Positions 1-64,000 of a stretch of DNA of 64,000 nt are shown one piece after another. Below the pieces are notes generated by a model that worked only from the letters and a program-made list of their open reading frames with translations, was not told the origin of the DNA and searched no databases. Position numbers and translations under genes: made by a program. Location: the IMG/VR virus record IMGVR_UViG_3300017913_001136, positions 1-64,000 of that record. One strand, written 5' to 3'. This stretch comes from a virus (lineage: Duplodnaviria > Caudoviricetes). Position 1 is the first letter of the stretch. Every line of letters starts with the position of its first letter.

Positions 1-245
1 GCAGCGTCAACCTCAGGATGCATCGCATTACCACGATACTTCATGATCAGTTGATAATTATCCTTTGAGTCATCACCATCTAGATTCAGGAACTGCCCAT
101 AGTGGGATCCTGATGCAGTAGCATAACTGCCACCCTCGTCATCACGAGGTGGAACTATCGAAGGAAGTTTTTCTTTTTCTTCTTTCTCTTTCTTCTTTCT
201 GGTTAGTTGCCAACCAAAAAGACTGAGACCTTCTTGTTCTGCCAT
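1..245 (-). CDS. gp20: Portal protein, N-terminal part (runs off window start)
   Basis: Manual translation from ATG at 245: MAEQEGLSLFGWQLTRK...PSIVPPRDDEGG...YRGNAMHPEVDAA, T4-like portal N-terminus; directly downstream of gp19. Confidence 0.9.
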   Translation of the reverse strand, partial: MAEQEGLSLFGWQLTRKKKEKEEKEKLPSIVPPRDDEGGSYATASGSHYGQFLNLDGDDSKDNYQLIMKYRGNAMHPEVDA

Positions 246-269
246 TTCAAATCCTCAAGTTAAAATTAA

Positions 270-294
270 GGGGACTGAGACTACCCCAGTCCCC
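270..294 (-). terminator. Intrinsic terminator hairpin after gp19
   Basis: 8-bp stem GGGGACTG/CAGTCCCC, followed on the minus strand by TTAATTTT. Confidence 0.65.
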
Positions 295-308
295 ATATAA
301 TGTTTTAT

Positions 309-836
309 TTAGGTCGTTGTATCAGACTCGTAATACTGATACGACCATGTGCAAGTGAAGTTCTCAATCGCATCGTTTGAAGAATAATCCAACGTAATCT
401 CTGAGATATTTGCTGGATATGCTCCACGGAAGGTGTAGGTCTTGAGGACTACACCAGAACGATCGAGTTGTTCAACCTTGAGGTCTGCTTCATATGCGAT
501 AGGTGCTTCAAGACCTGTATTCGCACTGTGAGCATTGATACCGTTCATCCATCTTTCAAGTGCATTACGAACAGCGAAGTCAGTATCGTTTACGATAGTT
601 GTTGTCCACTGCTCGAATGTACGATCCCCTGCCATCTTTAACTGACGACCACGGAATGGTACAATAATCTCACCCATCGTTGAGGAAGGCAAAGATGCTG
701 CACTGACCATGAATGAAGTCAGTTCAGGATCACCGTTTGCGTATCCAGGATAGTTGATAGTTACCTGAAAGAGATTGGGACGTGCGCCACCGCCTCTTAG
801 TTTTGCTTTAAAGTCATCTACTCCTAAAATTGCCAT
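309..836 (-). CDS. gp19: Tail tube protein
   Basis: GGARPNLFQV, PFRGRQLKMAGDRTFEQW motifs; synteny 18-19-20. Confidence 0.95.
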   Translation of the reverse strand: MAILGVDDFKAKLRGGGARPNLFQVTINYPGYANGDPELTSFMVSAASLPSSTMGEIIVPFRGRQLKMAGDRTFEQWTTTIVNDTDFAVRNALERWMNGINAHSANTGLEAPIAYEADLKVEQLDRSGVVLKTYTFRGAYPANISEITLDYSSNDAIENFTCTWSYQYYESDTTT

Positions 837-846
837 TGTCTACCTC

Positions 847-2604
847 CTACACCGTGCCTACGACTTCTTCGAAGTCAACACCTGTACGAACAGCGACAAA
901 GTTCAGAGTGACATAGTTAATAGACCGAGCAGGTTTGATGAAGATGTTAGCGATGAACTCGTTACGATCTACAACTGCTGGTGTATTATTTGTCTCGTCA
1001 CATACCACACGGAAATCTGTGATACCACGACGACCCCTTACTTCACGAAGTACTGGTTCTACAATGTTGACAAACTCTGCCCGAGTAAACTCATCGTTGA
1101 ACTCGAACATAACTTGTTCTGCTGCACGACCAATCGCACGCTCGAGTACCAAGAACAGGCGACGAACGTTGATGCGGTCAAATGCTGACGGACGACCAAG
1201 TTTAGTTTTGTCACCAAACAACAGTACACCCTGACCAGGAATATTCGCGATCGGGTTGACACCTGCTTTATACAAAGTGTCTCGCTGTGCTTTTGTTGGT
1301 GAGTATGAGATTGCTGTAATCCCAAGATACTGTCCACGACGTGAACCTGCTGGTGAGAACCATGGTGCACGGTTCAGATCAGTTGCTGCCATAATACCTG
1401 CTGTGGACGATGCCGCAGGGATATTAATGTACTGATCGTTGAACTTATCGTAAACCTTCAGATAGTTAGCATCAGCAACCAAGTAAGATGATGCTGTAAA
1501 CCCTGAAGCAGTATTTACAATGTTGTTTGTCATATTTGTTGTGTTAGTTAAGTTCACCACATCATCACGTGCTGGTGAAGTAGTAACCACACAATCTTTA
1601 CGAAGTTGTTGTGCTGTGTTAACAAGATCGTTAACAACAGTTCGCTGATCTTCAGTGGTAGTCATGCCAGGAGCAATCAAAAAGTCAACCTCTACAATGT
1701 CTTTATCTTCGAAAAGATCAAAACCTGATGCGAAGTCGCCTGTTTGAAGTGCGCCTGAGTTTACACCACCTTCAAATGCGTAATCTGTAGCGGCAGTCAG
1801 TGCTGCTGGATCAAAGTTATCGCCATTGTCGATAGTTGTTCCCGCACCTGCTGCTGAGAAGTCAGAATCAAAGTCGATCATCCAGATATAATCTGAACGA
1901 GCATTGACAACATCTACAGCATAGTTTGTAGTACCATCGGTGTTCTTTGCGTTGGTACCAACAGACATAAATGGATACCGTTCTAGAACTGTACCACGTG
2001 TGCCTGTAAACTCACCATCGGAATCGACTACGACGATATGTACTTCGTCTTGAGACGCACCTGCTTCAGATGCATATGTAGAAGTTCCAGGAAAGTCATC
2101 AAACTCATCTTTGTATGTCCATGCCGCAAATGCTGCTGAATCTGGCGGACAAACAGAAACTTTAATTCCGTTGCCTAGTTCGCCAGGATACTTTGCCACA
2201 AAAGTGTGACTTGCTGCGCCAAGTGCTGATTGCTGACCTAAGAAATCTGTTTCGTTCTTGACGACTGGATTACCTAATCCACCGTCAGAATCCGTTGCTA
2301 GTTGCCCAGTTGTTGAGCGAGCATTTTTTGCTGCCGAAGTAATTTCACGAACGACTTGGAGTGATCCTGAGTAGCGTAGGAAATAAGCAGCAGAATGCCA
2401 ATCTATTGTATTCGCTGAGTCTGGTGAAGCAAAGACGTTGACAAGAGATGTCTCGTTGTCTATCAAGTATCTTTGTTCGGCAGGTCCCCAACGAAAGTTC
2501 CCCACAATTGCGCCAGTTGTTGACTGTACGTTTGGAACGCCACCAGTCAGATCAATTTCTTTGACGACAACCGCTGGGGATGCAGACGGTGTTGAAAGTG
2601 CCAT
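847..2604 (-). CDS. gp18: Tail sheath protein
   Basis: SPAVVVKEID N-terminus; PWFSPAG, FDRINVRRLF, FEFNDEFTR, IKPARSINYVTLNF. Confidence 0.97.
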   Translation of the reverse strand: MALSTPSASPAVVVKEIDLTGGVPNVQSTTGAIVGNFRWGPAEQRYLIDNETSLVNVFASPDSANTIDWHSAAYFLRYSGSLQVVREITSAAKNARSTTGQLATDSDGGLGNPVVKNETDFLGQQSALGAASHTFVAKYPGELGNGIKVSVCPPDSAAFAAWTYKDEFDDFPGTSTYASEAGASQDEVHIVVVDSDGEFTGTRGTVLERYPFMSVGTNAKNTDGTTNYAVDVVNARSDYIWMIDFDSDFSAAGAGTTIDNGDNFDPAALTAATDYAFEGGVNSGALQTGDFASGFDLFEDKDIVEVDFLIAPGMTTTEDQRTVVNDLVNTAQQLRKDCVVTTSPARDDVVNLTNTTNMTNNIVNTASGFTASSYLVADANYLKVYDKFNDQYINIPAASSTAGIMAATDLNRAPWFSPAGSRRGQYLGITAISYSPTKAQRDTLYKAGVNPIANIPGQGVLLFGDKTKLGRPSAFDRINVRRLFLVLERAIGRAAEQVMFEFNDEFTRAEFVNIVEPVLREVRGRRGITDFRVVCDETNNTPAVVDRNEFIANIFIKPARSINYVTLNFVAVRTGVDFEEVVGTV

Positions 2605-2663
2605 TTTTATCTTCCTCTGTTAAAATTATATGGTTCCATAATACGAATCAGTCAATTTACAGG

Positions 2664-2671
2664 TATTTATA
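2664..2671 (-). promoter_or_regulatory. T4-type late promoter TATAAATA (gp18)
   Basis: Exact TATAAATA on minus strand about 60 nt upstream of gp18. Confidence 0.8.
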
Positions 2672-2674
2672 ATT

Positions 2675-4297
2675 TTACAAATCTGGATCATACATAAACT
2701 TCTCGGTGTTAACATGAGTCAACCAAGTGTTGTCATCATCCTTCGATTCTATCTGTTGAATGTAATCTGATCCATCATCTATGATACCGAATGGAACCAT
2801 ATCGTTCTCTATCTCCTCCATCTTTTGTTTGAATAACATTTCTTTTAAATTAATATCAGTCAAGTCCGCAAAGAACTGCGTTGATACAAAGTAACCGAAC
2901 ATGACCAGATTCATCATCAAGTCATCATGATTACCGTCAGTCGCTTCATAGGACTGACCCTTTGCTTCAAACGTGGATATTTCTAGGATTGTTTGCTCGT
3001 CTACGATATTTATTTTATTTGTTTCTAAAATATCTTTTATCGCAGAGCAACCGAGTCTCTTAGTTTTTCGAGTAATCTCGATACCAAGTGCGTTTGCTTT
3101 GATAGCAGATTCAACGTGCATGTTTTCATATTCAAGATCGTGATACAAACCGTTACAAACAACAGAACCTTGATCATTTGATTCAATAACTACATATGCA
3201 TCGTTATAAACTTTCGCGAACTTATATATAACATTAGGGAAGAGAATTGGAGAGATAGTGTTATTGCGATATACAGCAACCTGTGCGAATGGGCGAACGC
3301 TAATATCGATCAAATTAAATGTAGAGTAATCCTGCCCTCTTCCCTTACTCACATCAACGGTCATGACATAGTCGTGTCCTTTGACAGGTTCCTCATATAT
3401 CTTTAATAGACCACCCTCCAATAATCTCTTTGGCGGTTTTGCTCTTAGATTAAGCAAACAATCGGCACTGATAAGTGTATCACCTGTTCCGAAGAACGTA
3501 TTACCAAACTCTTGATCAAATTGAAGTTGACTTGTATTTGCTACAGTCTGTGCTTTCCAGTTTTCGTCACGTCCAGGAACGTCCCACCAGTCAACCCGAA
3601 ATGGTTGAAACTCATTGATACCTTGTACTGCTCCTTCCCATATTTTATGGAACTGATTACCGATACCATTGGCAGTAGAAGTGATGATTACTTTAGTTTC
3701 AGCACCTGATGAGATAACAGGATATGTAGAAGTATAAAACTCTGCGGCACGTTCTACGAATGCGAACTCATCGAGATATAGAAGATTAACTGACATACCA
3801 CGAATAGAACTGCCAGAGGTCGCTGCTGCGATAATGCGAGAGTTGTTACTGAATTCCAAAGATCCTTTGTTAAGTGCCTTACATCCTGGTTGTAAGAAAA
3901 ACGGGATATTCTCGAGCATGAGCGTGATGCGGGAGAGCATTTCCCTCGCAGTTGCCCCTTTGTTTGCGAGTACCGCAACGGTCTTTTCTGAGTGGAATAA
4001 TACGAACCAGAGGAGGTATGCGCAGGCGGATATTGACTTGCCAGATTGACGACATGCGAGAACGACATTGAATCTATTTTCCTCAAAGTGTTGAAACATA
4101 TCCTGTTGATAAGGATATAGATTAAAATTTACTAGTCCACTATCAAGTGCGATAACCTTCACATACGTTCTACAGAAGTATGTTGGGTCATCCATACACT
4201 TTTTATATTCTTTTAAAAGTTCAGGAGTCCATTGTTGTAAGACGCCATCCCTCTTAACATTAGGATTCCCTAGATATGACTCTTTCTGGTTCAGCAT
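2675..4297 (-). CDS. gp17: Terminase large subunit
   Basis: Walker A CRQSGKS, Walker B LLYLDEFAF, ITSTANG, nuclease DVSKGRGQDYS and DDLMM. Confidence 0.97.
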   Translation of the reverse strand: MLNQKESYLGNPNVKRDGVLQQWTPELLKEYKKCMDDPTYFCRTYVKVIALDSGLVNFNLYPYQQDMFQHFEENRFNVVLACRQSGKSISACAYLLWFVLFHSEKTVAVLANKGATAREMLSRITLMLENIPFFLQPGCKALNKGSLEFSNNSRIIAAATSGSSIRGMSVNLLYLDEFAFVERAAEFYTSTYPVISSGAETKVIITSTANGIGNQFHKIWEGAVQGINEFQPFRVDWWDVPGRDENWKAQTVANTSQLQFDQEFGNTFFGTGDTLISADCLLNLRAKPPKRLLEGGLLKIYEEPVKGHDYVMTVDVSKGRGQDYSTFNLIDISVRPFAQVAVYRNNTISPILFPNVIYKFAKVYNDAYVVIESNDQGSVVCNGLYHDLEYENMHVESAIKANALGIEITRKTKRLGCSAIKDILETNKINIVDEQTILEISTFEAKGQSYEATDGNHDDLMMNLVMFGYFVSTQFFADLTDINLKEMLFKQKMEEIENDMVPFGIIDDGSDYIQQIESKDDDNTWLTHVNTEKFMYDPDL

Positions 4298-4619
4298 CTA
4301 TAACATCATTTTCCTGTAACATTTTTTGAATGTCAGTAGTAGACCCCAAGAAAAAATTATTCTGTTGGTTCTCTACCTGTTTCACTTCATCCTTTTCATA
4401 CATTGCTTGCTGTTTTTTATTTAAGTCCATCAGTTTGTCGTTTGTGTCAGATACATTCTTAATCAAACCTGAAAGGACTTCGTAAGCACGAGGGTGCTCA
4501 CTTTCGCGAGCAACCTCTATCATATTTTCTAGTGCGTCTTTGCCTTTTTCTATGAGTTCGTATAGTGTTTCACGAGAATAATCGTAATCATTCTGTACAT
4601 TATCTTTTTTGTCACTCAT
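4260..4619 (-). CDS. gp16: Terminase small subunit
   Basis: DYDYSRETLY...ESEHPRAYEV motif; precedes gp17. Confidence 0.9.
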   Translation of the reverse strand: MSDKKDNVQNDYDYSRETLYELIEKGKDALENMIEVARESEHPRAYEVLSGLIKNVSDTNDKLMDLNKKQQAMYEKDEVKQVENQQNNFFLGSTTDIQKMLQENDVIDAEPERVISRES

Positions 4620-4622
4620 GGA

Positions 4623-5612
4623 TTAGAATCCTCCACCACCCGATGGTGTTACTCCGAATGATACAACTCTAAAGTTTCCGTTGGCACTATCTTTAACGGC
4701 AAGACAAGGATCACCGCCATCTCCATCATTCAGGAATATAACTGTTCCCGCACCGAACTGATTATATGTAGCACTGTCAGCAGCATTGAATGCTTGTAAG
4801 ACTGGTCTGCTTGGGGTTGAGTTGATACGTGTTTGAATGTAACCAGAATCAATAAGAAGTTGAGTATCAGAGTCACCATAAGTTGATATCTCTACACCAC
4901 CAACCTTTGATCCCGCAGTCAAATTAATCACGCCACCAGATGCTTCAACCTTAGCACCCATAGTTCCTACATGAACTGATCCAGGAGAGATGTATAGATG
5001 ACGCCAATAACGATCTGGTTCGCCCAAACTATATGCGCTGTCAGTTTTTGGTATAATATTTCCTGCGTGACCTTCTACACCGAAATGGCGTATTAAATCA
5101 GCGGAATCAGCAAACATCACCGTTGCTCTTGCGTTTACATATGCTGAATCAATTAAGGCAATCACTTCCGCAGAATCTAGTGTTATCGCTTTTACCAAAT
5201 CAGAATCTAGATAATGAGTTTGACGAGCAATAACGTATGCTGAGTCGATTAACTGAATCGCTTCTGCTGAGTCAAGATAATCCGAAGCATCTACTCTCGC
5301 ATTAACATATGCTGAGTCTATCAGTTGGATTGCTTCTGCTGAATCTAAGAAAGACGAAGTATCCAGACGAGCATTAACATACGCTGAATCAATCAAAAGT
5401 ATTGCATCGGCAGAGTCTAAGTAATTATCAGCAAGCAACCCATCCATATATGCGGAATCAATTATTCCTTTCATATACGTTGAGTCAATGATCCCTTTGA
5501 TATAAGCGGAATCTGCTGCGGAATCTATTTTATTTTCTAGATGGGTAAAGTTTCCGTCTAACTCGCCATGAGTTAATCTACTTCCCTTCGCAACTCTTAA
5601 TACTAGTGGCAT
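4623..5612 (-). CDS. Fibre-like virion protein with LDSAExxxLIDSAYV repeats
   Basis: LTHGELDGNF N-terminus and IIPKTDSAYSLG fibre motif; about 19 DS in 329 aa; lies between gp15 and gp16. Confidence 0.65.
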   Translation of the reverse strand: MPLVLRVAKGSRLTHGELDGNFTHLENKIDSAADSAYIKGIIDSTYMKGIIDSAYMDGLLADNYLDSADAILLIDSAYVNARLDTSSFLDSAEAIQLIDSAYVNARVDASDYLDSAEAIQLIDSAYVIARQTHYLDSDLVKAITLDSAEVIALIDSAYVNARATVMFADSADLIRHFGVEGHAGNIIPKTDSAYSLGEPDRYWRHLYISPGSVHVGTMGAKVEASGGVINLTAGSKVGGVEISTYGDSDTQLLIDSGYIQTRINSTPSRPVLQAFNAADSATYNQFGAGTVIFLNDGDGGDPCLAVKDSANGNFRVVSFGVTPSGGGGF

Positions 5613-5624
5613 CGTTGTCTCCTA

Positions 5625-6422
5625 TTATAACCCACTATCATAGGTATATTCTATCTCTGTGTTGAACCCGAAATCACTGTCGGGCAATCCGATAGTAGTA
5701 GATGGGTCGGGAGTTACTGTAATTGTTTCATATTTAACATCCGAGTCATTGTTAACACCTTGATCCATGAGGAATACATCTGCAACAGAAGAGCGAATGA
5801 TCGCACCAGTATCGACTGGTCCATAGAAACTGACTTTCATCAAGAAATCTATGGTATAGATTATTGTTCTTCTTTGTTCTAGATTACCTTCAAAGTCATC
5901 CGAGAAACTAGTCGTTTGAATAATAATAGGGATATCCTCTTTAAAATCAGGATACTTATCAGCAAACGGTTTAATCGTCAAAGTGTATTGAGGATTGAAT
6001 GTAGGAAGAATCTGTTCTACGATTTGTAACGCATCATCTTGACTCTTCGCATAAATGTTCAGTTGGAAACCTATGTCATAAGGAACAGGCGAATAGAATT
6101 TTTGCCTATCGTTATTCGTATTTCCTACTGTGTTAAAATTACTGACTTTGGTGAGTTGCCTCGTGCTGTCATAGGATATACTCGTAATTTCAAATGACAT
6201 TCGAGGAAGTTTAATCGCTGTGCTTGTATCTGTAGCAAGATCAGGATTACCTCTCACTCTTTCTAAATATTTTTTCTTCGGAGCGTATGTGAGCGGAACT
6301 TTCAGTTGGTTCAGTACACCACCTGTTGCATTCTTTCTAATAACATAAATATTGTTGAACAGTCTGCCAAATATAGAGACAGACTTTCTTATCTTTTCAT
6401 GATAGAAATGTGCACCAAACAT
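5625..6422 (-). CDS. gp15: Tail completion / sheath stabiliser
   Basis: MFGAHFYHEKIRK, VPLTYAPKKK, LPRMSFE, PVPY, QIVEQILPTFNP. Confidence 0.95.
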   Translation of the reverse strand: MFGAHFYHEKIRKSVSIFGRLFNNIYVIRKNATGGVLNQLKVPLTYAPKKKYLERVRGNPDLATDTSTAIKLPRMSFEITSISYDSTRQLTKVSNFNTVGNTNNDRQKFYSPVPYDIGFQLNIYAKSQDDALQIVEQILPTFNPQYTLTIKPFADKYPDFKEDIPIIIQTTSFSDDFEGNLEQRRTIIYTIDFLMKVSFYGPVDTGAIIRSSVADVFLMDQGVNNDSDVKYETITVTPDPSTTIGLPDSDFGFNTEIEYTYDSGL

Positions 6423-7645
6423 TACTGGTTCTCCGGATCACCAAACGGATTATCTTCTGAGAAGTCTAAGAAGTCATCCGATATAGTGCTAAAATCATCA
6501 TTTTGTTTTGCTACATTAATTTTATTTACTTCTACAACATTATTTATTGTCAATCCTGTAGTAGAATTATTTGTCTGATTCAATAAAGTTCCGCCAGTAG
6601 CAAAGGTGTGATACAATCCATCATCTGCTCCGACATGCGATAAGAAGATATGATATGACGAATCGCCCGATGAATCATAGAGTCTGCGTTGTACTTCACC
6701 TGTGATAGTTACATTACCAGACAACAGTTGCTTGACTGTATCCCCTATATCATAATCGCTATCATTCGCTGTGCCTCCAGTGAAATGCACTGTAGGAGCA
6801 GTAATATAGTTTGCCCCAGAATCTGTGATAGTGATTGATGTGACCTCGCCACCGCTTACTGTAGCAGTTGCTGATGCACTATCATTATTGAAACCTTGAT
6901 GGATTGCTAGAGTGTTTGTAAACCAGTAACCACCATCAGAGTCATTTGGATTCGCAGAGTCATATAAATCTGGATCATTCGGATATCCTACACTGTCCAA
7001 GTATAGATTATCCATGTACATGCCAGTAGCAGAATCAAAGGAAATAGATCCATTGAAGTCCCCTGCTAATTGCGCACCAAATAATATATCAGAGTCGTGG
7101 AAAAATCCAGCAAAACCTGTTGAATTGGTATAGTATGTCCGAACACCGTTTATATAAACATCTGCTCTTCTTGTAGCAAACCCCTGATCGGCACCATAGA
7201 AACTAAGAGAAATATGATTCCACTGTCCCTCTTGAACCCTTTCATCAGTACCATATGGAGTGTTGTACCAAGTTATTATATTGTTTCTATTTGTAAACTT
7301 AGTCGCTGATTGTAACTGACCACCGCTGTTAAGTCCGAAACGTCTGCGGGATGCACCGTTTCCGTTTACACCCATTTCCCATAGCGGTTTCAGATTAGCA
7401 CCTGCCGAATCCGGAAGTGCGTCACTATCAACCCATAACCAGAAAGCGATAAATCCATCCATGCTGGTGTTAGAGTCGACTTCGTATGTGTAACTATTCT
7501 CACCCATATCAAGAGAGTTGCTACCAAACTTGATATGATCAGATGAGTCTGGGAATCCACCAATAAATGATACCGATGGAGCAGAGGTGTAATACCTTCC
7601 TCCCTGAGTGACTGAAACATTATTTAATTTTTTAAGATCTGCCAT
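6422..7645 (-). CDS. Neck protein gp14 C-terminal half with LamG-like insertion
   Basis: Ends in the gp14-type terminus DFLDFSEDNPFGDP; two GGxYxxAPxVxF repeats flank a ConA/LamG-like segment (GQWNHISL...IYING). Confidence 0.7.
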   Translation of the reverse strand: MADLKKLNNVSVTQGGRYYTSAPSVSFIGGFPDSSDHIKFGSNSLDMGENSYTYEVDSNTSMDGFIAFWLWVDSDALPDSAGANLKPLWEMGVNGNGASRRRFGLNSGGQLQSATKFTNRNNIITWYNTPYGTDERVQEGQWNHISLSFYGADQGFATRRADVYINGVRTYYTNSTGFAGFFHDSDILFGAQLAGDFNGSISFDSATGMYMDNLYLDSVGYPNDPDLYDSANPNDSDGGYWFTNTLAIHQGFNNDSASATATVSGGEVTSITITDSGANYITAPTVHFTGGTANDSDYDIGDTVKQLLSGNVTITGEVQRRLYDSSGDSSYHIFLSHVGADDGLYHTFATGGTLLNQTNNSTTGLTINNVVEVNKINVAKQNDDFSTISDDFLDFSEDNPFGDPENQ

Positions 7646-8241
7646 TAATCAAGACTCGCCACTGCTGTTGGTGCTTTCGGTGCATCCACTGAAATCTTAT
7701 ACTGGTAAGACTGTTCTTTTTCGATATCCTGAACACCATCGATATAGGTATCGAAGTCTTCGCCTGTGTACTCAAACAATGTACAACGAAGTTTGTATGT
7801 AGGAATATCTTCTATTTGATAAAATGGTTGCTCATGCTCTACATGTTGAATCTCAAACATTTTGTTTGTAAGTGGTATCCAGATAAGGTCGCCTTCGGCA
7901 GGACGATCAAGTTGGATAGCATTATCTGGTCTACGAACCTGTACTTCAAACCTTCTTTTAGAAACAATAAGTGTAACCTCGTCACGAATCTCGACACCGA
8001 ACCGAGTAAAGAGATCACCCTCTCCATCAAACCCTTCGATGTTTTCGATATACATTTCAATCTTATGAGATTGCGGGAAACGTGATGCAACGTCGTCACC
8101 AAGAAGCACATCCTCGTTCACTATTTCACGAGGAAGGTAATATATATCCTGTCCATAGATCTTCAGTGCCTCAATCACGAGGTCTTCATAAAGATCCATT
8201 TCTGATCTTACTTTTTCGGAAAAGTAAAGATTCCTTGCCAT
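7645..8241 (-). CDS. gp14: Neck protein gp14 core (N-terminal half)
   Basis: DLVIEALKIYGQDIYYLPRE, GFDGEGDLFTRFG, RPAEGDLI, HVEHEQPFYQ. Confidence 0.9.
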   Translation of the reverse strand: MARNLYFSEKVRSEMDLYEDLVIEALKIYGQDIYYLPREIVNEDVLLGDDVASRFPQSHKIEMYIENIEGFDGEGDLFTRFGVEIRDEVTLIVSKRRFEVQVRRPDNAIQLDRPAEGDLIWIPLTNKMFEIQHVEHEQPFYQIEDIPTYKLRCTLFEYTGEDFDTYIDGVQDIEKEQSYQYKISVDAPKAPTAVASLD

Positions 8242-8245
8242 AATA

Positions 8246-9001
8246 TTATCCTACAAAAAAGTCCGCTGGCATTTCCCAATCTAATCTGATACTCTCCCTT
8301 AATTTTTCTATCTCTGCCGTTGCGTCATCATACAACTGACGACCATTGAAAGTAACACCGCCAGGAAGTTGTACACCTTCGAACTTAATCAGATTCATTC
8401 CCCACTGCTGTTTGATAAGAGCAGTCGCATATTCTTTCAACCATAAATCATTCCAAACAGAAGTGTTCTCGTCTACATCTACCAGAGAGTAAACTTCTGC
8501 AACCACATAGTCACCTGCTTCGATATCTCCATCAGCGAAGTCGCCAAATATATAAAGTCTGTCCTGATGCCGTGACCACTGAACCTGTGGTGTGCCATTT
8601 AACTTCATATCTAATAATGAAAGATATTGCTGCATCTGCTCGTAGTAAGCAAGATCGCCAGCAAAGTTCTGCATGTCGGCAATGTCATTGAGCATCATTT
8701 GATACTTAATATCAAAGAAGTTGAACGATGTCCCAAAAGATGATGACATCGGAAATAATTTAGATACTGTTAAGACGTTTGAAGAAATCGGGATGTATTC
8801 ATTAGTAACATCAGTCGCCGTGACCTGATGCTTCAGATAATGACGAAGAGTGGCATCAGAGTGATACTCTTGCCAGTATTGTAATGCTTCGTCGATACGA
8901 TCTTCTATCTGATCTTCGTCCACGTTTATCTCGAGGACAGGATCACCAAGACGTCGCTTACAATAATCTATAAGTGTGTCTCTGCTGTTTGGTGGTGCCA
9001 T
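8246..9001 (-). CDS. gp13: Neck protein
   Basis: LIDYCKRRLGDPVLEINVD, WLKEYATALIKQQWGMNLIKF, LPGGVTFNG. Confidence 0.95.
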   Translation of the reverse strand: MAPPNSRDTLIDYCKRRLGDPVLEINVDEDQIEDRIDEALQYWQEYHSDATLRHYLKHQVTATDVTNEYIPISSNVLTVSKLFPMSSSFGTSFNFFDIKYQMMLNDIADMQNFAGDLAYYEQMQQYLSLLDMKLNGTPQVQWSRHQDRLYIFGDFADGDIEAGDYVVAEVYSLVDVDENTSVWNDLWLKEYATALIKQQWGMNLIKFEGVQLPGGVTFNGRQLYDDATAEIEKLRESIRLDWEMPADFFVG

Positions 9002-9036
9002 AAAATAGTCTCCGACATGTTAAAACCTATCGTCAC

Positions 9037-9044
9037 TATTTATA
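9037..9044 (-). promoter_or_regulatory. Late promoter TATAAATA (gp13)
   Basis: Exact match 36 nt upstream of gp13 ATG. Confidence 0.8.
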
Positions 9045-9049
9045 TGTTT

Positions 9050-11596
9050 TTAAATTTCAAACTCAGCAGTTGGTGGTGTAAATGTTGCGGTATATCTTGC
9101 ACGACCTTTAGTAACACGCAAGTCTTGAATATAACCATTCACTGCCTGTCCACCACTTGCATTTGCGCCAATTCGAGGTTGTCCGTCACTTGTATAGTTC
9201 GTTGTATCTGCCGTGCCACTACCAAGTAATACACCGTCTTTAAACACGTATGATGTACCATTCTGTCGTGTTGCAGCAAGATGATACCAAGTGTTTATAG
9301 AAAAGGATGTTGCTTCATTAACCTTATACGCATTAGATGTTCCAGTACTTAATTGGTTTGAATCAGCGTGGAAATAGAAACTGCTTGTTGTGCCACCACT
9401 GTGGTAGAGGATTTGCAAATTAGAAGATCCATCAGCAATACTTGTAAAATATACCCAACATTCAACAGTGAAATCCCCAGTTCCAAATGTATATACATCA
9501 CTGTTTATATCTAATAGATCGAAATTAATATAATCTCCTGTTCCATCAAAATATACTGAGGATGATGTTGTAAACTTTCTCTGCGTAGTTGATGATGCTG
9601 CGTTACCAATCAATTCAAAATTGGTGCTTGCAGATGCATCATAGACATTTGCATCCGACTTATTATTCATCAGAAGATGTGTAGTTGCCGTATGTGAAAG
9701 AGGTGCTGTGGGTGGCATAAAATCAGCAGTGTATACAGCAGACTTAGAATATCTAAAGTCTGCCTGATTACCAAAGAAATAATCTCCGTCTGCGGGAGAA
9801 CCTACTGATGAATTTCTGCCAATATTAAATTCAGTGCCTGTAAAGTCTGTAGTGATAGATGTACCAGCATTTGATGTTTGCGCTCTACCATTTAGATAGA
9901 AAGTACATGCGCCACTGTTTCTTACTATTGCCCAGTGATGCCATGATGGATACGTAACTTGATTATCTGATTCGAATGTAGTACTGTTGATGCCTATTTT
10001 AATCTTGTCCTGATTTTCCTGATACCAACCGTAAACACCAGTTGCTAAAGCAGATCTGTTATCAAATATCATTGCATAGTTTGATGGTCCATCGGTGTCA
10101 ACATATATCCAACCTTCAAGTGTAAAGTCGCTAGTCCCTATGGCAGTGGTAGTATTTTCAAGAGCATCACTTCCATCAAAATGCACAGACCCACCATGAT
10201 CATCTGCTGCCCATGGTTCTTGATCATATGGCGAATATGGAATATTATGAACTCCATTGTTTACAGATTCTGTGACAACTGGACCACTCAACACAGAATT
10301 TCCAATAAAAGGTTTATTCCCGACCAATAACTTCGTATCAGCGGTGACCTCTAGAGGTCTTGTAGGAACAGTGTATGTTGTTTGAGTTGGATCGTAAACT
10401 GCGGTTCCGTTCACAACTCTCAGATCTTTCATAAACCCTTCGTAATCACCGCCACCCGAAGCACCATTGAAGTTACCAATATATTGAGTGCCTGATGATG
10501 TACCATAAGTTGTGGTATCAGAACTCTTAGTATCCACACGAGATCCATTAAGGAACATAGCAGTGTCTGTACCAGATCTAGTAGCAGCAAAGTGATGCCA
10601 ATCATTAAGAGTTATTGAACTATTTGCTGATTTTACAGCATCTGCCGAACCATCCCATAAAGAAATATAACTGCTAGTTGCATTTAGATATATTTGTGTA
10701 TTTGCCCCCAAAACAATAATATTCGGATGTTGTGTATCAAGTGTAATTGATTCTGGGTTGATCCAACCTTCAATAGTAAAGTCACTATCTAAGTTGAAAT
10801 TTGCATCTGCGGTAAATGATAGGTAATCAGTAGTTCTGTTGAAGTACATACTATATCCAGCAGAACGATATGGCGTAAATGTAGATGCTATGGGATCACC
10901 TACTTCTGAAAATCCTTGTGATGTGTTATCAGAATCTAAGTAAGTAATAGCGGAATTAGTTGCACTGTTACCTGCCGCTTTCATTAACAATACAGTTTCA
11001 GCGGATGAGTCAACAACATTTGTAAATGATAAACTGAATGAAAGAGTTTCATTATCTACTGCAATCTGATCTGTTGCTTTAAATGTCAAAGTGAAATCAC
11101 CAGCAGTTCCACCAGAATCAGAAGATAGAGCAGTAATAGTAAACACACTCGAATCTTGAGATATGGTAGTGCCAGTTCCGACCATATTACCGTCTGACTC
11201 AACAGAGAAAGTTATTATATTTTGATTATCGTCAGAATCAGAAGCAGAAGCAGTAACCACGACAGAAAGTGTATCTGCATTCAATATAACCGTACCAGAT
11301 TGATCAAGAGATAGAGATGGAGAAGCATTTACAAGCGCAACATTATACCAACCAGAACCATTTGAAATATACAAACGACCAGACGATTCTACCCATGCTT
11401 GATCACCAGAAGATAATCCAGTTGATGGTAGAGAATCGAGAGCAGTATATACTGCGATACCTGCATCCGTAGCAATAGTCGTAACCTGTGCAGAATCTAA
11501 ACCCAGCGATTCTTCGGAAGTCACTAGACGAACATTGTTTGTATTTATTACCTCAGTCTTTCCTAAGAAATTAGCAATATCTCTACTTTTACTCAT
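9050..11596 (-). CDS. LamG/ConA-domain virion adhesin, paralog 1
   Basis: Three DFTxExW...WxHxA...YxNG LamG-like repeats; N-terminus shared with the next two ORFs. Confidence 0.75.
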   Translation of the reverse strand: MSKSRDIANFLGKTEVINTNNVRLVTSEESLGLDSAQVTTIATDAGIAVYTALDSLPSTGLSSGDQAWVESSGRLYISNGSGWYNVALVNASPSLSLDQSGTVILNADTLSVVVTASASDSDDNQNIITFSVESDGNMVGTGTTISQDSSVFTITALSSDSGGTAGDFTLTFKATDQIAVDNETLSFSLSFTNVVDSSAETVLLMKAAGNSATNSAITYLDSDNTSQGFSEVGDPIASTFTPYRSAGYSMYFNRTTDYLSFTADANFNLDSDFTIEGWINPESITLDTQHPNIIVLGANTQIYLNATSSYISLWDGSADAVKSANSSITLNDWHHFAATRSGTDTAMFLNGSRVDTKSSDTTTYGTSSGTQYIGNFNGASGGGDYEGFMKDLRVVNGTAVYDPTQTTYTVPTRPLEVTADTKLLVGNKPFIGNSVLSGPVVTESVNNGVHNIPYSPYDQEPWAADDHGGSVHFDGSDALENTTTAIGTSDFTLEGWIYVDTDGPSNYAMIFDNRSALATGVYGWYQENQDKIKIGINSTTFESDNQVTYPSWHHWAIVRNSGACTFYLNGRAQTSNAGTSITTDFTGTEFNIGRNSSVGSPADGDYFFGNQADFRYSKSAVYTADFMPPTAPLSHTATTHLLMNNKSDANVYDASASTNFELIGNAASSTTQRKFTTSSSVYFDGTGDYINFDLLDINSDVYTFGTGDFTVECWVYFTSIADGSSNLQILYHSGGTTSSFYFHADSNQLSTGTSNAYKVNEATSFSINTWYHLAATRQNGTSYVFKDGVLLGSGTADTTNYTSDGQPRIGANASGGQAVNGYIQDLRVTKGRARYTATFTPPTAEFEI

Positions 11597-11620
11597 ATCT
11601 GATCCTGTTCGGTTTTACTC

Positions 11621-11628
11621 TATTTATA
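11621..11628 (-). promoter_or_regulatory. Late promoter TATAAATA
   Basis: Exact match upstream of the 848-aa ORF. Confidence 0.75.
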
Positions 11629-14566
11629 AGGTAAATGGTTCGGTCGGTACATCATAAGAAGAACTGTCATACATCATCTTTCCTTGCACAACTCTCCAAT
11701 CTTGCATGTATCCTCTAAATGACGCTGAGTCTGAACCGCCTGTTCTTTGCGGATACATTCCACTTTGTGCCCATCTATTTCCTCCACCCAAAGAGATAGG
11801 TCTTGCCAACGCAGTACCTCTCCAATAGACGCTTACACCCATATCTTCTTTCAAAACTCTACTTCCATTCAAAAACATTGAAACAGTATCGCTATCTCTA
11901 CAAAGAGCAACATGATTCCATTGATTGACTGGAGGTTTCGATCCTGTTGCTATTTTAACATATTCTGTATCATCCGAGTCTGTGATTCCAGTATTGGTTG
12001 AATTTCCAACAAAAGAAAATTCTAGATCTCCGTTTCTGTCTGTTCCAAATTTCCAACCATGTTTTTGTTTCACCCTTGAAGAAAGCACAATATTATTTGA
12101 ATAATGATCTGTTCCAAAATACATTTGCCCACCCATCTTCCTTTTTCCATTAGGAAGAAACGCAGAATCAAATGGATATATCCAACCTTCTAAAGTATAT
12201 ACTTGCCATTCTGCTGGAGATAATACATCTGCATCTATTGGACTAATATATGAAGTTGGACCATACATATATTCTGCATACTGAACAGCACCTGAAGATT
12301 CCCATATCTCGTGATCAGTGTACGGTTCAAATTCATTGCTCGCATATGGGAATAGTATAGATGCTTCGTTTGGCCATTTAGTAACCTCAGTTGAAACTTT
12401 CGTTCCTCCGATAAGATTTATGTTACATGTACCTGCTGCGTCATAAATTCCAAGTTCTCTACCACCAGCATTCAAATGAACAGTTGTATATTGTGTTATT
12501 GGCAATGGTTTTGTAGGTGGATTGAATGCTGAAGTGTATCTAGCATTTCCTTTTTCTATTCTAAAGTCTGCTAGAGTTCCACTCCCACCAAGATAATAAT
12601 TAAATTCTGTAGTCCGAGGAGTGTAACCTAAAGTGAGAGGAATACTTTCTGTATAATTAGTATTGTCAGTCGCACTGGCAGTTTGTTCACCGTTGATGAA
12701 AACTCTGACTGTGCCACTTGATCTAGTTACTGCAAAATGAAACCAAGAACGTATTGGTGGCATGGTTGAAGAAGTTGCTATAGAAGTACAAGCAGTCGCT
12801 GCAGTTTCACTGTATTGATAAAGTCCGAATCCACCCGAATATGCTCCACCACTATAACCTGCTCCATTTGCTATAAGCAATCCACCATCTACATTAAAAG
12901 AAGCAATAGCAAGACTTGTTTCTGCATACTCAGTATGATACCAACCTTCAATCGTAAAATCACCTGTTCCCAATTGTATCCCAGTTGAATTTGGTATTTC
13001 CATATATCCAGCATTCGTACTTCCACGAGTTCCGAAAGTATAACTCACCCCATGCAAACTTGGTGTGTACATTTGTCTGCCGTTTTGATATGGACCAATA
13101 GGTGCTGAATGATGTTCATCTTTGTTTGCTGTGATTGTAGAATTACCAGTTTTCTCCTTGCAGTAGGATTCACCATTATACAATAAAACCATTTCATTTG
13201 AAACATCACCAACTTCAAAAGGTTCAGAAGGAGGAGTAAATTCACCTGTATAGACTGCAGTCTTAGCATATCTAAAATCTCTAATGTAACCTTGAAAGTT
13301 GTTAGTGGTATCTCGGTATGCACCTATCTTCAAATATCGATAGGCGGAAAGGTTTGCGCTAATAGATACAGGAGTCGACCAGTTTGGCGTATAAGCAAAA
13401 CCTGATGAAATGGCAGTTGATTTTCCATTAACATAAACTTGAATATCATTAGAATTACGAACGACTGCTATGTGATACCATTTCCCTTGATCCATCTGAA
13501 CTTCTGGAGGATTTGATGCTGGTCTCAGGTTAGTGTATCCACCGTCTCCGCCACCAAAGTCTAACTGATATGATGATGCTTCTTTAGTCCCTCCAGAAGT
13601 TCTCAAACAAATGTTATTGCTTAGTCCGCCAGTGGTTCCGTTTGAATTCGCTGACATCGTGAAAAAACCTATGCCATTCGCATCTTCTATGTCCACATCA
13701 TGTGTATTCATGAACCAACCTTCAATCGTAAAATCACCGCTTGGTCCACCGCCTGATCCTAAGTCAAGGACAAGACCGTTTTGCTCTTCCGATTTATAAC
13801 TAAACTTCGTTGGAGAATATGGAGTAGCAGAACCCATTTTAGGGTCTTGTTGATAGTTGTTATAACTGCTGCCCAATATCTTCCTTGAATATGCTGTCCT
13901 AGTGCCATTAGAAGTTTCAAATGTAGAACTATCATAAAGACTGCTTTGATACCCATCCCCTGATTTAAATGCCTTTATAAGCATTGTTGTGTAACCCGAG
14001 TCTGTGGTGTGATAAACGTGGGAATCATTTATTGAAAATTCAATAGTTTCTGTATCTGTGAAGTGGCCATCAGTTGCAGTCCAAGTGAGAGCAAAGTCTC
14101 CATTGAGTGCCCCAGAATCTGTTGTTCTTGTTGTGATAGTGTAGATTGTTCCACCATTACCAGATTCAGAAGTAACAAAAGTTCCTGTTCTTGCCATATC
14201 TCCGTCTGAATCTAAAGTGAGTATAAATGGACCGTCAGGTGTAACTGTCACGGTTGCTGTGATAGAATCAGATGCTGGACTAGAATCAAATGAGATAACT
14301 CCAGAGTCCGAGAGTATAAGGGATATAGTCGGAGTGGCGTATGATACATTATACCAACCAGTTCCATTCGGTGATATATAGAGTCTTTGATTTTCTTGTA
14401 CGAAAACTTTATCACCTTCGGATATATTTGATATCGGTAAAGAATCAAGAGTTGTTAGATACGTTGTTCCACTGCTAGGAACTAATGCTAAAACTCCTGC
14501 TGAGTCAAGACCAATAGTATCATATGCATCTTGTTTAATTTGCCTGAATCTAGATATCCTCGTCAC
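11624..14566 (-). CDS. LamG/ConA-domain virion adhesin, paralog 2
   Basis: DFTIEGW / WYHIAVVR / DFRYAK repeats; shared GLDSA...LDSLP N-terminus. Confidence 0.75.
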   Translation of the reverse strand: MTRISRFRQIKQDAYDTIGLDSAGVLALVPSSGTTYLTTLDSLPISNISEGDKVFVQENQRLYISPNGTGWYNVSYATPTISLILSDSGVISFDSSPASDSITATVTVTPDGPFILTLDSDGDMARTGTFVTSESGNGGTIYTITTRTTDSGALNGDFALTWTATDGHFTDTETIEFSINDSHVYHTTDSGYTTMLIKAFKSGDGYQSSLYDSSTFETSNGTRTAYSRKILGSSYNNYQQDPKMGSATPYSPTKFSYKSEEQNGLVLDLGSGGGPSGDFTIEGWFMNTHDVDIEDANGIGFFTMSANSNGTTGGLSNNICLRTSGGTKEASSYQLDFGGGDGGYTNLRPASNPPEVQMDQGKWYHIAVVRNSNDIQVYVNGKSTAISSGFAYTPNWSTPVSISANLSAYRYLKIGAYRDTTNNFQGYIRDFRYAKTAVYTGEFTPPSEPFEVGDVSNEMVLLYNGESYCKEKTGNSTITANKDEHHSAPIGPYQNGRQMYTPSLHGVSYTFGTRGSTNAGYMEIPNSTGIQLGTGDFTIEGWYHTEYAETSLAIASFNVDGGLLIANGAGYSGGAYSGGFGLYQYSETAATACTSIATSSTMPPIRSWFHFAVTRSSGTVRVFINGEQTASATDNTNYTESIPLTLGYTPRTTEFNYYLGGSGTLADFRIEKGNARYTSAFNPPTKPLPITQYTTVHLNAGGRELGIYDAAGTCNINLIGGTKVSTEVTKWPNEASILFPYASNEFEPYTDHEIWESSGAVQYAEYMYGPTSYISPIDADVLSPAEWQVYTLEGWIYPFDSAFLPNGKRKMGGQMYFGTDHYSNNIVLSSRVKQKHGWKFGTDRNGDLEFSFVGNSTNTGITDSDDTEYVKIATGSKPPVNQWNHVALCRDSDTVSMFLNGSRVLKEDMGVSVYWRGTALARPISLGGGNRWAQSGMYPQRTGGSDSASFRGYMQDWRVVQGKMMYDSSSYDVPTEPFTL

Positions 14567-17094
14567 AGTTCAAACTCCGCAGTCGGTGGAGTAAATGCTG
14601 CTGTATATTTAAATCCTCTACTGATTCTTAAATCTTGCCAATACCCTTTGAACACGTTTACACCATTATCTCTAGGCGTGTATGATACATCACCCCAGTT
14701 GATCAGACCCGAACCAAGCAATGCTGAATTATTAGATGTGAATGAAGCAACTTGAGTTCCTCCTACATAGATTTTAGAAGTGCCGTTTTGTACAGCAGTA
14801 AGTGCAACATGAGTCCATGTATTGTAACTAATTTCATCTGACGATGCTTGATATTTCCAACCATTGTGATAAAAATAATTTCTTTTTCCATTACTTGCGA
14901 AAGACCATAAGAAACCATTAGAAGCACTAGTCCTAGAATCAATGACACAGTAATAACTATCTCCACCACTCAAACAATAGAACCATCCTTCTAAAGTGAA
15001 TCCTGTTTTATCTAGTGTTGCCCAATCCATAACACTTTCACCAGGATCCATGTGAATAGATGCATCATCGCCAGGAAAATATATAGCACTACTTCCTGTC
15101 CATTTCCTTTGAGTAGTGCTTGACACAACATTATCAAAAAGTATCATACCATTAGCACCTGTCGCATCATAAATCCTTTGATCAGGTTCGCCAGTAAGAA
15201 CTTTTGTATCTGTGGTAAGTTCTAAAGGAACGGTTGTAGGAGTAAATTCTGCTGTGTATTCAGCAGTAGCACTTATTCTGAAGTTTGAAACATAACCAGC
15301 GAATTGAAGAGAACCACCACCATCACCATTAACAGTTAAACCGTTTCCAGCATTCTGAATCACATTAGTTGTGCTGTTTAATATTTCTTTACCATTAGCA
15401 TATACTTTTTGATTGGTACCATCCCACACTGTTGCTAGGTGATACCATACATAAGGATGCATGTCATAAGTATTACCATTGGTCAAATAAGATCCGCCTC
15501 TCTGCTGCAATCTTAGATAATTATTACTACTCAAAGTTTGAAGTTGTGCATACCCATTTCCAGAACCACTATTCAAAGACCATAGCAAATATGTTGCAGC
15601 ATTAGGGTCTGTTTCAAAATAATACCAACCCTCAATAGTCCATGATCCTCCAGATAAATCATCAACCGATGTCAGTTCTATGCGATCTGACGTGCCATCA
15701 AAATATACAGAAGTGCCTTCTCCTGTTTGCGCTTCATTATCTTGTTGAGTCCAAGGTTCATAGTCGTATGGAACAAATGGAAGAACTTGCGGAGTGCCAC
15801 TAACTGTGACAGTGTGATCATTTGTACTACCATCTCTCCAATAAGGAAGATGACATGTTAACAATACTGTGTTTGTGACTGCTGTAAGTGGTGATGTTGG
15901 TGCAGTAAAATCTGAGGTGTATTGAGCAGTGCCTTTGATAAGTCTTAGATCTCGTATGTAACCTGTAAAGTCTGTTCCACTATTGAGATCTCCAAGAATA
16001 CCAATTCGAGTATTTGAATTTGGATTATGTAATGTAACGCCACTCATTGAATTAGTAGTAGCATGTGCAGATCCATTGACATAAAGATTTAGATCATCAC
16101 CATCTCTCACAATTGCCAAATGAGTCCACTCGTTTAGTGGAACAGTTTCAGACCATTGTAGTAATGTTTGATTTGATCCATTTGTAGAATAATAAAAGTA
16201 CACAGCACTTGATGTTAATGCCACCAAGTATGACTTCAATGTACTTGAATCCCATTTATTAATAATAACACTAAAAGATGTGTCTATTGCTTGTGGAAAT
16301 ACCCATGCTTCCATTGTGAAGTCACCACTACCGAATTCAAGTGTGTCATCATCAGCAAAAGACAAATAATCAGCAGAACCAGGAAAGAATGCGCTGTATC
16401 CACCAGAACGATATGGAGTAAAGGTTGTTGCCTGAGGTGTGCCTCCCTCTGTAAAACTAAAAGACCCACTGTTTGTATCATATGTAATGTTAGTGTTTAC
16501 TCCGTTGTTACCTCCTGCTTTCATTAAAAACATTGTTGCTGAAGATGAGTCAATAATATTAGAAAATGTAAGCGAGAAGTCTTTCGTGGCAGTTGCTGTG
16601 TTTATTTGGTCAGTTGTTTTGAATGTGAGTGTGAATGTACTATTCGATGCTCCAGAATCTTCTGATAATGGAGTAATTGTAAAAACAGAAGAATCTTGAG
16701 ATACGGTGTACTGCCCGATACCATTACCATCAGACTCAACAGAGTATGTTAATATTGCTTCAGGATTATCCGAGTCAGATGCTGTAATCGTCACTGTTGA
16801 TGCAGTTCCTTCAGTTGATAGGACGATAGCACCTGAAGGATCAAGAGTCATAGTTGGTGATAGGTTAATCAAAGCGACATTATACCAACCTGAACCGTTT
16901 GATATATACAAACGATTATTCGCTTTTACATATGCCTCGTCTCCTGCGGTCAACGAAGATATAGGAAGCGAGTCTAAGGTATCATAAACCACTAATCCAG
17001 TGTTTGAAGTTAGTGCTAAAACTTCTGCAGAGTCAAGTCCAACGGTTTCCTGTTGATCTTCTTTTCTTTGTCTAAATCTAGTTAGTCTTGTCAT
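14563..17094 (-). CDS. LamG/ConA-domain virion adhesin, paralog 3
   Basis: As paralogs 1 and 2; C-terminus YTAAFTPPTAEFEL resembles paralog 1. Confidence 0.75.
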   Translation of the reverse strand: MTRLTRFRQRKEDQQETVGLDSAEVLALTSNTGLVVYDTLDSLPISSLTAGDEAYVKANNRLYISNGSGWYNVALINLSPTMTLDPSGAIVLSTEGTASTVTITASDSDNPEAILTYSVESDGNGIGQYTVSQDSSVFTITPLSEDSGASNSTFTLTFKTTDQINTATATKDFSLTFSNIIDSSSATMFLMKAGGNNGVNTNITYDTNSGSFSFTEGGTPQATTFTPYRSGGYSAFFPGSADYLSFADDDTLEFGSGDFTMEAWVFPQAIDTSFSVIINKWDSSTLKSYLVALTSSAVYFYYSTNGSNQTLLQWSETVPLNEWTHLAIVRDGDDLNLYVNGSAHATTNSMSGVTLHNPNSNTRIGILGDLNSGTDFTGYIRDLRLIKGTAQYTSDFTAPTSPLTAVTNTVLLTCHLPYWRDGSTNDHTVTVSGTPQVLPFVPYDYEPWTQQDNEAQTGEGTSVYFDGTSDRIELTSVDDLSGGSWTIEGWYYFETDPNAATYLLWSLNSGSGNGYAQLQTLSSNNYLRLQQRGGSYLTNGNTYDMHPYVWYHLATVWDGTNQKVYANGKEILNSTTNVIQNAGNGLTVNGDGGGSLQFAGYVSNFRISATAEYTAEFTPTTVPLELTTDTKVLTGEPDQRIYDATGANGMILFDNVVSSTTQRKWTGSSAIYFPGDDASIHMDPGESVMDWATLDKTGFTLEGWFYCLSGGDSYYCVIDSRTSASNGFLWSFASNGKRNYFYHNGWKYQASSDEISYNTWTHVALTAVQNGTSKIYVGGTQVASFTSNNSALLGSGLINWGDVSYTPRDNGVNVFKGYWQDLRISRGFKYTAAFTPPTAEFEL

Positions 17095-17095
17095 A

Positions 17096-20000
17096 TTAGT
17101 TCTCTATCAAAATCCAACCTTGTGAATCGTTATAGAATACCAGTCCTATAGCAACTCTATCGATATCTAGTATCAAGTCACTGTCACTTGCAATAATCTT
17201 TTGTGAACTTGTAATCGTGATATTGTTTGTTGCGGCATTACCGTATCCATCGATGATTCTAACTTCATCACCAAGAGTTCCTGTAGGTAATGTTAAAATT
17301 GTTGTCTGATTCTTAGTGTTAACAATTTTCTTAGCACCGATAACCAGAGTTTCAGCAGTTGAGTCGACTTCTGCCCAGTTAAACCTTGCAGAATCAATCA
17401 ATGCGCTGACTGCTGAAGAATCGGTAGATCCCCCACCATCGATGGTGATTGTCTTAGTCGCTCCAGTTCCTGATGCTGTTACACCTGAACCAGTAAAGTT
17501 CAAAGTTACACCAGTTGTTGCTAATGTACTTCCATCATTCTGAACTGTAACCCCTGTTGCTGTTACTCTTGATGCAATATAATTAGAGTCAACAATAGTC
17601 ACTAGAAGATTTGAGTCAACGATATTCAGAATGTAACCTGAGTCAACAACACTTGAAACATATGCTGAGTCAACAATCCGCTGAACCATACTAGAGTCTA
17701 AACCGTCTAGCGGAGTGCTTCCTAAGAAACGAACAACTGACAGAGTATCGCCAGAGTCTGCCGCAGTTGTAAGTGATATAGATGTTCCGTTGGTTGCAGT
17801 AAAGTCTGCTGCATTTAATAACAGACCATTTTTGTAAACATCTATTCTACCTGGATCATAAGAGAATGTCAATGCATTATCATCAGTTCCAGTGAAAGCA
17901 GTTTGCCCAGAGTCAGCAGTAAATTCAAATTGAGTTCTTTCTAGAGGAATCGCTATAGATGAATCGTATTCCAGATGACCATATGTTATGATCTGAAGTT
18001 CATCACCAGTATTTGCTGCTTGAGTTAGTGTAAGAGTTGTATGGTTTGTTCTTACATAATCGTCACTATCTCTCAATGCGATACCGTTTAAGAATACGAT
18101 ATTCGTGTTCGTAATCGCATAGATCAGATCATTGTTGTGATCATCATTTCCTGTGAATACAGTTTGACCCGAATCGGCAGTAAAGTTATAGATGCGAACT
18201 TTACTTTGACCATTGCCATATACTGCGACAACGAAAGTATCACTCAATATAGCAGAAGAGTTCAGATAGATGGTCTGCCCACCAACAGTTGAGTATTCGC
18301 TTTGACTCAGAAGAGAACCATTTTTAAATACTTGAACGCTGTTGTCACCGAAGGTCATTCCTTGACCATTGATAAACCTTCCGCTCTGATTTGTAAATTT
18401 ATATTCTCTGTAATTTACTGAACTCACATTATTAGAAACAGTATTATGAACTGTGAGTAAGTCACCTGAGTCGGCAGCAAGATTCAACGTAACAGATGTA
18501 TTCGTTAATGCGTAATCCTGCGCCTCAGAAAGCACGATACCATTGAGGAACACTTCTGAGATACCAGTGGTCAGGTTAAGTGCGACGCCACTATTATCGT
18601 CACCGCTAAACTCTGTCTGACCCGAATCAGCAGTAAATTCATAAACACTCAATGCCAGAGTATTTTTAGAACTTGCGACTCTACCCTTCGTTTCAATAAC
18701 AGTCAGGGAATATCCACTATCTGCTGCCTCTGTAAGTGTAACGCTGTTAGAATCCGCAGAGAAGTCGGTAGTGTCTTCCATCAACACACCGTTTAGATAC
18801 ACTTCTATCTGTTCAGGATCTATCGTTAGTATTGTTCCGAATTTATCAGCACCAGTAAACTCTGTTTGACCAGAATCTGCTTCGTAGATAAACTTATTGA
18901 CTTCAAGGGTGCCACGCTCAAATATGGTCTGCCTAGAACTAACAAAAGCAGAGTCAACAGTGTTTTGAATCAATGTAATAGTAGCAGCAGAATCAACGCC
19001 TGTCGCTGTTGCCGCACCTGCTTCGGCGAAGGTAATAATCTGAACAACGTCATTCGAATCTGTAGCACTAATCAGTGTTAGTGTAGAACTATCATTTGCA
19101 GTGTAGTCATCGGAGTCTACAAGCAAAATACCGTTTAGATAAACATTGAAATTATCGTTCGTGAATGGATAATCAAGAACATTACCATTATCGTCAGAAT
19201 CACTGAATACTGTGATAGCAGAATCTGCGGTAAATGTAAATTTAGTAACAAGAGGTCCATTCGCACCTCCACCGCCACCGCCACCTGATGAACCAGGAAT
19301 TGTTATTGTTTTTACTGCGCCTGTTCCGGAAGCACTAACTCCAGCACCAACAAAGTTGAAGGTCGTTGCTGCAGTTGAAAGTGAAACCCCTTCATCCTGT
19401 ACAGTAATTGAGGATCCGCCTCCTCCACCGTCAGATTGTCTTGCCTGAATATAGGCAGAGTCAATTATGTCAGTAATAAACGCAGAATCTCTCTGAGAAT
19501 CTATTTGTCTTGCTTGTACGAAAGCAGAATCTACAGTAGAAGTAATCAGATTCGTGATACGCAAGTTGAGGATGCTACCTTCGTCTTGCACTGTTGATGC
19601 GATATCAGAGTCTGCTCTCGTTTTTGTGTAATAAAGGTTTGTTGAACCTTCAGTCAGATCATCCGTAGTCGCAGCAGCAATCCTAGCATCCGCTCTTGCA
19701 TCTGCTCTTGTATTTGTAAAGTATAGATTGGTAGAACCTTCGCTTAGATCATCTGTATCGAATCCTGTAAGGTTGCGAGTCTGAACGAAGATCGCATTAC
19801 CCATATATCCATGGTTCTGACACTGATAATGAAGTACAGGAGGAGTCGCATCAGTAATTTCAATTTCAACATAAGCACCAGCAGAACCAGCAGTACCAAC
19901 GGTCGTTACATTTGTTGTGTACTCTGTTGTCTTATCTGCTTCATAATAAAACTTGATTGGGTGTGATGCGTTTGTTGCTGCTGCCTGATCAAAGCGATAC

Positions 20001-22843
20001 TTATTTCCTGGAACCATTTGAATAAATGGTGCTTCGATATCGTTGACATAATATCCTTGACTAGATCCAGTCCCTTCGTAACGATGCGCTGTTGTTTTAG
20101 AAGCAACACTTACTGTTAGAACAGTTGCGTCTGAATCATGTACGAACATGATCCTTTCTACATTTTTAATACCCTCTGTTGATATAGTCTCTGTGAAGAT
20201 ACTGATAATTTCAGAAGAATCTAAAACGTCTGGAGTGTTGGTAAAGTTACCATAATTCAGATAGTAAGTTCCTTCTTGACCATCTAACTGATCTGCATTG
20301 ATACCAAGTGCGTCAATCGTTGCTTTATCAACCGTTGGGATAGTTGGTGTAGCAGTGAAGTTATTATAATCAAGATAGTAAGTGCTATCGTTTCCACCTA
20401 ATGTAGCAGCATCGATACCTGTTACAGTCTTGATGTAGTCACTATCTACAATCTGAAGAACCTGACCTGAGTCTACTGTAGATACACGAGCATTGATATA
20501 TGCGCTGTCAATAATATTGATAACAGCATCGGAATCAGTTGCACTTACTCTTGCATTGATATATGCAGAATCAATCAGTGCGGTGATATCTGAGTCTACA
20601 CGTGCTTTCGTATAGTAAAGATTATCACCTTCAGTCAGATTGGTTGTAGTGTGATTAGAAAGATCTGAAACAGTTCCTGTTACGTCACCAGTCAAGTCAC
20701 CTGTGACATCACCATAGAATCGATTCGCTTGAACATTCGCATACTCAAAAGAAGAATGACCTACATCGATATTTCCTTCTGGTTCAGGATTATATTTGTT
20801 GAAGAACTTAAACCGTTCATCTGATGCATCACGGAAGAAACCAGCATGAGTATATGGATTCGCTGAGTCGTTATAGTTACCAGAGAAACCAAAGTCTACA
20901 TTAACTGGTGCCGCAATACCTTTCCAAACATCACCCGAATCATGACCGTTCTCTGCCTCAAACTGAATACTGATACCATAACGAAGCGCAACTGATGGGG
21001 TTGATGAATCTAATGTAAATTCTGTTGGACCGCCAGCGGATTCAAAACCCTGTAGTGTAGCAAAGTTAGAATCAAATGACCATTGAATTTTATCGTGGTT
21101 CGAATGATCATCTGAGATTCTTACATAGTATGCTACATTTGAATCGCCTTTATAATGCCCTTTGAAGGTTGCATCGTTTAGACCAGATCCTGTGTGTACA
21201 GCAGAAGCGATAGTATCACCGCCACCAACATATACAAACTGATCAGCAACTTCCAAACTTGCGACAGATGTTTTTGTTTCTGTTCCAAGAATGTTCAGAT
21301 TACCAGCGATTGTTACATTACCGTCAAACCTTGATGTGCCAATAGTTCTTAGAGTCTCAAAGATTTCTGTTCTAGGATTAACCTGAATACAACCGCCAAC
21401 GTTGCCGCCACTAGCAGAATCAGATACAAGCACAACACCAATCTCAAACGCAAAGTTTGGATGCGTTGGGTTAAATGAAACCAATTCACCAGCAGAGTCA
21501 GGAGAAACGTGTACAACAGCACCTACTGAGAATGAGGCAGTATTCAATCCACCAAACAGACCACGCATGGTAACGAAACCATATTCTTCTGTTGGGATAT
21601 TGTGTGCTGTTAGACCAATTGTTTCATATACAGTTTCAAAGGTATCTGATTTCGCCAAAGCGATAGTTGGGAAATCGTTTGCTGCACCAGTAATATAAAC
21701 TGCTTTACCCTTATCGATCTGAGAACCAGTGTTGTTGTAAACCCTAACAATCTCGTCTTGAGCAATCTTAACATTGATACGATCGTTGGAATATGTGAGT
21801 GCATCTGGACCTTGGAAGTAGAACAGATTCCCTTCTTCAAAGGTCGGTAGATTATCAGGAACATTGATATCCGTAAATGTAGTTTCTCTGAAGTTTATTT
21901 TATCTACTTCACCGATAGAATCTACTGTGATACTTCTATGTGTAACTTCTGTATTATCACCACCAACATATTGATTGATAAACGCAGAATCGATAGTTCC
22001 TCTAATATAATCAGAGTCTGCTCTTGCTCTTACATAAGCAGAGTCAATGACTGGTGTATTAGTAAAATTGTTATAATTTAAATAATACGTTCCTTCAAAA
22101 CCATCGAGCGTATCAGCATTAGTATTCAATGCGTCTACAAAAGTCTTATCAACATCAATCGCAATAATGCTACTTATTGCTGCTGAGTCAAACGAACCAG
22201 AAACCGTTAATTGTCTTGACTGAATATACGCAGAGTCAATGATATTCGTAACATCTGCTGACTCGGCGATGCTACCTGCTGTCGTTTGATTGATGATTGT
22301 AATGTAGGATGAATCTACGATACTTCTTACGAAGTCTGAGTCTCTGAACCGATCACGTGCTTGAATATAGGCAGAGTCTACAATATTCGTTACGAATGAA
22401 GAGTCTATAGAATTAGAAAGATAAGTAGCATTGACGGTATTGTTAATGATGTTAACAACATCACCTGAGTCGATATCTGCTCTTGCGTTAATATACGCAG
22501 AGTCAATAATGCTGATAATAAATGCGGAATCTAAGACATCGCCAAAGTTGATAAGGTTATTGACGATGGTCGTGTCTAAACGATTATTGATATAATCTGA
22601 GTCGATTAATACAGTGACTTCACTTGAATCAAGTTGTGATTGGGCAACGGTTTCAATCTGGTCAACAAGGTTCTGTACAAGTGCAGAATCAATAAATGCT
22701 CTGATATTATTAGAGTCATCTTTATAGTAAAGTTTACCATCGGCAAAGTTAATAGCGAGTTCGCCATATTGCAGATCGCTACTGTCAGGAATCCTTCCTG
22801 CTACCGAAGATCGTTTGAGTAATACTTTTGGTGTCGTTGCCAT
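17096..22843 (-). CDS. Long tail-fibre-like protein (about 1915 aa), mosaic of repeats
   Basis: Probable start MATTPKVLLKRSS (GELAINFADGKLY motif) just after the upstream stop; IDSAY helical repeats, TTDDLTEG-NLY repeats, four TADSGQT-F...LNG repeats, cupredoxin-like domain; about 65 DS. Confidence 0.75.
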   Translation of the reverse strand: MATTPKVLLKRSSVAGRIPDSSDLQYGELAINFADGKLYYKDDSNNIRAFIDSALVQNLVDQIETVAQSQLDSSEVTVLIDSDYINNRLDTTIVNNLINFGDVLDSAFIISIIDSAYINARADIDSGDVVNIINNTVNATYLSNSIDSSFVTNIVDSAYIQARDRFRDSDFVRSIVDSSYITIINQTTAGSIAESADVTNIIDSAYIQSRQLTVSGSFDSAAISSIIAIDVDKTFVDALNTNADTLDGFEGTYYLNYNNFTNTPVIDSAYVRARADSDYIRGTIDSAFINQYVGGDNTEVTHRSITVDSIGEVDKINFRETTFTDINVPDNLPTFEEGNLFYFQGPDALTYSNDRINVKIAQDEIVRVYNNTGSQIDKGKAVYITGAANDFPTIALAKSDTFETVYETIGLTAHNIPTEEYGFVTMRGLFGGLNTASFSVGAVVHVSPDSAGELVSFNPTHPNFAFEIGVVLVSDSASGGNVGGCIQVNPRTEIFETLRTIGTSRFDGNVTIAGNLNILGTETKTSVASLEVADQFVYVGGGDTIASAVHTGSGLNDATFKGHYKGDSNVAYYVRISDDHSNHDKIQWSFDSNFATLQGFESAGGPTEFTLDSSTPSVALRYGISIQFEAENGHDSGDVWKGIAAPVNVDFGFSGNYNDSANPYTHAGFFRDASDERFKFFNKYNPEPEGNIDVGHSSFEYANVQANRFYGDVTGDLTGDVTGTVSDLSNHTTTNLTEGDNLYYTKARVDSDITALIDSAYINARVSATDSDAVINIIDSAYINARVSTVDSGQVLQIVDSDYIKTVTGIDAATLGGNDSTYYLDYNNFTATPTIPTVDKATIDALGINADQLDGQEGTYYLNYGNFTNTPDVLDSSEIISIFTETISTEGIKNVERIMFVHDSDATVLTVSVASKTTAHRYEGTGSSQGYYVNDIEAPFIQMVPGNKYRFDQAAATNASHPIKFYYEADKTTEYTTNVTTVGTAGSAGAYVEIEITDATPPVLHYQCQNHGYMGNAIFVQTRNLTGFDTDDLSEGSTNLYFTNTRADARADARIAAATTDDLTEGSTNLYYTKTRADSDIASTVQDEGSILNLRITNLITSTVDSAFVQARQIDSQRDSAFITDIIDSAYIQARQSDGGGGGSSITVQDEGVSLSTAATTFNFVGAGVSASGTGAVKTITIPGSSGGGGGGGANGPLVTKFTFTADSAITVFSDSDDNGNVLDYPFTNDNFNVYLNGILLVDSDDYTANDSSTLTLISATDSNDVVQIITFAEAGAATATGVDSAATITLIQNTVDSAFVSSRQTIFERGTLEVNKFIYEADSGQTEFTGADKFGTILTIDPEQIEVYLNGVLMEDTTDFSADSNSVTLTEAADSGYSLTVIETKGRVASSKNTLALSVYEFTADSGQTEFSGDDNSGVALNLTTGISEVFLNGIVLSEAQDYALTNTSVTLNLAADSGDLLTVHNTVSNNVSSVNYREYKFTNQSGRFINGQGMTFGDNSVQVFKNGSLLSQSEYSTVGGQTIYLNSSAILSDTFVVAVYGNGQSKVRIYNFTADSGQTVFTGNDDHNNDLIYAITNTNIVFLNGIALRDSDDYVRTNHTTLTLTQAANTGDELQIITYGHLEYDSSIAIPLERTQFEFTADSGQTAFTGTDDNALTFSYDPGRIDVYKNGLLLNAADFTATNGTSISLTTAADSGDTLSVVRFLGSTPLDGLDSSMVQRIVDSAYVSSVVDSGYILNIVDSNLLVTIVDSNYIASRVTATGVTVQNDGSTLATTGVTLNFTGSGVTASGTGATKTITIDGGGSTDSSAVSALIDSARFNWAEVDSTAETLVIGAKKIVNTKNQTTILTLPTGTLGDEVRIIDGYGNAATNNITITSSQKIIASDSDLILDIDRVAIGLVFYNDSQGWILIEN

Positions 22844-22845
22844 TT

Positions 22846-24507
22846 CTAGTAAGTCCCGCAATCAATAGTTGCTATTTCTACATTCCCTGCTGTGACTAAA
22901 AAGTCTACAGAGTCGAACTTAGCACCACCAATATTAGTGTCTGATGCTAGTTCTAATGATATGCTATATTCGTTCAATCCGTCATTATACAACACATCTA
23001 TACCTTGCCCATCATTTAACAATGATGCTACTCGATCGTCTACACGTTCGTTTGTAAAGTATAAATTCGTTGTTCCTTCGCTAAGACTGTCAGTTGTTTT
23101 CGTTAAGAAACGAACATCAAAGTCTGAGTCTGCACGATAGGTTCTATAATATAAGTTGCTATCACCTTCCGGAAGTTGGTCGGTGTTTGCTAATCCTAAG
23201 TCGCTATCAAAATTTGCTTTTGTATAAATTTGTTCAACATCAACGCTGATATCACCAGTCGTTGAGTTATAGGTAATGTCGCCCGAACCACTGAACAACG
23301 CACGAATATCATTTTCAAACAATGCATAATTAAACTGACCTGTTGAGTTGACATAAGTAAATGTGCCGAGTTCACCACCGTTCGTAGCAGATAATGCTGA
23401 TCTTGCCCTAAGATCTGTATAGTAAAGATTATTGCCTTCTGTGAGATCGTCAGTAGTTTTCTGACCAAAGTCTGAATCAAATCCTTCATATTCACCGCTG
23501 AACCCACCTTCTACTGTAAGTCCACCCTGTACAGTCAGATCGCTCTCGACTATCAGGTTTGGAGCATAAACGTCAATGTCTAAGTTCCAAGAGTGAGTTG
23601 GCGCATCGTAGTAAATATTTGCGTTCGCACCAGTGACGTGAATACCTGCCGAGTCTGCTTCGGTTCTATTAGTCGCACCAGAAGCGAGTGTGATATTTTT
23701 ATCTTCTACTGTAAGTGTCTGCGAGTTTACTGTAGTTGTTGTACCATCAACCTGTAGATCACCAGCGATGATAACTTTACCAGAGTTTCCGACAGGATTC
23801 GGGTCAAGAGTAAGATCGCCAGAGGTTGTGCTAATAGTATTGCCATCGACCTTGACATTATCTACTGTAAGACTTGCCAGTCCAAGAACATCAGAGTCAA
23901 GTGCGACTTCTACCTTTACTCCATCGCTGGGTTGGTCAATACGTTTAGTGTTAGTGTTCCATGTACCACGAACTTGAATAGTTCCACCAGTGGTAACATT
24001 ACCTGCACCATCTTGGTTGACGTCAGCACTCACAAAGGCGACATCATAGTTATCAAAATAATTAAGTGTCAGCGCATCTTGCGGATCAGTAGGATCAACA
24101 ACATCTTTGATCTGCGAAGTGCTTGCTGAGATGACCCCAGTAGTTGGGTCGAGAATTAGATTACCTGTTTCTGTAGATATTGTGTTTCCATCGATATCAA
24201 TGTTATCAACGTGGAACTCAGAAACTTTATTATTTTCATCAGTAATAACCGCATGCTGAGGAACTGTTTGCCCCTGCGGTTGATCCATCATGTCAGTGTA
24301 ATATTTACCGCCAACGATATGGACTTCGTTCGCTATGCCATTTGTATTCCCACCTGCACCAATAAATAATCTATCACCACCAGCAGAGTCGCCTGTGGTG
24401 TAGGAGTAACCCTGTTCACCAGTTGCAAGAATCTTTTTGCTAGTGTTTAACGAACTGCTAATCAGCGGAGTACGATTGGAGGTTTTAATGAGAATTCTTG
24501 ATGGCAT
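22846..24507 (-). CDS. Tail-fibre-like virion protein
   Basis: GEQGYSY...GDRLFIG, IDGNTIST repeats, DPQDALTLNY, VEDKNITL, TTDDLTEGNNLYYT. Confidence 0.75.
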   Translation of the reverse strand: MPSRILIKTSNRTPLISSSLNTSKKILATGEQGYSYTTGDSAGGDRLFIGAGGNTNGIANEVHIVGGKYYTDMMDQPQGQTVPQHAVITDENNKVSEFHVDNIDIDGNTISTETGNLILDPTTGVISASTSQIKDVVDPTDPQDALTLNYFDNYDVAFVSADVNQDGAGNVTTGGTIQVRGTWNTNTKRIDQPSDGVKVEVALDSDVLGLASLTVDNVKVDGNTISTTSGDLTLDPNPVGNSGKVIIAGDLQVDGTTTTVNSQTLTVEDKNITLASGATNRTEADSAGIHVTGANANIYYDAPTHSWNLDIDVYAPNLIVESDLTVQGGLTVEGGFSGEYEGFDSDFGQKTTDDLTEGNNLYYTDLRARSALSATNGGELGTFTYVNSTGQFNYALFENDIRALFSGSGDITYNSTTGDISVDVEQIYTKANFDSDLGLANTDQLPEGDSNLYYRTYRADSDFDVRFLTKTTDSLSEGTTNLYFTNERVDDRVASLLNDGQGIDVLYNDGLNEYSISLELASDTNIGGAKFDSVDFLVTAGNVEIATIDCGTY

Positions 24508-24788
24508 TAGAAGTCTCCTCCTGCTGAGTCACGCAAGAAATATGCTTTCGCATCTCCTCCAGATATGATTAATCCGTCTGGGACGTTTGTATAATCAAAC
24601 TTCTGAGTTGCGAAATTGAACTGAATCAAGTCGTGAGGAGTTGGACCAATCTCACCACTATCATTCAGTCCACTAATGTTTATGAGATCGCCAAGACCTT
24701 GTGCCTGTGCGCCAGTAACCTTTCGGACTGGTGTACCAATTATTATCTTGCGTATATGGGTCTGTACTGGGGGTGTTTCTTCTGCCAT
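24507..24788 (-). CDS. Small virion-associated hypothetical protein
   Basis: 93-aa ORF coupled to its neighbours; GLGDLINISG resembles LxDLxDV fibre repeats. Confidence 0.5.
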   Translation of the reverse strand: MAEETPPVQTHIRKIIIGTPVRKVTGAQAQGLGDLINISGLNDSGEIGPTPHDLIQFNFATQKFDYTNVPDGLIISGGDAKAYFLRDSAGGDF

Positions 24789-25139
24789 TTATGTCACCGA
24801 TGGACTCACTCGTATCTTTCCTTCAAGGATTCTCTCAATGATAGTTCTATTGTTACTATCTTCATAAGAGATCTCAACATCATAAACATAGTTGCCAACA
24901 CGAAGTGCGTCAGTTTGTTGATTTGTCAAGGAAAGAGTTATGATACCATCGGATGCAGGAGTATTGATAGCAACAGCGAAATCTGTTGTATCATCTGAAT
25001 CGGAGTTGTAGTTCCGTTTCATTTTAGCAGCAGCGTCGTAATTTGTGAGGTCTTTTTTGTTGCCTGAAGGGTCAACAAGTTCTAGTTGTACTGCAATGTC
25101 CGACCCTTTGTCGAACGTGAACTTTTCGTATTCTGCCAT
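24789..25139 (-). CDS. Conserved Ig-like (BppU-N-like) virion protein
   Basis: DLTNY-A-KMKRNY...GIITLSLTNQQT-AL..GNYVYDVEI...RILEGKIRVSPSVT. Confidence 0.6.
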   Translation of the reverse strand: MAEYEKFTFDKGSDIAVQLELVDPSGNKKDLTNYDAAAKMKRNYNSDSDDTTDFAVAINTPASDGIITLSLTNQQTDALRVGNYVYDVEISYEDSNNRTIIERILEGKIRVSPSVT

Positions 25140-25182
25140 TTTCCCAATCTCGATGCTAAGTAACTCGACATGATATTACACT

Positions 25183-25190
25183 TATTTATA
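25183..25190 (-). promoter_or_regulatory. Late promoter TATAAATA restarting transcription after the GT cassette
   Basis: Exact match overlapping the methyltransferase stop codon. Confidence 0.8.
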
Positions 25191-25755
25191 AAAAAACAAT
25201 ACTGAATCTAGTATAATTGTCGAACTTATCTTCAAAGGTATTGATGATTTTATTCTTAGCAGTCGTAACGCTGGCGACGAACTGATTTATATTTTCTTTA
25301 CAGTTTATGTGATCTTCTATCCCAAAGTAATCATTTGATTGTAGGATTACTACAGTCCCTTCTTTTTTCTTTTTAATCCAATTTTTAATTTCATCATCGG
25401 TCATATGTTCACAAGAACAACATACCAACACATTGTGATGGCGAGGGTTGTGTTTGTTTAGATCTATCGTTTTATATTTCACATTTGAAAAAAGTCTTAG
25501 ATCAGCGCATTTAGGGTCTATATCAAACGACTCAACATTTTTAAAATCGTCAAGCATGTGCGCAAGTAATCCATGCCAACCTGCAGCGATGGATATTTTA
25601 GGATTCTCGTACATTAATAAATAAGTTTGTAAACGATCATATAAGAGTTCTTTATTTCTTATCTGATTTTCGTTCACAGCATTCGTGATATCTTTCACGA
25701 GGGATATATCGTCAGTCTTATGAATCGTCTTTAGAATTTTATTATAATCTATCAT
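25186..25755 (-). CDS. Class I SAM-dependent methyltransferase
   Basis: Motif I-like IAAGWHG, acidic SFDIDP, CCSCEH, LQSNDY. Confidence 0.7.
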   Translation of the reverse strand: MIDYNKILKTIHKTDDISLVKDITNAVNENQIRNKELLYDRLQTYLLMYENPKISIAAGWHGLLAHMLDDFKNVESFDIDPKCADLRLFSNVKYKTIDLNKHNPRHHNVLVCCSCEHMTDDEIKNWIKKKKEGTVVILQSNDYFGIEDHINCKENINQFVASVTTAKNKIINTFEDKFDNYTRFSIVFL

Positions 25756-26665
25756 GAAAAGAATAATTTACAGTTTGTATATTGATATCCCACTTGAGGA
25801 ACTTGATGAGCAACCTCCTCATTTCAATTCTACGATATCCAAAACACTTCACACCAAAGAAGAGTTTCAAAAATATTATGACTGGTTGGTTCAATCCCAA
25901 ACAGCATACGCAAAAAAGAATCACACTGATTATATATTGTTCAAAGATGATGATCAATTCAAAGAATATAAGTCATGGTTTCTAAAAGAGTATCCTGAGA
26001 TAACTTCATACAACATAGTCAATTTCTACAAACTTCATTTGATGTATAAGTTGTTAGAAGAATATGACGAAGTTCTTTATATAGACTTTGATGTAATTCC
26101 CGTCAAAGAACTTAATTTCTTCGAACACTGGAATTTGAATAATGGTATATGTGTCTTATCTGGGATACAACCTTCACAAAGAGGGATATCGTTTAGTATG
26201 CCAGACATATTAAAAGAAAAAGATAAGACCCACAGTAACAGATCACCGATAGCAAAATACTGGAACGCACATGCTATGTTAACAGAAAGCGATAACTCTG
26301 TAGAAGGATGTGATGTCTTTAATACAGGAATCGTTGGTATCAACAGGAAGTTCGCAGACAAGTTGAGTTATTTTGAAAACTTTAACGAGACGATATCTTT
26401 CATGACCGAATTGAAAAAAAGAAACGATCTGATGTATCCTCCATATATTCAAAAACTATTTGGATACGATAATGAAACCATATGGGCATGGAAGGTATTA
26501 TCTCAGAATATATCGCATCAGAGTTTAGGTGAGGACTGGCACTATTTTATGGACAAGTGGGCATTTATTCCACAAAGTGCTATATTCGTTCATTGTATTA
26601 ATAAAAATTTTGAGTTTGTAAAGGGTTGGTATGAAGAGAATGATATTCTCGATCTTTTCAGATAA
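25754..26665 (+). CDS. GT-A fold glycosyltransferase 1
   Basis: FYKLHL...EVLYIDFDVIP (DxD), FNTGIVG, DNET, WH...FVHCINK. Confidence 0.75.
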   Translation: MKRIIYSLYIDIPLEELDEQPPHFNSTISKTLHTKEEFQKYYDWLVQSQTAYAKKNHTDYILFKDDDQFKEYKSWFLKEYPEITSYNIVNFYKLHLMYKLLEEYDEVLYIDFDVIPVKELNFFEHWNLNNGICVLSGIQPSQRGISFSMPDILKEKDKTHSNRSPIAKYWNAHAMLTESDNSVEGCDVFNTGIVGINRKFADKLSYFENFNETISFMTELKKRNDLMYPPYIQKLFGYDNETIWAWKVLSQNISHQSLGEDWHYFMDKWAFIPQSAIFVHCINKNFEFVKGWYEENDILDLFR

Positions 26666-27407
26666 TATCGAAAAAGATCATCAGTCAAGTAACGATTATA
26701 AGAAACAACAGTTCACGAAGTATGCTCACCTCTTAGAAGAGAAACAAAAAGAGTATGCAAGAATATGTGGTGCTGAATATAATCTATTCAAAGTTGATAC
26801 GGAAAGATATGATCAAATACAATTTGATAAGATTCATATGTTTGACGAACTGGTATACAATTATGACGAAGTTCTATATCTTGACTTCGATGTAGTTCCG
26901 CAGAAAGAGGATAATTTTTTTGAACATCACGACTTAGATGCTGTTTGTGCATATTCCTTTGAAAGAAAACCAAGCAGTAGAGTTATAGAAAGAAAGATCC
27001 GAGAGGATGATTTTGATGGGATGAATGTTTTCTCAAAAGGTTGTTGTAAACAATCTATGCTTTTGCTTCATGATATATCGAGTGACTACTCTATAATCAA
27101 TACAGGAGTTCTCGGTATGAATAGAAGGTCGGTTGCAAACTTAAACTTCACTGATGATATTGTAGAGGCATGGACAACTTATTTTGAGTGTAGAAATGAT
27201 AATATATATCCAGAAGAAATAAATAAATATTGGCGTGGCAATAACGAAGTATTCATCACATATATGATAGAGAAGAATAAGGTTAAATTCAACAATATCG
27301 GTATGCCATGGAACTTTATGCTGGATGAATATGAACCAAATCCATCAGATGCTGCATATCTTTTACATTATGTCCATAAGGATTTTAAATTTGTGGAATC
27401 AAAATAA
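26631..27407 (+). CDS. GT-A fold glycosyltransferase 2 (paralog of GT1)
   Basis: MKRMIFS start like GT1; FDKIH...EVLYLDFDVVP, INTGVLG, NNEV, WN...LLHYVHK. Confidence 0.75.
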   Translation: MKRMIFSIFSDNIEKDHQSSNDYKKQQFTKYAHLLEEKQKEYARICGAEYNLFKVDTERYDQIQFDKIHMFDELVYNYDEVLYLDFDVVPQKEDNFFEHHDLDAVCAYSFERKPSSRVIERKIREDDFDGMNVFSKGCCKQSMLLLHDISSDYSIINTGVLGMNRRSVANLNFTDDIVEAWTTYFECRNDNIYPEEINKYWRGNNEVFITYMIEKNKVKFNNIGMPWNFMLDEYEPNPSDAAYLLHYVHKDFKFVESK

Positions 27408-28038
27408 AATAGTAATTGATGCATCTAACACTTGTACATTAGAATGTCCTAGATGTGCGAGACAGTTGTATCCAGAGTATGGATTACCCAAAGCAGGGTT
27501 TGAACAATCTGGCAATCTTTCGGTTGAAAATTTTAAAAAACTTCTTAACAAATTTAACAACTTCACTTTTTGTGGGCAAGTAAGTGACCCAATTATGAAT
27601 CCAAATTTAATTGAGATGCTTCAATTAATATACTCGGAAGGAAAAGATGTATCAGTAATGACTGCTGCTACAGTGAAGAATAGAAAAGAAGATTGGTATC
27701 GTAAAGCATTTGAAGCACACCCAAAGGCAAGATGGGTGTTTGGAATTGATGGTCTACCAGAAGAAAGTAATTTGTACAGGATAAATCAAGACGGAGAGTT
27801 CTTGTACGAGATGATGAAACTCTGTGCGAAGATTTGTAAGGTTAGTGAATGGCAATATATTGTTTTTTCATATAACGAGGATAATATAGAAACAGCAATG
27901 GCCATGGCGAAAGAAAATAAAATCCGTTTCTCCTTAAACTTTAGTTCAAGATGGAGTGGAGAAAAAGATCCATACAAACCAACGATTGATAAGTATCAAT
28001 TTAAACGACCAGATGAATGGAAAACACTTTGGAAGTAG
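27325..28038 (+). CDS. Radical SAM enzyme (core domain; true start probably 27370-27390)
   Basis: CTLECPRC CxxxCxxC; GQVSDP, FGIDG, LYRINQD, WQYIVFSYNE. Confidence 0.85.
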   Translation: MNMNQIHQMLHIFYIMSIRILNLWNQNKIVIDASNTCTLECPRCARQLYPEYGLPKAGFEQSGNLSVENFKKLLNKFNNFTFCGQVSDPIMNPNLIEMLQLIYSEGKDVSVMTAATVKNRKEDWYRKAFEAHPKARWVFGIDGLPEESNLYRINQDGEFLYEMMKLCAKICKVSEWQYIVFSYNEDNIETAMAMAKENKIRFSLNFSSRWSGEKDPYKPTIDKYQFKRPDEWKTLWK

Positions 28039-28436
28039 ATGATATCAAAAAGAATAAAGTTCTAAGTCCAAAGTGCATCAACGATGGAGAAAGGTTTCCA
28101 TCATATAGTTGCTCTGGATGGTTAACTCCCTGTTGTTGGGTTGATGGGTATTGGGCAGAAAAAGAGTTTCCTCAGTTTTTCGATGAAGAATTAAAACTTG
28201 ATAATGTGGATGACGTTGATGAAATATTATTAAGTGAGGTGTGGATAGATTTCTTCAAGACATTAACTGAAACTCCAGAAAAAGCACCAAATACATGTTG
28301 GCGATATTGTGGAGTATTTAACTCAACAGTAGAAAAGGCAGAAGAGATAAAGAAAGATTTAAATATAGCACCGTCAAGCGTGTGGGATCAAAAATGTGCA
28401 CACGGTGTAAGAATAAAAGTTCTGAGTGATAAATGA
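28017..28436 (+). CDS. Stand-alone SPASM/Twitch-like Fe-S domain protein
   Basis: PKC...GWLTPCCW...EILLSEVW...PNTCWRYCG cysteine pattern, directly after the radical SAM gene. Confidence 0.6.
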   Translation: MENTLEVDDIKKNKVLSPKCINDGERFPSYSCSGWLTPCCWVDGYWAEKEFPQFFDEELKLDNVDDVDEILLSEVWIDFFKTLTETPEKAPNTCWRYCGVFNSTVEKAEEIKKDLNIAPSSVWDQKCAHGVRIKVLSDK

Positions 28437-28990
28437 GAATAATATGTGTTCGCACTGGTGATAAGTATGACCAGTGGTATGAAGATAATCTAAAATATAT
28501 GATTGACAAGTATTCTGGTCTTGAATATGATTCGTATGAAGTGATTCGTGATGATGTATACGAACTATCTGTAGCAAATAAATTGTTAATGTTTGATCGT
28601 TACAGAGAAGGGCAAAACCTCTTCTTTGATCTCGACGTTTGCATTAAAGGCGATTGTAATAGATTTTTGTACGAAAGTCTGCACGTCTTACGAGCATGGT
28701 GGAGACCAGATTACCATACCCCATTGAACTCTTCGATTATATCTTGGCAAGGTGATTATTCTCACATATACAAAGAGTGGGAAAGTGATCCCGAATATTA
28801 TATGTTCAAATATTACAAAGGAATTGATCAGTTCTTATATGAACAGTTCAATCCTACTGCGATATATTGGGGGTTCAATTCTTTACAGACTATAGAAGAA
28901 GAGGATCCCAGATATGCTGTGACCCTCTTTAATCAAAGATATGAATACATGAAGCGAAACGGATGGTGGAGTAAATACTTTATTTCTTAA
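28433..28990 (+). CDS. GT-A fold glycosyltransferase 3 (GT8-like, short)
   Basis: ICVRTGDKY, NKLLMF, LFFDLDV (DxD), LNSSIISW, YKGIDQFL. Confidence 0.7.
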   Translation: MRIICVRTGDKYDQWYEDNLKYMIDKYSGLEYDSYEVIRDDVYELSVANKLLMFDRYREGQNLFFDLDVCIKGDCNRFLYESLHVLRAWWRPDYHTPLNSSIISWQGDYSHIYKEWESDPEYYMFKYYKGIDQFLYEQFNPTAIYWGFNSLQTIEEEDPRYAVTLFNQRYEYMKRNGWWSKYFIS

Positions 28991-29477
28991 GTTTCATTTC
29001 ACAAGCAACTTTTACTGCTTCTGCCAATGTTTTCGCTTTCCGTAATTCTGCTTTCATTTCTTTGTTGCTATGATTTTTAATAAAAGTCAGTTCGAACAAT
29101 TTTAATTTAAAAGCAAAAAGTCTTTCTTGTTCTTCTTTTCCTTTTTTGTTTTTACCGAAAAGAAGTTCTAACAATGCATCATAGTGGAGTGAACTGTTAG
29201 CGATATCATCAGCATCGTATATCAACCCATCTTCACGAGCGATAGTTGCTACTGCTTCGCGATAGATAGCATCTTGTTCTCTGATGTGTATTGCAGTTTT
29301 CTCATGCAACTCATCTAGAGTTGTATGTTTTAAGATTTCCTGCCAAACCTCATCGTCATCTTCTGCTAGGCAATGTTCTACCCTTGTTGTCCCATCCGGA
29401 GAAATCCAAGTAGAAACAACAGAAGTTCTTTCGTTATTATCGAAATATGCCCATTTAAATCTGTGACCATCCATCAC
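28980..29477 (-). CDS. Conserved hypothetical protein
   Basis: 165-aa ORF coupled to the upstream virion gene. Confidence 0.6.
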   Translation of the reverse strand: MMDGHRFKWAYFDNNERTSVVSTWISPDGTTRVEHCLAEDDDEVWQEILKHTTLDELHEKTAIHIREQDAIYREAVATIAREDGLIYDADDIANSSLHYDALLELLFGKNKKGKEEQERLFAFKLKLFELTFIKNHSNKEMKAELRKAKTLAEAVKVACEMKLKK

Positions 29478-30496
29478 GTTATCTCCAAGTTAAGTGCCCA
29501 AGTTGATTCATTAACAATCGAACCATTGGGAAATTCTTGCGCACGATAATCATCGCCTGTTGCTTTGTATTTAGTGTATTCCCCAGTAACACCAGTCATC
29601 TGTTGGTTCTTTATCAAAGTTCCTTGCCGTCTACCGCTTCCATTTATATTATATCTGATTGTATAACCTTGTATGCCATATATTGCTGCTTTTACCATTG
29701 GTCCGAATAAAGCATCAAACTCCGCATATGTCATATGCCTTAATCCTGTTGGTGTGTTTTTACGGTTTGAAGCAGTATCAATCATTAATGGAGTTCTGTA
29801 TCCAAACCCCTGATTGATGATTTGCGAATTTACTCTATGCAATCGATATGTAGTTGTATCGTGGTAATCTTGTGTTGTACCAGCACCACCTATATTCGTT
29901 GATCCTGTTGATCTATATGTAGCAAGATTTGCTACAGTATCTGCAAAAACAACACCAAGATTTGCGCAGTTTGCCACATTTACAGATGTGGATATAAAAT
30001 AAGAACCTCCTGCGCTTGATACAGTACTGCTTGTCGCCTGCATACTTCGTACAACAGGAAATATAAAAGTATCTAAACATTCAGCGAAAGACATTTCACG
30101 AATAGTCTGATCATCTTCCATATAAATTGGTTTCGTATTTAATGCCTGATAATCACTATTATCAAAAGATCCTGGATTCGTAATCGTCTGAGATATCTTA
30201 TCATATGTAGTGCCTGTGATTAGTTGTGGTTCACCAGTAGCACCCTCTCCAGGCATACTTGTCACGTCTGTCCAAGGACCTGAAGTATCTCTTGCCGCAG
30301 TTCCTGAACGATACCTTGTATCGGTCATCTGTGGAGTAATGTTACCAAGATTGGGTACGACGCTCAATGTTACAGGAACAGTTCCTTGTCCATATAGATA
30401 CGTGATACGACCCAACATTGCTTCATGCTGAGCAGCAGTCGTATGCCTTATCCTAGTGGATCCATCTTCTATAAACGCTCTTCTTGGTAACGGCAT
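29474..30496 (-). CDS. Putative virion structural protein
   Basis: 340-aa T/S/G-rich ORF in the late operon; MTDTRY...TGEP...YDKISQ, YRAQEFPNG. Confidence 0.6.
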   Translation of the reverse strand: MPLPRRAFIEDGSTRIRHTTAAQHEAMLGRITYLYGQGTVPVTLSVVPNLGNITPQMTDTRYRSGTAARDTSGPWTDVTSMPGEGATGEPQLITGTTYDKISQTITNPGSFDNSDYQALNTKPIYMEDDQTIREMSFAECLDTFIFPVVRSMQATSSTVSSAGGSYFISTSVNVANCANLGVVFADTVANLATYRSTGSTNIGGAGTTQDYHDTTTYRLHRVNSQIINQGFGYRTPLMIDTASNRKNTPTGLRHMTYAEFDALFGPMVKAAIYGIQGYTIRYNINGSGRRQGTLIKNQQMTGVTGEYTKYKATGDDYRAQEFPNGSIVNESTWALNLEIT

Positions 30497-31182
30497 TATG
30501 GGGTTCCAGGAGTACTAGATGTAGATAAGAAATAACCTGAAAGAACTACAGTTCCTGTTTCGTTTTTCACTGTAAGAAGTTTCGAGTTTCTAAACTCTAC
30601 ATTATCAAATGTTAATGTTTGACCGATAATCAAATGATCTATGAATGCGCTATCAATAGTTGCTGAATCAGCATCAATATTTTTAGCAACGACATTCGTG
30701 ATAGTAGCACTATCAGTCGTTAAAAATTTTGTGTGAAGGTGATTTACTATCGCTGAATCAATGATTAGGTTAGCACCGTCATCAACGTGGATACGGTTTA
30801 CATCAATCTTATTGAACTTTCCGCTATCTACATCTAACACACCTGTCACAGTAAGATTAGCGATACTGGCACTATCTATTGTAGCACTATCAGCGACTAA
30901 CATACCTGCACGAATGATTCTAAATGTACCAGAATCAGCAATAATGTTTTTAAGTAAAAGATTTCCTGTGCTTAATAACGTGTTGATACTGTCTACAGTT
31001 TCCCACATAAAATTAATTGCGGAAACAATATTAGAGTCGTGAGTTTTACCTGCATTGGAATCATACACTCCAAAATCAGATTCAAGTTCATCGAGATCTC
31101 CGATGTAATCTGACATCAGGTTCGTTTTAGAAACCCACTGACCTATGGGAGCATTGGTTAATATTTCTTCTTTTCTTGACAT
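30496..31182 (-). CDS. Short beta-helix fibre-like protein A
   Basis: WVSKTNLMSDYIGDL N-terminus; DSATIDSA repeats; 11 DS. Confidence 0.6.
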   Translation of the reverse strand: MSRKEEILTNAPIGQWVSKTNLMSDYIGDLDELESDFGVYDSNAGKTHDSNIVSAINFMWETVDSINTLLSTGNLLLKNIIADSGTFRIIRAGMLVADSATIDSASIANLTVTGVLDVDSGKFNKIDVNRIHVDDGANLIIDSAIVNHLHTKFLTTDSATITNVVAKNIDADSATIDSAFIDHLIIGQTLTFDNVEFRNSKLLTVKNETGTVVLSGYFLSTSSTPGTP

Positions 31183-31185
31183 TTT

Positions 31186-32115
31186 TTACACCACGTCTAA
31201 TTTATACCCACCGAACTGTATAACCCCTGGATCAGAAGGGGAACTTGGTCCACGTGAATCTGTTATTAAGAACTTGCTAACTCCATCATAGGTTGAATCG
31301 TCAAATGTTAAATCCTCTTGAAGATATAGATTATTTATAAGCGCACTGTCAATGGTCGCACTATCACTGGTGATGTTTGTAACCTTCAACAAATGATTAA
31401 ACTTCGCAGAATCGATTGTATTAGAAACATTATGAACAAGAGCAAAGTTAATTTTTACAAACCCATCACTATCTGCAGTCAGAGTTTGTATATACCCACT
31501 ATCATGAATCTGTATATGATCGAACAAAGCACTGTCTAAGTCGTATGATGAACTATCGAAATGAGTGGTAACAAGATTGTTAAATGTTGCACCACTATCT
31601 ACCAAGAAATCAAATTTGAATGACGAGATAAGATAGTTTGTAGAATCTGGTAACAAGATACTGTTGATGAGTCCAGTAGATCCGATAGAATCGCCACGCT
31701 CATAACTATCCCGAACGAAAGCATCCGCAGCATAGAAATGAGTGAATACATTTCCTGTCCCACCTGGACTATCATCTAATCTTAATATGTGGAAGGTTGC
31801 TGAATCAACGAGGAGATTAGCAGTCATCTTCGCTGAACCACCGTTGAACAAACTGGTCAGGAATGTGACCATTGGATTGTAAACGTGATTGACAGCAGTT
31901 ACAAAACTAGAATCTCTGTATCCAGGACGATAGGTATCATATAACCCACTATCAGCAATCTTTTCTAAATAGTAATCGCCATAGTAATTCAGAGGAGTAG
32001 TTCTAATCTCTGTAACAAAATCATCGAGATCGCCCATGTAGTCAGACATTGTATTCTGACTATCGATCCACTGCTGGATAGTATTATCACTGTCGATATG
32101 AATCTTTCTTGCCAT
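31186..32115 (-). CDS. Short beta-helix fibre-like protein B (paralog of A)
   Basis: WIDSQNTMSDYMGDL; 19 DS. Confidence 0.6.
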   Translation of the reverse strand: MARKIHIDSDNTIQQWIDSQNTMSDYMGDLDDFVTEIRTTPLNYYGDYYLEKIADSGLYDTYRPGYRDSSFVTAVNHVYNPMVTFLTSLFNGGSAKMTANLLVDSATFHILRLDDSPGGTGNVFTHFYAADAFVRDSYERGDSIGSTGLINSILLPDSTNYLISSFKFDFLVDSGATFNNLVTTHFDSSSYDLDSALFDHIQIHDSGYIQTLTADSDGFVKINFALVHNVSNTIDSAKFNHLLKVTNITSDSATIDSALINNLYLQEDLTFDDSTYDGVSKFLITDSRGPSSPSDPGVIQFGGYKLDVV

Positions 32116-32318
32116 TACTTCAACCTATCCAGTATTTCCCTCATCATATCTCTTAGTTCACCAACCTGATATTTGATATCTTCGATCTCCTGCTTTTGAC
32201 TCTTTCGTAATTTCTTCGAAAGTTTTGCTTTCTCGATCGAAGTTATATCAACATTCAATATAGCATTATTATTTAAATCACGAACAAGAGTGTTGTGATT
32301 CTCTACCTTCGCTTTCAT
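32115..32318 (-). CDS. Small coiled-coil protein
   Basis: LVRD...AILN...EIEDIKYQVGELRDMMREILDRL. Confidence 0.6.
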   Translation of the reverse strand: MKAKVENHNTLVRDLNNNAILNVDITSIEKAKLSKKLRKSQKQEIEDIKYQVGELRDMMREILDRLK

Positions 32319-35300
32319 TATACCGCCAGTGCAATAACTCTTAGATCTTTGAATGATGGAACAAGAGCACTGCTCCTAGACTTCATTACGATCTTCAAAA
32401 TAAATTTATCAAACGGATCAACAAAACCTACTGTGTCACCAATAAGATAGGTGTAATCCCTGAACACTGCTGGGTTCTCGTCACTCTGGATTTGCTCTTC
32501 CGGAGAAATTTCTACCCACTCAAGATCGTCAAAGTTCTGATCTTCGGTTGCGACTTTATAATACAAGTCAAAGTCAGCGACAGAAGGTTTGTTCGCTGAA
32601 AGAAGAACTTTCACACCAACAGAAGGGGATTCAAGGATAACTGGTTTCACGATATGTTTCGCCAGATGTGAACCACCGTTCGGATCAGTTTCGTCAGCAT
32701 AATCAATAGGAGTGTTTCTATTATTGTTCAACAATACGCCAGGAGAACCTGCTGAATCTTGGAAGTCAATATTATTATGGAACATCCACAACCCAGTTCT
32801 CTGCAGATCAACAACAGGTGAAAGATCACTATCGGTTGTAGTCAAGTTCAATTTGATAGTTGCTGACTTATCACCGCTCATAGAGTTGGTTTCACGCTCG
32901 GAGTTCGCAAGAACCTTTGGAGTGAGGAAGTAGTTATCTTCGTTCGCTATGATTCTTGTATATGTTCCTGCTTTAGTGTACTGTGTTTCGTTACCTGCAT
33001 GAGACTTACCCTCAGTCAGTTTTGCGTCAACAGTAATATCAGTTCTCTTTGGTATCAATGTTTGAAGGCGAGGACTCAAGATCTCGTAATGAATATTCTG
33101 AGTTGCCAGCGCAGATAGACCACCAAAAGTTGATGAGTCAGTTGCCGAATCGTCAGAAGTAATTGTATAATGATCTTCGTCTACAGCGATAATAGTTCTA
33201 TTGTTGCTAATACTTGCACCAGTCATACCATTACCGAATGAACCTGTACTATCTAAACCACTGATTCTTACTGTATCACCAGCAATAAATCCATGATTCG
33301 GTTGATTCACTGTTACAACATTAGAACCTGAATCTACTTCAAATGGGTTCGCAGGAAGCAGGTCAAGAGGAACAGCAGGGTTCTCTAGGATAACTGTTGC
33401 CGAAGTGTTAGGGAACTTCGCTTGAATCAGTTCGAACTTCATGTCTTTGTTCTGAGCAGGATTCCATGTAGAACCATTCTGAGATAAGAACAATGAACCT
33501 AGTGTTGGTTGTTTTGCAATCTTTCTTGCAGTTGAACCTACTTCAAACTGTTCTGTTTCAGCAATGTATACATTATAATCTACTGACTGAGCAAGAAGAA
33601 CAATAGCATAAGTGGTTAAACCACTCAGGAATACTGGTTCATCAAATTCAAACTCAGTTGCTGAAGTAGCATCGTTTGAAGTTGTAACAGAACTTGGTTC
33701 TAAGAACTTCACTGCTCCTGGAACAGGGATACTATCGGGAACGCCAGCAACCATTGGACGAATCTGTAATTGTACAGGAATATTCGCATCTTTCGTTTTA
33801 AAGAAAATTTTGACTTTAGTAATGAATACACCGTTTGGTTTATTCACGAAAAATGATTGCGCCAAAGGATCATTTGGATTTGGTTCTGGTGGATTATCAT
33901 CACCTCCTGGAGGAGAAGGTGGATTAATCCTAGAACGACCAGTTACTACAGAACGAATTGAAATTTGGCGAGTCGCCTTTACTGTACGATCTACAGTTTC
34001 GAGTACACCGTTTGCATCAAAGTAACCTTTAGAAAATGATGTAGCATATTCTGCATCACCACCAGTAACATCCATCAATTCAAATGCACGTGTACCAGTT
34101 CTAAACCTGATCGCATCAGTATTAGGAACAAAGAAGTTACCTTCAATCTTACCTGCTGCATTTGAAGTAAGAATTCTGTCAGCAGCATTTGGTGCGTCTG
34201 GGTGAGTTGTTGCTCGGTTATGGCGATTGCCGACTGCTGTAGTGCTTGAACCATGACGTGTGAATGAAGCAGTTGCATCTACCCAATCTGCTACCGATAC
34301 GCCATCAAAGAATGGATAGTGGCGAGTATTCGGTTTCAGACCTTGTACACGGAACGACATTTTCACTGAACGCATAAACGGAATCAGCGCAACATCTACA
34401 ACCTTTTCGTCAATCACTTCACGAATAGTTTGTTCAGATACAACACGATTAACTCTCGTGACTCTGAAACCACCTTCTGCAGTAGTTCTTGCACCTGTGA
34501 CATTAGTACCAACTGAGATACCACCCCAGTTCCAACCCCAGTTACCAAATAACCGATTGGATTGATTATCAAGACGAGTACCACCGCTCACAACTTTCGT
34601 ATGGCGAACCTTTGTTTCTTTCCAGTGATCTGATGAAGGTGAAAGATCGGTATAACCTTCGTTTGTGATAACGGCAAACGGATTGATGTTTTCAGTTCCG
34701 GATGCAAGATCTTGATTAATGTATGAGGCATGGTTATATGCCATCATTACATTATCACCTTTTAGAATAGTGTTTGTGGATTGAACTGAATCGTAAAGAA
34801 GTCTCAGTTCTTCTTCTGAAAAGATAGGTCTCAAGATTTTATTTTGTGGATCAACAGATGCTCGATATTCGATATTGTTGACATCTGATGACTGATGGTC
34901 AATAAAGTTATCAACCAAGAACCCAGACTTTGTACGATCTAATCCACCAGAGTCTAAGACTGAGAAGTTTTTCAGATCGATTTCTAGTAGACTCAAAGCA
35001 GTGACTTCTTCAAGATTATCAAGACGATCTTCCATACGAGAAAGATCCTTCATTGTAAACCCTTTTGCCTCTACTTTACGCATCTCCATATCACTGTCAT
35101 GAACTGATCCTGGACGCATCTTGATTTGATACAGTTCTAATGCACCTTCTGGTGTTTCAGGGAACTGTGGATTGAAACTTGAGTTTCCTTCAAGATACTG
35201 CAGAGGATTAGTCGCAATCAATTTATCGTAACGAGGAAGATAATAAGTGACGTCACCAGTGACCAATGAAGTATTAGTCGGCAAAGGATTATATCTTGCA

Positions 35301-37408
35301 GTTGCTGCTGAAAAGTTTGCACCTGTATCATCTTTACGAGAGCGGAAATCGAGATGATCTTTGAGGTCGTAAAGTTGACCTGATTTATCACGATATCTTG
35401 GAATATCTTTGTATGGTGTAGGATATGATGTAGGAGCAAAGAAGTCACCAGAAGAACCGTGCGCATAATAATTAAAGCGAACGAACACATTACCTCCAGG
35501 AGCAACCCTGTTACCTTTCAGAACCAAACGACCTACATCATAGAAGTTATCTCTCTGACCGTTATCAAGAATGAATCTTGCTGAGATATCTTGCCCATCA
35601 GAGTCAGCGATAGTTACACGAGTCACGTTTACAATATCTGCTTTACTCAGTGAGATATATGGCGCACCAGTTGAAGGTGTAGTTACAGTCGCTGTGACTG
35701 TGGCATTAGTAAGAGTCTTTGTTCTTGCTGTGCCTTCTACTGATTTTTTGTAAAGAATCTCAAGTGTAGTTGATGCAGGTCCACCAGATATAGATGCCCC
35801 AGTACCGCCACCAGTTAAGGTAATCGTTGGTGAAATTAATGCACCTGTATCGTTTCTTGAGATTACCCAATCGGTCGTATCAACATATCTTTCAGTACCA
35901 GATAGAGTTGGCAAAGATACGTTACCCGAACCATCAGTCGCTCTTGTGTCTCTACGAAGAACATTGTAAGATACGTTCGCCAGTCCCTGTACACGTGGGT
36001 GAGGATATTCAAACAAAAGAATATTATTCTGCTTATCCTTAAGAACAGCATTTGAATTTTCTAGGATTGGGTTGGCATAGTTGGTCGCATCTTTACCAAG
36101 AGAGCGAACTAATCTAAAGTCCTTACCAGCATTCATGCTGATATCCATCAGATAGTAACGAATATTTGGACCATCTTCTTCTACAGATTTAATTCTTGCT
36201 GTGCCGATAGTGGTTCCGCTGTTACGATATCCGTCTTTCAGGTTGTACTGTTCGAACTCGTCAACATTAGGAACACCGAGTGAACTATCACAAAGAACAT
36301 AATTACCGATACCAATAGAAACAACTTCGTTAGTCACTTCTTCTGTATCATCTGCTTTATTTACATCTAGACTTCCGTAACCAGTATATTCGTTTCTGTA
36401 TCCATTCAGATAAACAAGTCCAGGAGAAACTCTCAAACTGAATTTGTTAGCAGAGTCTGTTGGGTGCGTCTCATAATTAATCTTAAATGGTTTTTTAATA
36501 AAGTCGCCATTGATTTCTTTAATACGAGTTGCACTAAAATCTTCGATCTTATTATAAGAGTCATCAGCAGATACAACTTCGATAACCTTACCACGCTGGA
36601 TTTTAGCATAGAATACAAAGATCTCGTCTGAGTCTACTTCTGACTCAAGAGCAAGAGTCATATCAATGCGAAGTCTATCCGCTCCAGGAGCAGTCAGGTT
36701 AGGATTCGCACCTTGATTATCATATAATCTATTGTCATCATCAACGGTAAAGATTCTTTGTTGTACACGGAAACCTACATTGATATTCGGAACACTAGAA
36801 TATTTGTCAAGAATAATGCTTTGTGCGTCTGCTTGTACAAAGTGACCCTGCGTAAAGAACACCCCAGTATTGGTAGATGCACGTGTACCTGTACCAACAG
36901 CAGGATTTGCGTTTGTATTTGTTAATTGTACTGTAAGAGTTTTAACATTGTTTGTAAGATTTTCGCCAGGAGTAAATCTAATCGGAGTAGTTGCTCCAGC
37001 AACACCTGAAGTTGTGTTTGTATATTTAACGAATAGAGTAGCAGGATCAGATCCGGAAGCAGCAACGACTTCTAGAACTTCCGCTTGAATGCTTGAAGTT
37101 GCTCCTGTGATTGTAACCCCTTCGAGGGAAGTGATTACTGAAGGAAGGGTGTTAGATGATGTATCAAGTTTGATAAACTCGTACTTGTTATCAACGGTAA
37201 TACCGCCACCAACTACCGCAGCACCTTCTTTAAAAATGTTTGTACCAAAACGCTCAATCTCTTTTTGGATAATGGTTTGCATCTGTGTAAGTTCACGTGC
37301 CTGCAAAACCTTTCCGCTGTTAAAGAGAATTCTATGATAGTGATCACTATCTCGGAAGTCGTCTTTGTAGGTGGTTTGAAATAATGTTTTGGTAAGATTA
37401 TTTGCCAT
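32318..37408 (-). CDS. VrlC/DUF4815-like large virion (baseplate) protein
   Basis: YKDDF...YHRILF...LQARELTQMQ, APGADRL, DRTKSGFLVDNF, DPLAQSF, PSFKDLRVIALA. Confidence 0.85.
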   Translation of the reverse strand: MANNLTKTLFQTTYKDDFRDSDHYHRILFNSGKVLQARELTQMQTIIQKEIERFGTNIFKEGAAVVGGGITVDNKYEFIKLDTSSNTLPSVITSLEGVTITGATSSIQAEVLEVVAASGSDPATLFVKYTNTTSGVAGATTPIRFTPGENLTNNVKTLTVQLTNTNANPAVGTGTRASTNTGVFFTQGHFVQADAQSIILDKYSSVPNINVGFRVQQRIFTVDDDNRLYDNQGANPNLTAPGADRLRIDMTLALESEVDSDEIFVFYAKIQRGKVIEVVSADDSYNKIEDFSATRIKEINGDFIKKPFKINYETHPTDSANKFSLRVSPGLVYLNGYRNEYTGYGSLDVNKADDTEEVTNEVVSIGIGNYVLCDSSLGVPNVDEFEQYNLKDGYRNSGTTIGTARIKSVEEDGPNIRYYLMDISMNAGKDFRLVRSLGKDATNYANPILENSNAVLKDKQNNILLFEYPHPRVQGLANVSYNVLRRDTRATDGSGNVSLPTLSGTERYVDTTDWVISRNDTGALISPTITLTGGGTGASISGGPASTTLEILYKKSVEGTARTKTLTNATVTATVTTPSTGAPYISLSKADIVNVTRVTIADSDGQDISARFILDNGQRDNFYDVGRLVLKGNRVAPGGNVFVRFNYYAHGSSGDFFAPTSYPTPYKDIPRYRDKSGQLYDLKDHLDFRSRKDDTGANFSAATARYNPLPTNTSLVTGDVTYYLPRYDKLIATNPLQYLEGNSSFNPQFPETPEGALELYQIKMRPGSVHDSDMEMRKVEAKGFTMKDLSRMEDRLDNLEEVTALSLLEIDLKNFSVLDSGGLDRTKSGFLVDNFIDHQSSDVNNIEYRASVDPQNKILRPIFSEEELRLLYDSVQSTNTILKGDNVMMAYNHASYINQDLASGTENINPFAVITNEGYTDLSPSSDHWKETKVRHTKVVSGGTRLDNQSNRLFGNWGWNWGGISVGTNVTGARTTAEGGFRVTRVNRVVSEQTIREVIDEKVVDVALIPFMRSVKMSFRVQGLKPNTRHYPFFDGVSVADWVDATASFTRHGSSTTAVGNRHNRATTHPDAPNAADRILTSNAAGKIEGNFFVPNTDAIRFRTGTRAFELMDVTGGDAEYATSFSKGYFDANGVLETVDRTVKATRQISIRSVVTGRSRINPPSPPGGDDNPPEPNPNDPLAQSFFVNKPNGVFITKVKIFFKTKDANIPVQLQIRPMVAGVPDSIPVPGAVKFLEPSSVTTSNDATSATEFEFDEPVFLSGLTTYAIVLLAQSVDYNVYIAETEQFEVGSTARKIAKQPTLGSLFLSQNGSTWNPAQNKDMKFELIQAKFPNTSATVILENPAVPLDLLPANPFEVDSGSNVVTVNQPNHGFIAGDTVRISGLDSTGSFGNGMTGASISNNRTIIAVDEDHYTITSDDSATDSSTFGGLSALATQNIHYEILSPRLQTLIPKRTDITVDAKLTEGKSHAGNETQYTKAGTYTRIIANEDNYFLTPKVLANSERETNSMSGDKSATIKLNLTTTDSDLSPVVDLQRTGLWMFHNNIDFQDSAGSPGVLLNNNRNTPIDYADETDPNGGSHLAKHIVKPVILESPSVGVKVLLSANKPSVADFDLYYKVATEDQNFDDLEWVEISPEEQIQSDENPAVFRDYTYLIGDTVGFVDPFDKFILKIVMKSRSSALVPSFKDLRVIALAV

Positions 37409-37418
37409 CTTCTATTCC

Positions 37419-38768
37419 TTAGAACGATATAATTATTTTTACGTCTTCAGTTTGTGTCGCATCTCTTAGCACTGCTGCACGATTATCTATATACAGAATA
37501 TCGCCTGTTTCTACATCGTACTTCGGCGAGATCAATGCTGAATCGATAACACCATCACCAGCACCATTAGTTTCTTGAACAACTTCACCGTCCTGGAAGG
37601 CGATATGCCCTGTACTGTCAGTTTGATGGTAGAAAATTTCATTAGAGTCTATGTGGTCAACGAAAGCAACCGCACCTGAAGTCTGACCCTCAATTTTCTT
37701 ATCTTTTGTAAATGCTGTAACAATACTGCTCAGAGTCATTTTGTCGAGCGCATTACCAGTCAAATCAGTAAAGTATGCGCCATTCTGTTGACGTGGATCT
37801 CTCCACAACGAAACCTGACGGAAGTCCTGACCAACAATTAAATCACTATCATCTGGATCTAACTGTGAGTGGAACATAACAGCAGTAGACCTTAGATCAT
37901 CTCTAGCATCACGACCGATACCAGAATCAGCAGTAACAACCGCACGTGCTGTTGCTCCTGCACCACCACCACCAGTGATGGTAATAACAGGAGTATTGAA
38001 ATATCCTGATCCATGACTTAGAGTAGAACTATCTGGATCCATAGTAATATGTGTCACAATACCAAGTGCTGAATCAATGAATGCTGATGCCGCAGCACCA
38101 CTACCTGACTGACCTGTGATTGATACTGTAGGACGTGATGTATAACCTGAACCACCATCTGTCAACACAATACTAGAAATCATTGCTTGCTTAGTATTGT
38201 TCTGAACTGATTCGTGACGCAACTCAATGCCAGTAGAGTTGGAGTCAGTTACACCCTGCTTTTTAACAGGCATAAAGTTCGATGACATAAATTGGTTTGC
38301 ATCAGATGCTGATATAGTGTACAAGAACTTCCAAACATAACCATCACCAAGACGGAATGAGTTATCATTTGAAGAAGTCGGTTCTACAGTAGAAGTAACA
38401 ATATTCCCGTCATCATCTCTACCTACTTCAAGGCAAACATAAACCTGATTGTTGTCTGTCTTTACATAGTATGGATTGGTCGGATATCCTGCTACCAGAT
38501 CATCGTATGCTGAGTAGATTGTACCGCTAATCCAGTTGTTACGAGGAACAACCTGTGAAACTGCCTGAACCTTTTTGACAGAAATAAGTTGATCACGAAC
38601 TTGACGAATATCGAGAATGGTATCTTCTGGAACAGGAACATGGTCATTTGAGTCCCACTGTTCTGGTCTACCGATACCCACATAATAATTATTGCTATTC
38701 AGGTTGAAACCGTCGAAGAAGTTTCTCGCCAATATCTTTCTGAGTGCTCTTGTAATAATTGCTGGCAT
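37419..38768 (-). CDS. gp8: Baseplate wedge subunit
   Basis: YYVGIGRP, VVPRNNWISGT, NQVYVCL, GDGYVWKFLY, GDILYIDNR, EDVKIIISF. Confidence 0.9.
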   Translation of the reverse strand: MPAIITRALRKILARNFFDGFNLNSNNYYVGIGRPEQWDSNDHVPVPEDTILDIRQVRDQLISVKKVQAVSQVVPRNNWISGTIYSAYDDLVAGYPTNPYYVKTDNNQVYVCLEVGRDDDGNIVTSTVEPTSSNDNSFRLGDGYVWKFLYTISASDANQFMSSNFMPVKKQGVTDSNSTGIELRHESVQNNTKQAMISSIVLTDGGSGYTSRPTVSITGQSGSGAAASAFIDSALGIVTHITMDPDSSTLSHGSGYFNTPVITITGGGGAGATARAVVTADSGIGRDARDDLRSTAVMFHSQLDPDDSDLIVGQDFRQVSLWRDPRQQNGAYFTDLTGNALDKMTLSSIVTAFTKDKKIEGQTSGAVAFVDHIDSNEIFYHQTDSTGHIAFQDGEVVQETNGAGDGVIDSALISPKYDVETGDILYIDNRAAVLRDATQTEDVKIIISF

Positions 38769-38780
38769 TTTATTTTCCTA

Positions 38781-41108
38781 TTATACTGAATCTGTCATTG
38801 GTATCCAATCGTATCCGTTATAGAATACGAGGTATGGTTTTCCTGCTGATCTGCTATCTGGGTTGAAGTTTACCCCATCGGCATGTGCAATCTGACCTGC
38901 TCGTTTACCAAGTCCACCTGTGCTTGCTGAATCTGGTTCTGCATCCATTGGTTTTAAGTAAAGAACATCATTGAACTGTCTTACTGAACCAACCGCATAA
39001 CCAGCAAAACCATCTTCGCCTTGTCCTACATAGTAAGTTCTACCTGTCATATCATTGTGGAAGAATCTTCCTGGATCGTCAGCAAGTGAAATATCGCTAT
39101 CAACACCCCACTGAGTATTTGATGCGTCGTACGTGTATATATCGCCACCAAAGTTGTCAGTTTCTGTACCATTGAAGTGGATCAGTTTCACTGGAGTTGT
39201 TGGGGTGAAAGTATTATTTGAGAACGTTGCAGCATCCTGACTTTGAGCAACATAACCATATCGAGTTTTACCAACAAACCTTTGTGTTCTCGAATCGGAT
39301 GACAAGTCAAAGGTAAGTTCTGTTCCTGTATCTAGAGTTGTACTTGGTTGCTGAGAAGTTGTAAAGGTCAGATCTTTACCACGCTTCTCTACAAGAACTT
39401 TAGTCTGACCTGTAACATCCCAGTTGTTATTTGCGCCAGAAACGGTGATAGTGCTCGCTCCATCAACGAGGACTGCCTGATCTGATTGACCGTAGTTATA
39501 AACAAGACCATATGTCGAAGTGGATAGTACACCGCCACCTGTTCTGTATACTGTAAGTGAATATTCTGAATCTACTGAAGGTCTATCGTATCCTACAAGC
39601 AAACCAATAAAATCATCGTCAGCAACAGTAGAAGAAAGTGTTGCTTCATGGTCGAAATCTTTAAACTTATCCTTAGAAACAAAACCAATAAATGTGCTAC
39701 TGTTTACTGTACTGCTGATAGTATCAGTTCCAGAGTTATATGACCAAGAGTTTGCTTCTGACTGATTAGCAGGGAATGTTCCTGAAGTATCGTGTGATAT
39801 CTTTCTCCAAGTATTGAAGATATCAGAGTTAGTTGGTCTATCTAATTTACCTTCTTCCATATCAGCAGAATCATCAAAGAACTTATCGCTGACCTCTAAG
39901 ATTGTTTTCGTTGATAGAGTATTAGTACCATCACCCGAAATAATAGTCAGGTCACCAGCATTACCTGCTGGAACAAAACGATTGAACGCACTATCGTCTA
40001 ACTCTTTTGCTGAATCTTGCGTGACCGTACCGAAAGCAACGATCCGACCATCAACCTGTGATTGCGTAAGACCGCCACCCAAGTTGATTTCTGAACCGCC
40101 ATTATCTTCTACTCTAATTCCTGTACCACCACCAGTTGCTTTTAGTCTTACACCACCGAGATTAATAGTAGAACCTGAAAGGTATAAGTCACGCCATTTG
40201 AAGTTTGAATCACCAAGATCAAATGCGCTATCTACTGCTGGAATGAAAGAACTCTGTAAAGAAAGAACAGGATATCCGTTCACTCCACCTAATCTTAATC
40301 TAGCACTATCATTCGTATCTTGGTTAGTAATTTTGAAAAGTTTTACATTTTCTAACAGGAGTGTATTCGTACCACCAGGAGCATATGTAAATTTAGCACT
40401 ATCAATATGAAGTTCTCTATCAATAAAAGCATCCCGAAACCCTTGTGTCGCCGTTCCGAGGTTGATATTATTTGCTCCTGGATTTAAACTGAAATTTAAA
40501 TCGCCAAAGTTTGATTCGAGAATGCTTTGAACTTTACCAGAGTCTACAATACCAAGAGCAAGAACATAAGACTGGTTTACTATCCTGTCAATTTCATATC
40601 CAACATGAGTTGAATCAAGACCTGCTGGGTCTTGTCTTGCCTGTACATATGCTGCATCTACAAGTCCAATAACACCAAGAGAATCAATAGCATGCTCATT
40701 GATAAGAGCAATTGTTTGTGTAGAATCTAAGTGAGTTCCAATAAGATCTAGAACACCTTGTGAATCAAACGCAGCACCAACATCTGTTAGCAGGGCAAGT
40801 CTACCGCTAGAGTCTGGCAATGTAATGATATTATCTTTTGATGGTTCTTGTGCTTTTAAATATGTTTCGTTATTATCAGCAGGAACTGAATTAGCACTGT
40901 CCTCACCAATAAACACAACCGCACGTTGGTCAAACGAGATTCCTTCGAGGTTTAATCCACCTGCAGAATCCGCCACCAGTAATTGCATCGCTGCAACATC
41001 TTGATACAGTTCTGCGAAGTTATCATTTATTTTTTGACCGCCAGAGCGGAGGGTGTCCCCTGTTCCGTCATTACCTGCGGATCCTATAAAGATTTCTTTT
41101 CTTGCCAT
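38781..41108 (-). CDS. gp9/gp10-type baseplate-fibre connector fused to fibre and lectin domains
   Basis: IGSAGNDGTGDTLRSGGQKINDNFAELY N-terminus; FDLGDSNFKWRDLYLS; about 21 DS. Confidence 0.75.
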   Translation of the reverse strand: MARKEIFIGSAGNDGTGDTLRSGGQKINDNFAELYQDVAAMQLLVADSAGGLNLEGISFDQRAVVFIGEDSANSVPADNNETYLKAQEPSKDNIITLPDSSGRLALLTDVGAAFDSQGVLDLIGTHLDSTQTIALINEHAIDSLGVIGLVDAAYVQARQDPAGLDSTHVGYEIDRIVNQSYVLALGIVDSGKVQSILESNFGDLNFSLNPGANNINLGTATQGFRDAFIDRELHIDSAKFTYAPGGTNTLLLENVKLFKITNQDTNDSARLRLGGVNGYPVLSLQSSFIPAVDSAFDLGDSNFKWRDLYLSGSTINLGGVRLKATGGGTGIRVEDNGGSEINLGGGLTQSQVDGRIVAFGTVTQDSAKELDDSAFNRFVPAGNAGDLTIISGDGTNTLSTKTILEVSDKFFDDSADMEEGKLDRPTNSDIFNTWRKISHDTSGTFPANQSEANSWSYNSGTDTISSTVNSSTFIGFVSKDKFKDFDHEATLSSTVADDDFIGLLVGYDRPSVDSEYSLTVYRTGGGVLSTSTYGLVYNYGQSDQAVLVDGASTITVSGANNNWDVTGQTKVLVEKRGKDLTFTTSQQPSTTLDTGTELTFDLSSDSRTQRFVGKTRYGYVAQSQDAATFSNNTFTPTTPVKLIHFNGTETDNFGGDIYTYDASNTQWGVDSDISLADDPGRFFHNDMTGRTYYVGQGEDGFAGYAVGSVRQFNDVLYLKPMDAEPDSASTGGLGKRAGQIAHADGVNFNPDSRSAGKPYLVFYNGYDWIPMTDSV

Positions 41109-41138
41109 TTTTAAATCCTATTGCGCACTTGCATAATG

Positions 41139-42185
41139 CTATTTATAATAGTTGTACAGAGTTGTTGGTCCATCACTGTCTTCCGTTTGAATATAATATG
41201 TCTGGTCGAACCTTGTAATTGACGTTGTAGAAGAGAACTTCGTGAACGTATCGTCGAAGGTGAGATGGAACCCTGCCCAGTGGTCGACATCCGCATAGTT
41301 GGAATCTGTATGACGGATTGTAAGACTGAGACCGTATTCTTCCGGAGTCTTGTAGACGCTGAGACGCTCTCTTGCCTTGTCCGCATCGTTCTCTTCTGGA
41401 GCAACATATCCTGGCAGCATGTAATCGCCAGATGCATAACCGATACGATCATCGTTATCAGCATAGAGACCAGTGACCTCCCCTTCAATTCTACCGAATA
41501 CCAGAGTTGCCTCGCTATGAACTTTCTGACGAGGATCAAGTTCAGGCATAGACTGTTCAGTGGTAACGCCAACAGGAACATTAGAAAGAATAACAACTTC
41601 TGCTGCTAGGTGATAACCTGACGGATGTACGTATCTTCTCCATAGTGTTTCCCATACATGAATAGGAAAAGGAGAACTGACCAACAATGAAAAAATCTGG
41701 TAGATCTTTCCGTCATGGATTCTCTTACCAAATTCAGTTCCTATTTCATCGACACCAACATATAACAAATCTTTTTTGGGATAAATAATTTCAACATCTT
41801 CCTCGTTAAAGAAAGATCTAAAAAACCCATAACCAGAATATTCAGAACCCTTTACACGGAAGAAATTACCAAAGTTTCTTACGACCTCTCTCGGGAATGT
41901 AAAGATTCTAGAACTGACGCCAAGTCCAACTTCATCGAGAAGAAAGTCTAGACGCTCAAGTTCAGTATCCTCATAATCTCGGATAGTATTAATCTCATTG
42001 ATTATACCACCCCATTGACCATCAGAATCAAGATATTCATAATATCCTTCTAAGAAGGCGATAAGGTTTGGATAATCTTCCTGGAAATACTCTGGAAGAA
42101 CTTCCTGAACCGCACTCTTCCTGAGATTGACAGGGAGTCTATTATAGTCCTTCAGAGTTTCTGAATTATTCGGTGAATGTCCCAT
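41139..42185 (-). CDS. Baseplate wedge initiator, gp7-like
   Basis: FLEGYYEYL, FRVKGSEYS..FFR, EIIYPK, YVHPSG; follows gp6. Confidence 0.7.
   Translation of the reverse strand: MGHSPNNSETLKDYNRLPVNLRKSAVQEVLPEYFQEDYPNLIAFLEGYYEYLDSDGQWGGIINEINTIRDYEDTELERLDFLLDEVGLGVSSRIFTFPREVVRNFGNFFRVKGSEYSGYGFFRSFFNEEDVEIIYPKKDLLYVGVDEIGTEFGKRIHDGKIYQIFSLLVSSPFPIHVWETLWRRYVHPSGYHLAAEVVILSNVPVGVTTEQSMPELDPRQKVHSEATLVFGRIEGEVTGLYADNDDRIGYASGDYMLPGYVAPEENDADKARERLSVYKTPEEYGLSLTIRHTDSNYADVDHWAGFHLTFDDTFTKFSSTTSITRFDQTYYIQTEDSDGPTTLYNYYK
41140..41147 (-). promoter_or_regulatory. Late promoter TATAAATA (gp9-like operon)
   Basis: Exact match 32 nt upstream of the ATG at 41108. Confidence 0.8.
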
Positions 42186-44023
42186 TATGTCACTTTAAGA
42201 GTTTCTGTTTGTCTGTCTATGATTGCAGTTGCTGATGACTTATCTGTTTCTAATTTAAGAATGTAGTTCCGTAAAGGTTGAATAGATGAATCATTCTCAG
42301 GAGCAACCTGTATTCTAATGAAAGTATCTCCGCTCAAAAGTCTTGTAGGATTAAACCCAACAATACTCACAACACCTGTATCTGCATTATAACTTCCAAC
42401 ATTATCAAGAACGATATTATCATCTAGATCAAAGATAGCAAGTTGATTGCTTTTTAATCTATTTTTAATAATACATACAAGTCCGTTGTATTCAAACGCA
42501 TCGGTCTTAATAATAAAGAATATATCATCCGGATCTTTGATCTTACATGGGAATGGAACTGTAAATGTGTTTAGATCGTTTGTAGTAACTTCCTGACGCA
42601 TCTGAACATCAATGTCAATCTTAGTATTCAGAACTGCTTTATTCAAAGCATCGATCTCTGTTAACAGATTACTCTTTCTGAACACTTTATTGAATGACTC
42701 AAGATTTCTCTTAAAATAATTTACAGTAAACTGTGTTATGTTCGCTTCTTGTGTTTGGTTTGATATACCGATAAGAGCAGGATCAAAATTAAATTGAGTT
42801 GTAAGAATCAAGAACACGTCTTTAGGGTCTGCGAACTTCGGAGTCATCGACATTGTAGAAAGGTTCTTGACGTAGTTAGCACGGATCTGATCTTTAACTT
42901 GTTGTTTAGTAGAAGCAGAAACATTTGCTTTGAAATTGAGTGAAATATAAACTGCGCCATAATCTAATGGTATGTTTTCATCGCCCGACCAAATTGCTGC
43001 TTCTTTTACGTCAGCAAAATTAGTTTCGATAATTGCTTTGTAATCGAGTGAAGTCACCAACCTTTGCTGGGATGCAAAGGCGATAGGTGCGAGTTGACGA
43101 ATAGATTCTATTGATTGTTTTTCTGCACCGCCAGCAGATTCAGATGAAGTGACAGCACTTAAAACATATTGTAGATTGCCCACTGTTACTTGTGATTTCG
43201 CTAAGAACGATGTTCCGTTATTAGCAAGTGGACCTTTTGAAGAAAGGTATGTGACAACGATCTTTTGTCCTGGTTCCGGAGATTTACCAAATGATGTACC
43301 ATCCCCGAAGTTTACTTCATAGAATCCACTAGGTGCTTCGTTGATGCTATAGTATGTTGTTTCACTATCGATTCGAACTGCTTGAGAAAGTGGAGAATAT
43401 TCTGTGTATGTATTTGAAGTAAGACTATCATAGACGAGAACACGAGCAGTAGAACGATCCATAGTTTCATCAGGAATGATGTAAACTTGTCTTTCGTCTT
43501 TTTGACCAACGATAAAAGTTTTTGTTTTCTCTATGCCTTCGTATACAGGAATATCTGAAGAACCTGCTGAAGTCGTGAAGTCATAACTCCCTGAACCATT
43601 ATCTCTTGCTGTATATGCCTCTAATGTTCTGAATGTATATGATGTGCCATCAATTGATGAGGAAAACTGAGTTCCTCTTGGTATAGTTATTGTAACAGGA
43701 CGACCAGAAACCCCTGCCAAGTTGAGTGAAAGATTCAGGAGTGCTTTCGCTGAAGTCACAGATCTTGTTTCATAACCAAGCATTGCTGCATGAGAAAGAA
43801 CTGAACTTCTCAGTTGCGCTGTCGGTAAGAATGCTTCGTTGAGTGCAAAGTTAGCAGTCAGAGCATTGACGTGTGTATTATATGCAAGAACATCAAGAAG
43901 GTTGTTTAGACCTGCACCTTCAAAGTCGTATGAATTAAATTCATCTTTGCTTTTAAAATAATCTTTGAGACGATTCTTAATCGTATTAAAATCAAGATCT
44001 GCCGATTTAGTCGTAGTTGCCAT
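42185..44023 (-). CDS. gp6: Baseplate wedge subunit
   Basis: LDFNTIKNRLK, YDFEGAGLNNLLDVLAYNTH, ESIRQLAP...QQRLVTSLDY. Confidence 0.95.
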   Translation of the reverse strand: MATTTKSADLDFNTIKNRLKDYFKSKDEFNSYDFEGAGLNNLLDVLAYNTHVNALTANFALNEAFLPTAQLRSSVLSHAAMLGYETRSVTSAKALLNLSLNLAGVSGRPVTITIPRGTQFSSSIDGTSYTFRTLEAYTARDNGSGSYDFTTSAGSSDIPVYEGIEKTKTFIVGQKDERQVYIIPDETMDRSTARVLVYDSLTSNTYTEYSPLSQAVRIDSETTYYSINEAPSGFYEVNFGDGTSFGKSPEPGQKIVVTYLSSKGPLANNGTSFLAKSQVTVGNLQYVLSAVTSSESAGGAEKQSIESIRQLAPIAFASQQRLVTSLDYKAIIETNFADVKEAAIWSGDENIPLDYGAVYISLNFKANVSASTKQQVKDQIRANYVKNLSTMSMTPKFADPKDVFLILTTQFNFDPALIGISNQTQEANITQFTVNYFKRNLESFNKVFRKSNLLTEIDALNKAVLNTKIDIDVQMRQEVTTNDLNTFTVPFPCKIKDPDDIFFIIKTDAFEYNGLVCIIKNRLKSNQLAIFDLDDNIVLDNVGSYNADTGVVSIVGFNPTRLLSGDTFIRIQVAPENDSSIQPLRNYILKLETDKSSATAIIDRQTETLKVT

Positions 44024-44024
44024 T

Positions 44025-44468
44025 TTATCTCAACCTTGTAAGTGATAGTTCTAATGAAACTGGTTCAACCGAATTTAGAACTTGAAAAGAAAGATTTACA
44101 TTGATTATATTTTTTTCTGGTTCCAATGAAATATAAACATCTCTCATCAAAGCACGTGGTTCATGCAAGGTAACAGTTTCAAATATCTGATCTCTGAGCA
44201 TATCTGCTTCTACAGTGGTATCAAGTTCAAAAAGGAAACTGTTTAAGTTTCCACCATATGTTGTATTAAAAGGTTTTTCCATAAAGTTAGTCATCAAGAT
44301 ATTCTTGACGGATTGTTTGACTGCAGCAACATCTTGCTTTTTATATACATCACCAGAAGGTTTTGCTGAGAAAAATAAATCGATATCCTTGTACAACACC
44401 TTTTTGGTGCTGCCAATGCTGGAGGTATTTAAATTTCCATCTTCGAGGGCAAACGCTTTTGCTGGCAT
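44025..44468 (-). CDS. gp25: Baseplate wedge subunit
   Basis: YKDIDL, AVKQSVKNILMTNFMEKPF, HEPRA. Confidence 0.92.
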   Translation of the reverse strand: MPAKAFALEDGNLNTSSIGSTKKVLYKDIDLFFSAKPSGDVYKKQDVAAVKQSVKNILMTNFMEKPFNTTYGGNLNSFLFELDTTVEADMLRDQIFETVTLHEPRALMRDVYISLEPEKNIINVNLSFQVLNSVEPVSLELSLTRLR

Positions 44469-44486
44469 GTGAATTTCCTTTTATCC

Positions 44487-44494
44487 TATTTATA
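44487..44494 (-). promoter_or_regulatory. Late promoter TATAAATA (gp25)
   Basis: Exact match 19 nt upstream of gp25. Confidence 0.8.
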
Positions 44495-44500
44495 AGGTTT

Positions 44501-46513
44501 TTATGCGAGTATTTCTATCAGTTCACCTGTTGCCTGAACATAATTGTTGTATCTCGTTTCCAGTTTATTTTCGTAACTTGCTGTGTATCCTGCTAAAGAA
44601 AGTTCAGGCATGATAACAATAATCTGGGCATTCAATGATCCATTCGGATTATATGTATCGTAGTCAAGAATCATCTTTTCATAATTCTGACTATCTTTCC
44701 ACCATGCCGCAAGTTTAAATGTTTGATTAAGAGCAATTTTACCTTTGCGATCACGCAACTCATATACGATTGCTCTACCATAACTTCGATAATCGTTGAC
44801 GCTTCCAGGAGTGATTATTTCGTTGTTTCCTATTTTATAAACACCCTCAGAAACAATCAAACGATATTCATCGAACTCGCCTTCATCTTCAATAACACTT
44901 CTCATCATCTGACCATGAAGATAAAGGTATTTGGCCATCTCTACTCTATCTTCATCTACAAGATGATCAATAGTAATAGGATCACCATGCCCACCAATAA
45001 ACTTCGCAATGTTTATCCCCCTTGCTAGTTTGGTTCGTTTAGTGATTACCTTTTTCCTTTCCGGATCATATATCGGATTAGGAGTGACTGTTATAACATT
45101 ATTCTGTACAGTTCCTGCAAACCTTTTTGCTTCTGCTCCAAGTATCTTACCGAAAGTTTCTTTCGGATGTGCATTGCGTGGAGTCGGTTCGTCATCTACG
45201 ACCGCACCAATTTTTTTAGGAACTGCATTTGTGTAAGTCGAACTTAGAATATTTTCTGCTAGAGCAGAGGCAATAAAGTCCTCGTTGTTTTGAGCAGATG
45301 CGTTTCTTAGTTTTGATCTGACTTCTTTTATCTGTAGAGATCTATCCGAAACGCCACCATAATCAACCAACCTATTGATTGAGTTGTAGATAACATCACC
45401 CACATCAATAGCAACTTTAAATATCCCATATTGTGAGTTAAACCAGTCATTCTTGATTACAGAGTTGGTTGGTTGTACTGTTGTCTTATTAGTAGCAACA
45501 GTTGTATCGTTTGTATTAGTACCAGGAGATCCTGCTGATCCAAGAGGTGCTTGTCCTGCCGTTGAAGCATAGTCTGCTTGATTAGCATCATCTGCTTTAC
45601 CAGTTAAGTCACCGTGAAAAGTAGTAGCATACATCGCCGTGGCATGAACAGAAGTTGAATTAACACGAGGAATATGCGCAGTGTGCCCATAGTAAACCAT
45701 GTTCTCACCACCGATAGTTCCACTGTCACCGATGAAAGTCAAACTTGATGCACCCATATTGATATCTGGCGATGTAGCAATATATTTGTTTTCTGCAGAT
45801 ATTTGGTATTCTGAACCAACAACGTCTTCTTTGTTTATACCAACCGTTGTGGTTTGATTTTTCTTAATGATATTCTGCTGATCACCAGATATAAAATTAG
45901 TATCTGAACCTGTGATAGTCTTTGACATATTACGGTTGACGAAGGTTGCATGATTACCATTTACGTCTTGACGGAAACCACCTTTCACTTCTTGAGTCAT
46001 CGCACCGCCAGAAGTCATGTTAATATTACCGCCAACCTCTAGATCAAAGTCGCCATCTACTTTTAATTTAAAGTTGCCGTGATATACTAACTCGCCATCA
46101 CCTTCTATGATAACTTTCTCACCACCTGCTGCTACTCTTACGATATTATTCGTTGCGTTAATAATAACCGAACCATCAGCACGCATCTCTATCCCAGCAC
46201 CTGTCTTGTGCTTGAATAACATGCGCTCACGTCCAGGAGTATCATCTACCTCTTGTACATGACCAGATACAGTTCTCCTCACTTGATTCAAAGGAGCAGT
46301 AGAAGCAGGATAATCTTTTATTTCTAAATCTAAATTTACGTCACCGCCACCAAGAAGCAGTTCGTTTTGCTCAATACCACGTGCCTCTAAGTTTACAGAT
46401 GGGGCATTAGCATATTCACGTTTAGGGAACACACCTTTAGGATCGTCAAACGGATCTTCTTTCTCTGTTTGAGCAATATGAATATTGGATTTGTAAATAT
46501 CTTCATCTGCCAT
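44501..46513 (-). CDS. gp5 beta-helix (spike) part plus C-terminal domain
   Basis: TVSGHVQEVDDTPGRER...HKTG, VxGDxxLxVxG beta-helix repeats. Confidence 0.75.
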   Translation of the reverse strand: MADEDIYKSNIHIAQTEKEDPFDDPKGVFPKREYANAPSVNLEARGIEQNELLLGGGDVNLDLEIKDYPASTAPLNQVRRTVSGHVQEVDDTPGRERMLFKHKTGAGIEMRADGSVIINATNNIVRVAAGGEKVIIEGDGELVYHGNFKLKVDGDFDLEVGGNINMTSGGAMTQEVKGGFRQDVNGNHATFVNRNMSKTITGSDTNFISGDQQNIIKKNQTTTVGINKEDVVGSEYQISAENKYIATSPDINMGASSLTFIGDSGTIGGENMVYYGHTAHIPRVNSTSVHATAMYATTFHGDLTGKADDANQADYASTAGQAPLGSAGSPGTNTNDTTVATNKTTVQPTNSVIKNDWFNSQYGIFKVAIDVGDVIYNSINRLVDYGGVSDRSLQIKEVRSKLRNASAQNNEDFIASALAENILSSTYTNAVPKKIGAVVDDEPTPRNAHPKETFGKILGAEAKRFAGTVQNNVITVTPNPIYDPERKKVITKRTKLARGINIAKFIGGHGDPITIDHLVDEDRVEMAKYLYLHGQMMRSVIEDEGEFDEYRLIVSEGVYKIGNNEIITPGSVNDYRSYGRAIVYELRDRKGKIALNQTFKLAAWWKDSQNYEKMILDYDTYNPNGSLNAQIIVIMPELSLAGYTASYENKLETRYNNYVQATGELIEILA

Positions 46514-48720
46514 TATTCTTCACTTTCATTTAAATAATCATCTGTAAGATCTGCATACGGATCATCGTCACCATCTTCTCCGTCTGGTATTTCTCGTTTC
46601 TTTAGAAGGTATGCTCCGACATCAAACTCTGGACCAATCAAATTCATAAACCGTGTAATCTGAGTTGCTTGCGTGCTTCCTGCAGCAAATTCTATTCTTT
46701 GTTCAGCAAGGAACTGATCATATCCTTTGAATACGCCTCCAGGAGAGTGGCGATACATAACTTCAACGATCATATCAAATGTTTTCCACTGTTCCGCTGT
46801 AATTGACTTTGATGAAATATTAGTCCAGTCTTGTTTTAAGTTTACGCTGGCAACACCCCTATATGCAGGTTGGTCACCAAGTAGACCAGCATCAAATGTT
46901 ACCAGAATGGCATTGTCATGCACTTTTTTAAAGGGAGTTTGATCTTCTTGAACCAGTTTCTTTGAAAAGAATGTTGTAGGAGCAGTTCCGATAGGAATAA
47001 CCCTTTCTAGACCACCATCCTTCTTGATGATATAGTTACATCTCGCATATCCAGGTCTTCCGATCGGTTCGGGATCTGGTTCTGCTTTTTTATCTTGTAA
47101 ACTTTTATAGAACCTTTGGTGCCAATCGTTTAATTTTCTTCCTGTATAAAATTCGTTCTCTGCACTCAGATTCCAGTTTACCAACAGATGTTTGATTACA
47201 CGAGGCGAATTCTTTATTTCAAGTTCTAGTTCTTTTTTACTATTGACTGGTTCATATCCACCCCAGAACTCATTGTCAAGTTGATTATATCCGAGTTGAT
47301 CAATACCTGTAGTTCTAGTGTCACCCAACTTTTTAACAGGAGTTGTTGGTTCTTCTACTGCTGTCTTGTTACCTTTATCAACGACTTTCTTTATCTGTGT
47401 CTTTCCTGTCGCCTGTGCAATATTAGGAGCAACTGCACCATTAGAAGGATCTATACCATTAACAAAAGATGGAAGTTCTTTACCAAGTTCTGAGAATCCT
47501 CCTAGACCTTGCGCCAGTCCAACGACACTTGCCATGATATTACCGAACTCCACGCCCAGAGAACCGAAAGGATTTCCTGGTGCTATGGGGTTGGCACCAT
47601 TACTAAATGCCTCCATCGCTCCGCTAAAATTTGCTGAGATCTTATCTGTGAGAGGGTTATCTTTAATCTTTGATTGTAAAGAAGCAAGAGGATTAGGATT
47701 ATCGATATTGAACCCTGTAGGAACTTGAACTCCAGGAAACCCGATAGGATTACCAAGTCCTCTAAATTGTTTTGTTGAAAAAGTCTTTTGTGGTTCCACA
47801 GTCTTCTGTTTCTTTAGATTTACAACCGTGTTCGCAACAACATTCACTCCTTTATCAACCTCAGCATTCACTTCTGCTATTTCTTCATCACTCAGTCCGA
47901 TGTCTTTATATGCTTGTTGAACTTTAGGATCGTTCGTTACTGCTTTCATTTCGTTTACAACACCAACAACATCTGCATTTTTTATATTGTTTGATTTTTG
48001 AACTTCTGGACTCTCAAGAGTTTTCTTAATTCCGACAGGACTTGCAGAAGCAATCACTTTGTTCAGGTTTTTACTTGCAGCAGTTGTAGACCCTGCTAAT
48101 GTGTCTATGTTCGATTTCGTCGAAGGTGATTTCGTAACAGTAACATTAGGAACATTTTCTGTCATCTCTGAAATAGAGGGTTCAGGTTTATGTGATGACT
48201 GTCTAGAAGATGCAGGCAAAACTGATTCTGTATGAGACTTGAATCCCCCTGCCTGAGAACCTATTTCGGTTGTATTCTGCGCTCTTTCTAATGCAACCGT
48301 TTGTGCTTGTAGTTGTTTAAGTTCACGATCTCGCCTTTCAGCATCGAGTTTTTCTTGTCTGACAGCAAGTTGCGAATCTACAGAAGTCTTGTTGACTCTT
48401 TTTGCTTTTCTTTCTGCTGCTTCATCGTCCCTTGCCTTTTTACGTGCTTTCCTGAAAGCATTGATAACTTGTTTGATGTAATCAATCTGTAAAGAAAGGG
48501 CATCTATAAAGTCTTGTTGTGTGCCTGAACCAGCAACAAGATCTCTTCTTTGCTTTTTCCTCTCTAGTTCAAGTTCTCTCCGTTTGCTTTTTAAAGCACG
48601 CTGTTCTGGTGCTCTCAATATTTTGCCTGTTGGGATCATCGCATTCATGTCCCAAACTCCAGGGACGATAGCGTTTACCTCTTCAGCAAGTTCTACAGAT
48701 TTTTGATATGACACACCCAT
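46513..48720 (-). CDS. Hub-associated protein with coiled coil and degenerate amidase-2-like C-terminus
   Basis: IKHLLVNW...NYIIKKDGGLERVIP...ITAEQWKTF...PGGVFKGY follows the amidase-2 layout. Confidence 0.5.
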   Translation of the reverse strand: MGVSYQKSVELAEEVNAIVPGVWDMNAMIPTGKILRAPEQRALKSKRRELELERKKQRRDLVAGSGTQQDFIDALSLQIDYIKQVINAFRKARKKARDDEAAERKAKRVNKTSVDSQLAVRQEKLDAERRDRELKQLQAQTVALERAQNTTEIGSQAGGFKSHTESVLPASSRQSSHKPEPSISEMTENVPNVTVTKSPSTKSNIDTLAGSTTAASKNLNKVIASASPVGIKKTLESPEVQKSNNIKNADVVGVVNEMKAVTNDPKVQQAYKDIGLSDEEIAEVNAEVDKGVNVVANTVVNLKKQKTVEPQKTFSTKQFRGLGNPIGFPGVQVPTGFNIDNPNPLASLQSKIKDNPLTDKISANFSGAMEAFSNGANPIAPGNPFGSLGVEFGNIMASVVGLAQGLGGFSELGKELPSFVNGIDPSNGAVAPNIAQATGKTQIKKVVDKGNKTAVEEPTTPVKKLGDTRTTGIDQLGYNQLDNEFWGGYEPVNSKKELELEIKNSPRVIKHLLVNWNLSAENEFYTGRKLNDWHQRFYKSLQDKKAEPDPEPIGRPGYARCNYIIKKDGGLERVIPIGTAPTTFFSKKLVQEDQTPFKKVHDNAILVTFDAGLLGDQPAYRGVASVNLKQDWTNISSKSITAEQWKTFDMIVEVMYRHSPGGVFKGYDQFLAEQRIEFAAGSTQATQITRFMNLIGPEFDVGAYLLKKREIPDGEDGDDDPYADLTDDYLNESEE

Positions 48721-49673
48721 TACGATTCAAACTTTCTATATATCTCTTCTGCGAACTCAATCCGCTCTTCTTCACCAAGACGTTTATATTTACCGTCCTC
48801 ACCAACTATCTTCTTATCTTCATTCGCTGCAGTTTTTTCTACTTGATATCCAGGACGTTCGAACTTTCTCATGAATATAAGTGCTGCCTCTTTTGGTGTT
48901 TGTGCACGTTTGAGTTCTGCCAACCCAAGATATGGAAACGAGTTAAGTTCTTTTTTAGTCCATAACAACTGAGCATATAAACTTGTGTATGTCAGGTTCA
49001 ACGAAGCAGAAAATTCTTGTAGTGCGCCAAGTCTATTACCTGCAGCAGGAGCAGGATTCCACTGAGCAACACCAAAAGAACCTTCTCCAGGAATACCTGA
49101 AACAGCAGTAGGATTTATATCACCACCATTAGATCTTGCACCAGACTCTTCACAAAAGTTTCCGAGTACACCTGCTGCAGCAATCGGTGAAAGATTACAT
49201 CCCTCTTTAGTAATTAAGAAGTTGTATGCTTTCTCAATATTTGTAGCACCATATAAATTTTCTTCGTCTACTTTATCAGGAGGCAAAAGGTTTTTATTAA
49301 TCGCAGGATCTAAATGTGGAGGGATGTCTGGTTGGTGTATATTACCACCTCTCTGCGGAACTGCTCCCTCAAACTTTGGCATTGAACCAACCACCAAAGG
49401 AAGTTGAGAATGCACACCATCAAGGAAGATACCAAATACTTGTGCCTGTTCTTTGATTCCTGTAGTCGCACCCAAACCAGAACTCCCACCTTCAGTCACA
49501 GGAACTATAACCTGTGCCCATGGCAAGTCTCCGTCGGCGATATCAGGATTATCATGAACTCCAACAATTCTTACTTTGATTCTACCCATCTCAAGTGGGT
49601 CGTTGATATTGATAACTCTACCAACAAACCAACGAGTTTGATCACCGTAAAATTGACTGCTTGATGGTATCAT
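48720..49673 (-). CDS. gp5: gp5 OB-fold fused to phage tail lysozyme
   Basis: WFVGRV...DPLEMGRIKVRIVG...LPWA; AAGVLGNFCEESG...FGVAQWN...QLLWTKKEL. Confidence 0.8.
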   Translation of the reverse strand: MIPSSSQFYGDQTRWFVGRVININDPLEMGRIKVRIVGVHDNPDIADGDLPWAQVIVPVTEGGSSGLGATTGIKEQAQVFGIFLDGVHSQLPLVVGSMPKFEGAVPQRGGNIHQPDIPPHLDPAINKNLLPPDKVDEENLYGATNIEKAYNFLITKEGCNLSPIAAAGVLGNFCEESGARSNGGDINPTAVSGIPGEGSFGVAQWNPAPAAGNRLGALQEFSASLNLTYTSLYAQLLWTKKELNSFPYLGLAELKRAQTPKEAALIFMRKFERPGYQVEKTAANEDKKIVGEDGKYKRLGEEERIEFAEEIYRKFES

Positions 49674-50995
49674 ACGATTGCTGCCTCACTTGTAAAGTTT
49701 TTCATCTTCGCACAGGTCAGACTGATATCATATCTCTCGGTGGTGAACGAGTGTTTCGTAGCATAAATCAAATAATCACCTGATCGTTTCATATCCCAGT
49801 TATTTGTGGACTTCGCATGCGCAGGTTTATTCGCCATGAAATAAATTCGAACGGTATTCCCCAAAGTCATATTCGTTTTAGGTTTTAAGAATCCGACTCC
49901 AGAAACTTTGATAGTGATCGGTGCTTTCAGAAGATGTGCCTTCATTACATTTCCGATTACTTTCTTACCATAATCCGTATCATCTTTTTCTTCGTTGTAT
50001 GATTTGTATGAACCAAGTCCTGTATTGAAAACTCCAGCACTGCCGATCTGCGTTATTCTTTGAGAAGGTTGTTCATTCAAAACTTCACCGTCTATTTCAA
50101 ACTCTGCGAAATTATACTTTTTCTCTTTAGTTGAAGGAAGGGCATCAACAACGTCTCTCTTATAATCTAAATTATATTTCGAGACTTTTGAAGTGAAAGC
50201 ATCATAGAACTGATAGTCAGCACCAACAACCCCATCCTTAATCATCTCAAACATATTCTCTCGATCGCCTTCATTGTAACTCAGGATGGGGAGATAGTTA
50301 TTACCTATTTGTTTTTCTTCAGCGATATTTGGTGTAGAAGCATACATGAAAGGTTTCTGAGCATTAACTGGTTCTTGATCTAACATAGTTAACAAATCGT
50401 TGACCACCAGTTTATCTAATCCGAGTGTAGAAAAGATATAATCAGGAACACCATCAGCAGTTGTCATTCTGTTCTTGACCCATGCGATTGCCTTGAGAGG
50501 ATCTAAGTTAGGAACGATGACTTTCATTCTGTTTTGAAATGTTGCTTCTCCTGCTTGTACAATCTTCTTATCGAGAAACTCTTCAGCAATATCAGATATA
50601 ATTTTTATTGGATCGCCAGCATAAACTTTGTTCACGTTTTTATAATTTGATTTAAAAAGAATATCCTCATATAAACTCAAGACCACGAACTCTGCAGTTT
50701 GGTTTACTTTTTGAGATTCTGTAATAGTTTCAACGACGAATCGTTTTGTGATTACAGGTTCCGTCAACAAAGAAGGTTTTAGTTTTATTTCTACAAACTC
50801 TGCACCCTGTAAATCAAGTCTATCCATCAGTCTGGTTTCATCGACCATAGCGATTTGTGCAGTTAGAAATGGGCAATCTAAATGCTCATAGATATCGATA
50901 TCGCTCACAAGATTTGATAATTCTACAGGAATAGTAGAGCGAGATGAATATAACAGGACGCTGTCTAGAACGTATTTTTTACTTGGTTCTGCCAT
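49670..50995 (-). CDS. Baseplate hub protein (gp27-like by position)
   Basis: IDIYEHLD-PFLT, SGDYLIYATKH; lies between gp53 and gp5. Confidence 0.55.
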   Translation of the reverse strand: MAEPSKKYVLDSVLLYSSRSTIPVELSNLVSDIDIYEHLDCPFLTAQIAMVDETRLMDRLDLQGAEFVEIKLKPSLLTEPVITKRFVVETITESQKVNQTAEFVVLSLYEDILFKSNYKNVNKVYAGDPIKIISDIAEEFLDKKIVQAGEATFQNRMKVIVPNLDPLKAIAWVKNRMTTADGVPDYIFSTLGLDKLVVNDLLTMLDQEPVNAQKPFMYASTPNIAEEKQIGNNYLPILSYNEGDRENMFEMIKDGVVGADYQFYDAFTSKVSKYNLDYKRDVVDALPSTKEKKYNFAEFEIDGEVLNEQPSQRITQIGSAGVFNTGLGSYKSYNEEKDDTDYGKKVIGNVMKAHLLKAPITIKVSGVGFLKPKTNMTLGNTVRIYFMANKPAHAKSTNNWDMKRSGDYLIYATKHSFTTERYDISLTCAKMKNFTSEAAIV

Positions 50996-51768
50996 TAACT
51001 AGTCAATGCTCTTTTAAACGCACTTGCCACCTGAACGATGTTAGAAGGTTTGATTACCTTAATTCTTTTTAAATCGTTATTGATTCTATGGTATCGATCA
51101 GCGATAGTGACTTCATTATATATTCCAGGAGTAGGAGCAGTTGGATCTACATCAATCTGATTGCCGTCTGCATCTTCAAAGTGGTGTGTTGCGTTGTATT
51201 CGTATCCTGTTCCAAGAATAGTTGCTGTTCCTGTATGTTGTGGTAGACCTGTACAGGTTATCGCTTCACCTTTTCTAAATGTACTTGGGCGACCTGCTGT
51301 AGCATATGGAATTGTATCTACAATCAGTATCCCATGGTCTAAGTCTCTTTTGATAATCTTCCCACGACATCCAGTCAGGATTCCTGTTACATATTCATTT
51401 TGTAGAAATGTGTTCGCAAAATTTGCTCTACAGTAAATATATTGATGAGGAAAGTCTGTAGAGAGTTTATCTTCCATTTGTTTGTAAGTGAGTGGCCAAC
51501 CATGCGCACGTAGATGATCGTTCATCATAGCGAATGTCCAGTGATATACTGGCGTTTCGTATAAGAACTGCGACACTTGATCGGGACGTTCGTTTTCGAT
51601 AATATTGTATGGTTCGTAGAAGTGAACACCTTCTCTCACCTGATCTACAACATCAACATATTGTGTCAAATCTTGAACATACTCGATCTGTCGACCAGCA
51701 CCGCCAAGTTTTTCATAATCATCGCCAAAAGTATATGCTGTTGTTCTGAAGTTTCTAAAAAAGTCCAT
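50995..51768 (-). CDS. gp53: Baseplate wedge subunit
   Basis: MDFFRNF, ENERPDQVS-FLY...YHWTFAMMN...WPL. Confidence 0.85.
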   Translation of the reverse strand: MDFFRNFRTTAYTFGDDYEKLGGAGRQIEYVQDLTQYVDVVDQVREGVHFYEPYNIIENERPDQVSQFLYETPVYHWTFAMMNDHLRAHGWPLTYKQMEDKLSTDFPHQYIYCRANFANTFLQNEYVTGILTGCRGKIIKRDLDHGILIVDTIPYATAGRPSTFRKGEAITCTGLPQHTGTATILGTGYEYNATHHFEDADGNQIDVDPTAPTPGIYNEVTIADRYHRINNDLKRIKVIKPSNIVQVASAFKRALTS

Positions 51769-53030
51769 TAGAATCCTGCCTCGATATCTCTCTTACTCAA
51801 TGCTCTGTACTCTAAGAATGTAAGATTCAAATCTATTTCTGTAGGATGCCCATCTTCAAAGAACACGCCTCCGCTCGTTGAGTTGTATGCTGCCTGAACA
51901 TCTTTCAGGTAACAATATTGAATCTTGGGTATTTGTAAAGTGCCACCGTCAAACGCAAACTCAATCCTGTAGATATTAGGAAACTCGTATCCGATAGGTA
52001 TTCCTGGATTAAGGTCGATCTCACGAGGATATAACTGAAATCTGAAGTTTTCAATAATTTCTTTTATTCTCGCTGCCTCTTGCGGTGATGTAGGAATTAG
52101 TTTAAAAGAAAAAGAAAATGAACGCATAGTGGGTTGATCAAATAGCAATCTCGTTCCAGGATTCAATCCTGTTTGTAGTGCTGAAGAACCTGCCGCAGCA
52201 TATCCTGCTGGAAGTTTAGAGGATATCCGTGATGCAGCAACTTTTGCTGCTTCTTGAGAAAGTGTACCTTTCGCAAGATTAAAAATACTTTCCATCCCTT
52301 CTGTCAAACCAGAACTCAATGCTGACCCAATACTTTGCCCACTGTTTAATCCTGCGAGCGCAGTCATACCACCAGCACCCAAGTTTGCGCTGTTGTATTG
52401 GACAGCATCGTTATATTGTAATGCTGGTGGAAAAAATAACTGGATTGCTGGTTTGGTTAGATCTCTGTATGCACGAAGATCTGTAAGTTTTGACCCCATC
52501 TCTGCTTGGTTTTCTTTGATTTCTTTATTGATACGGTCTCTGTCAGCAGCGGTTTGTCTTTTTTCTACGACCACCTCAGGATTCGATGCTTTTACAGGAT
52601 CTCCTGCTCCACCGAAAGCATCTAAGTTTTCGGAAGCAGTAATCTCGTCATTCACAGATTCGGTAGATTTCCCTTCAGCATAATCTGCGATAAGAGGAGT
52701 ATTAAAAACAGAAGCGAGTGATTGGTCGATGAGTCCTGTATCAATTTTATAAGGATGGAATACAATATGCGCAGGATACATATCCTCACGATTAAGCGGA
52801 AACTTAATAATTGTGCCAGAACCTCTACTCTTTTTTAATTCTTGGGTAGATCGAGACTCTTGTATAGACATATGTCCACCATATTTTGAACTGGAACCCA
52901 TCGGGATTTGATTGTTTCCTCTAGGATCAAACTGGTCTGCTTGAGACACTGGTGCACCTTTGCCATTCAATGTAGTTCCTGGTTTTGGAGTCAGTGACCC
53001 ATTTGGTCCTGTAGTGAATCTTCCTGGCAT
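51768..53030 (-). CDS. gp48: Baseplate tail-tube cap
   Basis: RSFSFSFKLIPTSPQEA, PNIYRIEF, GHPTEIDLNLTFLE. Confidence 0.88.
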   Translation of the reverse strand: MPGRFTTGPNGSLTPKPGTTLNGKGAPVSQADQFDPRGNNQIPMGSSSKYGGHMSIQESRSTQELKKSRGSGTIIKFPLNREDMYPAHIVFHPYKIDTGLIDQSLASVFNTPLIADYAEGKSTESVNDEITASENLDAFGGAGDPVKASNPEVVVEKRQTAADRDRINKEIKENQAEMGSKLTDLRAYRDLTKPAIQLFFPPALQYNDAVQYNSANLGAGGMTALAGLNSGQSIGSALSSGLTEGMESIFNLAKGTLSQEAAKVAASRISSKLPAGYAAAGSSALQTGLNPGTRLLFDQPTMRSFSFSFKLIPTSPQEAARIKEIIENFRFQLYPREIDLNPGIPIGYEFPNIYRIEFAFDGGTLQIPKIQYCYLKDVQAAYNSTSGGVFFEDGHPTEIDLNLTFLEYRALSKRDIEAGF

Positions 53031-53064
53031 ATTATATCCTTAATAAATAAAACAAAGATAAACC

Positions 53065-53072
53065 TATTTATA
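53065..53072 (-). promoter_or_regulatory. Late promoter TATAAATA (gp48)
   Basis: Exact match in the divergent gp48/gp4 spacer. Confidence 0.8.
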
Positions 53073-53079
53073 ATCAATT

Positions 53080-53565
53080 ATGGCATATTCTGGGAAATAT
53101 AAAGTAAAGAACATCAAGAAGTATTCCGGAGATCCCGATAAGGTGGTTTATAGATCATCTTGGGAAAAGGCATGCTTCGTCTGGTGTGACCGAAACCCGA
53201 AGGTGGTTAAATGGTCATCTGAAGAAGTCGTAGTCCCATATCGCTGGGATATCGATAAAAAGATGCACAGGTATTTCGTAGATTTAAAAATCACATTTGA
53301 AGATAATAAAACTATCCTCGTTGAAATAAAACCTGACAAAGAAACCGCACCACCGAAACGTCCTGATAAATCAAAACGATATATCGGAGAGGCGATGACG
53401 TATGTCAAGAACATGAATAAATGGGAAGCAGCAAATAACTTTGCGAAAGATCGTGGTTGGGAATTCCAGATATGGACGGAAGATACTCTACACAGTATGG
53501 GGATTATGAAGAAACTCAAACCCCTAAAACCTTTGAAACCATACCGCAAAAAACGCAAGAAGTGA
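53080..53565 (+). CDS. gp4: Head completion nuclease-fold protein
   Basis: AYSGKY, YRSSWE, WSSEE, HRYFVD, EIKP, NMNKWEAA. Confidence 0.93.
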   Translation: MAYSGKYKVKNIKKYSGDPDKVVYRSSWEKACFVWCDRNPKVVKWSSEEVVVPYRWDIDKKMHRYFVDLKITFEDNKTILVEIKPDKETAPPKRPDKSKRYIGEAMTYVKNMNKWEAANNFAKDRGWEFQIWTEDTLHSMGIMKKLKPLKPLKPYRKKRKK

Positions 53566-53573
53566 TATAAATA
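53566..53573 (+). promoter_or_regulatory. Late promoter TATAAATA (gp2 operon)
   Basis: Exact match only 5 nt before the gp2 ATG. Confidence 0.8.
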
Positions 53574-53578
53574 GCATT

Positions 53579-54169
53579 ATGGCAAATATATTTCAAAATC
53601 TTCAGATAGATGCTTTCCGTGCAGGTATTACTCCGAGGACACAACAATCTCGTGAATGGTTCCGCAACAAAGCACAACAACTGAGAAGGATAAACCGAAA
53701 CCAGTTGATGAACTCTGAAGAGTTAAAACTTGTGAATAAATCACAACCACTTATCGGTTCTATGAATATGTTCTTCTATGATCCGAAGCATAAAGATACG
53801 TTGCCATATTATGATAGATTTCCGTTGGTGATTATTTCTGGTCCAGCACCAGGAGGGTTCTATGGTATGAATCTACACTACCTTTCCCCGATACTGAGGG
53901 CAAAGTTCTTAGATGGATTGATGGAAGTGACTAACAATAAAAAGTTTGATGACAGCACAAGGTTCAAAGCAAGATATGAAATGATTCAAAAGATATCCTC
54001 TTTAAGATATTATAAACCTTGTTACAAACACTATTTGTTTCCGCATGTAAAATCAAGACTTGCTAGAGTTGCTCCTACTGAGTGGGAGATCGCAACTTTC
54101 TTACCGACCGCAGATTGGGCGAAGTCAAGTGCGAGAAATGTTTACAGACAGTCAAGGGCAATGATTTAA
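53579..54169 (+). CDS. gp2: DNA end protector
   Basis: MFFYDPKHKDTLPYYDRFPL, GMNLHYL, PCYKHYL. Confidence 0.92.
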   Translation: MANIFQNLQIDAFRAGITPRTQQSREWFRNKAQQLRRINRNQLMNSEELKLVNKSQPLIGSMNMFFYDPKHKDTLPYYDRFPLVIISGPAPGGFYGMNLHYLSPILRAKFLDGLMEVTNNKKFDDSTRFKARYEMIQKISSLRYYKPCYKHYLFPHVKSRLARVAPTEWEIATFLPTADWAKSSARNVYRQSRAMI

Positions 54170-54831
54170 TGGCAACAGTAGATGAACTCAAATCCACCAT
54201 ATCCACCAGACTTGGTGTAGCAAAACCTAATCAGTTCTTGATCGAACTTCCCACTGACTTTCAAGGAAGCGGAAACATACTGACTCAAATCAGTAGACTC
54301 ATGAACGGAAATGAACTCAACCTGCTTTGCCAAACTGTTGGTATCCCACCGAAGACTGTTCTGACTCTAGATCAGAAAATGGGTGTTCAGATGCGCAAAG
54401 TTGCATATGGATATTCCGGAGCAGGTTCAGTCAATATGACTTTCTTAATGCTGAATGATTATAGCATTAGAAAATACTTTGACGCATGGTACTCTTCGAC
54501 CGTTGCGCAGAATACAGGAAAGGCATTGTATTTCAATAACTATGCCAAACAAATTAAGATACATCAATTAAGAAAACCCATAACAAATAAAAAGTTTGGT
54601 GCAGGTCCGATTAGTCTCAATGTAAATATTGGGGAAGGAACTGTTTATAGTGCTTTGTTAGAAGAAGCATATCCAGTGAATATATCACAAACTGAATTTA
54701 GTAACGATCCGGATGGATTGATGCAGTTAACAGTTGAAATGACATACACGAAATGGTCACCGATTGTAGATAATCAGGGACTGTTTTCACTTGACGCCAG
54801 TTTAGGTTCGCTTTCTGGTTTTTTACGATAG
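54169..54831 (+). CDS. gp54: Tail-tube initiator (gp19 paralog)
   Basis: Probable start MATVDELK overlapping the gp2 stop (TAATG); GVAKPNQF, EEAYPVNI, LTVEMTY. Confidence 0.75.
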   Translation: MATVDELKSTISTRLGVAKPNQFLIELPTDFQGSGNILTQISRLMNGNELNLLCQTVGIPPKTVLTLDQKMGVQMRKVAYGYSGAGSVNMTFLMLNDYSIRKYFDAWYSSTVAQNTGKALYFNNYAKQIKIHQLRKPITNKKFGAGPISLNVNIGEGTVYSALLEEAYPVNISQTEFSNDPDGLMQLTVEMTYTKWSPIVDNQGLFSLDASLGSLSGFLR

Positions 54832-54841
54832 GAGTTAAATA

Positions 54842-55561
54842 ATGGCACTGCCACGTTTGAATGAGACTATTTGGTATGATCTTAAATTACCATCGTCGGG
54901 AGAAATCATTCATTATAGACCGTTCCTCGTCAAGGAACAAAAGATCCTGCTTCTCGCAGGGGAATCAAACCAACCGAAGCAAGTTATTCGGGCAATCACA
55001 GATACTATTAGATCATGTGTACAAGAAGATATTGATATTACTTCCTTGTCATCATTTGATGTAGATTATATCTTTACACGGATCAGGGCAAAGTCAGTTG
55101 GTGAAACTGCCGAACTCGTTGTTAAGTGTCAAGAGTGTGAGCAGGATAATGATGTAAAGGTTGATATCATGCAATCTAAAGTTGTTGGCGATATTAAACC
55201 ACAGAGAGTACAACTTACTCCTGATGTTGCGATAGAACTCCACTATCCAACATATAGTGATCTCATGTCTAATACAAGTGTGTTCGACGGAGAGAGTGAA
55301 AACAGAACGAGTGAAGCGTCTATGAACTTGATTATGTCTTGTATGAAAACATTATACACAGACGATGAACGGATTGATCTGAAGAACGAATCAAGGCAAG
55401 AACTGATGAACTTCATGGATTCTTTGAACGCAGATCAGTTTGAAAAGATCGCAACATTCATCGGGAATATTCCTAAGTTGAGTTATGATCTAGAATTTAC
55501 ATGTGAACATTGTAGTCATGATAACAAAATCTTATTGGAGGGTATGGACAATTTTTTCTAG
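54842..55561 (+). CDS. gp26: Baseplate hub subunit / tail assembly chaperone
   Basis: MALPRL, YRPFLVKEQKILL, FDVDYIFTRIRAKSVGE, CQEC...CEHC, LEGMDNFF. Confidence 0.88.
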   Translation: MALPRLNETIWYDLKLPSSGEIIHYRPFLVKEQKILLLAGESNQPKQVIRAITDTIRSCVQEDIDITSLSSFDVDYIFTRIRAKSVGETAELVVKCQECEQDNDVKVDIMQSKVVGDIKPQRVQLTPDVAIELHYPTYSDLMSNTSVFDGESENRTSEASMNLIMSCMKTLYTDDERIDLKNESRQELMNFMDSLNADQFEKIATFIGNIPKLSYDLEFTCEHCSHDNKILLEGMDNFF

Positions 55562-55755
55562 TATGCCTCTCGCATGAAAACATGGAAAATTTTTATACAA
55601 CAAATTTTTCATTAATGCAACATCACAATTATTCGTTATCTGAACTTGATGAGATGGTGCCATGGGAGAGGGAAATATACCTCTCGATGCTTGTCCAACA
55701 TCTGAAAGAACAAAGGGAAAAACAGCAGCAAGAACAAACTGCACAAGGATATTAA
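55552..55755 (+). CDS. gp51: gp51-like ORF, probably expressed as a -1 frameshift extension of gp26
   Basis: Manual translation LVCLSHENMENFYTTNFSLMQHHNYSLSELDEMVPWEREIYLSML; not in the ORF track; internal ATG at 55582 lacks an SD. Confidence 0.8.
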   Translation, partial: FFLVCLSHENMENFYTTNFSLMQHHNYSLSELDEMVPWEREIYLSMLVQHLKEQREKQQQEQTAQGY

Positions 55756-55756
55756 A

Positions 55757-57451
55757 ATGGCAGAAGCAACCTTAAATGACGTCAGTGCTAAACTCAGTTC
55801 ACAAATGCGTGTGGACGAGGCAATCTCTCGTGGTGTTCAAGGACTGAGGGATGACTTTCAAAAGTTATATGGCATACAGACCAAACTCCTTCGTGAACTA
55901 GCAGAACAAAAACGTGAGGGTGGAACTTCTGGCGGTGGCGGTGGTGGTGCCAGTCCCGCAAAAGAAGCAGAAAAGGGAATGAATCCATTCCTTGCTGCTG
56001 CGATGGTTGCCGCAGTTGCTATGGTAACTGCTGTCAAAGATTACTTTCAAAATGTAACTAAACTTCTCAAGACTTTATCTAAACCCCTTCGCTCAGCAAT
56101 CGCTGGTCTAGGAAGATTATTCAAAGCGATATTCAGAGAAGCAGGTATCACGAAAGTCATCAACAATATTAGTACAACTGTTCGAGGAGCATTCTCTAGA
56201 TTAGGGAATGCATTGAAAACATTGCTGCCTGATCCGGAAGCAGTACAAGACTCGTTCAAAGCATTAAAGGGATATTTCAGAAGATTAAGAACATTCTTTA
56301 CCACAGGCGGTGATGACTTCATGAAGTTTCTTACCGATAACAGTATCTTTAGAGTCTTGAAAAATGGATTCAATAGTATCAAGAATCTTTTGTTCGGATC
56401 CTTTCAAGGCGATGAAATTAAACTTGTAAAAGAATTTATAGGAAATATCGGTAAAAGGATCTCTAGTTTTTTTCAACCAATTAGAAACTTCTTTTCATTC
56501 GGCGAGGACAGTCCTCTCGGTAGGATAGTTGCTAGATTGAAATCAGTTTTTAGTTTTGCTCAAGAGGGAAGTGCGTTCGCTAGAACTCTAGGAACTGTTG
56601 GTCGAGTTATTGGTAGACTCGCATGGCCAATCACATTGATCATGGGTGTTATTGATTCAGTGACTGGTGCTTTCAAAGGTTTTGTAAACACTGACGGTAC
56701 GATAGTTGAAAAGGTGATTATGGGTATTGCAGGTGGTATTTCTGGACTGATTGAAGGTATAATTGGTATGCCTCTTGATTTGTTAAAGAGTGCTATATCT
56801 TGGATTGCTGGCAAGTTTGGATTCGAGGAAGCAGAACAATATTTAGATAGTTTTAGTTTTGTTGATCTGATTAGAGATATTGTTATGTCACCTATTGTAA
56901 TGGTGAAACGTGCAATCAATGGTCTTATTGATCTATTAGCAGATGGGATACAATCCTTTTCTAGTGTTCTATTTGACACAACGGAAATAGCAGACGCTGT
57001 CAGAGGTTTTAAGTTTGAAGATACAGGCGAGTCACGAACCGAAATGGTTGCTCGTAAAAAGCAAGAAGATATTGATGCAGGTGAAGCACTTGATGCATAT
57101 GATGCTGAATCAGGTTTGAGTAGAAAAAAATATAAAACGAAAAAACTGGCACAAGCAGCAGCAGGTCCAGACGAAATGGTCGTGGAAGATAATACTGGTG
57201 CATTTAGAATTAAGAAAAAAGAAGCAGTAGAACTGAAAGAGGGGCAGGCAAAAGGTGCAGCAGGAAAGTTTGTAGACGGTGATCTAGCACCTTCTGGATC
57301 CGGAGAAACACCATCAGTGACCGTTGTCAATCAGGATAACTCTCAGAATACAGGTGGAAGTGGTACAATCTTGGCAGGAGAAACCCGACCGTCCACTGGG
57401 AACGATCGGGCATTAGGAACTGGATTCTTTAGAACCTCTTCTGGTTATTAA
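55757..57451 (+). CDS. Tape-measure-like protein (gp29 position)
   Basis: 564-aa helical, amphipathic protein with hydrophobic stretches, following gp26/51. Confidence 0.6.
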   Translation: MAEATLNDVSAKLSSQMRVDEAISRGVQGLRDDFQKLYGIQTKLLRELAEQKREGGTSGGGGGGASPAKEAEKGMNPFLAAAMVAAVAMVTAVKDYFQNVTKLLKTLSKPLRSAIAGLGRLFKAIFREAGITKVINNISTTVRGAFSRLGNALKTLLPDPEAVQDSFKALKGYFRRLRTFFTTGGDDFMKFLTDNSIFRVLKNGFNSIKNLLFGSFQGDEIKLVKEFIGNIGKRISSFFQPIRNFFSFGEDSPLGRIVARLKSVFSFAQEGSAFARTLGTVGRVIGRLAWPITLIMGVIDSVTGAFKGFVNTDGTIVEKVIMGIAGGISGLIEGIIGMPLDLLKSAISWIAGKFGFEEAEQYLDSFSFVDLIRDIVMSPIVMVKRAINGLIDLLADGIQSFSSVLFDTTEIADAVRGFKFEDTGESRTEMVARKKQEDIDAGEALDAYDAESGLSRKKYKTKKLAQAAAGPDEMVVEDNTGAFRIKKKEAVELKEGQAKGAAGKFVDGDLAPSGSGETPSVTVVNQDNSQNTGGSGTILAGETRPSTGNDRALGTGFFRTSSGY

Positions 57452-58353
57452 TCTTCGTTTGCTAGTTTAGCAAAGTAAGACATAGTGTCGTCATCGTCAC
57501 TGCTCATTTCTTCGGCAGTAATCGGTTCTGCAACTTTATACTCAGGTTCCGGAGCAGGTGTATTCATAGTCTGTTCCTGCTGCATAGTTGGTGCACCCAA
57601 CTGAGAATCTTCCCCAAGAACACGCATTAGTTTTGCTTTGAGTTCATCATAGGACTTATAGTTCTTTGGGTCGGTAAACTCACTGAGGTCATGTAGTTGG
57701 TTATAGACTGCTTCCAACTTGGATTCGTCTCCATCATAGAGACCAGAAACGCTTGCAAACTCTGACTTATCATAATTACGGTATCCATCAACATTACGAA
57801 TTTTTAATTTAAAGTTGGCACCTTCCCACATATCAAATGGGTTCACAGGTGTCTCATCGGCAAACTGTGGTTGCATTACATCCATCAGTTTATCAAAGAT
57901 CTTCTTACCGAACTTGTAGAGCATAACCTTACCCTCGTTCTGAGGATTTGAAGGATCTTCTACAACAAGAACGTTTACGACGTAGTGAAGTCGACGCTTT
58001 TGCGCACGTGCTTTGTCTTTGTCGGCATCAATCCCAGAATTCCACAGTCGGGAGTTGAGTTCGCCAACAGGGTCAGGTTGACCAATAGATGTAAGACTGT
58101 TTTCGATATACCATTGACCTGTAGGACCTTTGAATCCGTGATCCCAGTATCGTACCCATGGGAGATCTTGTCCTTCTGCCGCTGGCAAGAATCTGAGGAC
58201 TGCATACCCATTACCTGCCTTGTCTACCGTTGGTTTCCAAAGACGATCATCTGCGTAGGACTTTTGCTCGGTAGAACCTCCACCTGCTTGTTCTGCTGCC
58301 TGTACGAGTTTGGAAATTTGGTCGCGATTGCGTTTTAAGTTTTCGAATGACAT
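57448..58353 (-). CDS. gp32: Single-stranded DNA-binding protein
   Basis: DDRLWKPTVDKAGNGYAVLRFLP, WYIENSL, KFGKKIFDK, acidic tail YFAKLA. Confidence 0.97.
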   Translation of the reverse strand: MSFENLKRNRDQISKLVQAAEQAGGGSTEQKSYADDRLWKPTVDKAGNGYAVLRFLPAAEGQDLPWVRYWDHGFKGPTGQWYIENSLTSIGQPDPVGELNSRLWNSGIDADKDKARAQKRRLHYVVNVLVVEDPSNPQNEGKVMLYKFGKKIFDKLMDVMQPQFADETPVNPFDMWEGANFKLKIRNVDGYRNYDKSEFASVSGLYDGDESKLEAVYNQLHDLSEFTDPKNYKSYDELKAKLMRVLGEDSQLGAPTMQQEQTMNTPAPEPEYKVAEPITAEEMSSDDDDTMSYFAKLANED

Positions 58354-58392
58354 ATATTTGTATCCTTTGTATTGCTGAAATATTGCTGTATT

Positions 58393-58431
58393 ATTATATC
58401 ATATTTACACTGAAGTGTAAAGTTATTTATA
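58393..58431 (-). promoter_or_regulatory. Tandem late (TATAAATA, 58424-58431) and sigma70-type (TTTACA-N17-TATAAT) promoters of gp32
   Basis: Both boxes read directly; the -35 lies within a 7-bp inverted repeat. Confidence 0.7.
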
Positions 58432-58437
58432 TACAAT

Positions 58438-58680
58438 TTATTCAAAAAGTGCTGAATCAATCGTATTAGTTTTGGGGAGGAAGTTAAGAGACATTGCCTC
58501 TGCCTCTAACTTATCCTTGATGACTGGTGAGATAAACTTGCGAACATCTTCTGGTTCGATGTTGTTCTTCTCACACAGTAATAGGATAGCATCCATGTAT
58601 CCTATTGATTTTTCTACAACCTCGTTTTCCACGAGTTTAGAAAATTTAGATTTGTTTAAAAATGATTCTTCTACACTCAT
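58438..58680 (-). CDS. gp33: Late transcription co-activator
   Basis: FSKLVENEV...GYMDAILLLCEKNNIE...IKDKLEAEAMSLNFL. Confidence 0.88.
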   Translation of the reverse strand: MSVEESFLNKSKFSKLVENEVVEKSIGYMDAILLLCEKNNIEPEDVRKFISPVIKDKLEAEAMSLNFLPKTNTIDSALFE

Positions 58681-59795
58681 TTATCTAATGCTCTCAATAG
58701 TATTGTTTCCACGTTGATCCGACCATTAGGTGCGAACGATTTGGTTGTAAGAGTTTTCCACTCCTTATCAATTTGAAGTGGAGTCTTACCAAGAACAATG
58801 GGCAGGAACTCATTCGGTTTACGAAGTTTCACCGATCTGCTATTTTCCTGATCAAAGTTCTTGATCGTAGAACCACTGATTTCAAAACCAGTAGTCGACG
58901 TTGTCACATACTCAGTAAGAACACGTGTCTTAGCGTTGAAGCAGAAAAGACGAGTTTTGTTGATGATCTGAATAGGTGGTATAGAAACCAACTTGAACTC
59001 AGGATCCTCCTTCTTGTACTTCACATTACGAACTTGCTTATCAGCACTCTTCGGCAACTTAGCACGTGTCTTACGAGTTGCTTTCGAAGCAGACTTGATA
59101 CGGTCTAGATCCGATAGCATTTCATTACAAACTTTTATGCGGCGACTGAGTTCAGGTCTTTTCAAATGCGAGTAACCTTCAACGGCATCAGGACAAGACT
59201 TGTTGTAGGCATCTTCATAATCAGATAACCATCCCTCAATCACCTCACGAACTGGGAGTGTAGCAGAAGCACCCAGTCCATGCTTCTTGAACAGAGCATA
59301 TAAGTCAAGAGAAGTTTTTTCACCCTCCATCCAAGAATCTTCTAAATCTAATACGTCTTGCATGATTGTATTAGATATTTTATTTTGCAGTCTCTGCATA
59401 GGAGACAACGAAACTACACGATCGGAATCTTTGAGTTTTGCTTGCTTCTCGAAATATAGTGGTTTACCTATTTCGATAAGAGACTGAATATATCTATCCA
59501 GTGCTTTTTTCCAATACACAACACGATCGTTAGTCTCGTGTGAGTTCATCAAGAATGCTGCAGTTCCGCAGTAATGTGAATGACCCCAAAACTTATAGTC
59601 AGGGCAAGCATTGATAAACTTGTAATCGCTCTTTGATACATTGTCTTTAACATAAGACTTGAATGTAGATACAAGGTCTTTACGATCCACTTCCGTGTGA
59701 ACGAAAGACATAACTGCGTCGATACCTTTATCGAAAGGTGCTGCCGCAATACCTGAACGACGAACAATTGCTTTTTTCTTCTTACGAACTGCCAT
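58677..59795 (-). CDS. Conserved T4-like hypothetical protein
   Basis: 372-aa ORF with GAGGAG RBS, first gene after an early promoter. Confidence 0.7.
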   Translation of the reverse strand: MAVRKKKKAIVRRSGIAAAPFDKGIDAVMSFVHTEVDRKDLVSTFKSYVKDNVSKSDYKFINACPDYKFWGHSHYCGTAAFLMNSHETNDRVVYWKKALDRYIQSLIEIGKPLYFEKQAKLKDSDRVVSLSPMQRLQNKISNTIMQDVLDLEDSWMEGEKTSLDLYALFKKHGLGASATLPVREVIEGWLSDYEDAYNKSCPDAVEGYSHLKRPELSRRIKVCNEMLSDLDRIKSASKATRKTRAKLPKSADKQVRNVKYKKEDPEFKLVSIPPIQIINKTRLFCFNAKTRVLTEYVTTSTTGFEISGSTIKNFDQENSRSVKLRKPNEFLPIVLGKTPLQIDKEWKTLTTKSFAPNGRINVETILLRALDK

Positions 59796-59827
59796 GATAA
59801 ACTCCTCTAATTATAATGACTGCATAT

Positions 59828-59866
59828 ATTATATCATACTTTTAAATAAAAGTAAAGAACTTTTTT
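59828..59866 (-). promoter_or_regulatory. Early promoter TTTACT-N17-TATAAT (copy 1)
   Basis: AAAAAAGTTCTTTACTTTTATTTAAAAGTATGATATAAT; near-identical to three other copies. Confidence 0.85.
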
Positions 59867-60446
59867 ATCCTAATAGATCTAAAGTTTCAGCAACGAAATC
59901 ATCCATGAGTTCTGCTCTGTACTCCCAAGCGATATCATTCCAGAATTCTTCGGATTCTTCATCCTCCCACTCACCAGTTTCAAAATCAAACTTGCCTTTG
60001 ATTTCTGGGAACTTTTCCATCGCCATCTCAAGGATCTCATAATCCTCATCTTCGCGACTATCGATCTCCGTCTTACCGACATAAACTGATGCGCCAATGA
60101 AGTTAGGAAACTCATCTTCATAACGTACAACAGTCAATAACTTCTTATCATACTGAGAAAGATCTTCTAGGATTTTTTCAATACCTTCAATCGGAGGTGC
60201 CCATGCCGACTCTGTTGTAAAATAGTCAGGATCTCTATCTTCAAAGTAACACCATTTCGCTCCGACATTTTCTGTCATCCATGAGCGATCTTCGATTTTA
60301 TCAAAGTTATCACCAACAACAAAGATATCACCGAACCATTTAAATGTGTGATCCTCACGAACCTTTGCATATAATTCTTGCAATCTCTTTTGTGCTGCTT
60401 CGTTGATACGTTGAAACTCAACACTAGTGTGTACGTGGTTTGCCAT
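59865..60446 (-). CDS. Hypothetical protein (YubB/DUF1281-like)
   Basis: MANH...ENVGAKW...FTTESAWAPP...YEDEFPNFIG. Confidence 0.5.
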   Translation of the reverse strand: MANHVHTSVEFQRINEAAQKRLQELYAKVREDHTFKWFGDIFVVGDNFDKIEDRSWMTENVGAKWCYFEDRDPDYFTTESAWAPPIEGIEKILEDLSQYDKKLLTVVRYEDEFPNFIGASVYVGKTEIDSREDEDYEILEMAMEKFPEIKGKFDFETGEWEDEESEEFWNDIAWEYRAELMDDFVAETLDLLG

Positions 60447-60787
60447 TATCCTCTCCTCATTCTTGCTATCTCTTTGGCATCATTACTATCTTTGCGAACT
60501 GGCACCATATTACTTTTATGCAATGTACCGATCCCTGCAAGTTCATCGCCAGTGTATTGTTTAGCAACTCTCTTGAACCCATTGCCAACAACATCCGAGC
60601 ATGGTATCGCTCGCTCAACCCTATACGAAGGCATTTCTGCTCTGTGTCCTGAGTTTGCGACATAACCAACTTTCCTCAACAACTCTGCAGTTTTACGTTC
60701 TTCTTCTAGAACTGCTGCAGTCTTTTTCTTTGATTTACGTTTACGAGTATTGAGTGAGGTCATACCTCTAACCAAATGCATAGTCAT
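60446..60787 (-). CDS. Conserved hypothetical protein
   Basis: YTGDELAGIGTLHKSNMVPV...EIARMRR. Confidence 0.65.
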   Translation of the reverse strand: MTMHLVRGMTSLNTRKRKSKKKTAAVLEEERKTAELLRKVGYVANSGHRAEMPSYRVERAIPCSDVVGNGFKRVAKQYTGDELAGIGTLHKSNMVPVRKDSNDAKEIARMRRG

Positions 60788-60951
60788 GATTTGTCATACC
60801 CCTTTTCTTCCATCTCTTTCATTCTGCGTCTGAGATAATCCATTATCAAAATATCAATGCCTGATGGTTCTTTCTTCAGACTCAATTTTTCCAACTCACC
60901 CTGAAACACTCTGTAAGCAAGAAGGCGATCGCTCGTCATTTCCGGAAGCAT
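60784..60951 (-). CDS. Small hypothetical protein (55 aa)
   Basis: Manual ORF MLPEMTSDRLLAYRVF...; stop/start overlaps with both neighbours (TGATG, ATGA). Confidence 0.5.
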   Translation of the reverse strand: MLPEMTSDRLLAYRVFQGELEKLSLKKEPSGIDILIMDYLRRRMKEMEEKGYDKS

Positions 60952-61172
60952 CAGTCCCAATCCCTATCATAATTAACAGCGTCACGCATACGATCGCCAT
61001 AATACTTTTCAGCATACTGTGGAGCATCTGTCCAAGCATTAATATTATTTTGACTATACATGTATGATTGTGTTTCGGTTTTCCGAACACGCTGATTACG
61101 CTGCAACTTTTTATTGAATTTTTTGGAAACTTTACGGATCAATGCCATCCGCTGTGCTTGGGTTTGTGCCAT
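60951..61172 (-). CDS. Early hypothetical protein
   Basis: GAGGAG RBS; first gene after promoter copy 2. Confidence 0.7.
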   Translation of the reverse strand: MAQTQAQRMALIRKVSKKFNKKLQRNQRVRKTETQSYMYSQNNINAWTDAPQYAEKYYGDRMRDAVNYDRDWD

Positions 61173-61205
61173 AATATAAACTCCTCAAGAATTGACTATG
61201 CATTC

Positions 61206-61245
61206 ATTATATCATACTTTTAAATAAAAGTAAAGACTTTTTTTT
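61206..61245 (-). promoter_or_regulatory. Early promoter (copy 2)
   Basis: TTTACT-N17-TATAAT with the same spacer as copy 1. Confidence 0.85.
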
Positions 61246-61513
61246 AAGAATTATAAATTTTTCTTAACATATCTTCGAACTGATCGACCTTTTCGATACG
61301 ATTTGGCCACAGAATATATTCCTTCTCAGGATTCTTCTTTAAGTTCGTCAACAAAGGTTGAATAGCATTATAGAGGCGATCAAGTTTATCTTGAGTCACA
61401 TTTTGACCAACATCAAGTTGGTTGATTGTTTCTTGCTTTTTCTTAACAACTTCAAGTTCGTTTTCATCGACAGCAGTAAACCCGAAGTCAAAATCTAAAT
61501 CATCAGATGACAT
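61244..61513 (-). CDS. Conserved hypothetical protein
   Basis: DFDFGFTAVDENEL...PLLTNLKKNPEKEYILWPNR; GAGGAG RBS. Confidence 0.7.
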   Translation of the reverse strand: MSSDDLDFDFGFTAVDENELEVVKKKQETINQLDVGQNVTQDKLDRLYNAIQPLLTNLKKNPEKEYILWPNRIEKVDQFEDMLRKIYNS

Positions 61514-61679
61514 CGTCTCTCCTCATGTATGCGTAGTTTATAAAAAGTACATAGGAGATGAGGAACCAAAAAACACTGCCAGTGAGTATTGATTGACTCA
61601 TCACCCATGCAAAAGGTAATGCCACAAAGACGTCATACGGTTTTATTGCTGAGGTCTTTCGTTTGTCTGCTTGAAGCAT
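61503..61679 (-). CDS. Small membrane protein (58 aa)
   Basis: Manual ORF with two hydrophobic segments (VFVALPFAWVM; VFWFLISYVLFINY) filling the gap. Confidence 0.4.
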   Translation of the reverse strand: MLQADKRKTSAIKPYDVFVALPFAWVMSQSILTGSVFWFLISYVLFINYAYMRRDDVI

Positions 61680-61855
61680 ACGTACTCATTTCCAATTGGT
61701 GTTGTGATTACAATCGACTTCGCATTAGGATCTGGCGCACGGCATTCAATCTGTGCCCAATAATTATATCCTCTTTCGTTCCACTTTAATTTTTCGTCGA
61801 GAAACTCTCGTTCTGCCCAACCAAACAATGCTAAAAAAGCAATTACACCTGTCAT
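61643..61855 (-). CDS. Small hypothetical protein with N-terminal hydrophobic segment
   Basis: 70-aa ORF, AAGG RBS. Confidence 0.55.
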   Translation of the reverse strand: MTGVIAFLALFGWAEREFLDEKLKWNERGYNYWAQIECRAPDPNAKSIVITTPIGNEYVCFKQTNERPQQ

Positions 61856-61871
61856 TTTTTTCGTTTCCTTC

Positions 61872-62154
61872 TATGGTGATGAGGGAGTAACCATGCTCCC
61901 TCGCGAGTCTATTTAGCGACCAACCTTAATAAAGCAGTGCCAGCGTTTACTTAATGGTGCTGGATGCATCTCCTTTTGTTAATGTAGGGATTCCACCTAC
62001 TCCCACCTCGCTTTAAAGTCTGCGTGTCCAAGACTACCCCTATTTATATGGTTCCGGAGGTGGTTGAGAGAGAGGAGCAAAAAATACCACCTCCGAAAAC
62101 TAATGCCAATCAATTATCTTCTATCGTCCAACCGTCTGTAAGATAATTGATTGG
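61872..62154 (-). ncRNA. Candidate structured non-coding RNA locus
   Basis: About 300-nt ORF-free gap with 15-bp and 10-bp long-loop hairpins, an exact late promoter at 62041-62048, and four further stems. Confidence 0.5.
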
Positions 62155-62164
62155 AAACTCTATA

Positions 62165-62398
62165 TTACTTATATACAACCTCAAACCCATGTTCATCTGC
62201 TTTTACTCTCTCGCCAGTAAACCAATCCAAACCGTTATTGAAATATGACAGAACATGTAAGACTTGATATCCTTTATCCTCGTATTTACCATACAGGGAT
62301 CTACCGAATGCCTGAAACATATCACCTTCTAAGTAACAAGGAATTGCATCAATCTTGTAACCAGGATGTTCAATTGAATCGTAAGTTTGTTTGACCAT
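62165..62398 (-). CDS. Early hypothetical protein
   Basis: 77-aa ORF coupled (TAATG) to the upstream gene. Confidence 0.6.
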   Translation of the reverse strand: MVKQTYDSIEHPGYKIDAIPCYLEGDMFQAFGRSLYGKYEDKGYQVLHVLSYFNNGLDWFTGERVKADEHGFEVVYK

Positions 62399-62715
62399 TA
62401 TGCAGCATCCGCTTCCATTAACAATGCCATCTGATCACAAAAGTGATGCAACTCGCCATCGGTCATATCCGATAGTTTAGGACTAATGAAACGAGCATAT
62501 GATTTGCTCATTGCATCTGCTGCCATATAGTAAGCAGACTCTTCGAGTTGCTGACGCTCGAACTCAGCAAGAGTGCCAGAAGGCACACGCTCTGACCAAT
62601 ACTCAGTATCAGTATGGCAAGGCAACATGCCCATGAAGTTTCCAGGAGCAGCAGCAGTAAATGCTTCTGCTTCTTGACGTTGTGCTACAATATAATCTAC
62701 TAATGCTTTTTCCAT
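62398..62715 (-). CDS. Early hypothetical protein
   Basis: Probable start MEKALV after GAGGAG; first gene after promoter copy 3. Confidence 0.65.
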   Translation of the reverse strand: MEKALVDYIVAQRQEAEAFTAAAPGNFMGMLPCHTDTEYWSERVPSGTLAEFERQQLEESAYYMAADAMSKSYARFISPKLSDMTDGELHHFCDQMALLMEADAA

Positions 62716-62748
62716 AATTTTGCTCCTCATTGATTTGATTACCCTTAT

Positions 62749-62788
62749 ATTATATCATACTTTTCGAGATAAGTAAAGACTTTTTTTA
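62749..62788 (-). promoter_or_regulatory. Early promoter (copy 3)
   Basis: TTTACT-N17-TATAAT with an A-tract UP element. Confidence 0.85.
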
Positions 62789-62805
62789 CTTTTTTTTCTT
62801 TTTTT

Positions 62806-62976
62806 TTACCAAGTTTTTTCGTCACCACTGATAGTTGAAGGATTTTCCATTCTTTCAATCCTTTCCTTTAACTCAGCGATTTCTTCATTGAGTTCTTTGA
62901 TACGATTCAGCAAAAAATACTTTTCTTGTGTCTCTTCCACCATCTGGCGTTTCATGATGTTGATGTCTGGATCCAT
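62806..62976 (-). CDS. Small coiled-coil protein (56 aa)
   Basis: Manual ORF MDPDINIMKRQMVEETQEKY...; GAGGAG RBS. Confidence 0.6.
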   Translation of the reverse strand: MDPDINIMKRQMVEETQEKYFLLNRIKELNEEIAELKERIERMENPSTISGDEKTW

Positions 62977-63380
62977 TTGTTATATAACTCCTCTTGTAAC
63001 CTGTATGCTTCTTCCTCCCACGGAAGGTTCATATATGTATCTACAGTATCATAGATACCAATATATTCTTCACCTTTCCACGCTTTACGAATCCCATGAT
63101 CTTTCAATAAACCACGCTCGTGCTGACGAACATGAACCATCTCATGGAAAACCGCAGTCATAAAGTCCTCTTCGATCAAACCGCTCTGAACTTCAATCTC
63201 ATGCTCACCTTTATCAATACAACAATGATATGCATCGGCATCACCAGGAATATCGGTAATGGTGATTTCGACGCTCAAGTTTCTTTTGCGTGGCATTAAC
63301 TTTTTGATCGCAAAGTTGACAGCATCAAATGCCATCCTCTGCTCCTTGTTAGTTCCACCTTGTATCTCTAAAACTATCAT
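62952..63380 (-). CDS. Putative zincin metallopeptidase-like protein
   Basis: HEMVHVRQ (HExxHxxQ) and PWEEEAY. Confidence 0.65.
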   Translation of the reverse strand: MIVLEIQGGTNKEQRMAFDAVNFAIKKLMPRKRNLSVEITITDIPGDADAYHCCIDKGEHEIEVQSGLIEEDFMTAVFHEMVHVRQHERGLLKDHGIRKAWKGEEYIGIYDTVDTYMNLPWEEEAYRLQEELYNKWIQTSTS

Positions 63381-63386
63381 ACCAAT

Positions 63387-63424
63387 ATTATATCATACTT
63401 TTAAAATAAAGTAAAGTTTTTTTA
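63387..63424 (-). promoter_or_regulatory. Early promoter (copy 4), 6 nt from the ATG
   Basis: TTTACT-N17-TATAAT-ATTGGT-ATG. Confidence 0.85.
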
Positions 63425-64000
63425 TGCAGTTTTATTATGTTTTTTCTGGTGGACTTCGATCTTTACATTATCTCCGACTTTGAACTTAATCTGATCGTGG
63501 AAGTGGTGTAAGATAAAATCTGTTCTTCCTTCAAAGTCTTTAAACATATTCTGCCACAGTGGTCGCCAGTTTTCTGATAATCTGTGATTGTTCATACCAC
63601 CACGATCAGAAGGAAGAACCAGATCTGTATAACTGCGAAGATTAAAATCTAGGATAGAATCAAACCCCCACATATGTATGTGTGTTGCTTTTAATTTTTG
63701 TGCAGCATAATACACTGCCATGTGACCACAATTGAAGTCAGTATAATTTTTTGCGTATGATGGTTTTTTTGTATAGAACTCTTTGATTCTATGTGCAACT
63801 TTCATATAAAAATTAGAATGCTTATCACAGTACATCTTAGGACGCATACCACAAATCCATTCTCCAGGAGGATTGATCTCTCCCTTATTAATCGTGTGCA
63901 TCATTTTAAAATCAACGATACAAGACGCATATGCTTCTGGAACATCAAATGGTGGAACATTACAAAGAAGTTTCAGTCCCTTCCTCGGATGGTCTCTATA
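63422..64000 (-). CDS. DUF115/Maf-like putative glycosyltransferase-family protein (start outside window)
   Basis: Frame stays open from 63904 to the window edge (YRDHPRKGLKLLCNVPP...CIVDFKM); NCGHMAVYYAAQKL..IHMWGFDS resembles the SG..A..A..LG..I.L.G.D motif. Confidence 0.45.
   Translation of the reverse strand, partial: YRDHPRKGLKLLCNVPPFDVPEAYASCIVDFKMMHTINKGEINPPGEWICGMRPKMYCDKHSNFYMKVAHRIKEFYTKKPSYAKNYTDFNCGHMAVYYAAQKLKATHIHMWGFDSILDFNLRSYTDLVLPSDRGGMNNHRLSENWRPLWQNMFKDFEGRTDFILHHFHDQIKFKVGDNVKIEVHQKKHNKTA

Follow-up and report, generated by a model that had tools for sequence, protein, structure and literature searches.

Glycosyltransferase and methyltransferase genes amid the tail fibres of a Mosig-related marine phage: a conserved unit with a possible role in virion modification

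What is modified by the six enzyme ORFs that lie among the baseplate and tail-fibre genes of a T4-like marine phage? The window analysed here comprises 64,000 nucleotides of an 84.9-kb contig whose best deposited relative is the Pelagibacter phage Mosig. All six ORFs reported in a preliminary description were found, exactly at 25186-28990, and the enzyme classes named there were right: the block is composed of a class-I methyltransferase-fold protein (MT), two GT8-like GT-A paralogs (GT1 and GT2), a third glycosyltransferase (GT3) and a radical SAM core whose Cys-rich piece is encoded separately. Coding on the plus strand between 309 and 53030 is confined to this block. Although all six ORFs had been described as antisense, only five are, because the MT ORF lies on the minus strand together with the structural genes. 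Nor is antisense orientation a property of the module; comparison of loci identifies it as a lineage-specific inversion, the enzyme genes other than MT being inverted and reshuffled here relative to a common co-directional layout.

GT1 (25754..26665, plus strand, 303 aa), whose start codon shares bases with that of MT (CATG), is a GT8-like retaining GT-A glycosyltransferase, and GT2 (26631..27407, plus strand, 258 aa) is its paralog, as had been proposed (30% identity, E 4e-33). Individually, both score below threshold against Pfam GT8 (PF01501; GT1 at 1.1e-4 and 22.3 bits versus a gathering score of 24.3, GT2 at 6.5e-4). This model is matched by 14 of the 21 GT1/GT2 family members, the best at 8.5e-7, and the YxDxD, NTG and H..K motifs are invariant in the family alignment (A5). 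The atlas neighbours of GT1 are viral GT8-like clusters (score 0.98-0.99), whilst the family profile matched no PDB sequence at E <= 1. In some relatives (L026, L027, L031-L034) a GT8+GT8 fusion forms a single ORF of 547-586 aa. The DxD, NxG and H..K motifs and the retaining GT-A fold are shared with bacterial GT8 enzymes, both the LPS-core transferases of the LgtC/WaaJ type and the GlyE-type elongating enzymes of serine-rich-repeat adhesins; the phage proteins differ in their sub-threshold Pfam scores, and the acceptor class is not readable from the fold.

GT3 (28433..28990, plus strand, 185 aa) carries the previously described FFDLDV as its DxD motif, and its assignment as a small retaining GT-A glycosyltransferase is backed by an AF2 model (pLDDT 72.7) with a predicted glycogenin/A64R-like fold. 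The top Foldseek match of this model is PBCV-1 A64R (E 6e-6, TMq 0.65) and its VIA-align Z-scores are 14 for glycogenin, 13 for GlyE, 12.5 for A64R and 12 for LgtC; LgtC (LOS) and WbbM (O-antigen), both at about 12, lie no more than 2 units below glycogenin. Top BFVD matches are viral GT8 proteins; the family comprises 495 clusters and has no Pfam model. The methyltransferase assignment of MT (25186..25755, minus strand, 189 aa) was likewise upheld, as its model (pLDDT 89) matches class-I SAM-dependent methyltransferases (Foldseek E 5e-8, TM about 0.63) and its profile matches 3dtn in the PDB at 9e-4. Its ten best Foldseek matches are protein N-terminal methyltransferases (NTMT1/NRMT/NTM1), with many other methyltransferases just behind, and its class-I matches cover every substrate class. 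The MT family (706 clusters, covered by no Pfam model) has invariant residues that include G-W-x-G, DxD, S-x-E-H, Q-x-N and H-x-N.

The radical SAM core domain (27325..28038, plus strand; the true start is probably the ATG at 27370) harbours a CxxxCxxC motif at residues 37-44 (C37-x3-C41-x2-C44) and matches phrog_21308 'radical SAM' (1.4e-12) and TIGR04317 (1.2e-5), its orthologs matching Pfam Radical_SAM at 5e-4 to 7e-4. Whilst this part of the earlier assignment stands, the adjoining 'SPASM' ORF (28017..28436, plus strand) has a half-motif only and does not represent a separate enzyme. Both ORFs align end to end with single proteins of 332-333 aa in L006 and L028 (alignment A3), the Cys-rich piece corresponding to the C-terminal third, and on this alignment they are two halves of one enzyme; the split is kept in Mosig, L002, L005 and L031. 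The Cys-rich subunit has five invariant cysteines (C20, C39, C40, C94 and C98, arranged as C-x13-G-x4-C, CC and CxxxC) and matched neither a SPASM profile nor any other profile or PDB entry; it probably serves as an auxiliary Fe-S domain, and its likeness to twitch/SPASM domains is confined to the motif. The suggestion that the radical SAM enzyme acts on a sugar was conjecture, for which we found no support.

Two non-enzymatic partners accompany these enzymes. The T/S/G/A-rich o340 (29474..30496, minus strand) occurs alongside the enzyme core in 23 of 24 loci, in the VrlC context or not, and is sometimes duplicated; the module was present on all three independently sampled o340 contigs. Its family numbers 1093 clusters or more, every one viral or hypothetical, with no match in PDB, Pfam or PHROG, and o340 is a candidate acceptor or structural protein. 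The second partner, o165 (28980..29477, minus strand), whose 3′ end overlaps that of GT3, adjoins o340 in 23 of 24 loci and also in L041-L043. It consists of a small N-terminal domain, a coiled coil of variable length and a conserved basic C-terminal helix; across loci it ranges from 121 to 404 aa, the central helical part accounting for the variation, and it matched no family profile. Beyond them, o228 and o309 (30496..32115, minus strand) are fibre-position proteins between o67/VrlC and o340 that take the slot of the 'FIB' gene of related loci. On the other side of the island, o116 (24789..25139, minus strand) is a conserved fibre-associated protein (phrog_1084 at 8e-23, phrog_3304 at 6e-15) with the family-library name 'L-shaped tail fiber protein assembly', and is found in 91 deposited marine myophages.

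The enzyme set and its two partners recur in about 30 related viral contigs, and the core o340–o165–GT3–MT–GT8 in about 27 loci (24 clustered loci and L041-L043), at an amino-acid identity of only 25-45%. In most of these the core is co-oriented with the structural genes, the commonest layout on one strand being VrlC>o67>FIB>o340>o165>GT3>MT>GT8>...>o116>FIB>FIB. The whole core is still kept in L042, in which the region between VrlC and gp13 is minimal, whilst in HTVC008M, where VrlC, gp058 and gp059 are followed directly by the o116 homologue, o340, o165, GT3, MT and GT8 are all missing together. Where the unit is displaced (L027, L031, L033 and L034), o340 and o165 accompany the enzymes, and in L033 and L034 a fibre-family ORF is brought as well. 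Mosig was the only one of 50,697 deposited phages in which GT1, GT3, the radical SAM ORF or o340 was found. The invariant core is GT3–MT–GT8, whereas radical SAM genes vary from locus to locus; larger islands contain further radical SAM/SPASM enzymes (several), Asp/Asn hydroxylases, TauD, nitroreductases and an FA-desaturase-like protein, in addition to aminotransferases, a carbamoyltransferase and an acetyltransferase. The conserved unit of Mosig-type pelagimyophages can be written as [fibre-like protein]–o340–o165–GT3–MT–GT8(–second GT)(–radical SAM enzymes); the block is its enzyme half.

Islands of this type are already on record: Zaragoza-Solas et al. (2020, PMC7029224) described them as the 'host recognition cluster' (HRC) of pelagimyophages, in which GT8 glycosyltransferases and radical SAM cassettes occur. 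The present block likewise lies between VrlC and the neck gene gp14 amid tail fibres, in the same phage group, with GT8 as the dominant glycosyltransferase family and radical SAM cassettes as variable add-ons. However, that survey treats the glycosyltransferases as scattered LPS-type auxiliary genes, with the host O-chain as proposed target, and makes no mention of a fixed core, of fusions, of a late-promoter context or of copies beyond the HRC. New here are the fixed core, its co-orientation in most loci with the structural genes behind a late motif, the GT3+MT and GT8+GT8 fusions and the absence from HTVC008M.

The exact T4-type late promoter motif TATAAATA occurs 11 times in the window (4.1 expected), favouring the structural strand 10:1. 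The downstream edge of the island is marked by one copy (25183..25190, minus strand), which precedes o116 by 43 nt; in eight other loci a copy precedes the o116 homologue by 23-33 nt. In co-oriented loci one TATAAATA is located about 130 nt ahead of FIB and none follows from there to GT8; in L033 it lies 35 nt ahead of the FIB ORF, and in Mosig it heads the enzyme block. In the present phage, MT has a near-consensus TATCAATA 24 nt upstream of its start (25780..25787, minus strand, within GT1 on the opposite strand), which is weak evidence because of one mismatch, and the window holds no exact late motif for the plus-strand block, only AATAAATA 130 nt upstream.

We infer, tentatively and with somewhat less than even confidence, that the unit glycosylates and methylates virion proteins. 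This role is favoured because synteny with fibre-like genes is conserved, because a late-promoter motif precedes the co-oriented unit, because the enzymes and the two non-enzymatic partners are present or absent together, and because the glycosyltransferase–methyltransferase fusion resembles A64R. Synteny within a hypervariable island can, however, reflect a permissive insertion site and not function. No block protein has a transmembrane segment and the block encodes no flippase, polymerase or ligase, which also counts for a virion target. The best structural matches of the GT3 and MT models (glycogenin, GlyE, A64R and NTMT1) are protein-directed enzymes and have been counted in the same direction, although the fold neighbours of these models do not discriminate acceptor class. 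The virion-directed action proposed in the preliminary description is thus favoured by context, whilst the Asp-Ser (DS) link offered with it fails, as set out below. Its 'complete pathway' does not hold, as the block is without nucleotide-sugar genes, and no ORF is identifiable as an initiating protein-O-glycosyltransferase.

In the virion-directed scheme, the block proteins would be soluble, cytoplasmic and produced late in infection. A short glycan might be assembled by the three retaining GT-A transferases from nucleotide sugars supplied by the host or by a second glycan cluster of the phage, and the methyltransferase would cap it, with the radical SAM enzyme and its auxiliary Fe-S domain as a variable accessory tailoring step. 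As acceptor the scheme envisages a virion-surface protein that the unit itself encodes, with o340 or the fibre-like proteins beside it as the likeliest candidates. A parallel for the capping step is the capsid-glycan enzyme A64R of PBCV-1, in which a retaining GT-A domain is joined to a C-terminal O-methyltransferase-like domain (PMC4691112). Like GT3 it is a small, soluble, virus-encoded retaining GT-A enzyme with a DxD, and its pairing of activities recurs as a single GT3+MT protein in L002 (hhalign 99.9%). In contrast, its sequence identity to GT3 is about 13% and profiles do not connect the two by sequence, MT is here encoded on its own and belongs to another family, which has no name, and experiments support Vp54 as the A64R target. 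A precedent among tailed phages is provided by mycobacteriophages, for which O-glycosylation of virion proteins by phage-encoded glycosyltransferases is reported as proposed or demonstrated (Freeman 2023, cited in PMC12582341 and PMC11256854); that system belongs to another phage lineage and host.

A serious rival, possible if rather unlikely, is that the GT8-like enzymes act at the cytoplasmic face on the SAR11 LPS/LOS core or another surface glycan, the methyltransferase capping the sugars, such that altered receptors stop competitors or progeny from adsorbing to infected cells or debris. Bacterial GT8 enzymes are best known as LPS-core transferases, and LgtC and WbbM match GT3 at Z about 12. 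The contig also bears a second, classical 'LPS-type' cluster (two GT25 genes, a sulfotransferase, an NAD epimerase and an FkbM methyltransferase). In T4-type phages genes on the opposite strand are often early, and the enzymes here lie opposite the late genes; however, most relatives place them in the late structural unit with its late motif, which is late for remodelling a slow-growing host. Phage-borne glycosylation linked to superinfection exclusion is familiar from Gtr-type O-antigen modification (GtrA/GtrB/Gtr*), but Gtr systems require a bactoprenol-linked GT2, a flippase and an integral-membrane glycosyltransferase, and such membrane components are absent from the block. The gain and loss of the enzymes along with the non-enzymes o340 and o165 also argues against host remodelling, as does the lack of named cellular homologues among the 495 GT3, 706 MT and 1093 o340 clusters. 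O-chain modification is nevertheless the published proposal for exactly these GT8 genes of the HRC (PMC7029224), and similar cyanomyovirus genes have received the same reading (PMC12801897).

Less probable still is a protein or peptide maturation or natural-product pathway in which glycosyl transfer is one step among many, with radical SAM, hydroxylase and methyltransferase chemistry directed at o340 or a small RiPP-like peptide, or with a glycosylated small molecule as product. Peptides are common targets of radical SAM enzymes with C-terminal Fe-S domains, and the further enzymes of the larger islands would fit such a pathway. Moreover, the MT family is found in the unrelated Ralstonia jumbo phage RsoM2USA, with a radical SAM gene two ORFs upstream in the same gene string, where the glycosyltransferase, o340 and o165 families of the present phage are absent. 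Against this, it is GT3–MT–GT8 that is invariant and the radical SAM genes that vary, no precursor-peptide-like ORF was identified, and DegT-type aminotransferase, carbamoyltransferase, epimerase and acetyltransferase genes are just as characteristic of pathways to unusual sugars. T4-type DNA glucosyltransferases are GT-B enzymes, not GT8-like GT-A, which counts against DNA hypermodification. Decoration of phage bases against restriction, the classical role of phage glycosyltransferases and one proposed for those of one cyanophage (PMC12801897), is highly improbable given an island without hydroxymethylase, kinase or base-modifying gene, its late-operon context amid fibre genes and the rarity of restriction-modification in SAR11 (PMC7029224).

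The neighbouring virion genes had been called the DS-richest of the phage. DS dipeptides number 0 in o165, 0 in o340 and 2 in o116, the immediate neighbours; enrichment is seen one gene further out, in o228 (30496-31182; 11 versus 2.2 expected, z 6.5), and in the gene after that, o309 (31186-32115; 19 versus 4.2 expected, z 7.8). A link between an Asp-Ser sequon and the module was rejected, as Mosig shows no DS-enriched protein over 0-110 kb and most of the other loci with the module also lack such enrichment, DS-rich neighbours being present in only 6 of about 23 loci examined. In L031, L033 and L034 the module adjoins curli, nuclease and nucleotide-metabolism genes instead of VrlC and fibres. 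These findings largely match the outcome that the preliminary description had named as contrary to its proposal, namely a cassette found as often without DS enrichment or away from structural genes.

The block is indeed AT-rich, as had been noted, and at 33.7% GC (contig mean 39.1%, sd 1.3) it is the lowest-GC 3.8-kb stretch of the contig, but its codon usage is not foreign. The drop is confined to codon positions 1 and 2, with GC3 as in the flanks, and the low GC therefore reflects proteins rich in K, N, I, Y and F.

In the 84,907-bp IMG/VR viral contig from which the window is drawn (completeness estimate 45%), all substantial ORFs between 309 and 53030 lie on the minus strand, with the sole exception of a plus-strand block at 25754-28990 that family scans place within a T4-type structural region. 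This region encodes, on the minus strand, a gp14-like adaptor (8246-9001; phrog_211), fibre-like proteins (9050-24507), a VrlC-like protein (32318-37408; phrog_358, E 0) and a gp8-like baseplate wedge protein (37419-38768). In pelagimyophage genomes the interval from VrlC to gp14 is known as the site of a ‘host recognition cluster’, in which synteny is lost and fibre genes are accompanied by GT8 glycosyltransferases and radical SAM cassettes (PMC7029224). The window likewise has its fibres between the VrlC-like and gp14-like genes and its layout resembles that of the nearest deposited relative, Pelagibacter phage Mosig EXVC030M, in which a larger enzyme island (~17 kb) occupies the same tail-fibre/VrlC interval. 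Among 50,697 deposited phage genomes, Mosig provided the only protein matches (31-42% identity) to the glycosyltransferases GT1 and GT3, the radical SAM ORF and the partner protein o340 (whose Mosig homologue is Mosig_00097), and a nucleotide search of the same genomes with the block returned no matches. The island in the window is a rearranged example of the published type; the general phenomenon is already in the literature, and the value of the present analysis is a sharper definition of the conserved core unit, which is open to testing.

This core was defined by ORF clustering. A GT1 scan of viral contigs yielded 29 loci, and look-ups of MT- and o340-family proteins by exact match added others. 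It has the fixed composition o340–o165–GT3–MT–GT8, where o340 and o165 are non-enzymatic partner proteins and MT is a methyltransferase. GT8 and GT3/MT were present in 24/24 clustered loci, o165 and o340 each in 23/24, and all three contigs sampled independently via o340 carried all or most of the core. The commonest layout, shared by at least 14 loci, is co-directional and runs VrlC, o67, FIB (a fibre-like gene), o340, o165, GT3, MT, GT8, an optional second GT3-like gene, 0-6 radical SAM ORFs, the fibre-associated o116, an ORF of ~90 aa and two further FIB genes. Inversion of the enzyme block is seen in the window, Mosig, L002, L003, L005, L041 and L043, and the window further shows a reshuffled gene order. 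The preliminary description of an antisense cassette holds for five ORFs, whilst MT alone keeps the structural (minus) orientation. As the inversion is confined to some loci and at least 14 are co-directional, the ‘antisense’ feature is a lineage-specific rearrangement.

L042:9143-18514, on a 146.5-kb contig, offers a naturally compact version of the core unit for reference: the VrlC-gp13 interval spans only about 9 kb there, yet o340–o165–GT3–MT–GT8–GT3′ is kept; the single fibre is 736 aa long and rich in Asp-Ser (DS) dipeptides. Pelagibacter phage HTVC008M (43925-46648) possesses VrlC, gp058, gp059, gp060 and then an o116 homologue, with a fibre-like gene among them, but none of the five core families, which makes this one site cleanly polymorphic for presence of the whole unit. 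No family was found for the C48C1 ORFs at the equivalent position. Fusions join GT3 to MT in L002 (hhalign 99.9%), GT8 to GT8 in six loci, and the radical SAM core to its Cys-rich domain in five. In L033 and L034 the unit consists of a 114-aa fibre-family ORF, o340 in two copies, o165, a pair of radical SAM ORFs, GT3, MT and a GT8-GT8 fusion, and adjoins CsgG/CsgF, nuclease and DUF1289 genes; in L034 QueC-like, thymidylate kinase and thymidylate synthase genes come after it, and L031 is similar. The preliminary description had counted occurrence away from structural genes against its own interpretation. Such occurrence is now documented at these three loci, but o340 and o165 move with the enzymes outside the structural region, which argues that they work jointly. 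Larger islands (Mosig 54701-71305, L031, L033 and L043) add Asp/Asn hydroxylases, TauD, nitroreductases, a FA-desaturase-like protein, a DegT-type aminotransferase, a carbamoyltransferase, an acetyltransferase, a peroxiredoxin and an FMN reductase, which by their predicted families make up a large tailoring repertoire.

The three DxD glycosyltransferases originally proposed are borne out, as is the paralogy of GT1 (25754-26665, plus strand) and GT2 (26631-27407, plus strand), which share 30% identity (E 4e-33). GT1 and GT2 score 22.3 and 19.8 bits against Pfam PF01501, below its gathering score of 24.3, whereas 14 of the 21 members of their family match it at E <= 0.01 (best 8.5e-7), and they are therefore best regarded as distant GT8-like relatives. 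The family alignment contains the invariant residues Y109-x-D111-x-D113, N190-T191-G192 and H280...K284, which we take, from knowledge of LgtC and glycogenin, to be the DxD metal site, NxG and C-terminal H...K of the GT8 catalytic signature. A profile search of the PDB with GT1 and GT2 gave nothing useful. GT3 (28433-28990, plus strand) has no sequence-level family in Pfam, NCBIfam and PHROG scans or in a PDB profile search. However, its AF2 model, built from 15 homologues (pLDDT 72.7, pTM 0.72), has as its top Foldseek match the PBCV-1 capsid-glycan enzyme A64R (E 6e-6), and VIA-align returns Z scores of 14 for glycogenin, 13 for GlyE, 12.5 for A64R and 12 for LgtC. LARGE1 and UGGT are also among the structural matches (Z 12-14 over 165-175 residues), viral GT8 proteins are the leading matches in BFVD and the D66-x-D68 motif is invariant. 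GT3 is thus a predicted retaining GT-A glycosyltransferase. Although all three enzymes are GT-A-like, profile-profile comparison of GT1/GT2 with GT3 (2% probability) does not support sequence homology.

The radical SAM and SPASM enzymes of the preliminary description are in part confirmed. The plus-strand ORF at 27325-28038 is, by motif and profile, a predicted member of the radical SAM superfamily; it harbours CxxxCxxC, of which C37, C41 and C44 are kept in homologues, and matches phrog_21308 (1.4e-12) and TIGR04317 (1.2e-5), whilst Pfam PF04055 matches its orthologs only (5e-4, below cut-off). The adjacent Cys-rich ORF (28017-28436, plus strand) aligns with the C-terminal third of single proteins of 332-333 aa in L006 and L028. 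Because these proteins span both ORFs, the two are pieces of one split enzyme. A frameshifted or broken gene was considered and rejected, as the same split recurs in Mosig, L002, L005 and L031. The SPASM label remains unproven. Pfam PF13186 is defined by the seven-Cys motif CX9-15GX4C...CX2CX5CX3C...C located C-terminal to the radical SAM core, and of these features the Cys-rich piece shares the location, via the fused homologues. It has five invariant cysteines, of which C20-x13-G34-x4-C39 forms the first half-motif only, and C39-C40 and C94-x3-C98 stand in place of CX2CX5CX3C. Pfam, NCBIfam and PDB profile searches returned no SPASM match to this piece, and hhalign against the 366-aa radical SAM/SPASM protein L031:7295-8395 gave 25% probability over 16 columns, a stretch in which the N-terminus of that protein bears the G-x-L-x-P-C-C motif of the window ORF. 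At most, the piece may be termed a ‘twitch/SPASM-like auxiliary cluster domain’. A PDB profile search with the fused protein gave nothing useful.

MT (25186-25755, minus strand) yields only noise in Pfam, NCBIfam and PHROG scans, and its proposed methyltransferase identity now stands at the level of fold. The AF2 model (pLDDT 89) has more than 500 Foldseek matches at E <= 1e-3, every one SAM-dependent, and a profile match to PDB 3dtn (9e-4) agrees with this fold. Hallmarks of the class are a Rossmann-like fold of seven strands, a Gly-rich motif I and an acidic residue following strand 2; in the MT family G58-W-x-G62 and D78-x-D80 are invariant or nearly so. MT is accordingly predicted to adopt a class-I SAM-dependent methyltransferase fold, methyl transfer itself being putative. 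The ten best structural matches are protein N-terminal methyltransferases, with every substrate class close behind, and CntL and nicotianamine synthase, which catalyse other SAM-dependent transfers, are also among the matches. An MT-family homologue (HMM E 3e-40) occurs in the unrelated jumbo Ralstonia phage RsoM2USA (215949-218748), where a 473-aa radical SAM protein is encoded two genes upstream and relatives of GT3, GT8, o340 or o165 are absent from the neighbourhood.

The partner proteins are less readily classified. Scans of Pfam, NCBIfam and PHROG gave only noise for o165, o340, the fibre-position proteins o228 and o309 (30496-32115), GT3 and the Cys-rich ORF. The T/S/G/A-rich o340 is hyperdiverse (at least 1093 clusters), has neither fold nor family in the protein atlas (model pLDDT 0.39) and gave nothing useful in a PDB profile search. 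The o165 protein is a coiled coil of variable length; homologues at L028:5952-7037 and L007:6097-7311 reach 361-404 aa through a long central coiled-coil insertion, with both ends conserved, an architecture that may be likened to fibritin-like proteins.

The block is, as had been noted, AT-richer than its flanks: its GC content of 33.7% falls some four standard deviations short of the contig mean, and no other 3.8-kb stretch of the contig is lower. Foreign origin was considered as the cause and rejected, as the shortfall lies in codon positions 1 and 2 whilst GC3 (0.27-0.35) equals that of flanking genes. Low GC thus reflects amino-acid composition rather than recent foreign origin, K+N+I+Y+F making up 34-39% of the cassette proteins, except for the Cys-rich piece (27%). 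Maximum 19-residue Kyte-Doolittle hydropathy is no higher than 1.03 in all six, so none has a transmembrane segment. This distinguishes the cassette from Gtr-type O-antigen modification systems, which comprise a membrane GtrA flippase, GtrB and a serotype-specific glycosyltransferase.

Exact copies of the T4 late-promoter consensus TATAAATA number 11 in the window, where 4.1 would be expected; 10 are on the structural (minus) strand, and most lie 18-70 nt before structural gene starts (e.g. 9037, 11621, 25183, 41140, 44487 and 53065), consistent with T4-type late promoters. The copy at 25183-25190 lies 43 nt before o116, a placement found similarly in eight other loci. Going upstream in co-oriented loci, the next exact copy is found within o67, about 130 nt before FIB, which gives FIB–o340–o165–GT3–MT–GT8 the appearance of a single late unit. 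A motif precedes the FIB ORF of L033 by 35 nt, and in Mosig both strands bear motifs where its two enzyme blocks diverge. In the window, a one-mismatch motif lies 24 nt upstream of MT, and the plus-strand block has only a one-mismatch motif 130 nt upstream. The start codons of MT and GT1 overlap on opposite strands (CATG, 25753-25756) and the 3′ ends of GT3 and o165 share 11 bases, which leaves no intergenic space for terminators at either junction. A scan of the block for sigma-70-like promoters and terminators gave 34 hits against 27 in shuffles, not above expectation.

DS dipeptides, which the preliminary description had tied to the cassette, are over-represented in fibre/outer-baseplate-type proteins (z 4 to 14.6 against shuffles), whereas SD is not. 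The enriched ORFs lie at 4623-5612 (19 DS against 3.3 expected, z 9.8), 6422-7645, 11624-14566, 17096-22843, 30496-32115 (o228, 11; o309, 19) and 38781-41108 (21), and the 1915-aa fibre has 66 against 17 expected (z 14.6); the cassette proteins, o340 and o165 have 0-1. Mosig carries the module and shows no enrichment over 0-110 kb, and beyond the window only L003, L005, L010, L012 and L042 combine the module with DS-rich, fibre-like neighbours. HTVC008M and C48C1, the two module-less phages compared, are not enriched. In this small sample, six loci have both module and enrichment, at least ten the module only, two neither and none enrichment only. The module is not sufficient for DS enrichment, since Mosig and most module-bearing loci are unenriched; enrichment does not track the module, in a sample too small to judge necessity. 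Overall, the preliminary observations were largely correct, with four corrections, which concern the MT strand, a single split radical SAM enzyme in place of two, the SPASM label and the origin of the low GC. Their interpretation was plausible in direction and overstated in detail, and its DS link is not supported.

Glycosylation and methylation of virion proteins by the cassette is the reading we tentatively favour, at something short of an even chance. The comparative data fit such a role somewhat better because the enzymes form part of a late structural unit, come and go together with o340 and o165, lack membrane components and, in the GT3+MT fusion of L002, mirror chlorovirus A64R, in which a glycosyltransferase and an O-methyltransferase-like domain are joined (PMC4691112); this support is circumstantial, as fold neighbours cannot assign the acceptor. 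A more specific form of virion modification, possible at about one chance in three, is that Mosig-type SAR11 myophages possess a dedicated, late-expressed glycosylation/methylation system whose acceptor, o340 or the adjacent fibre-like proteins, would be specified by the mobile unit itself, o165 serving as a coiled-coil partner in assembly. Remodelling of host glycans, a serious rival, is somewhat less likely than the virion reading; host O-chain modification is what the pelagimyophage authors proposed (PMC7029224) and cyanomyophage genes have been read similarly (PMC12801897). A pathway directed at another protein, peptide or small molecule is improbable, and DNA modification highly so; the remaining probability falls to readings beyond these four.

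The most abundant bacteria of the ocean are hosts to pelagimyophages and cyanomyophages, phages whose hypervariable fibre regions abound in glycosyltransferase and radical SAM genes; these genes are routinely labelled, by annotation only, as acting on host LPS or cell wall. If the core unit does decorate virion proteins, host range would involve phage-made glycans and many marine ‘auxiliary metabolic gene’ annotations would have to be revised. Under the more specific reading above, the hypervariable ‘LPS genes’ that abundant marine T4-like phages carry would serve to diversify the receptor-binding surface of the phage rather than that of its host. The question is testable in a cultured representative, Mosig on Pelagibacter ubique HTCC1062. 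A second glycan cluster lies on the minus strand from window position 63422-64000 to about 72000 of the contig and contains a GT8-like gene, two GT25 genes, a sulfotransferase, an NAD-dependent epimerase/dehydratase and an FkbM methyltransferase; it could serve in sugar supply or modification whether virion or host is the target.
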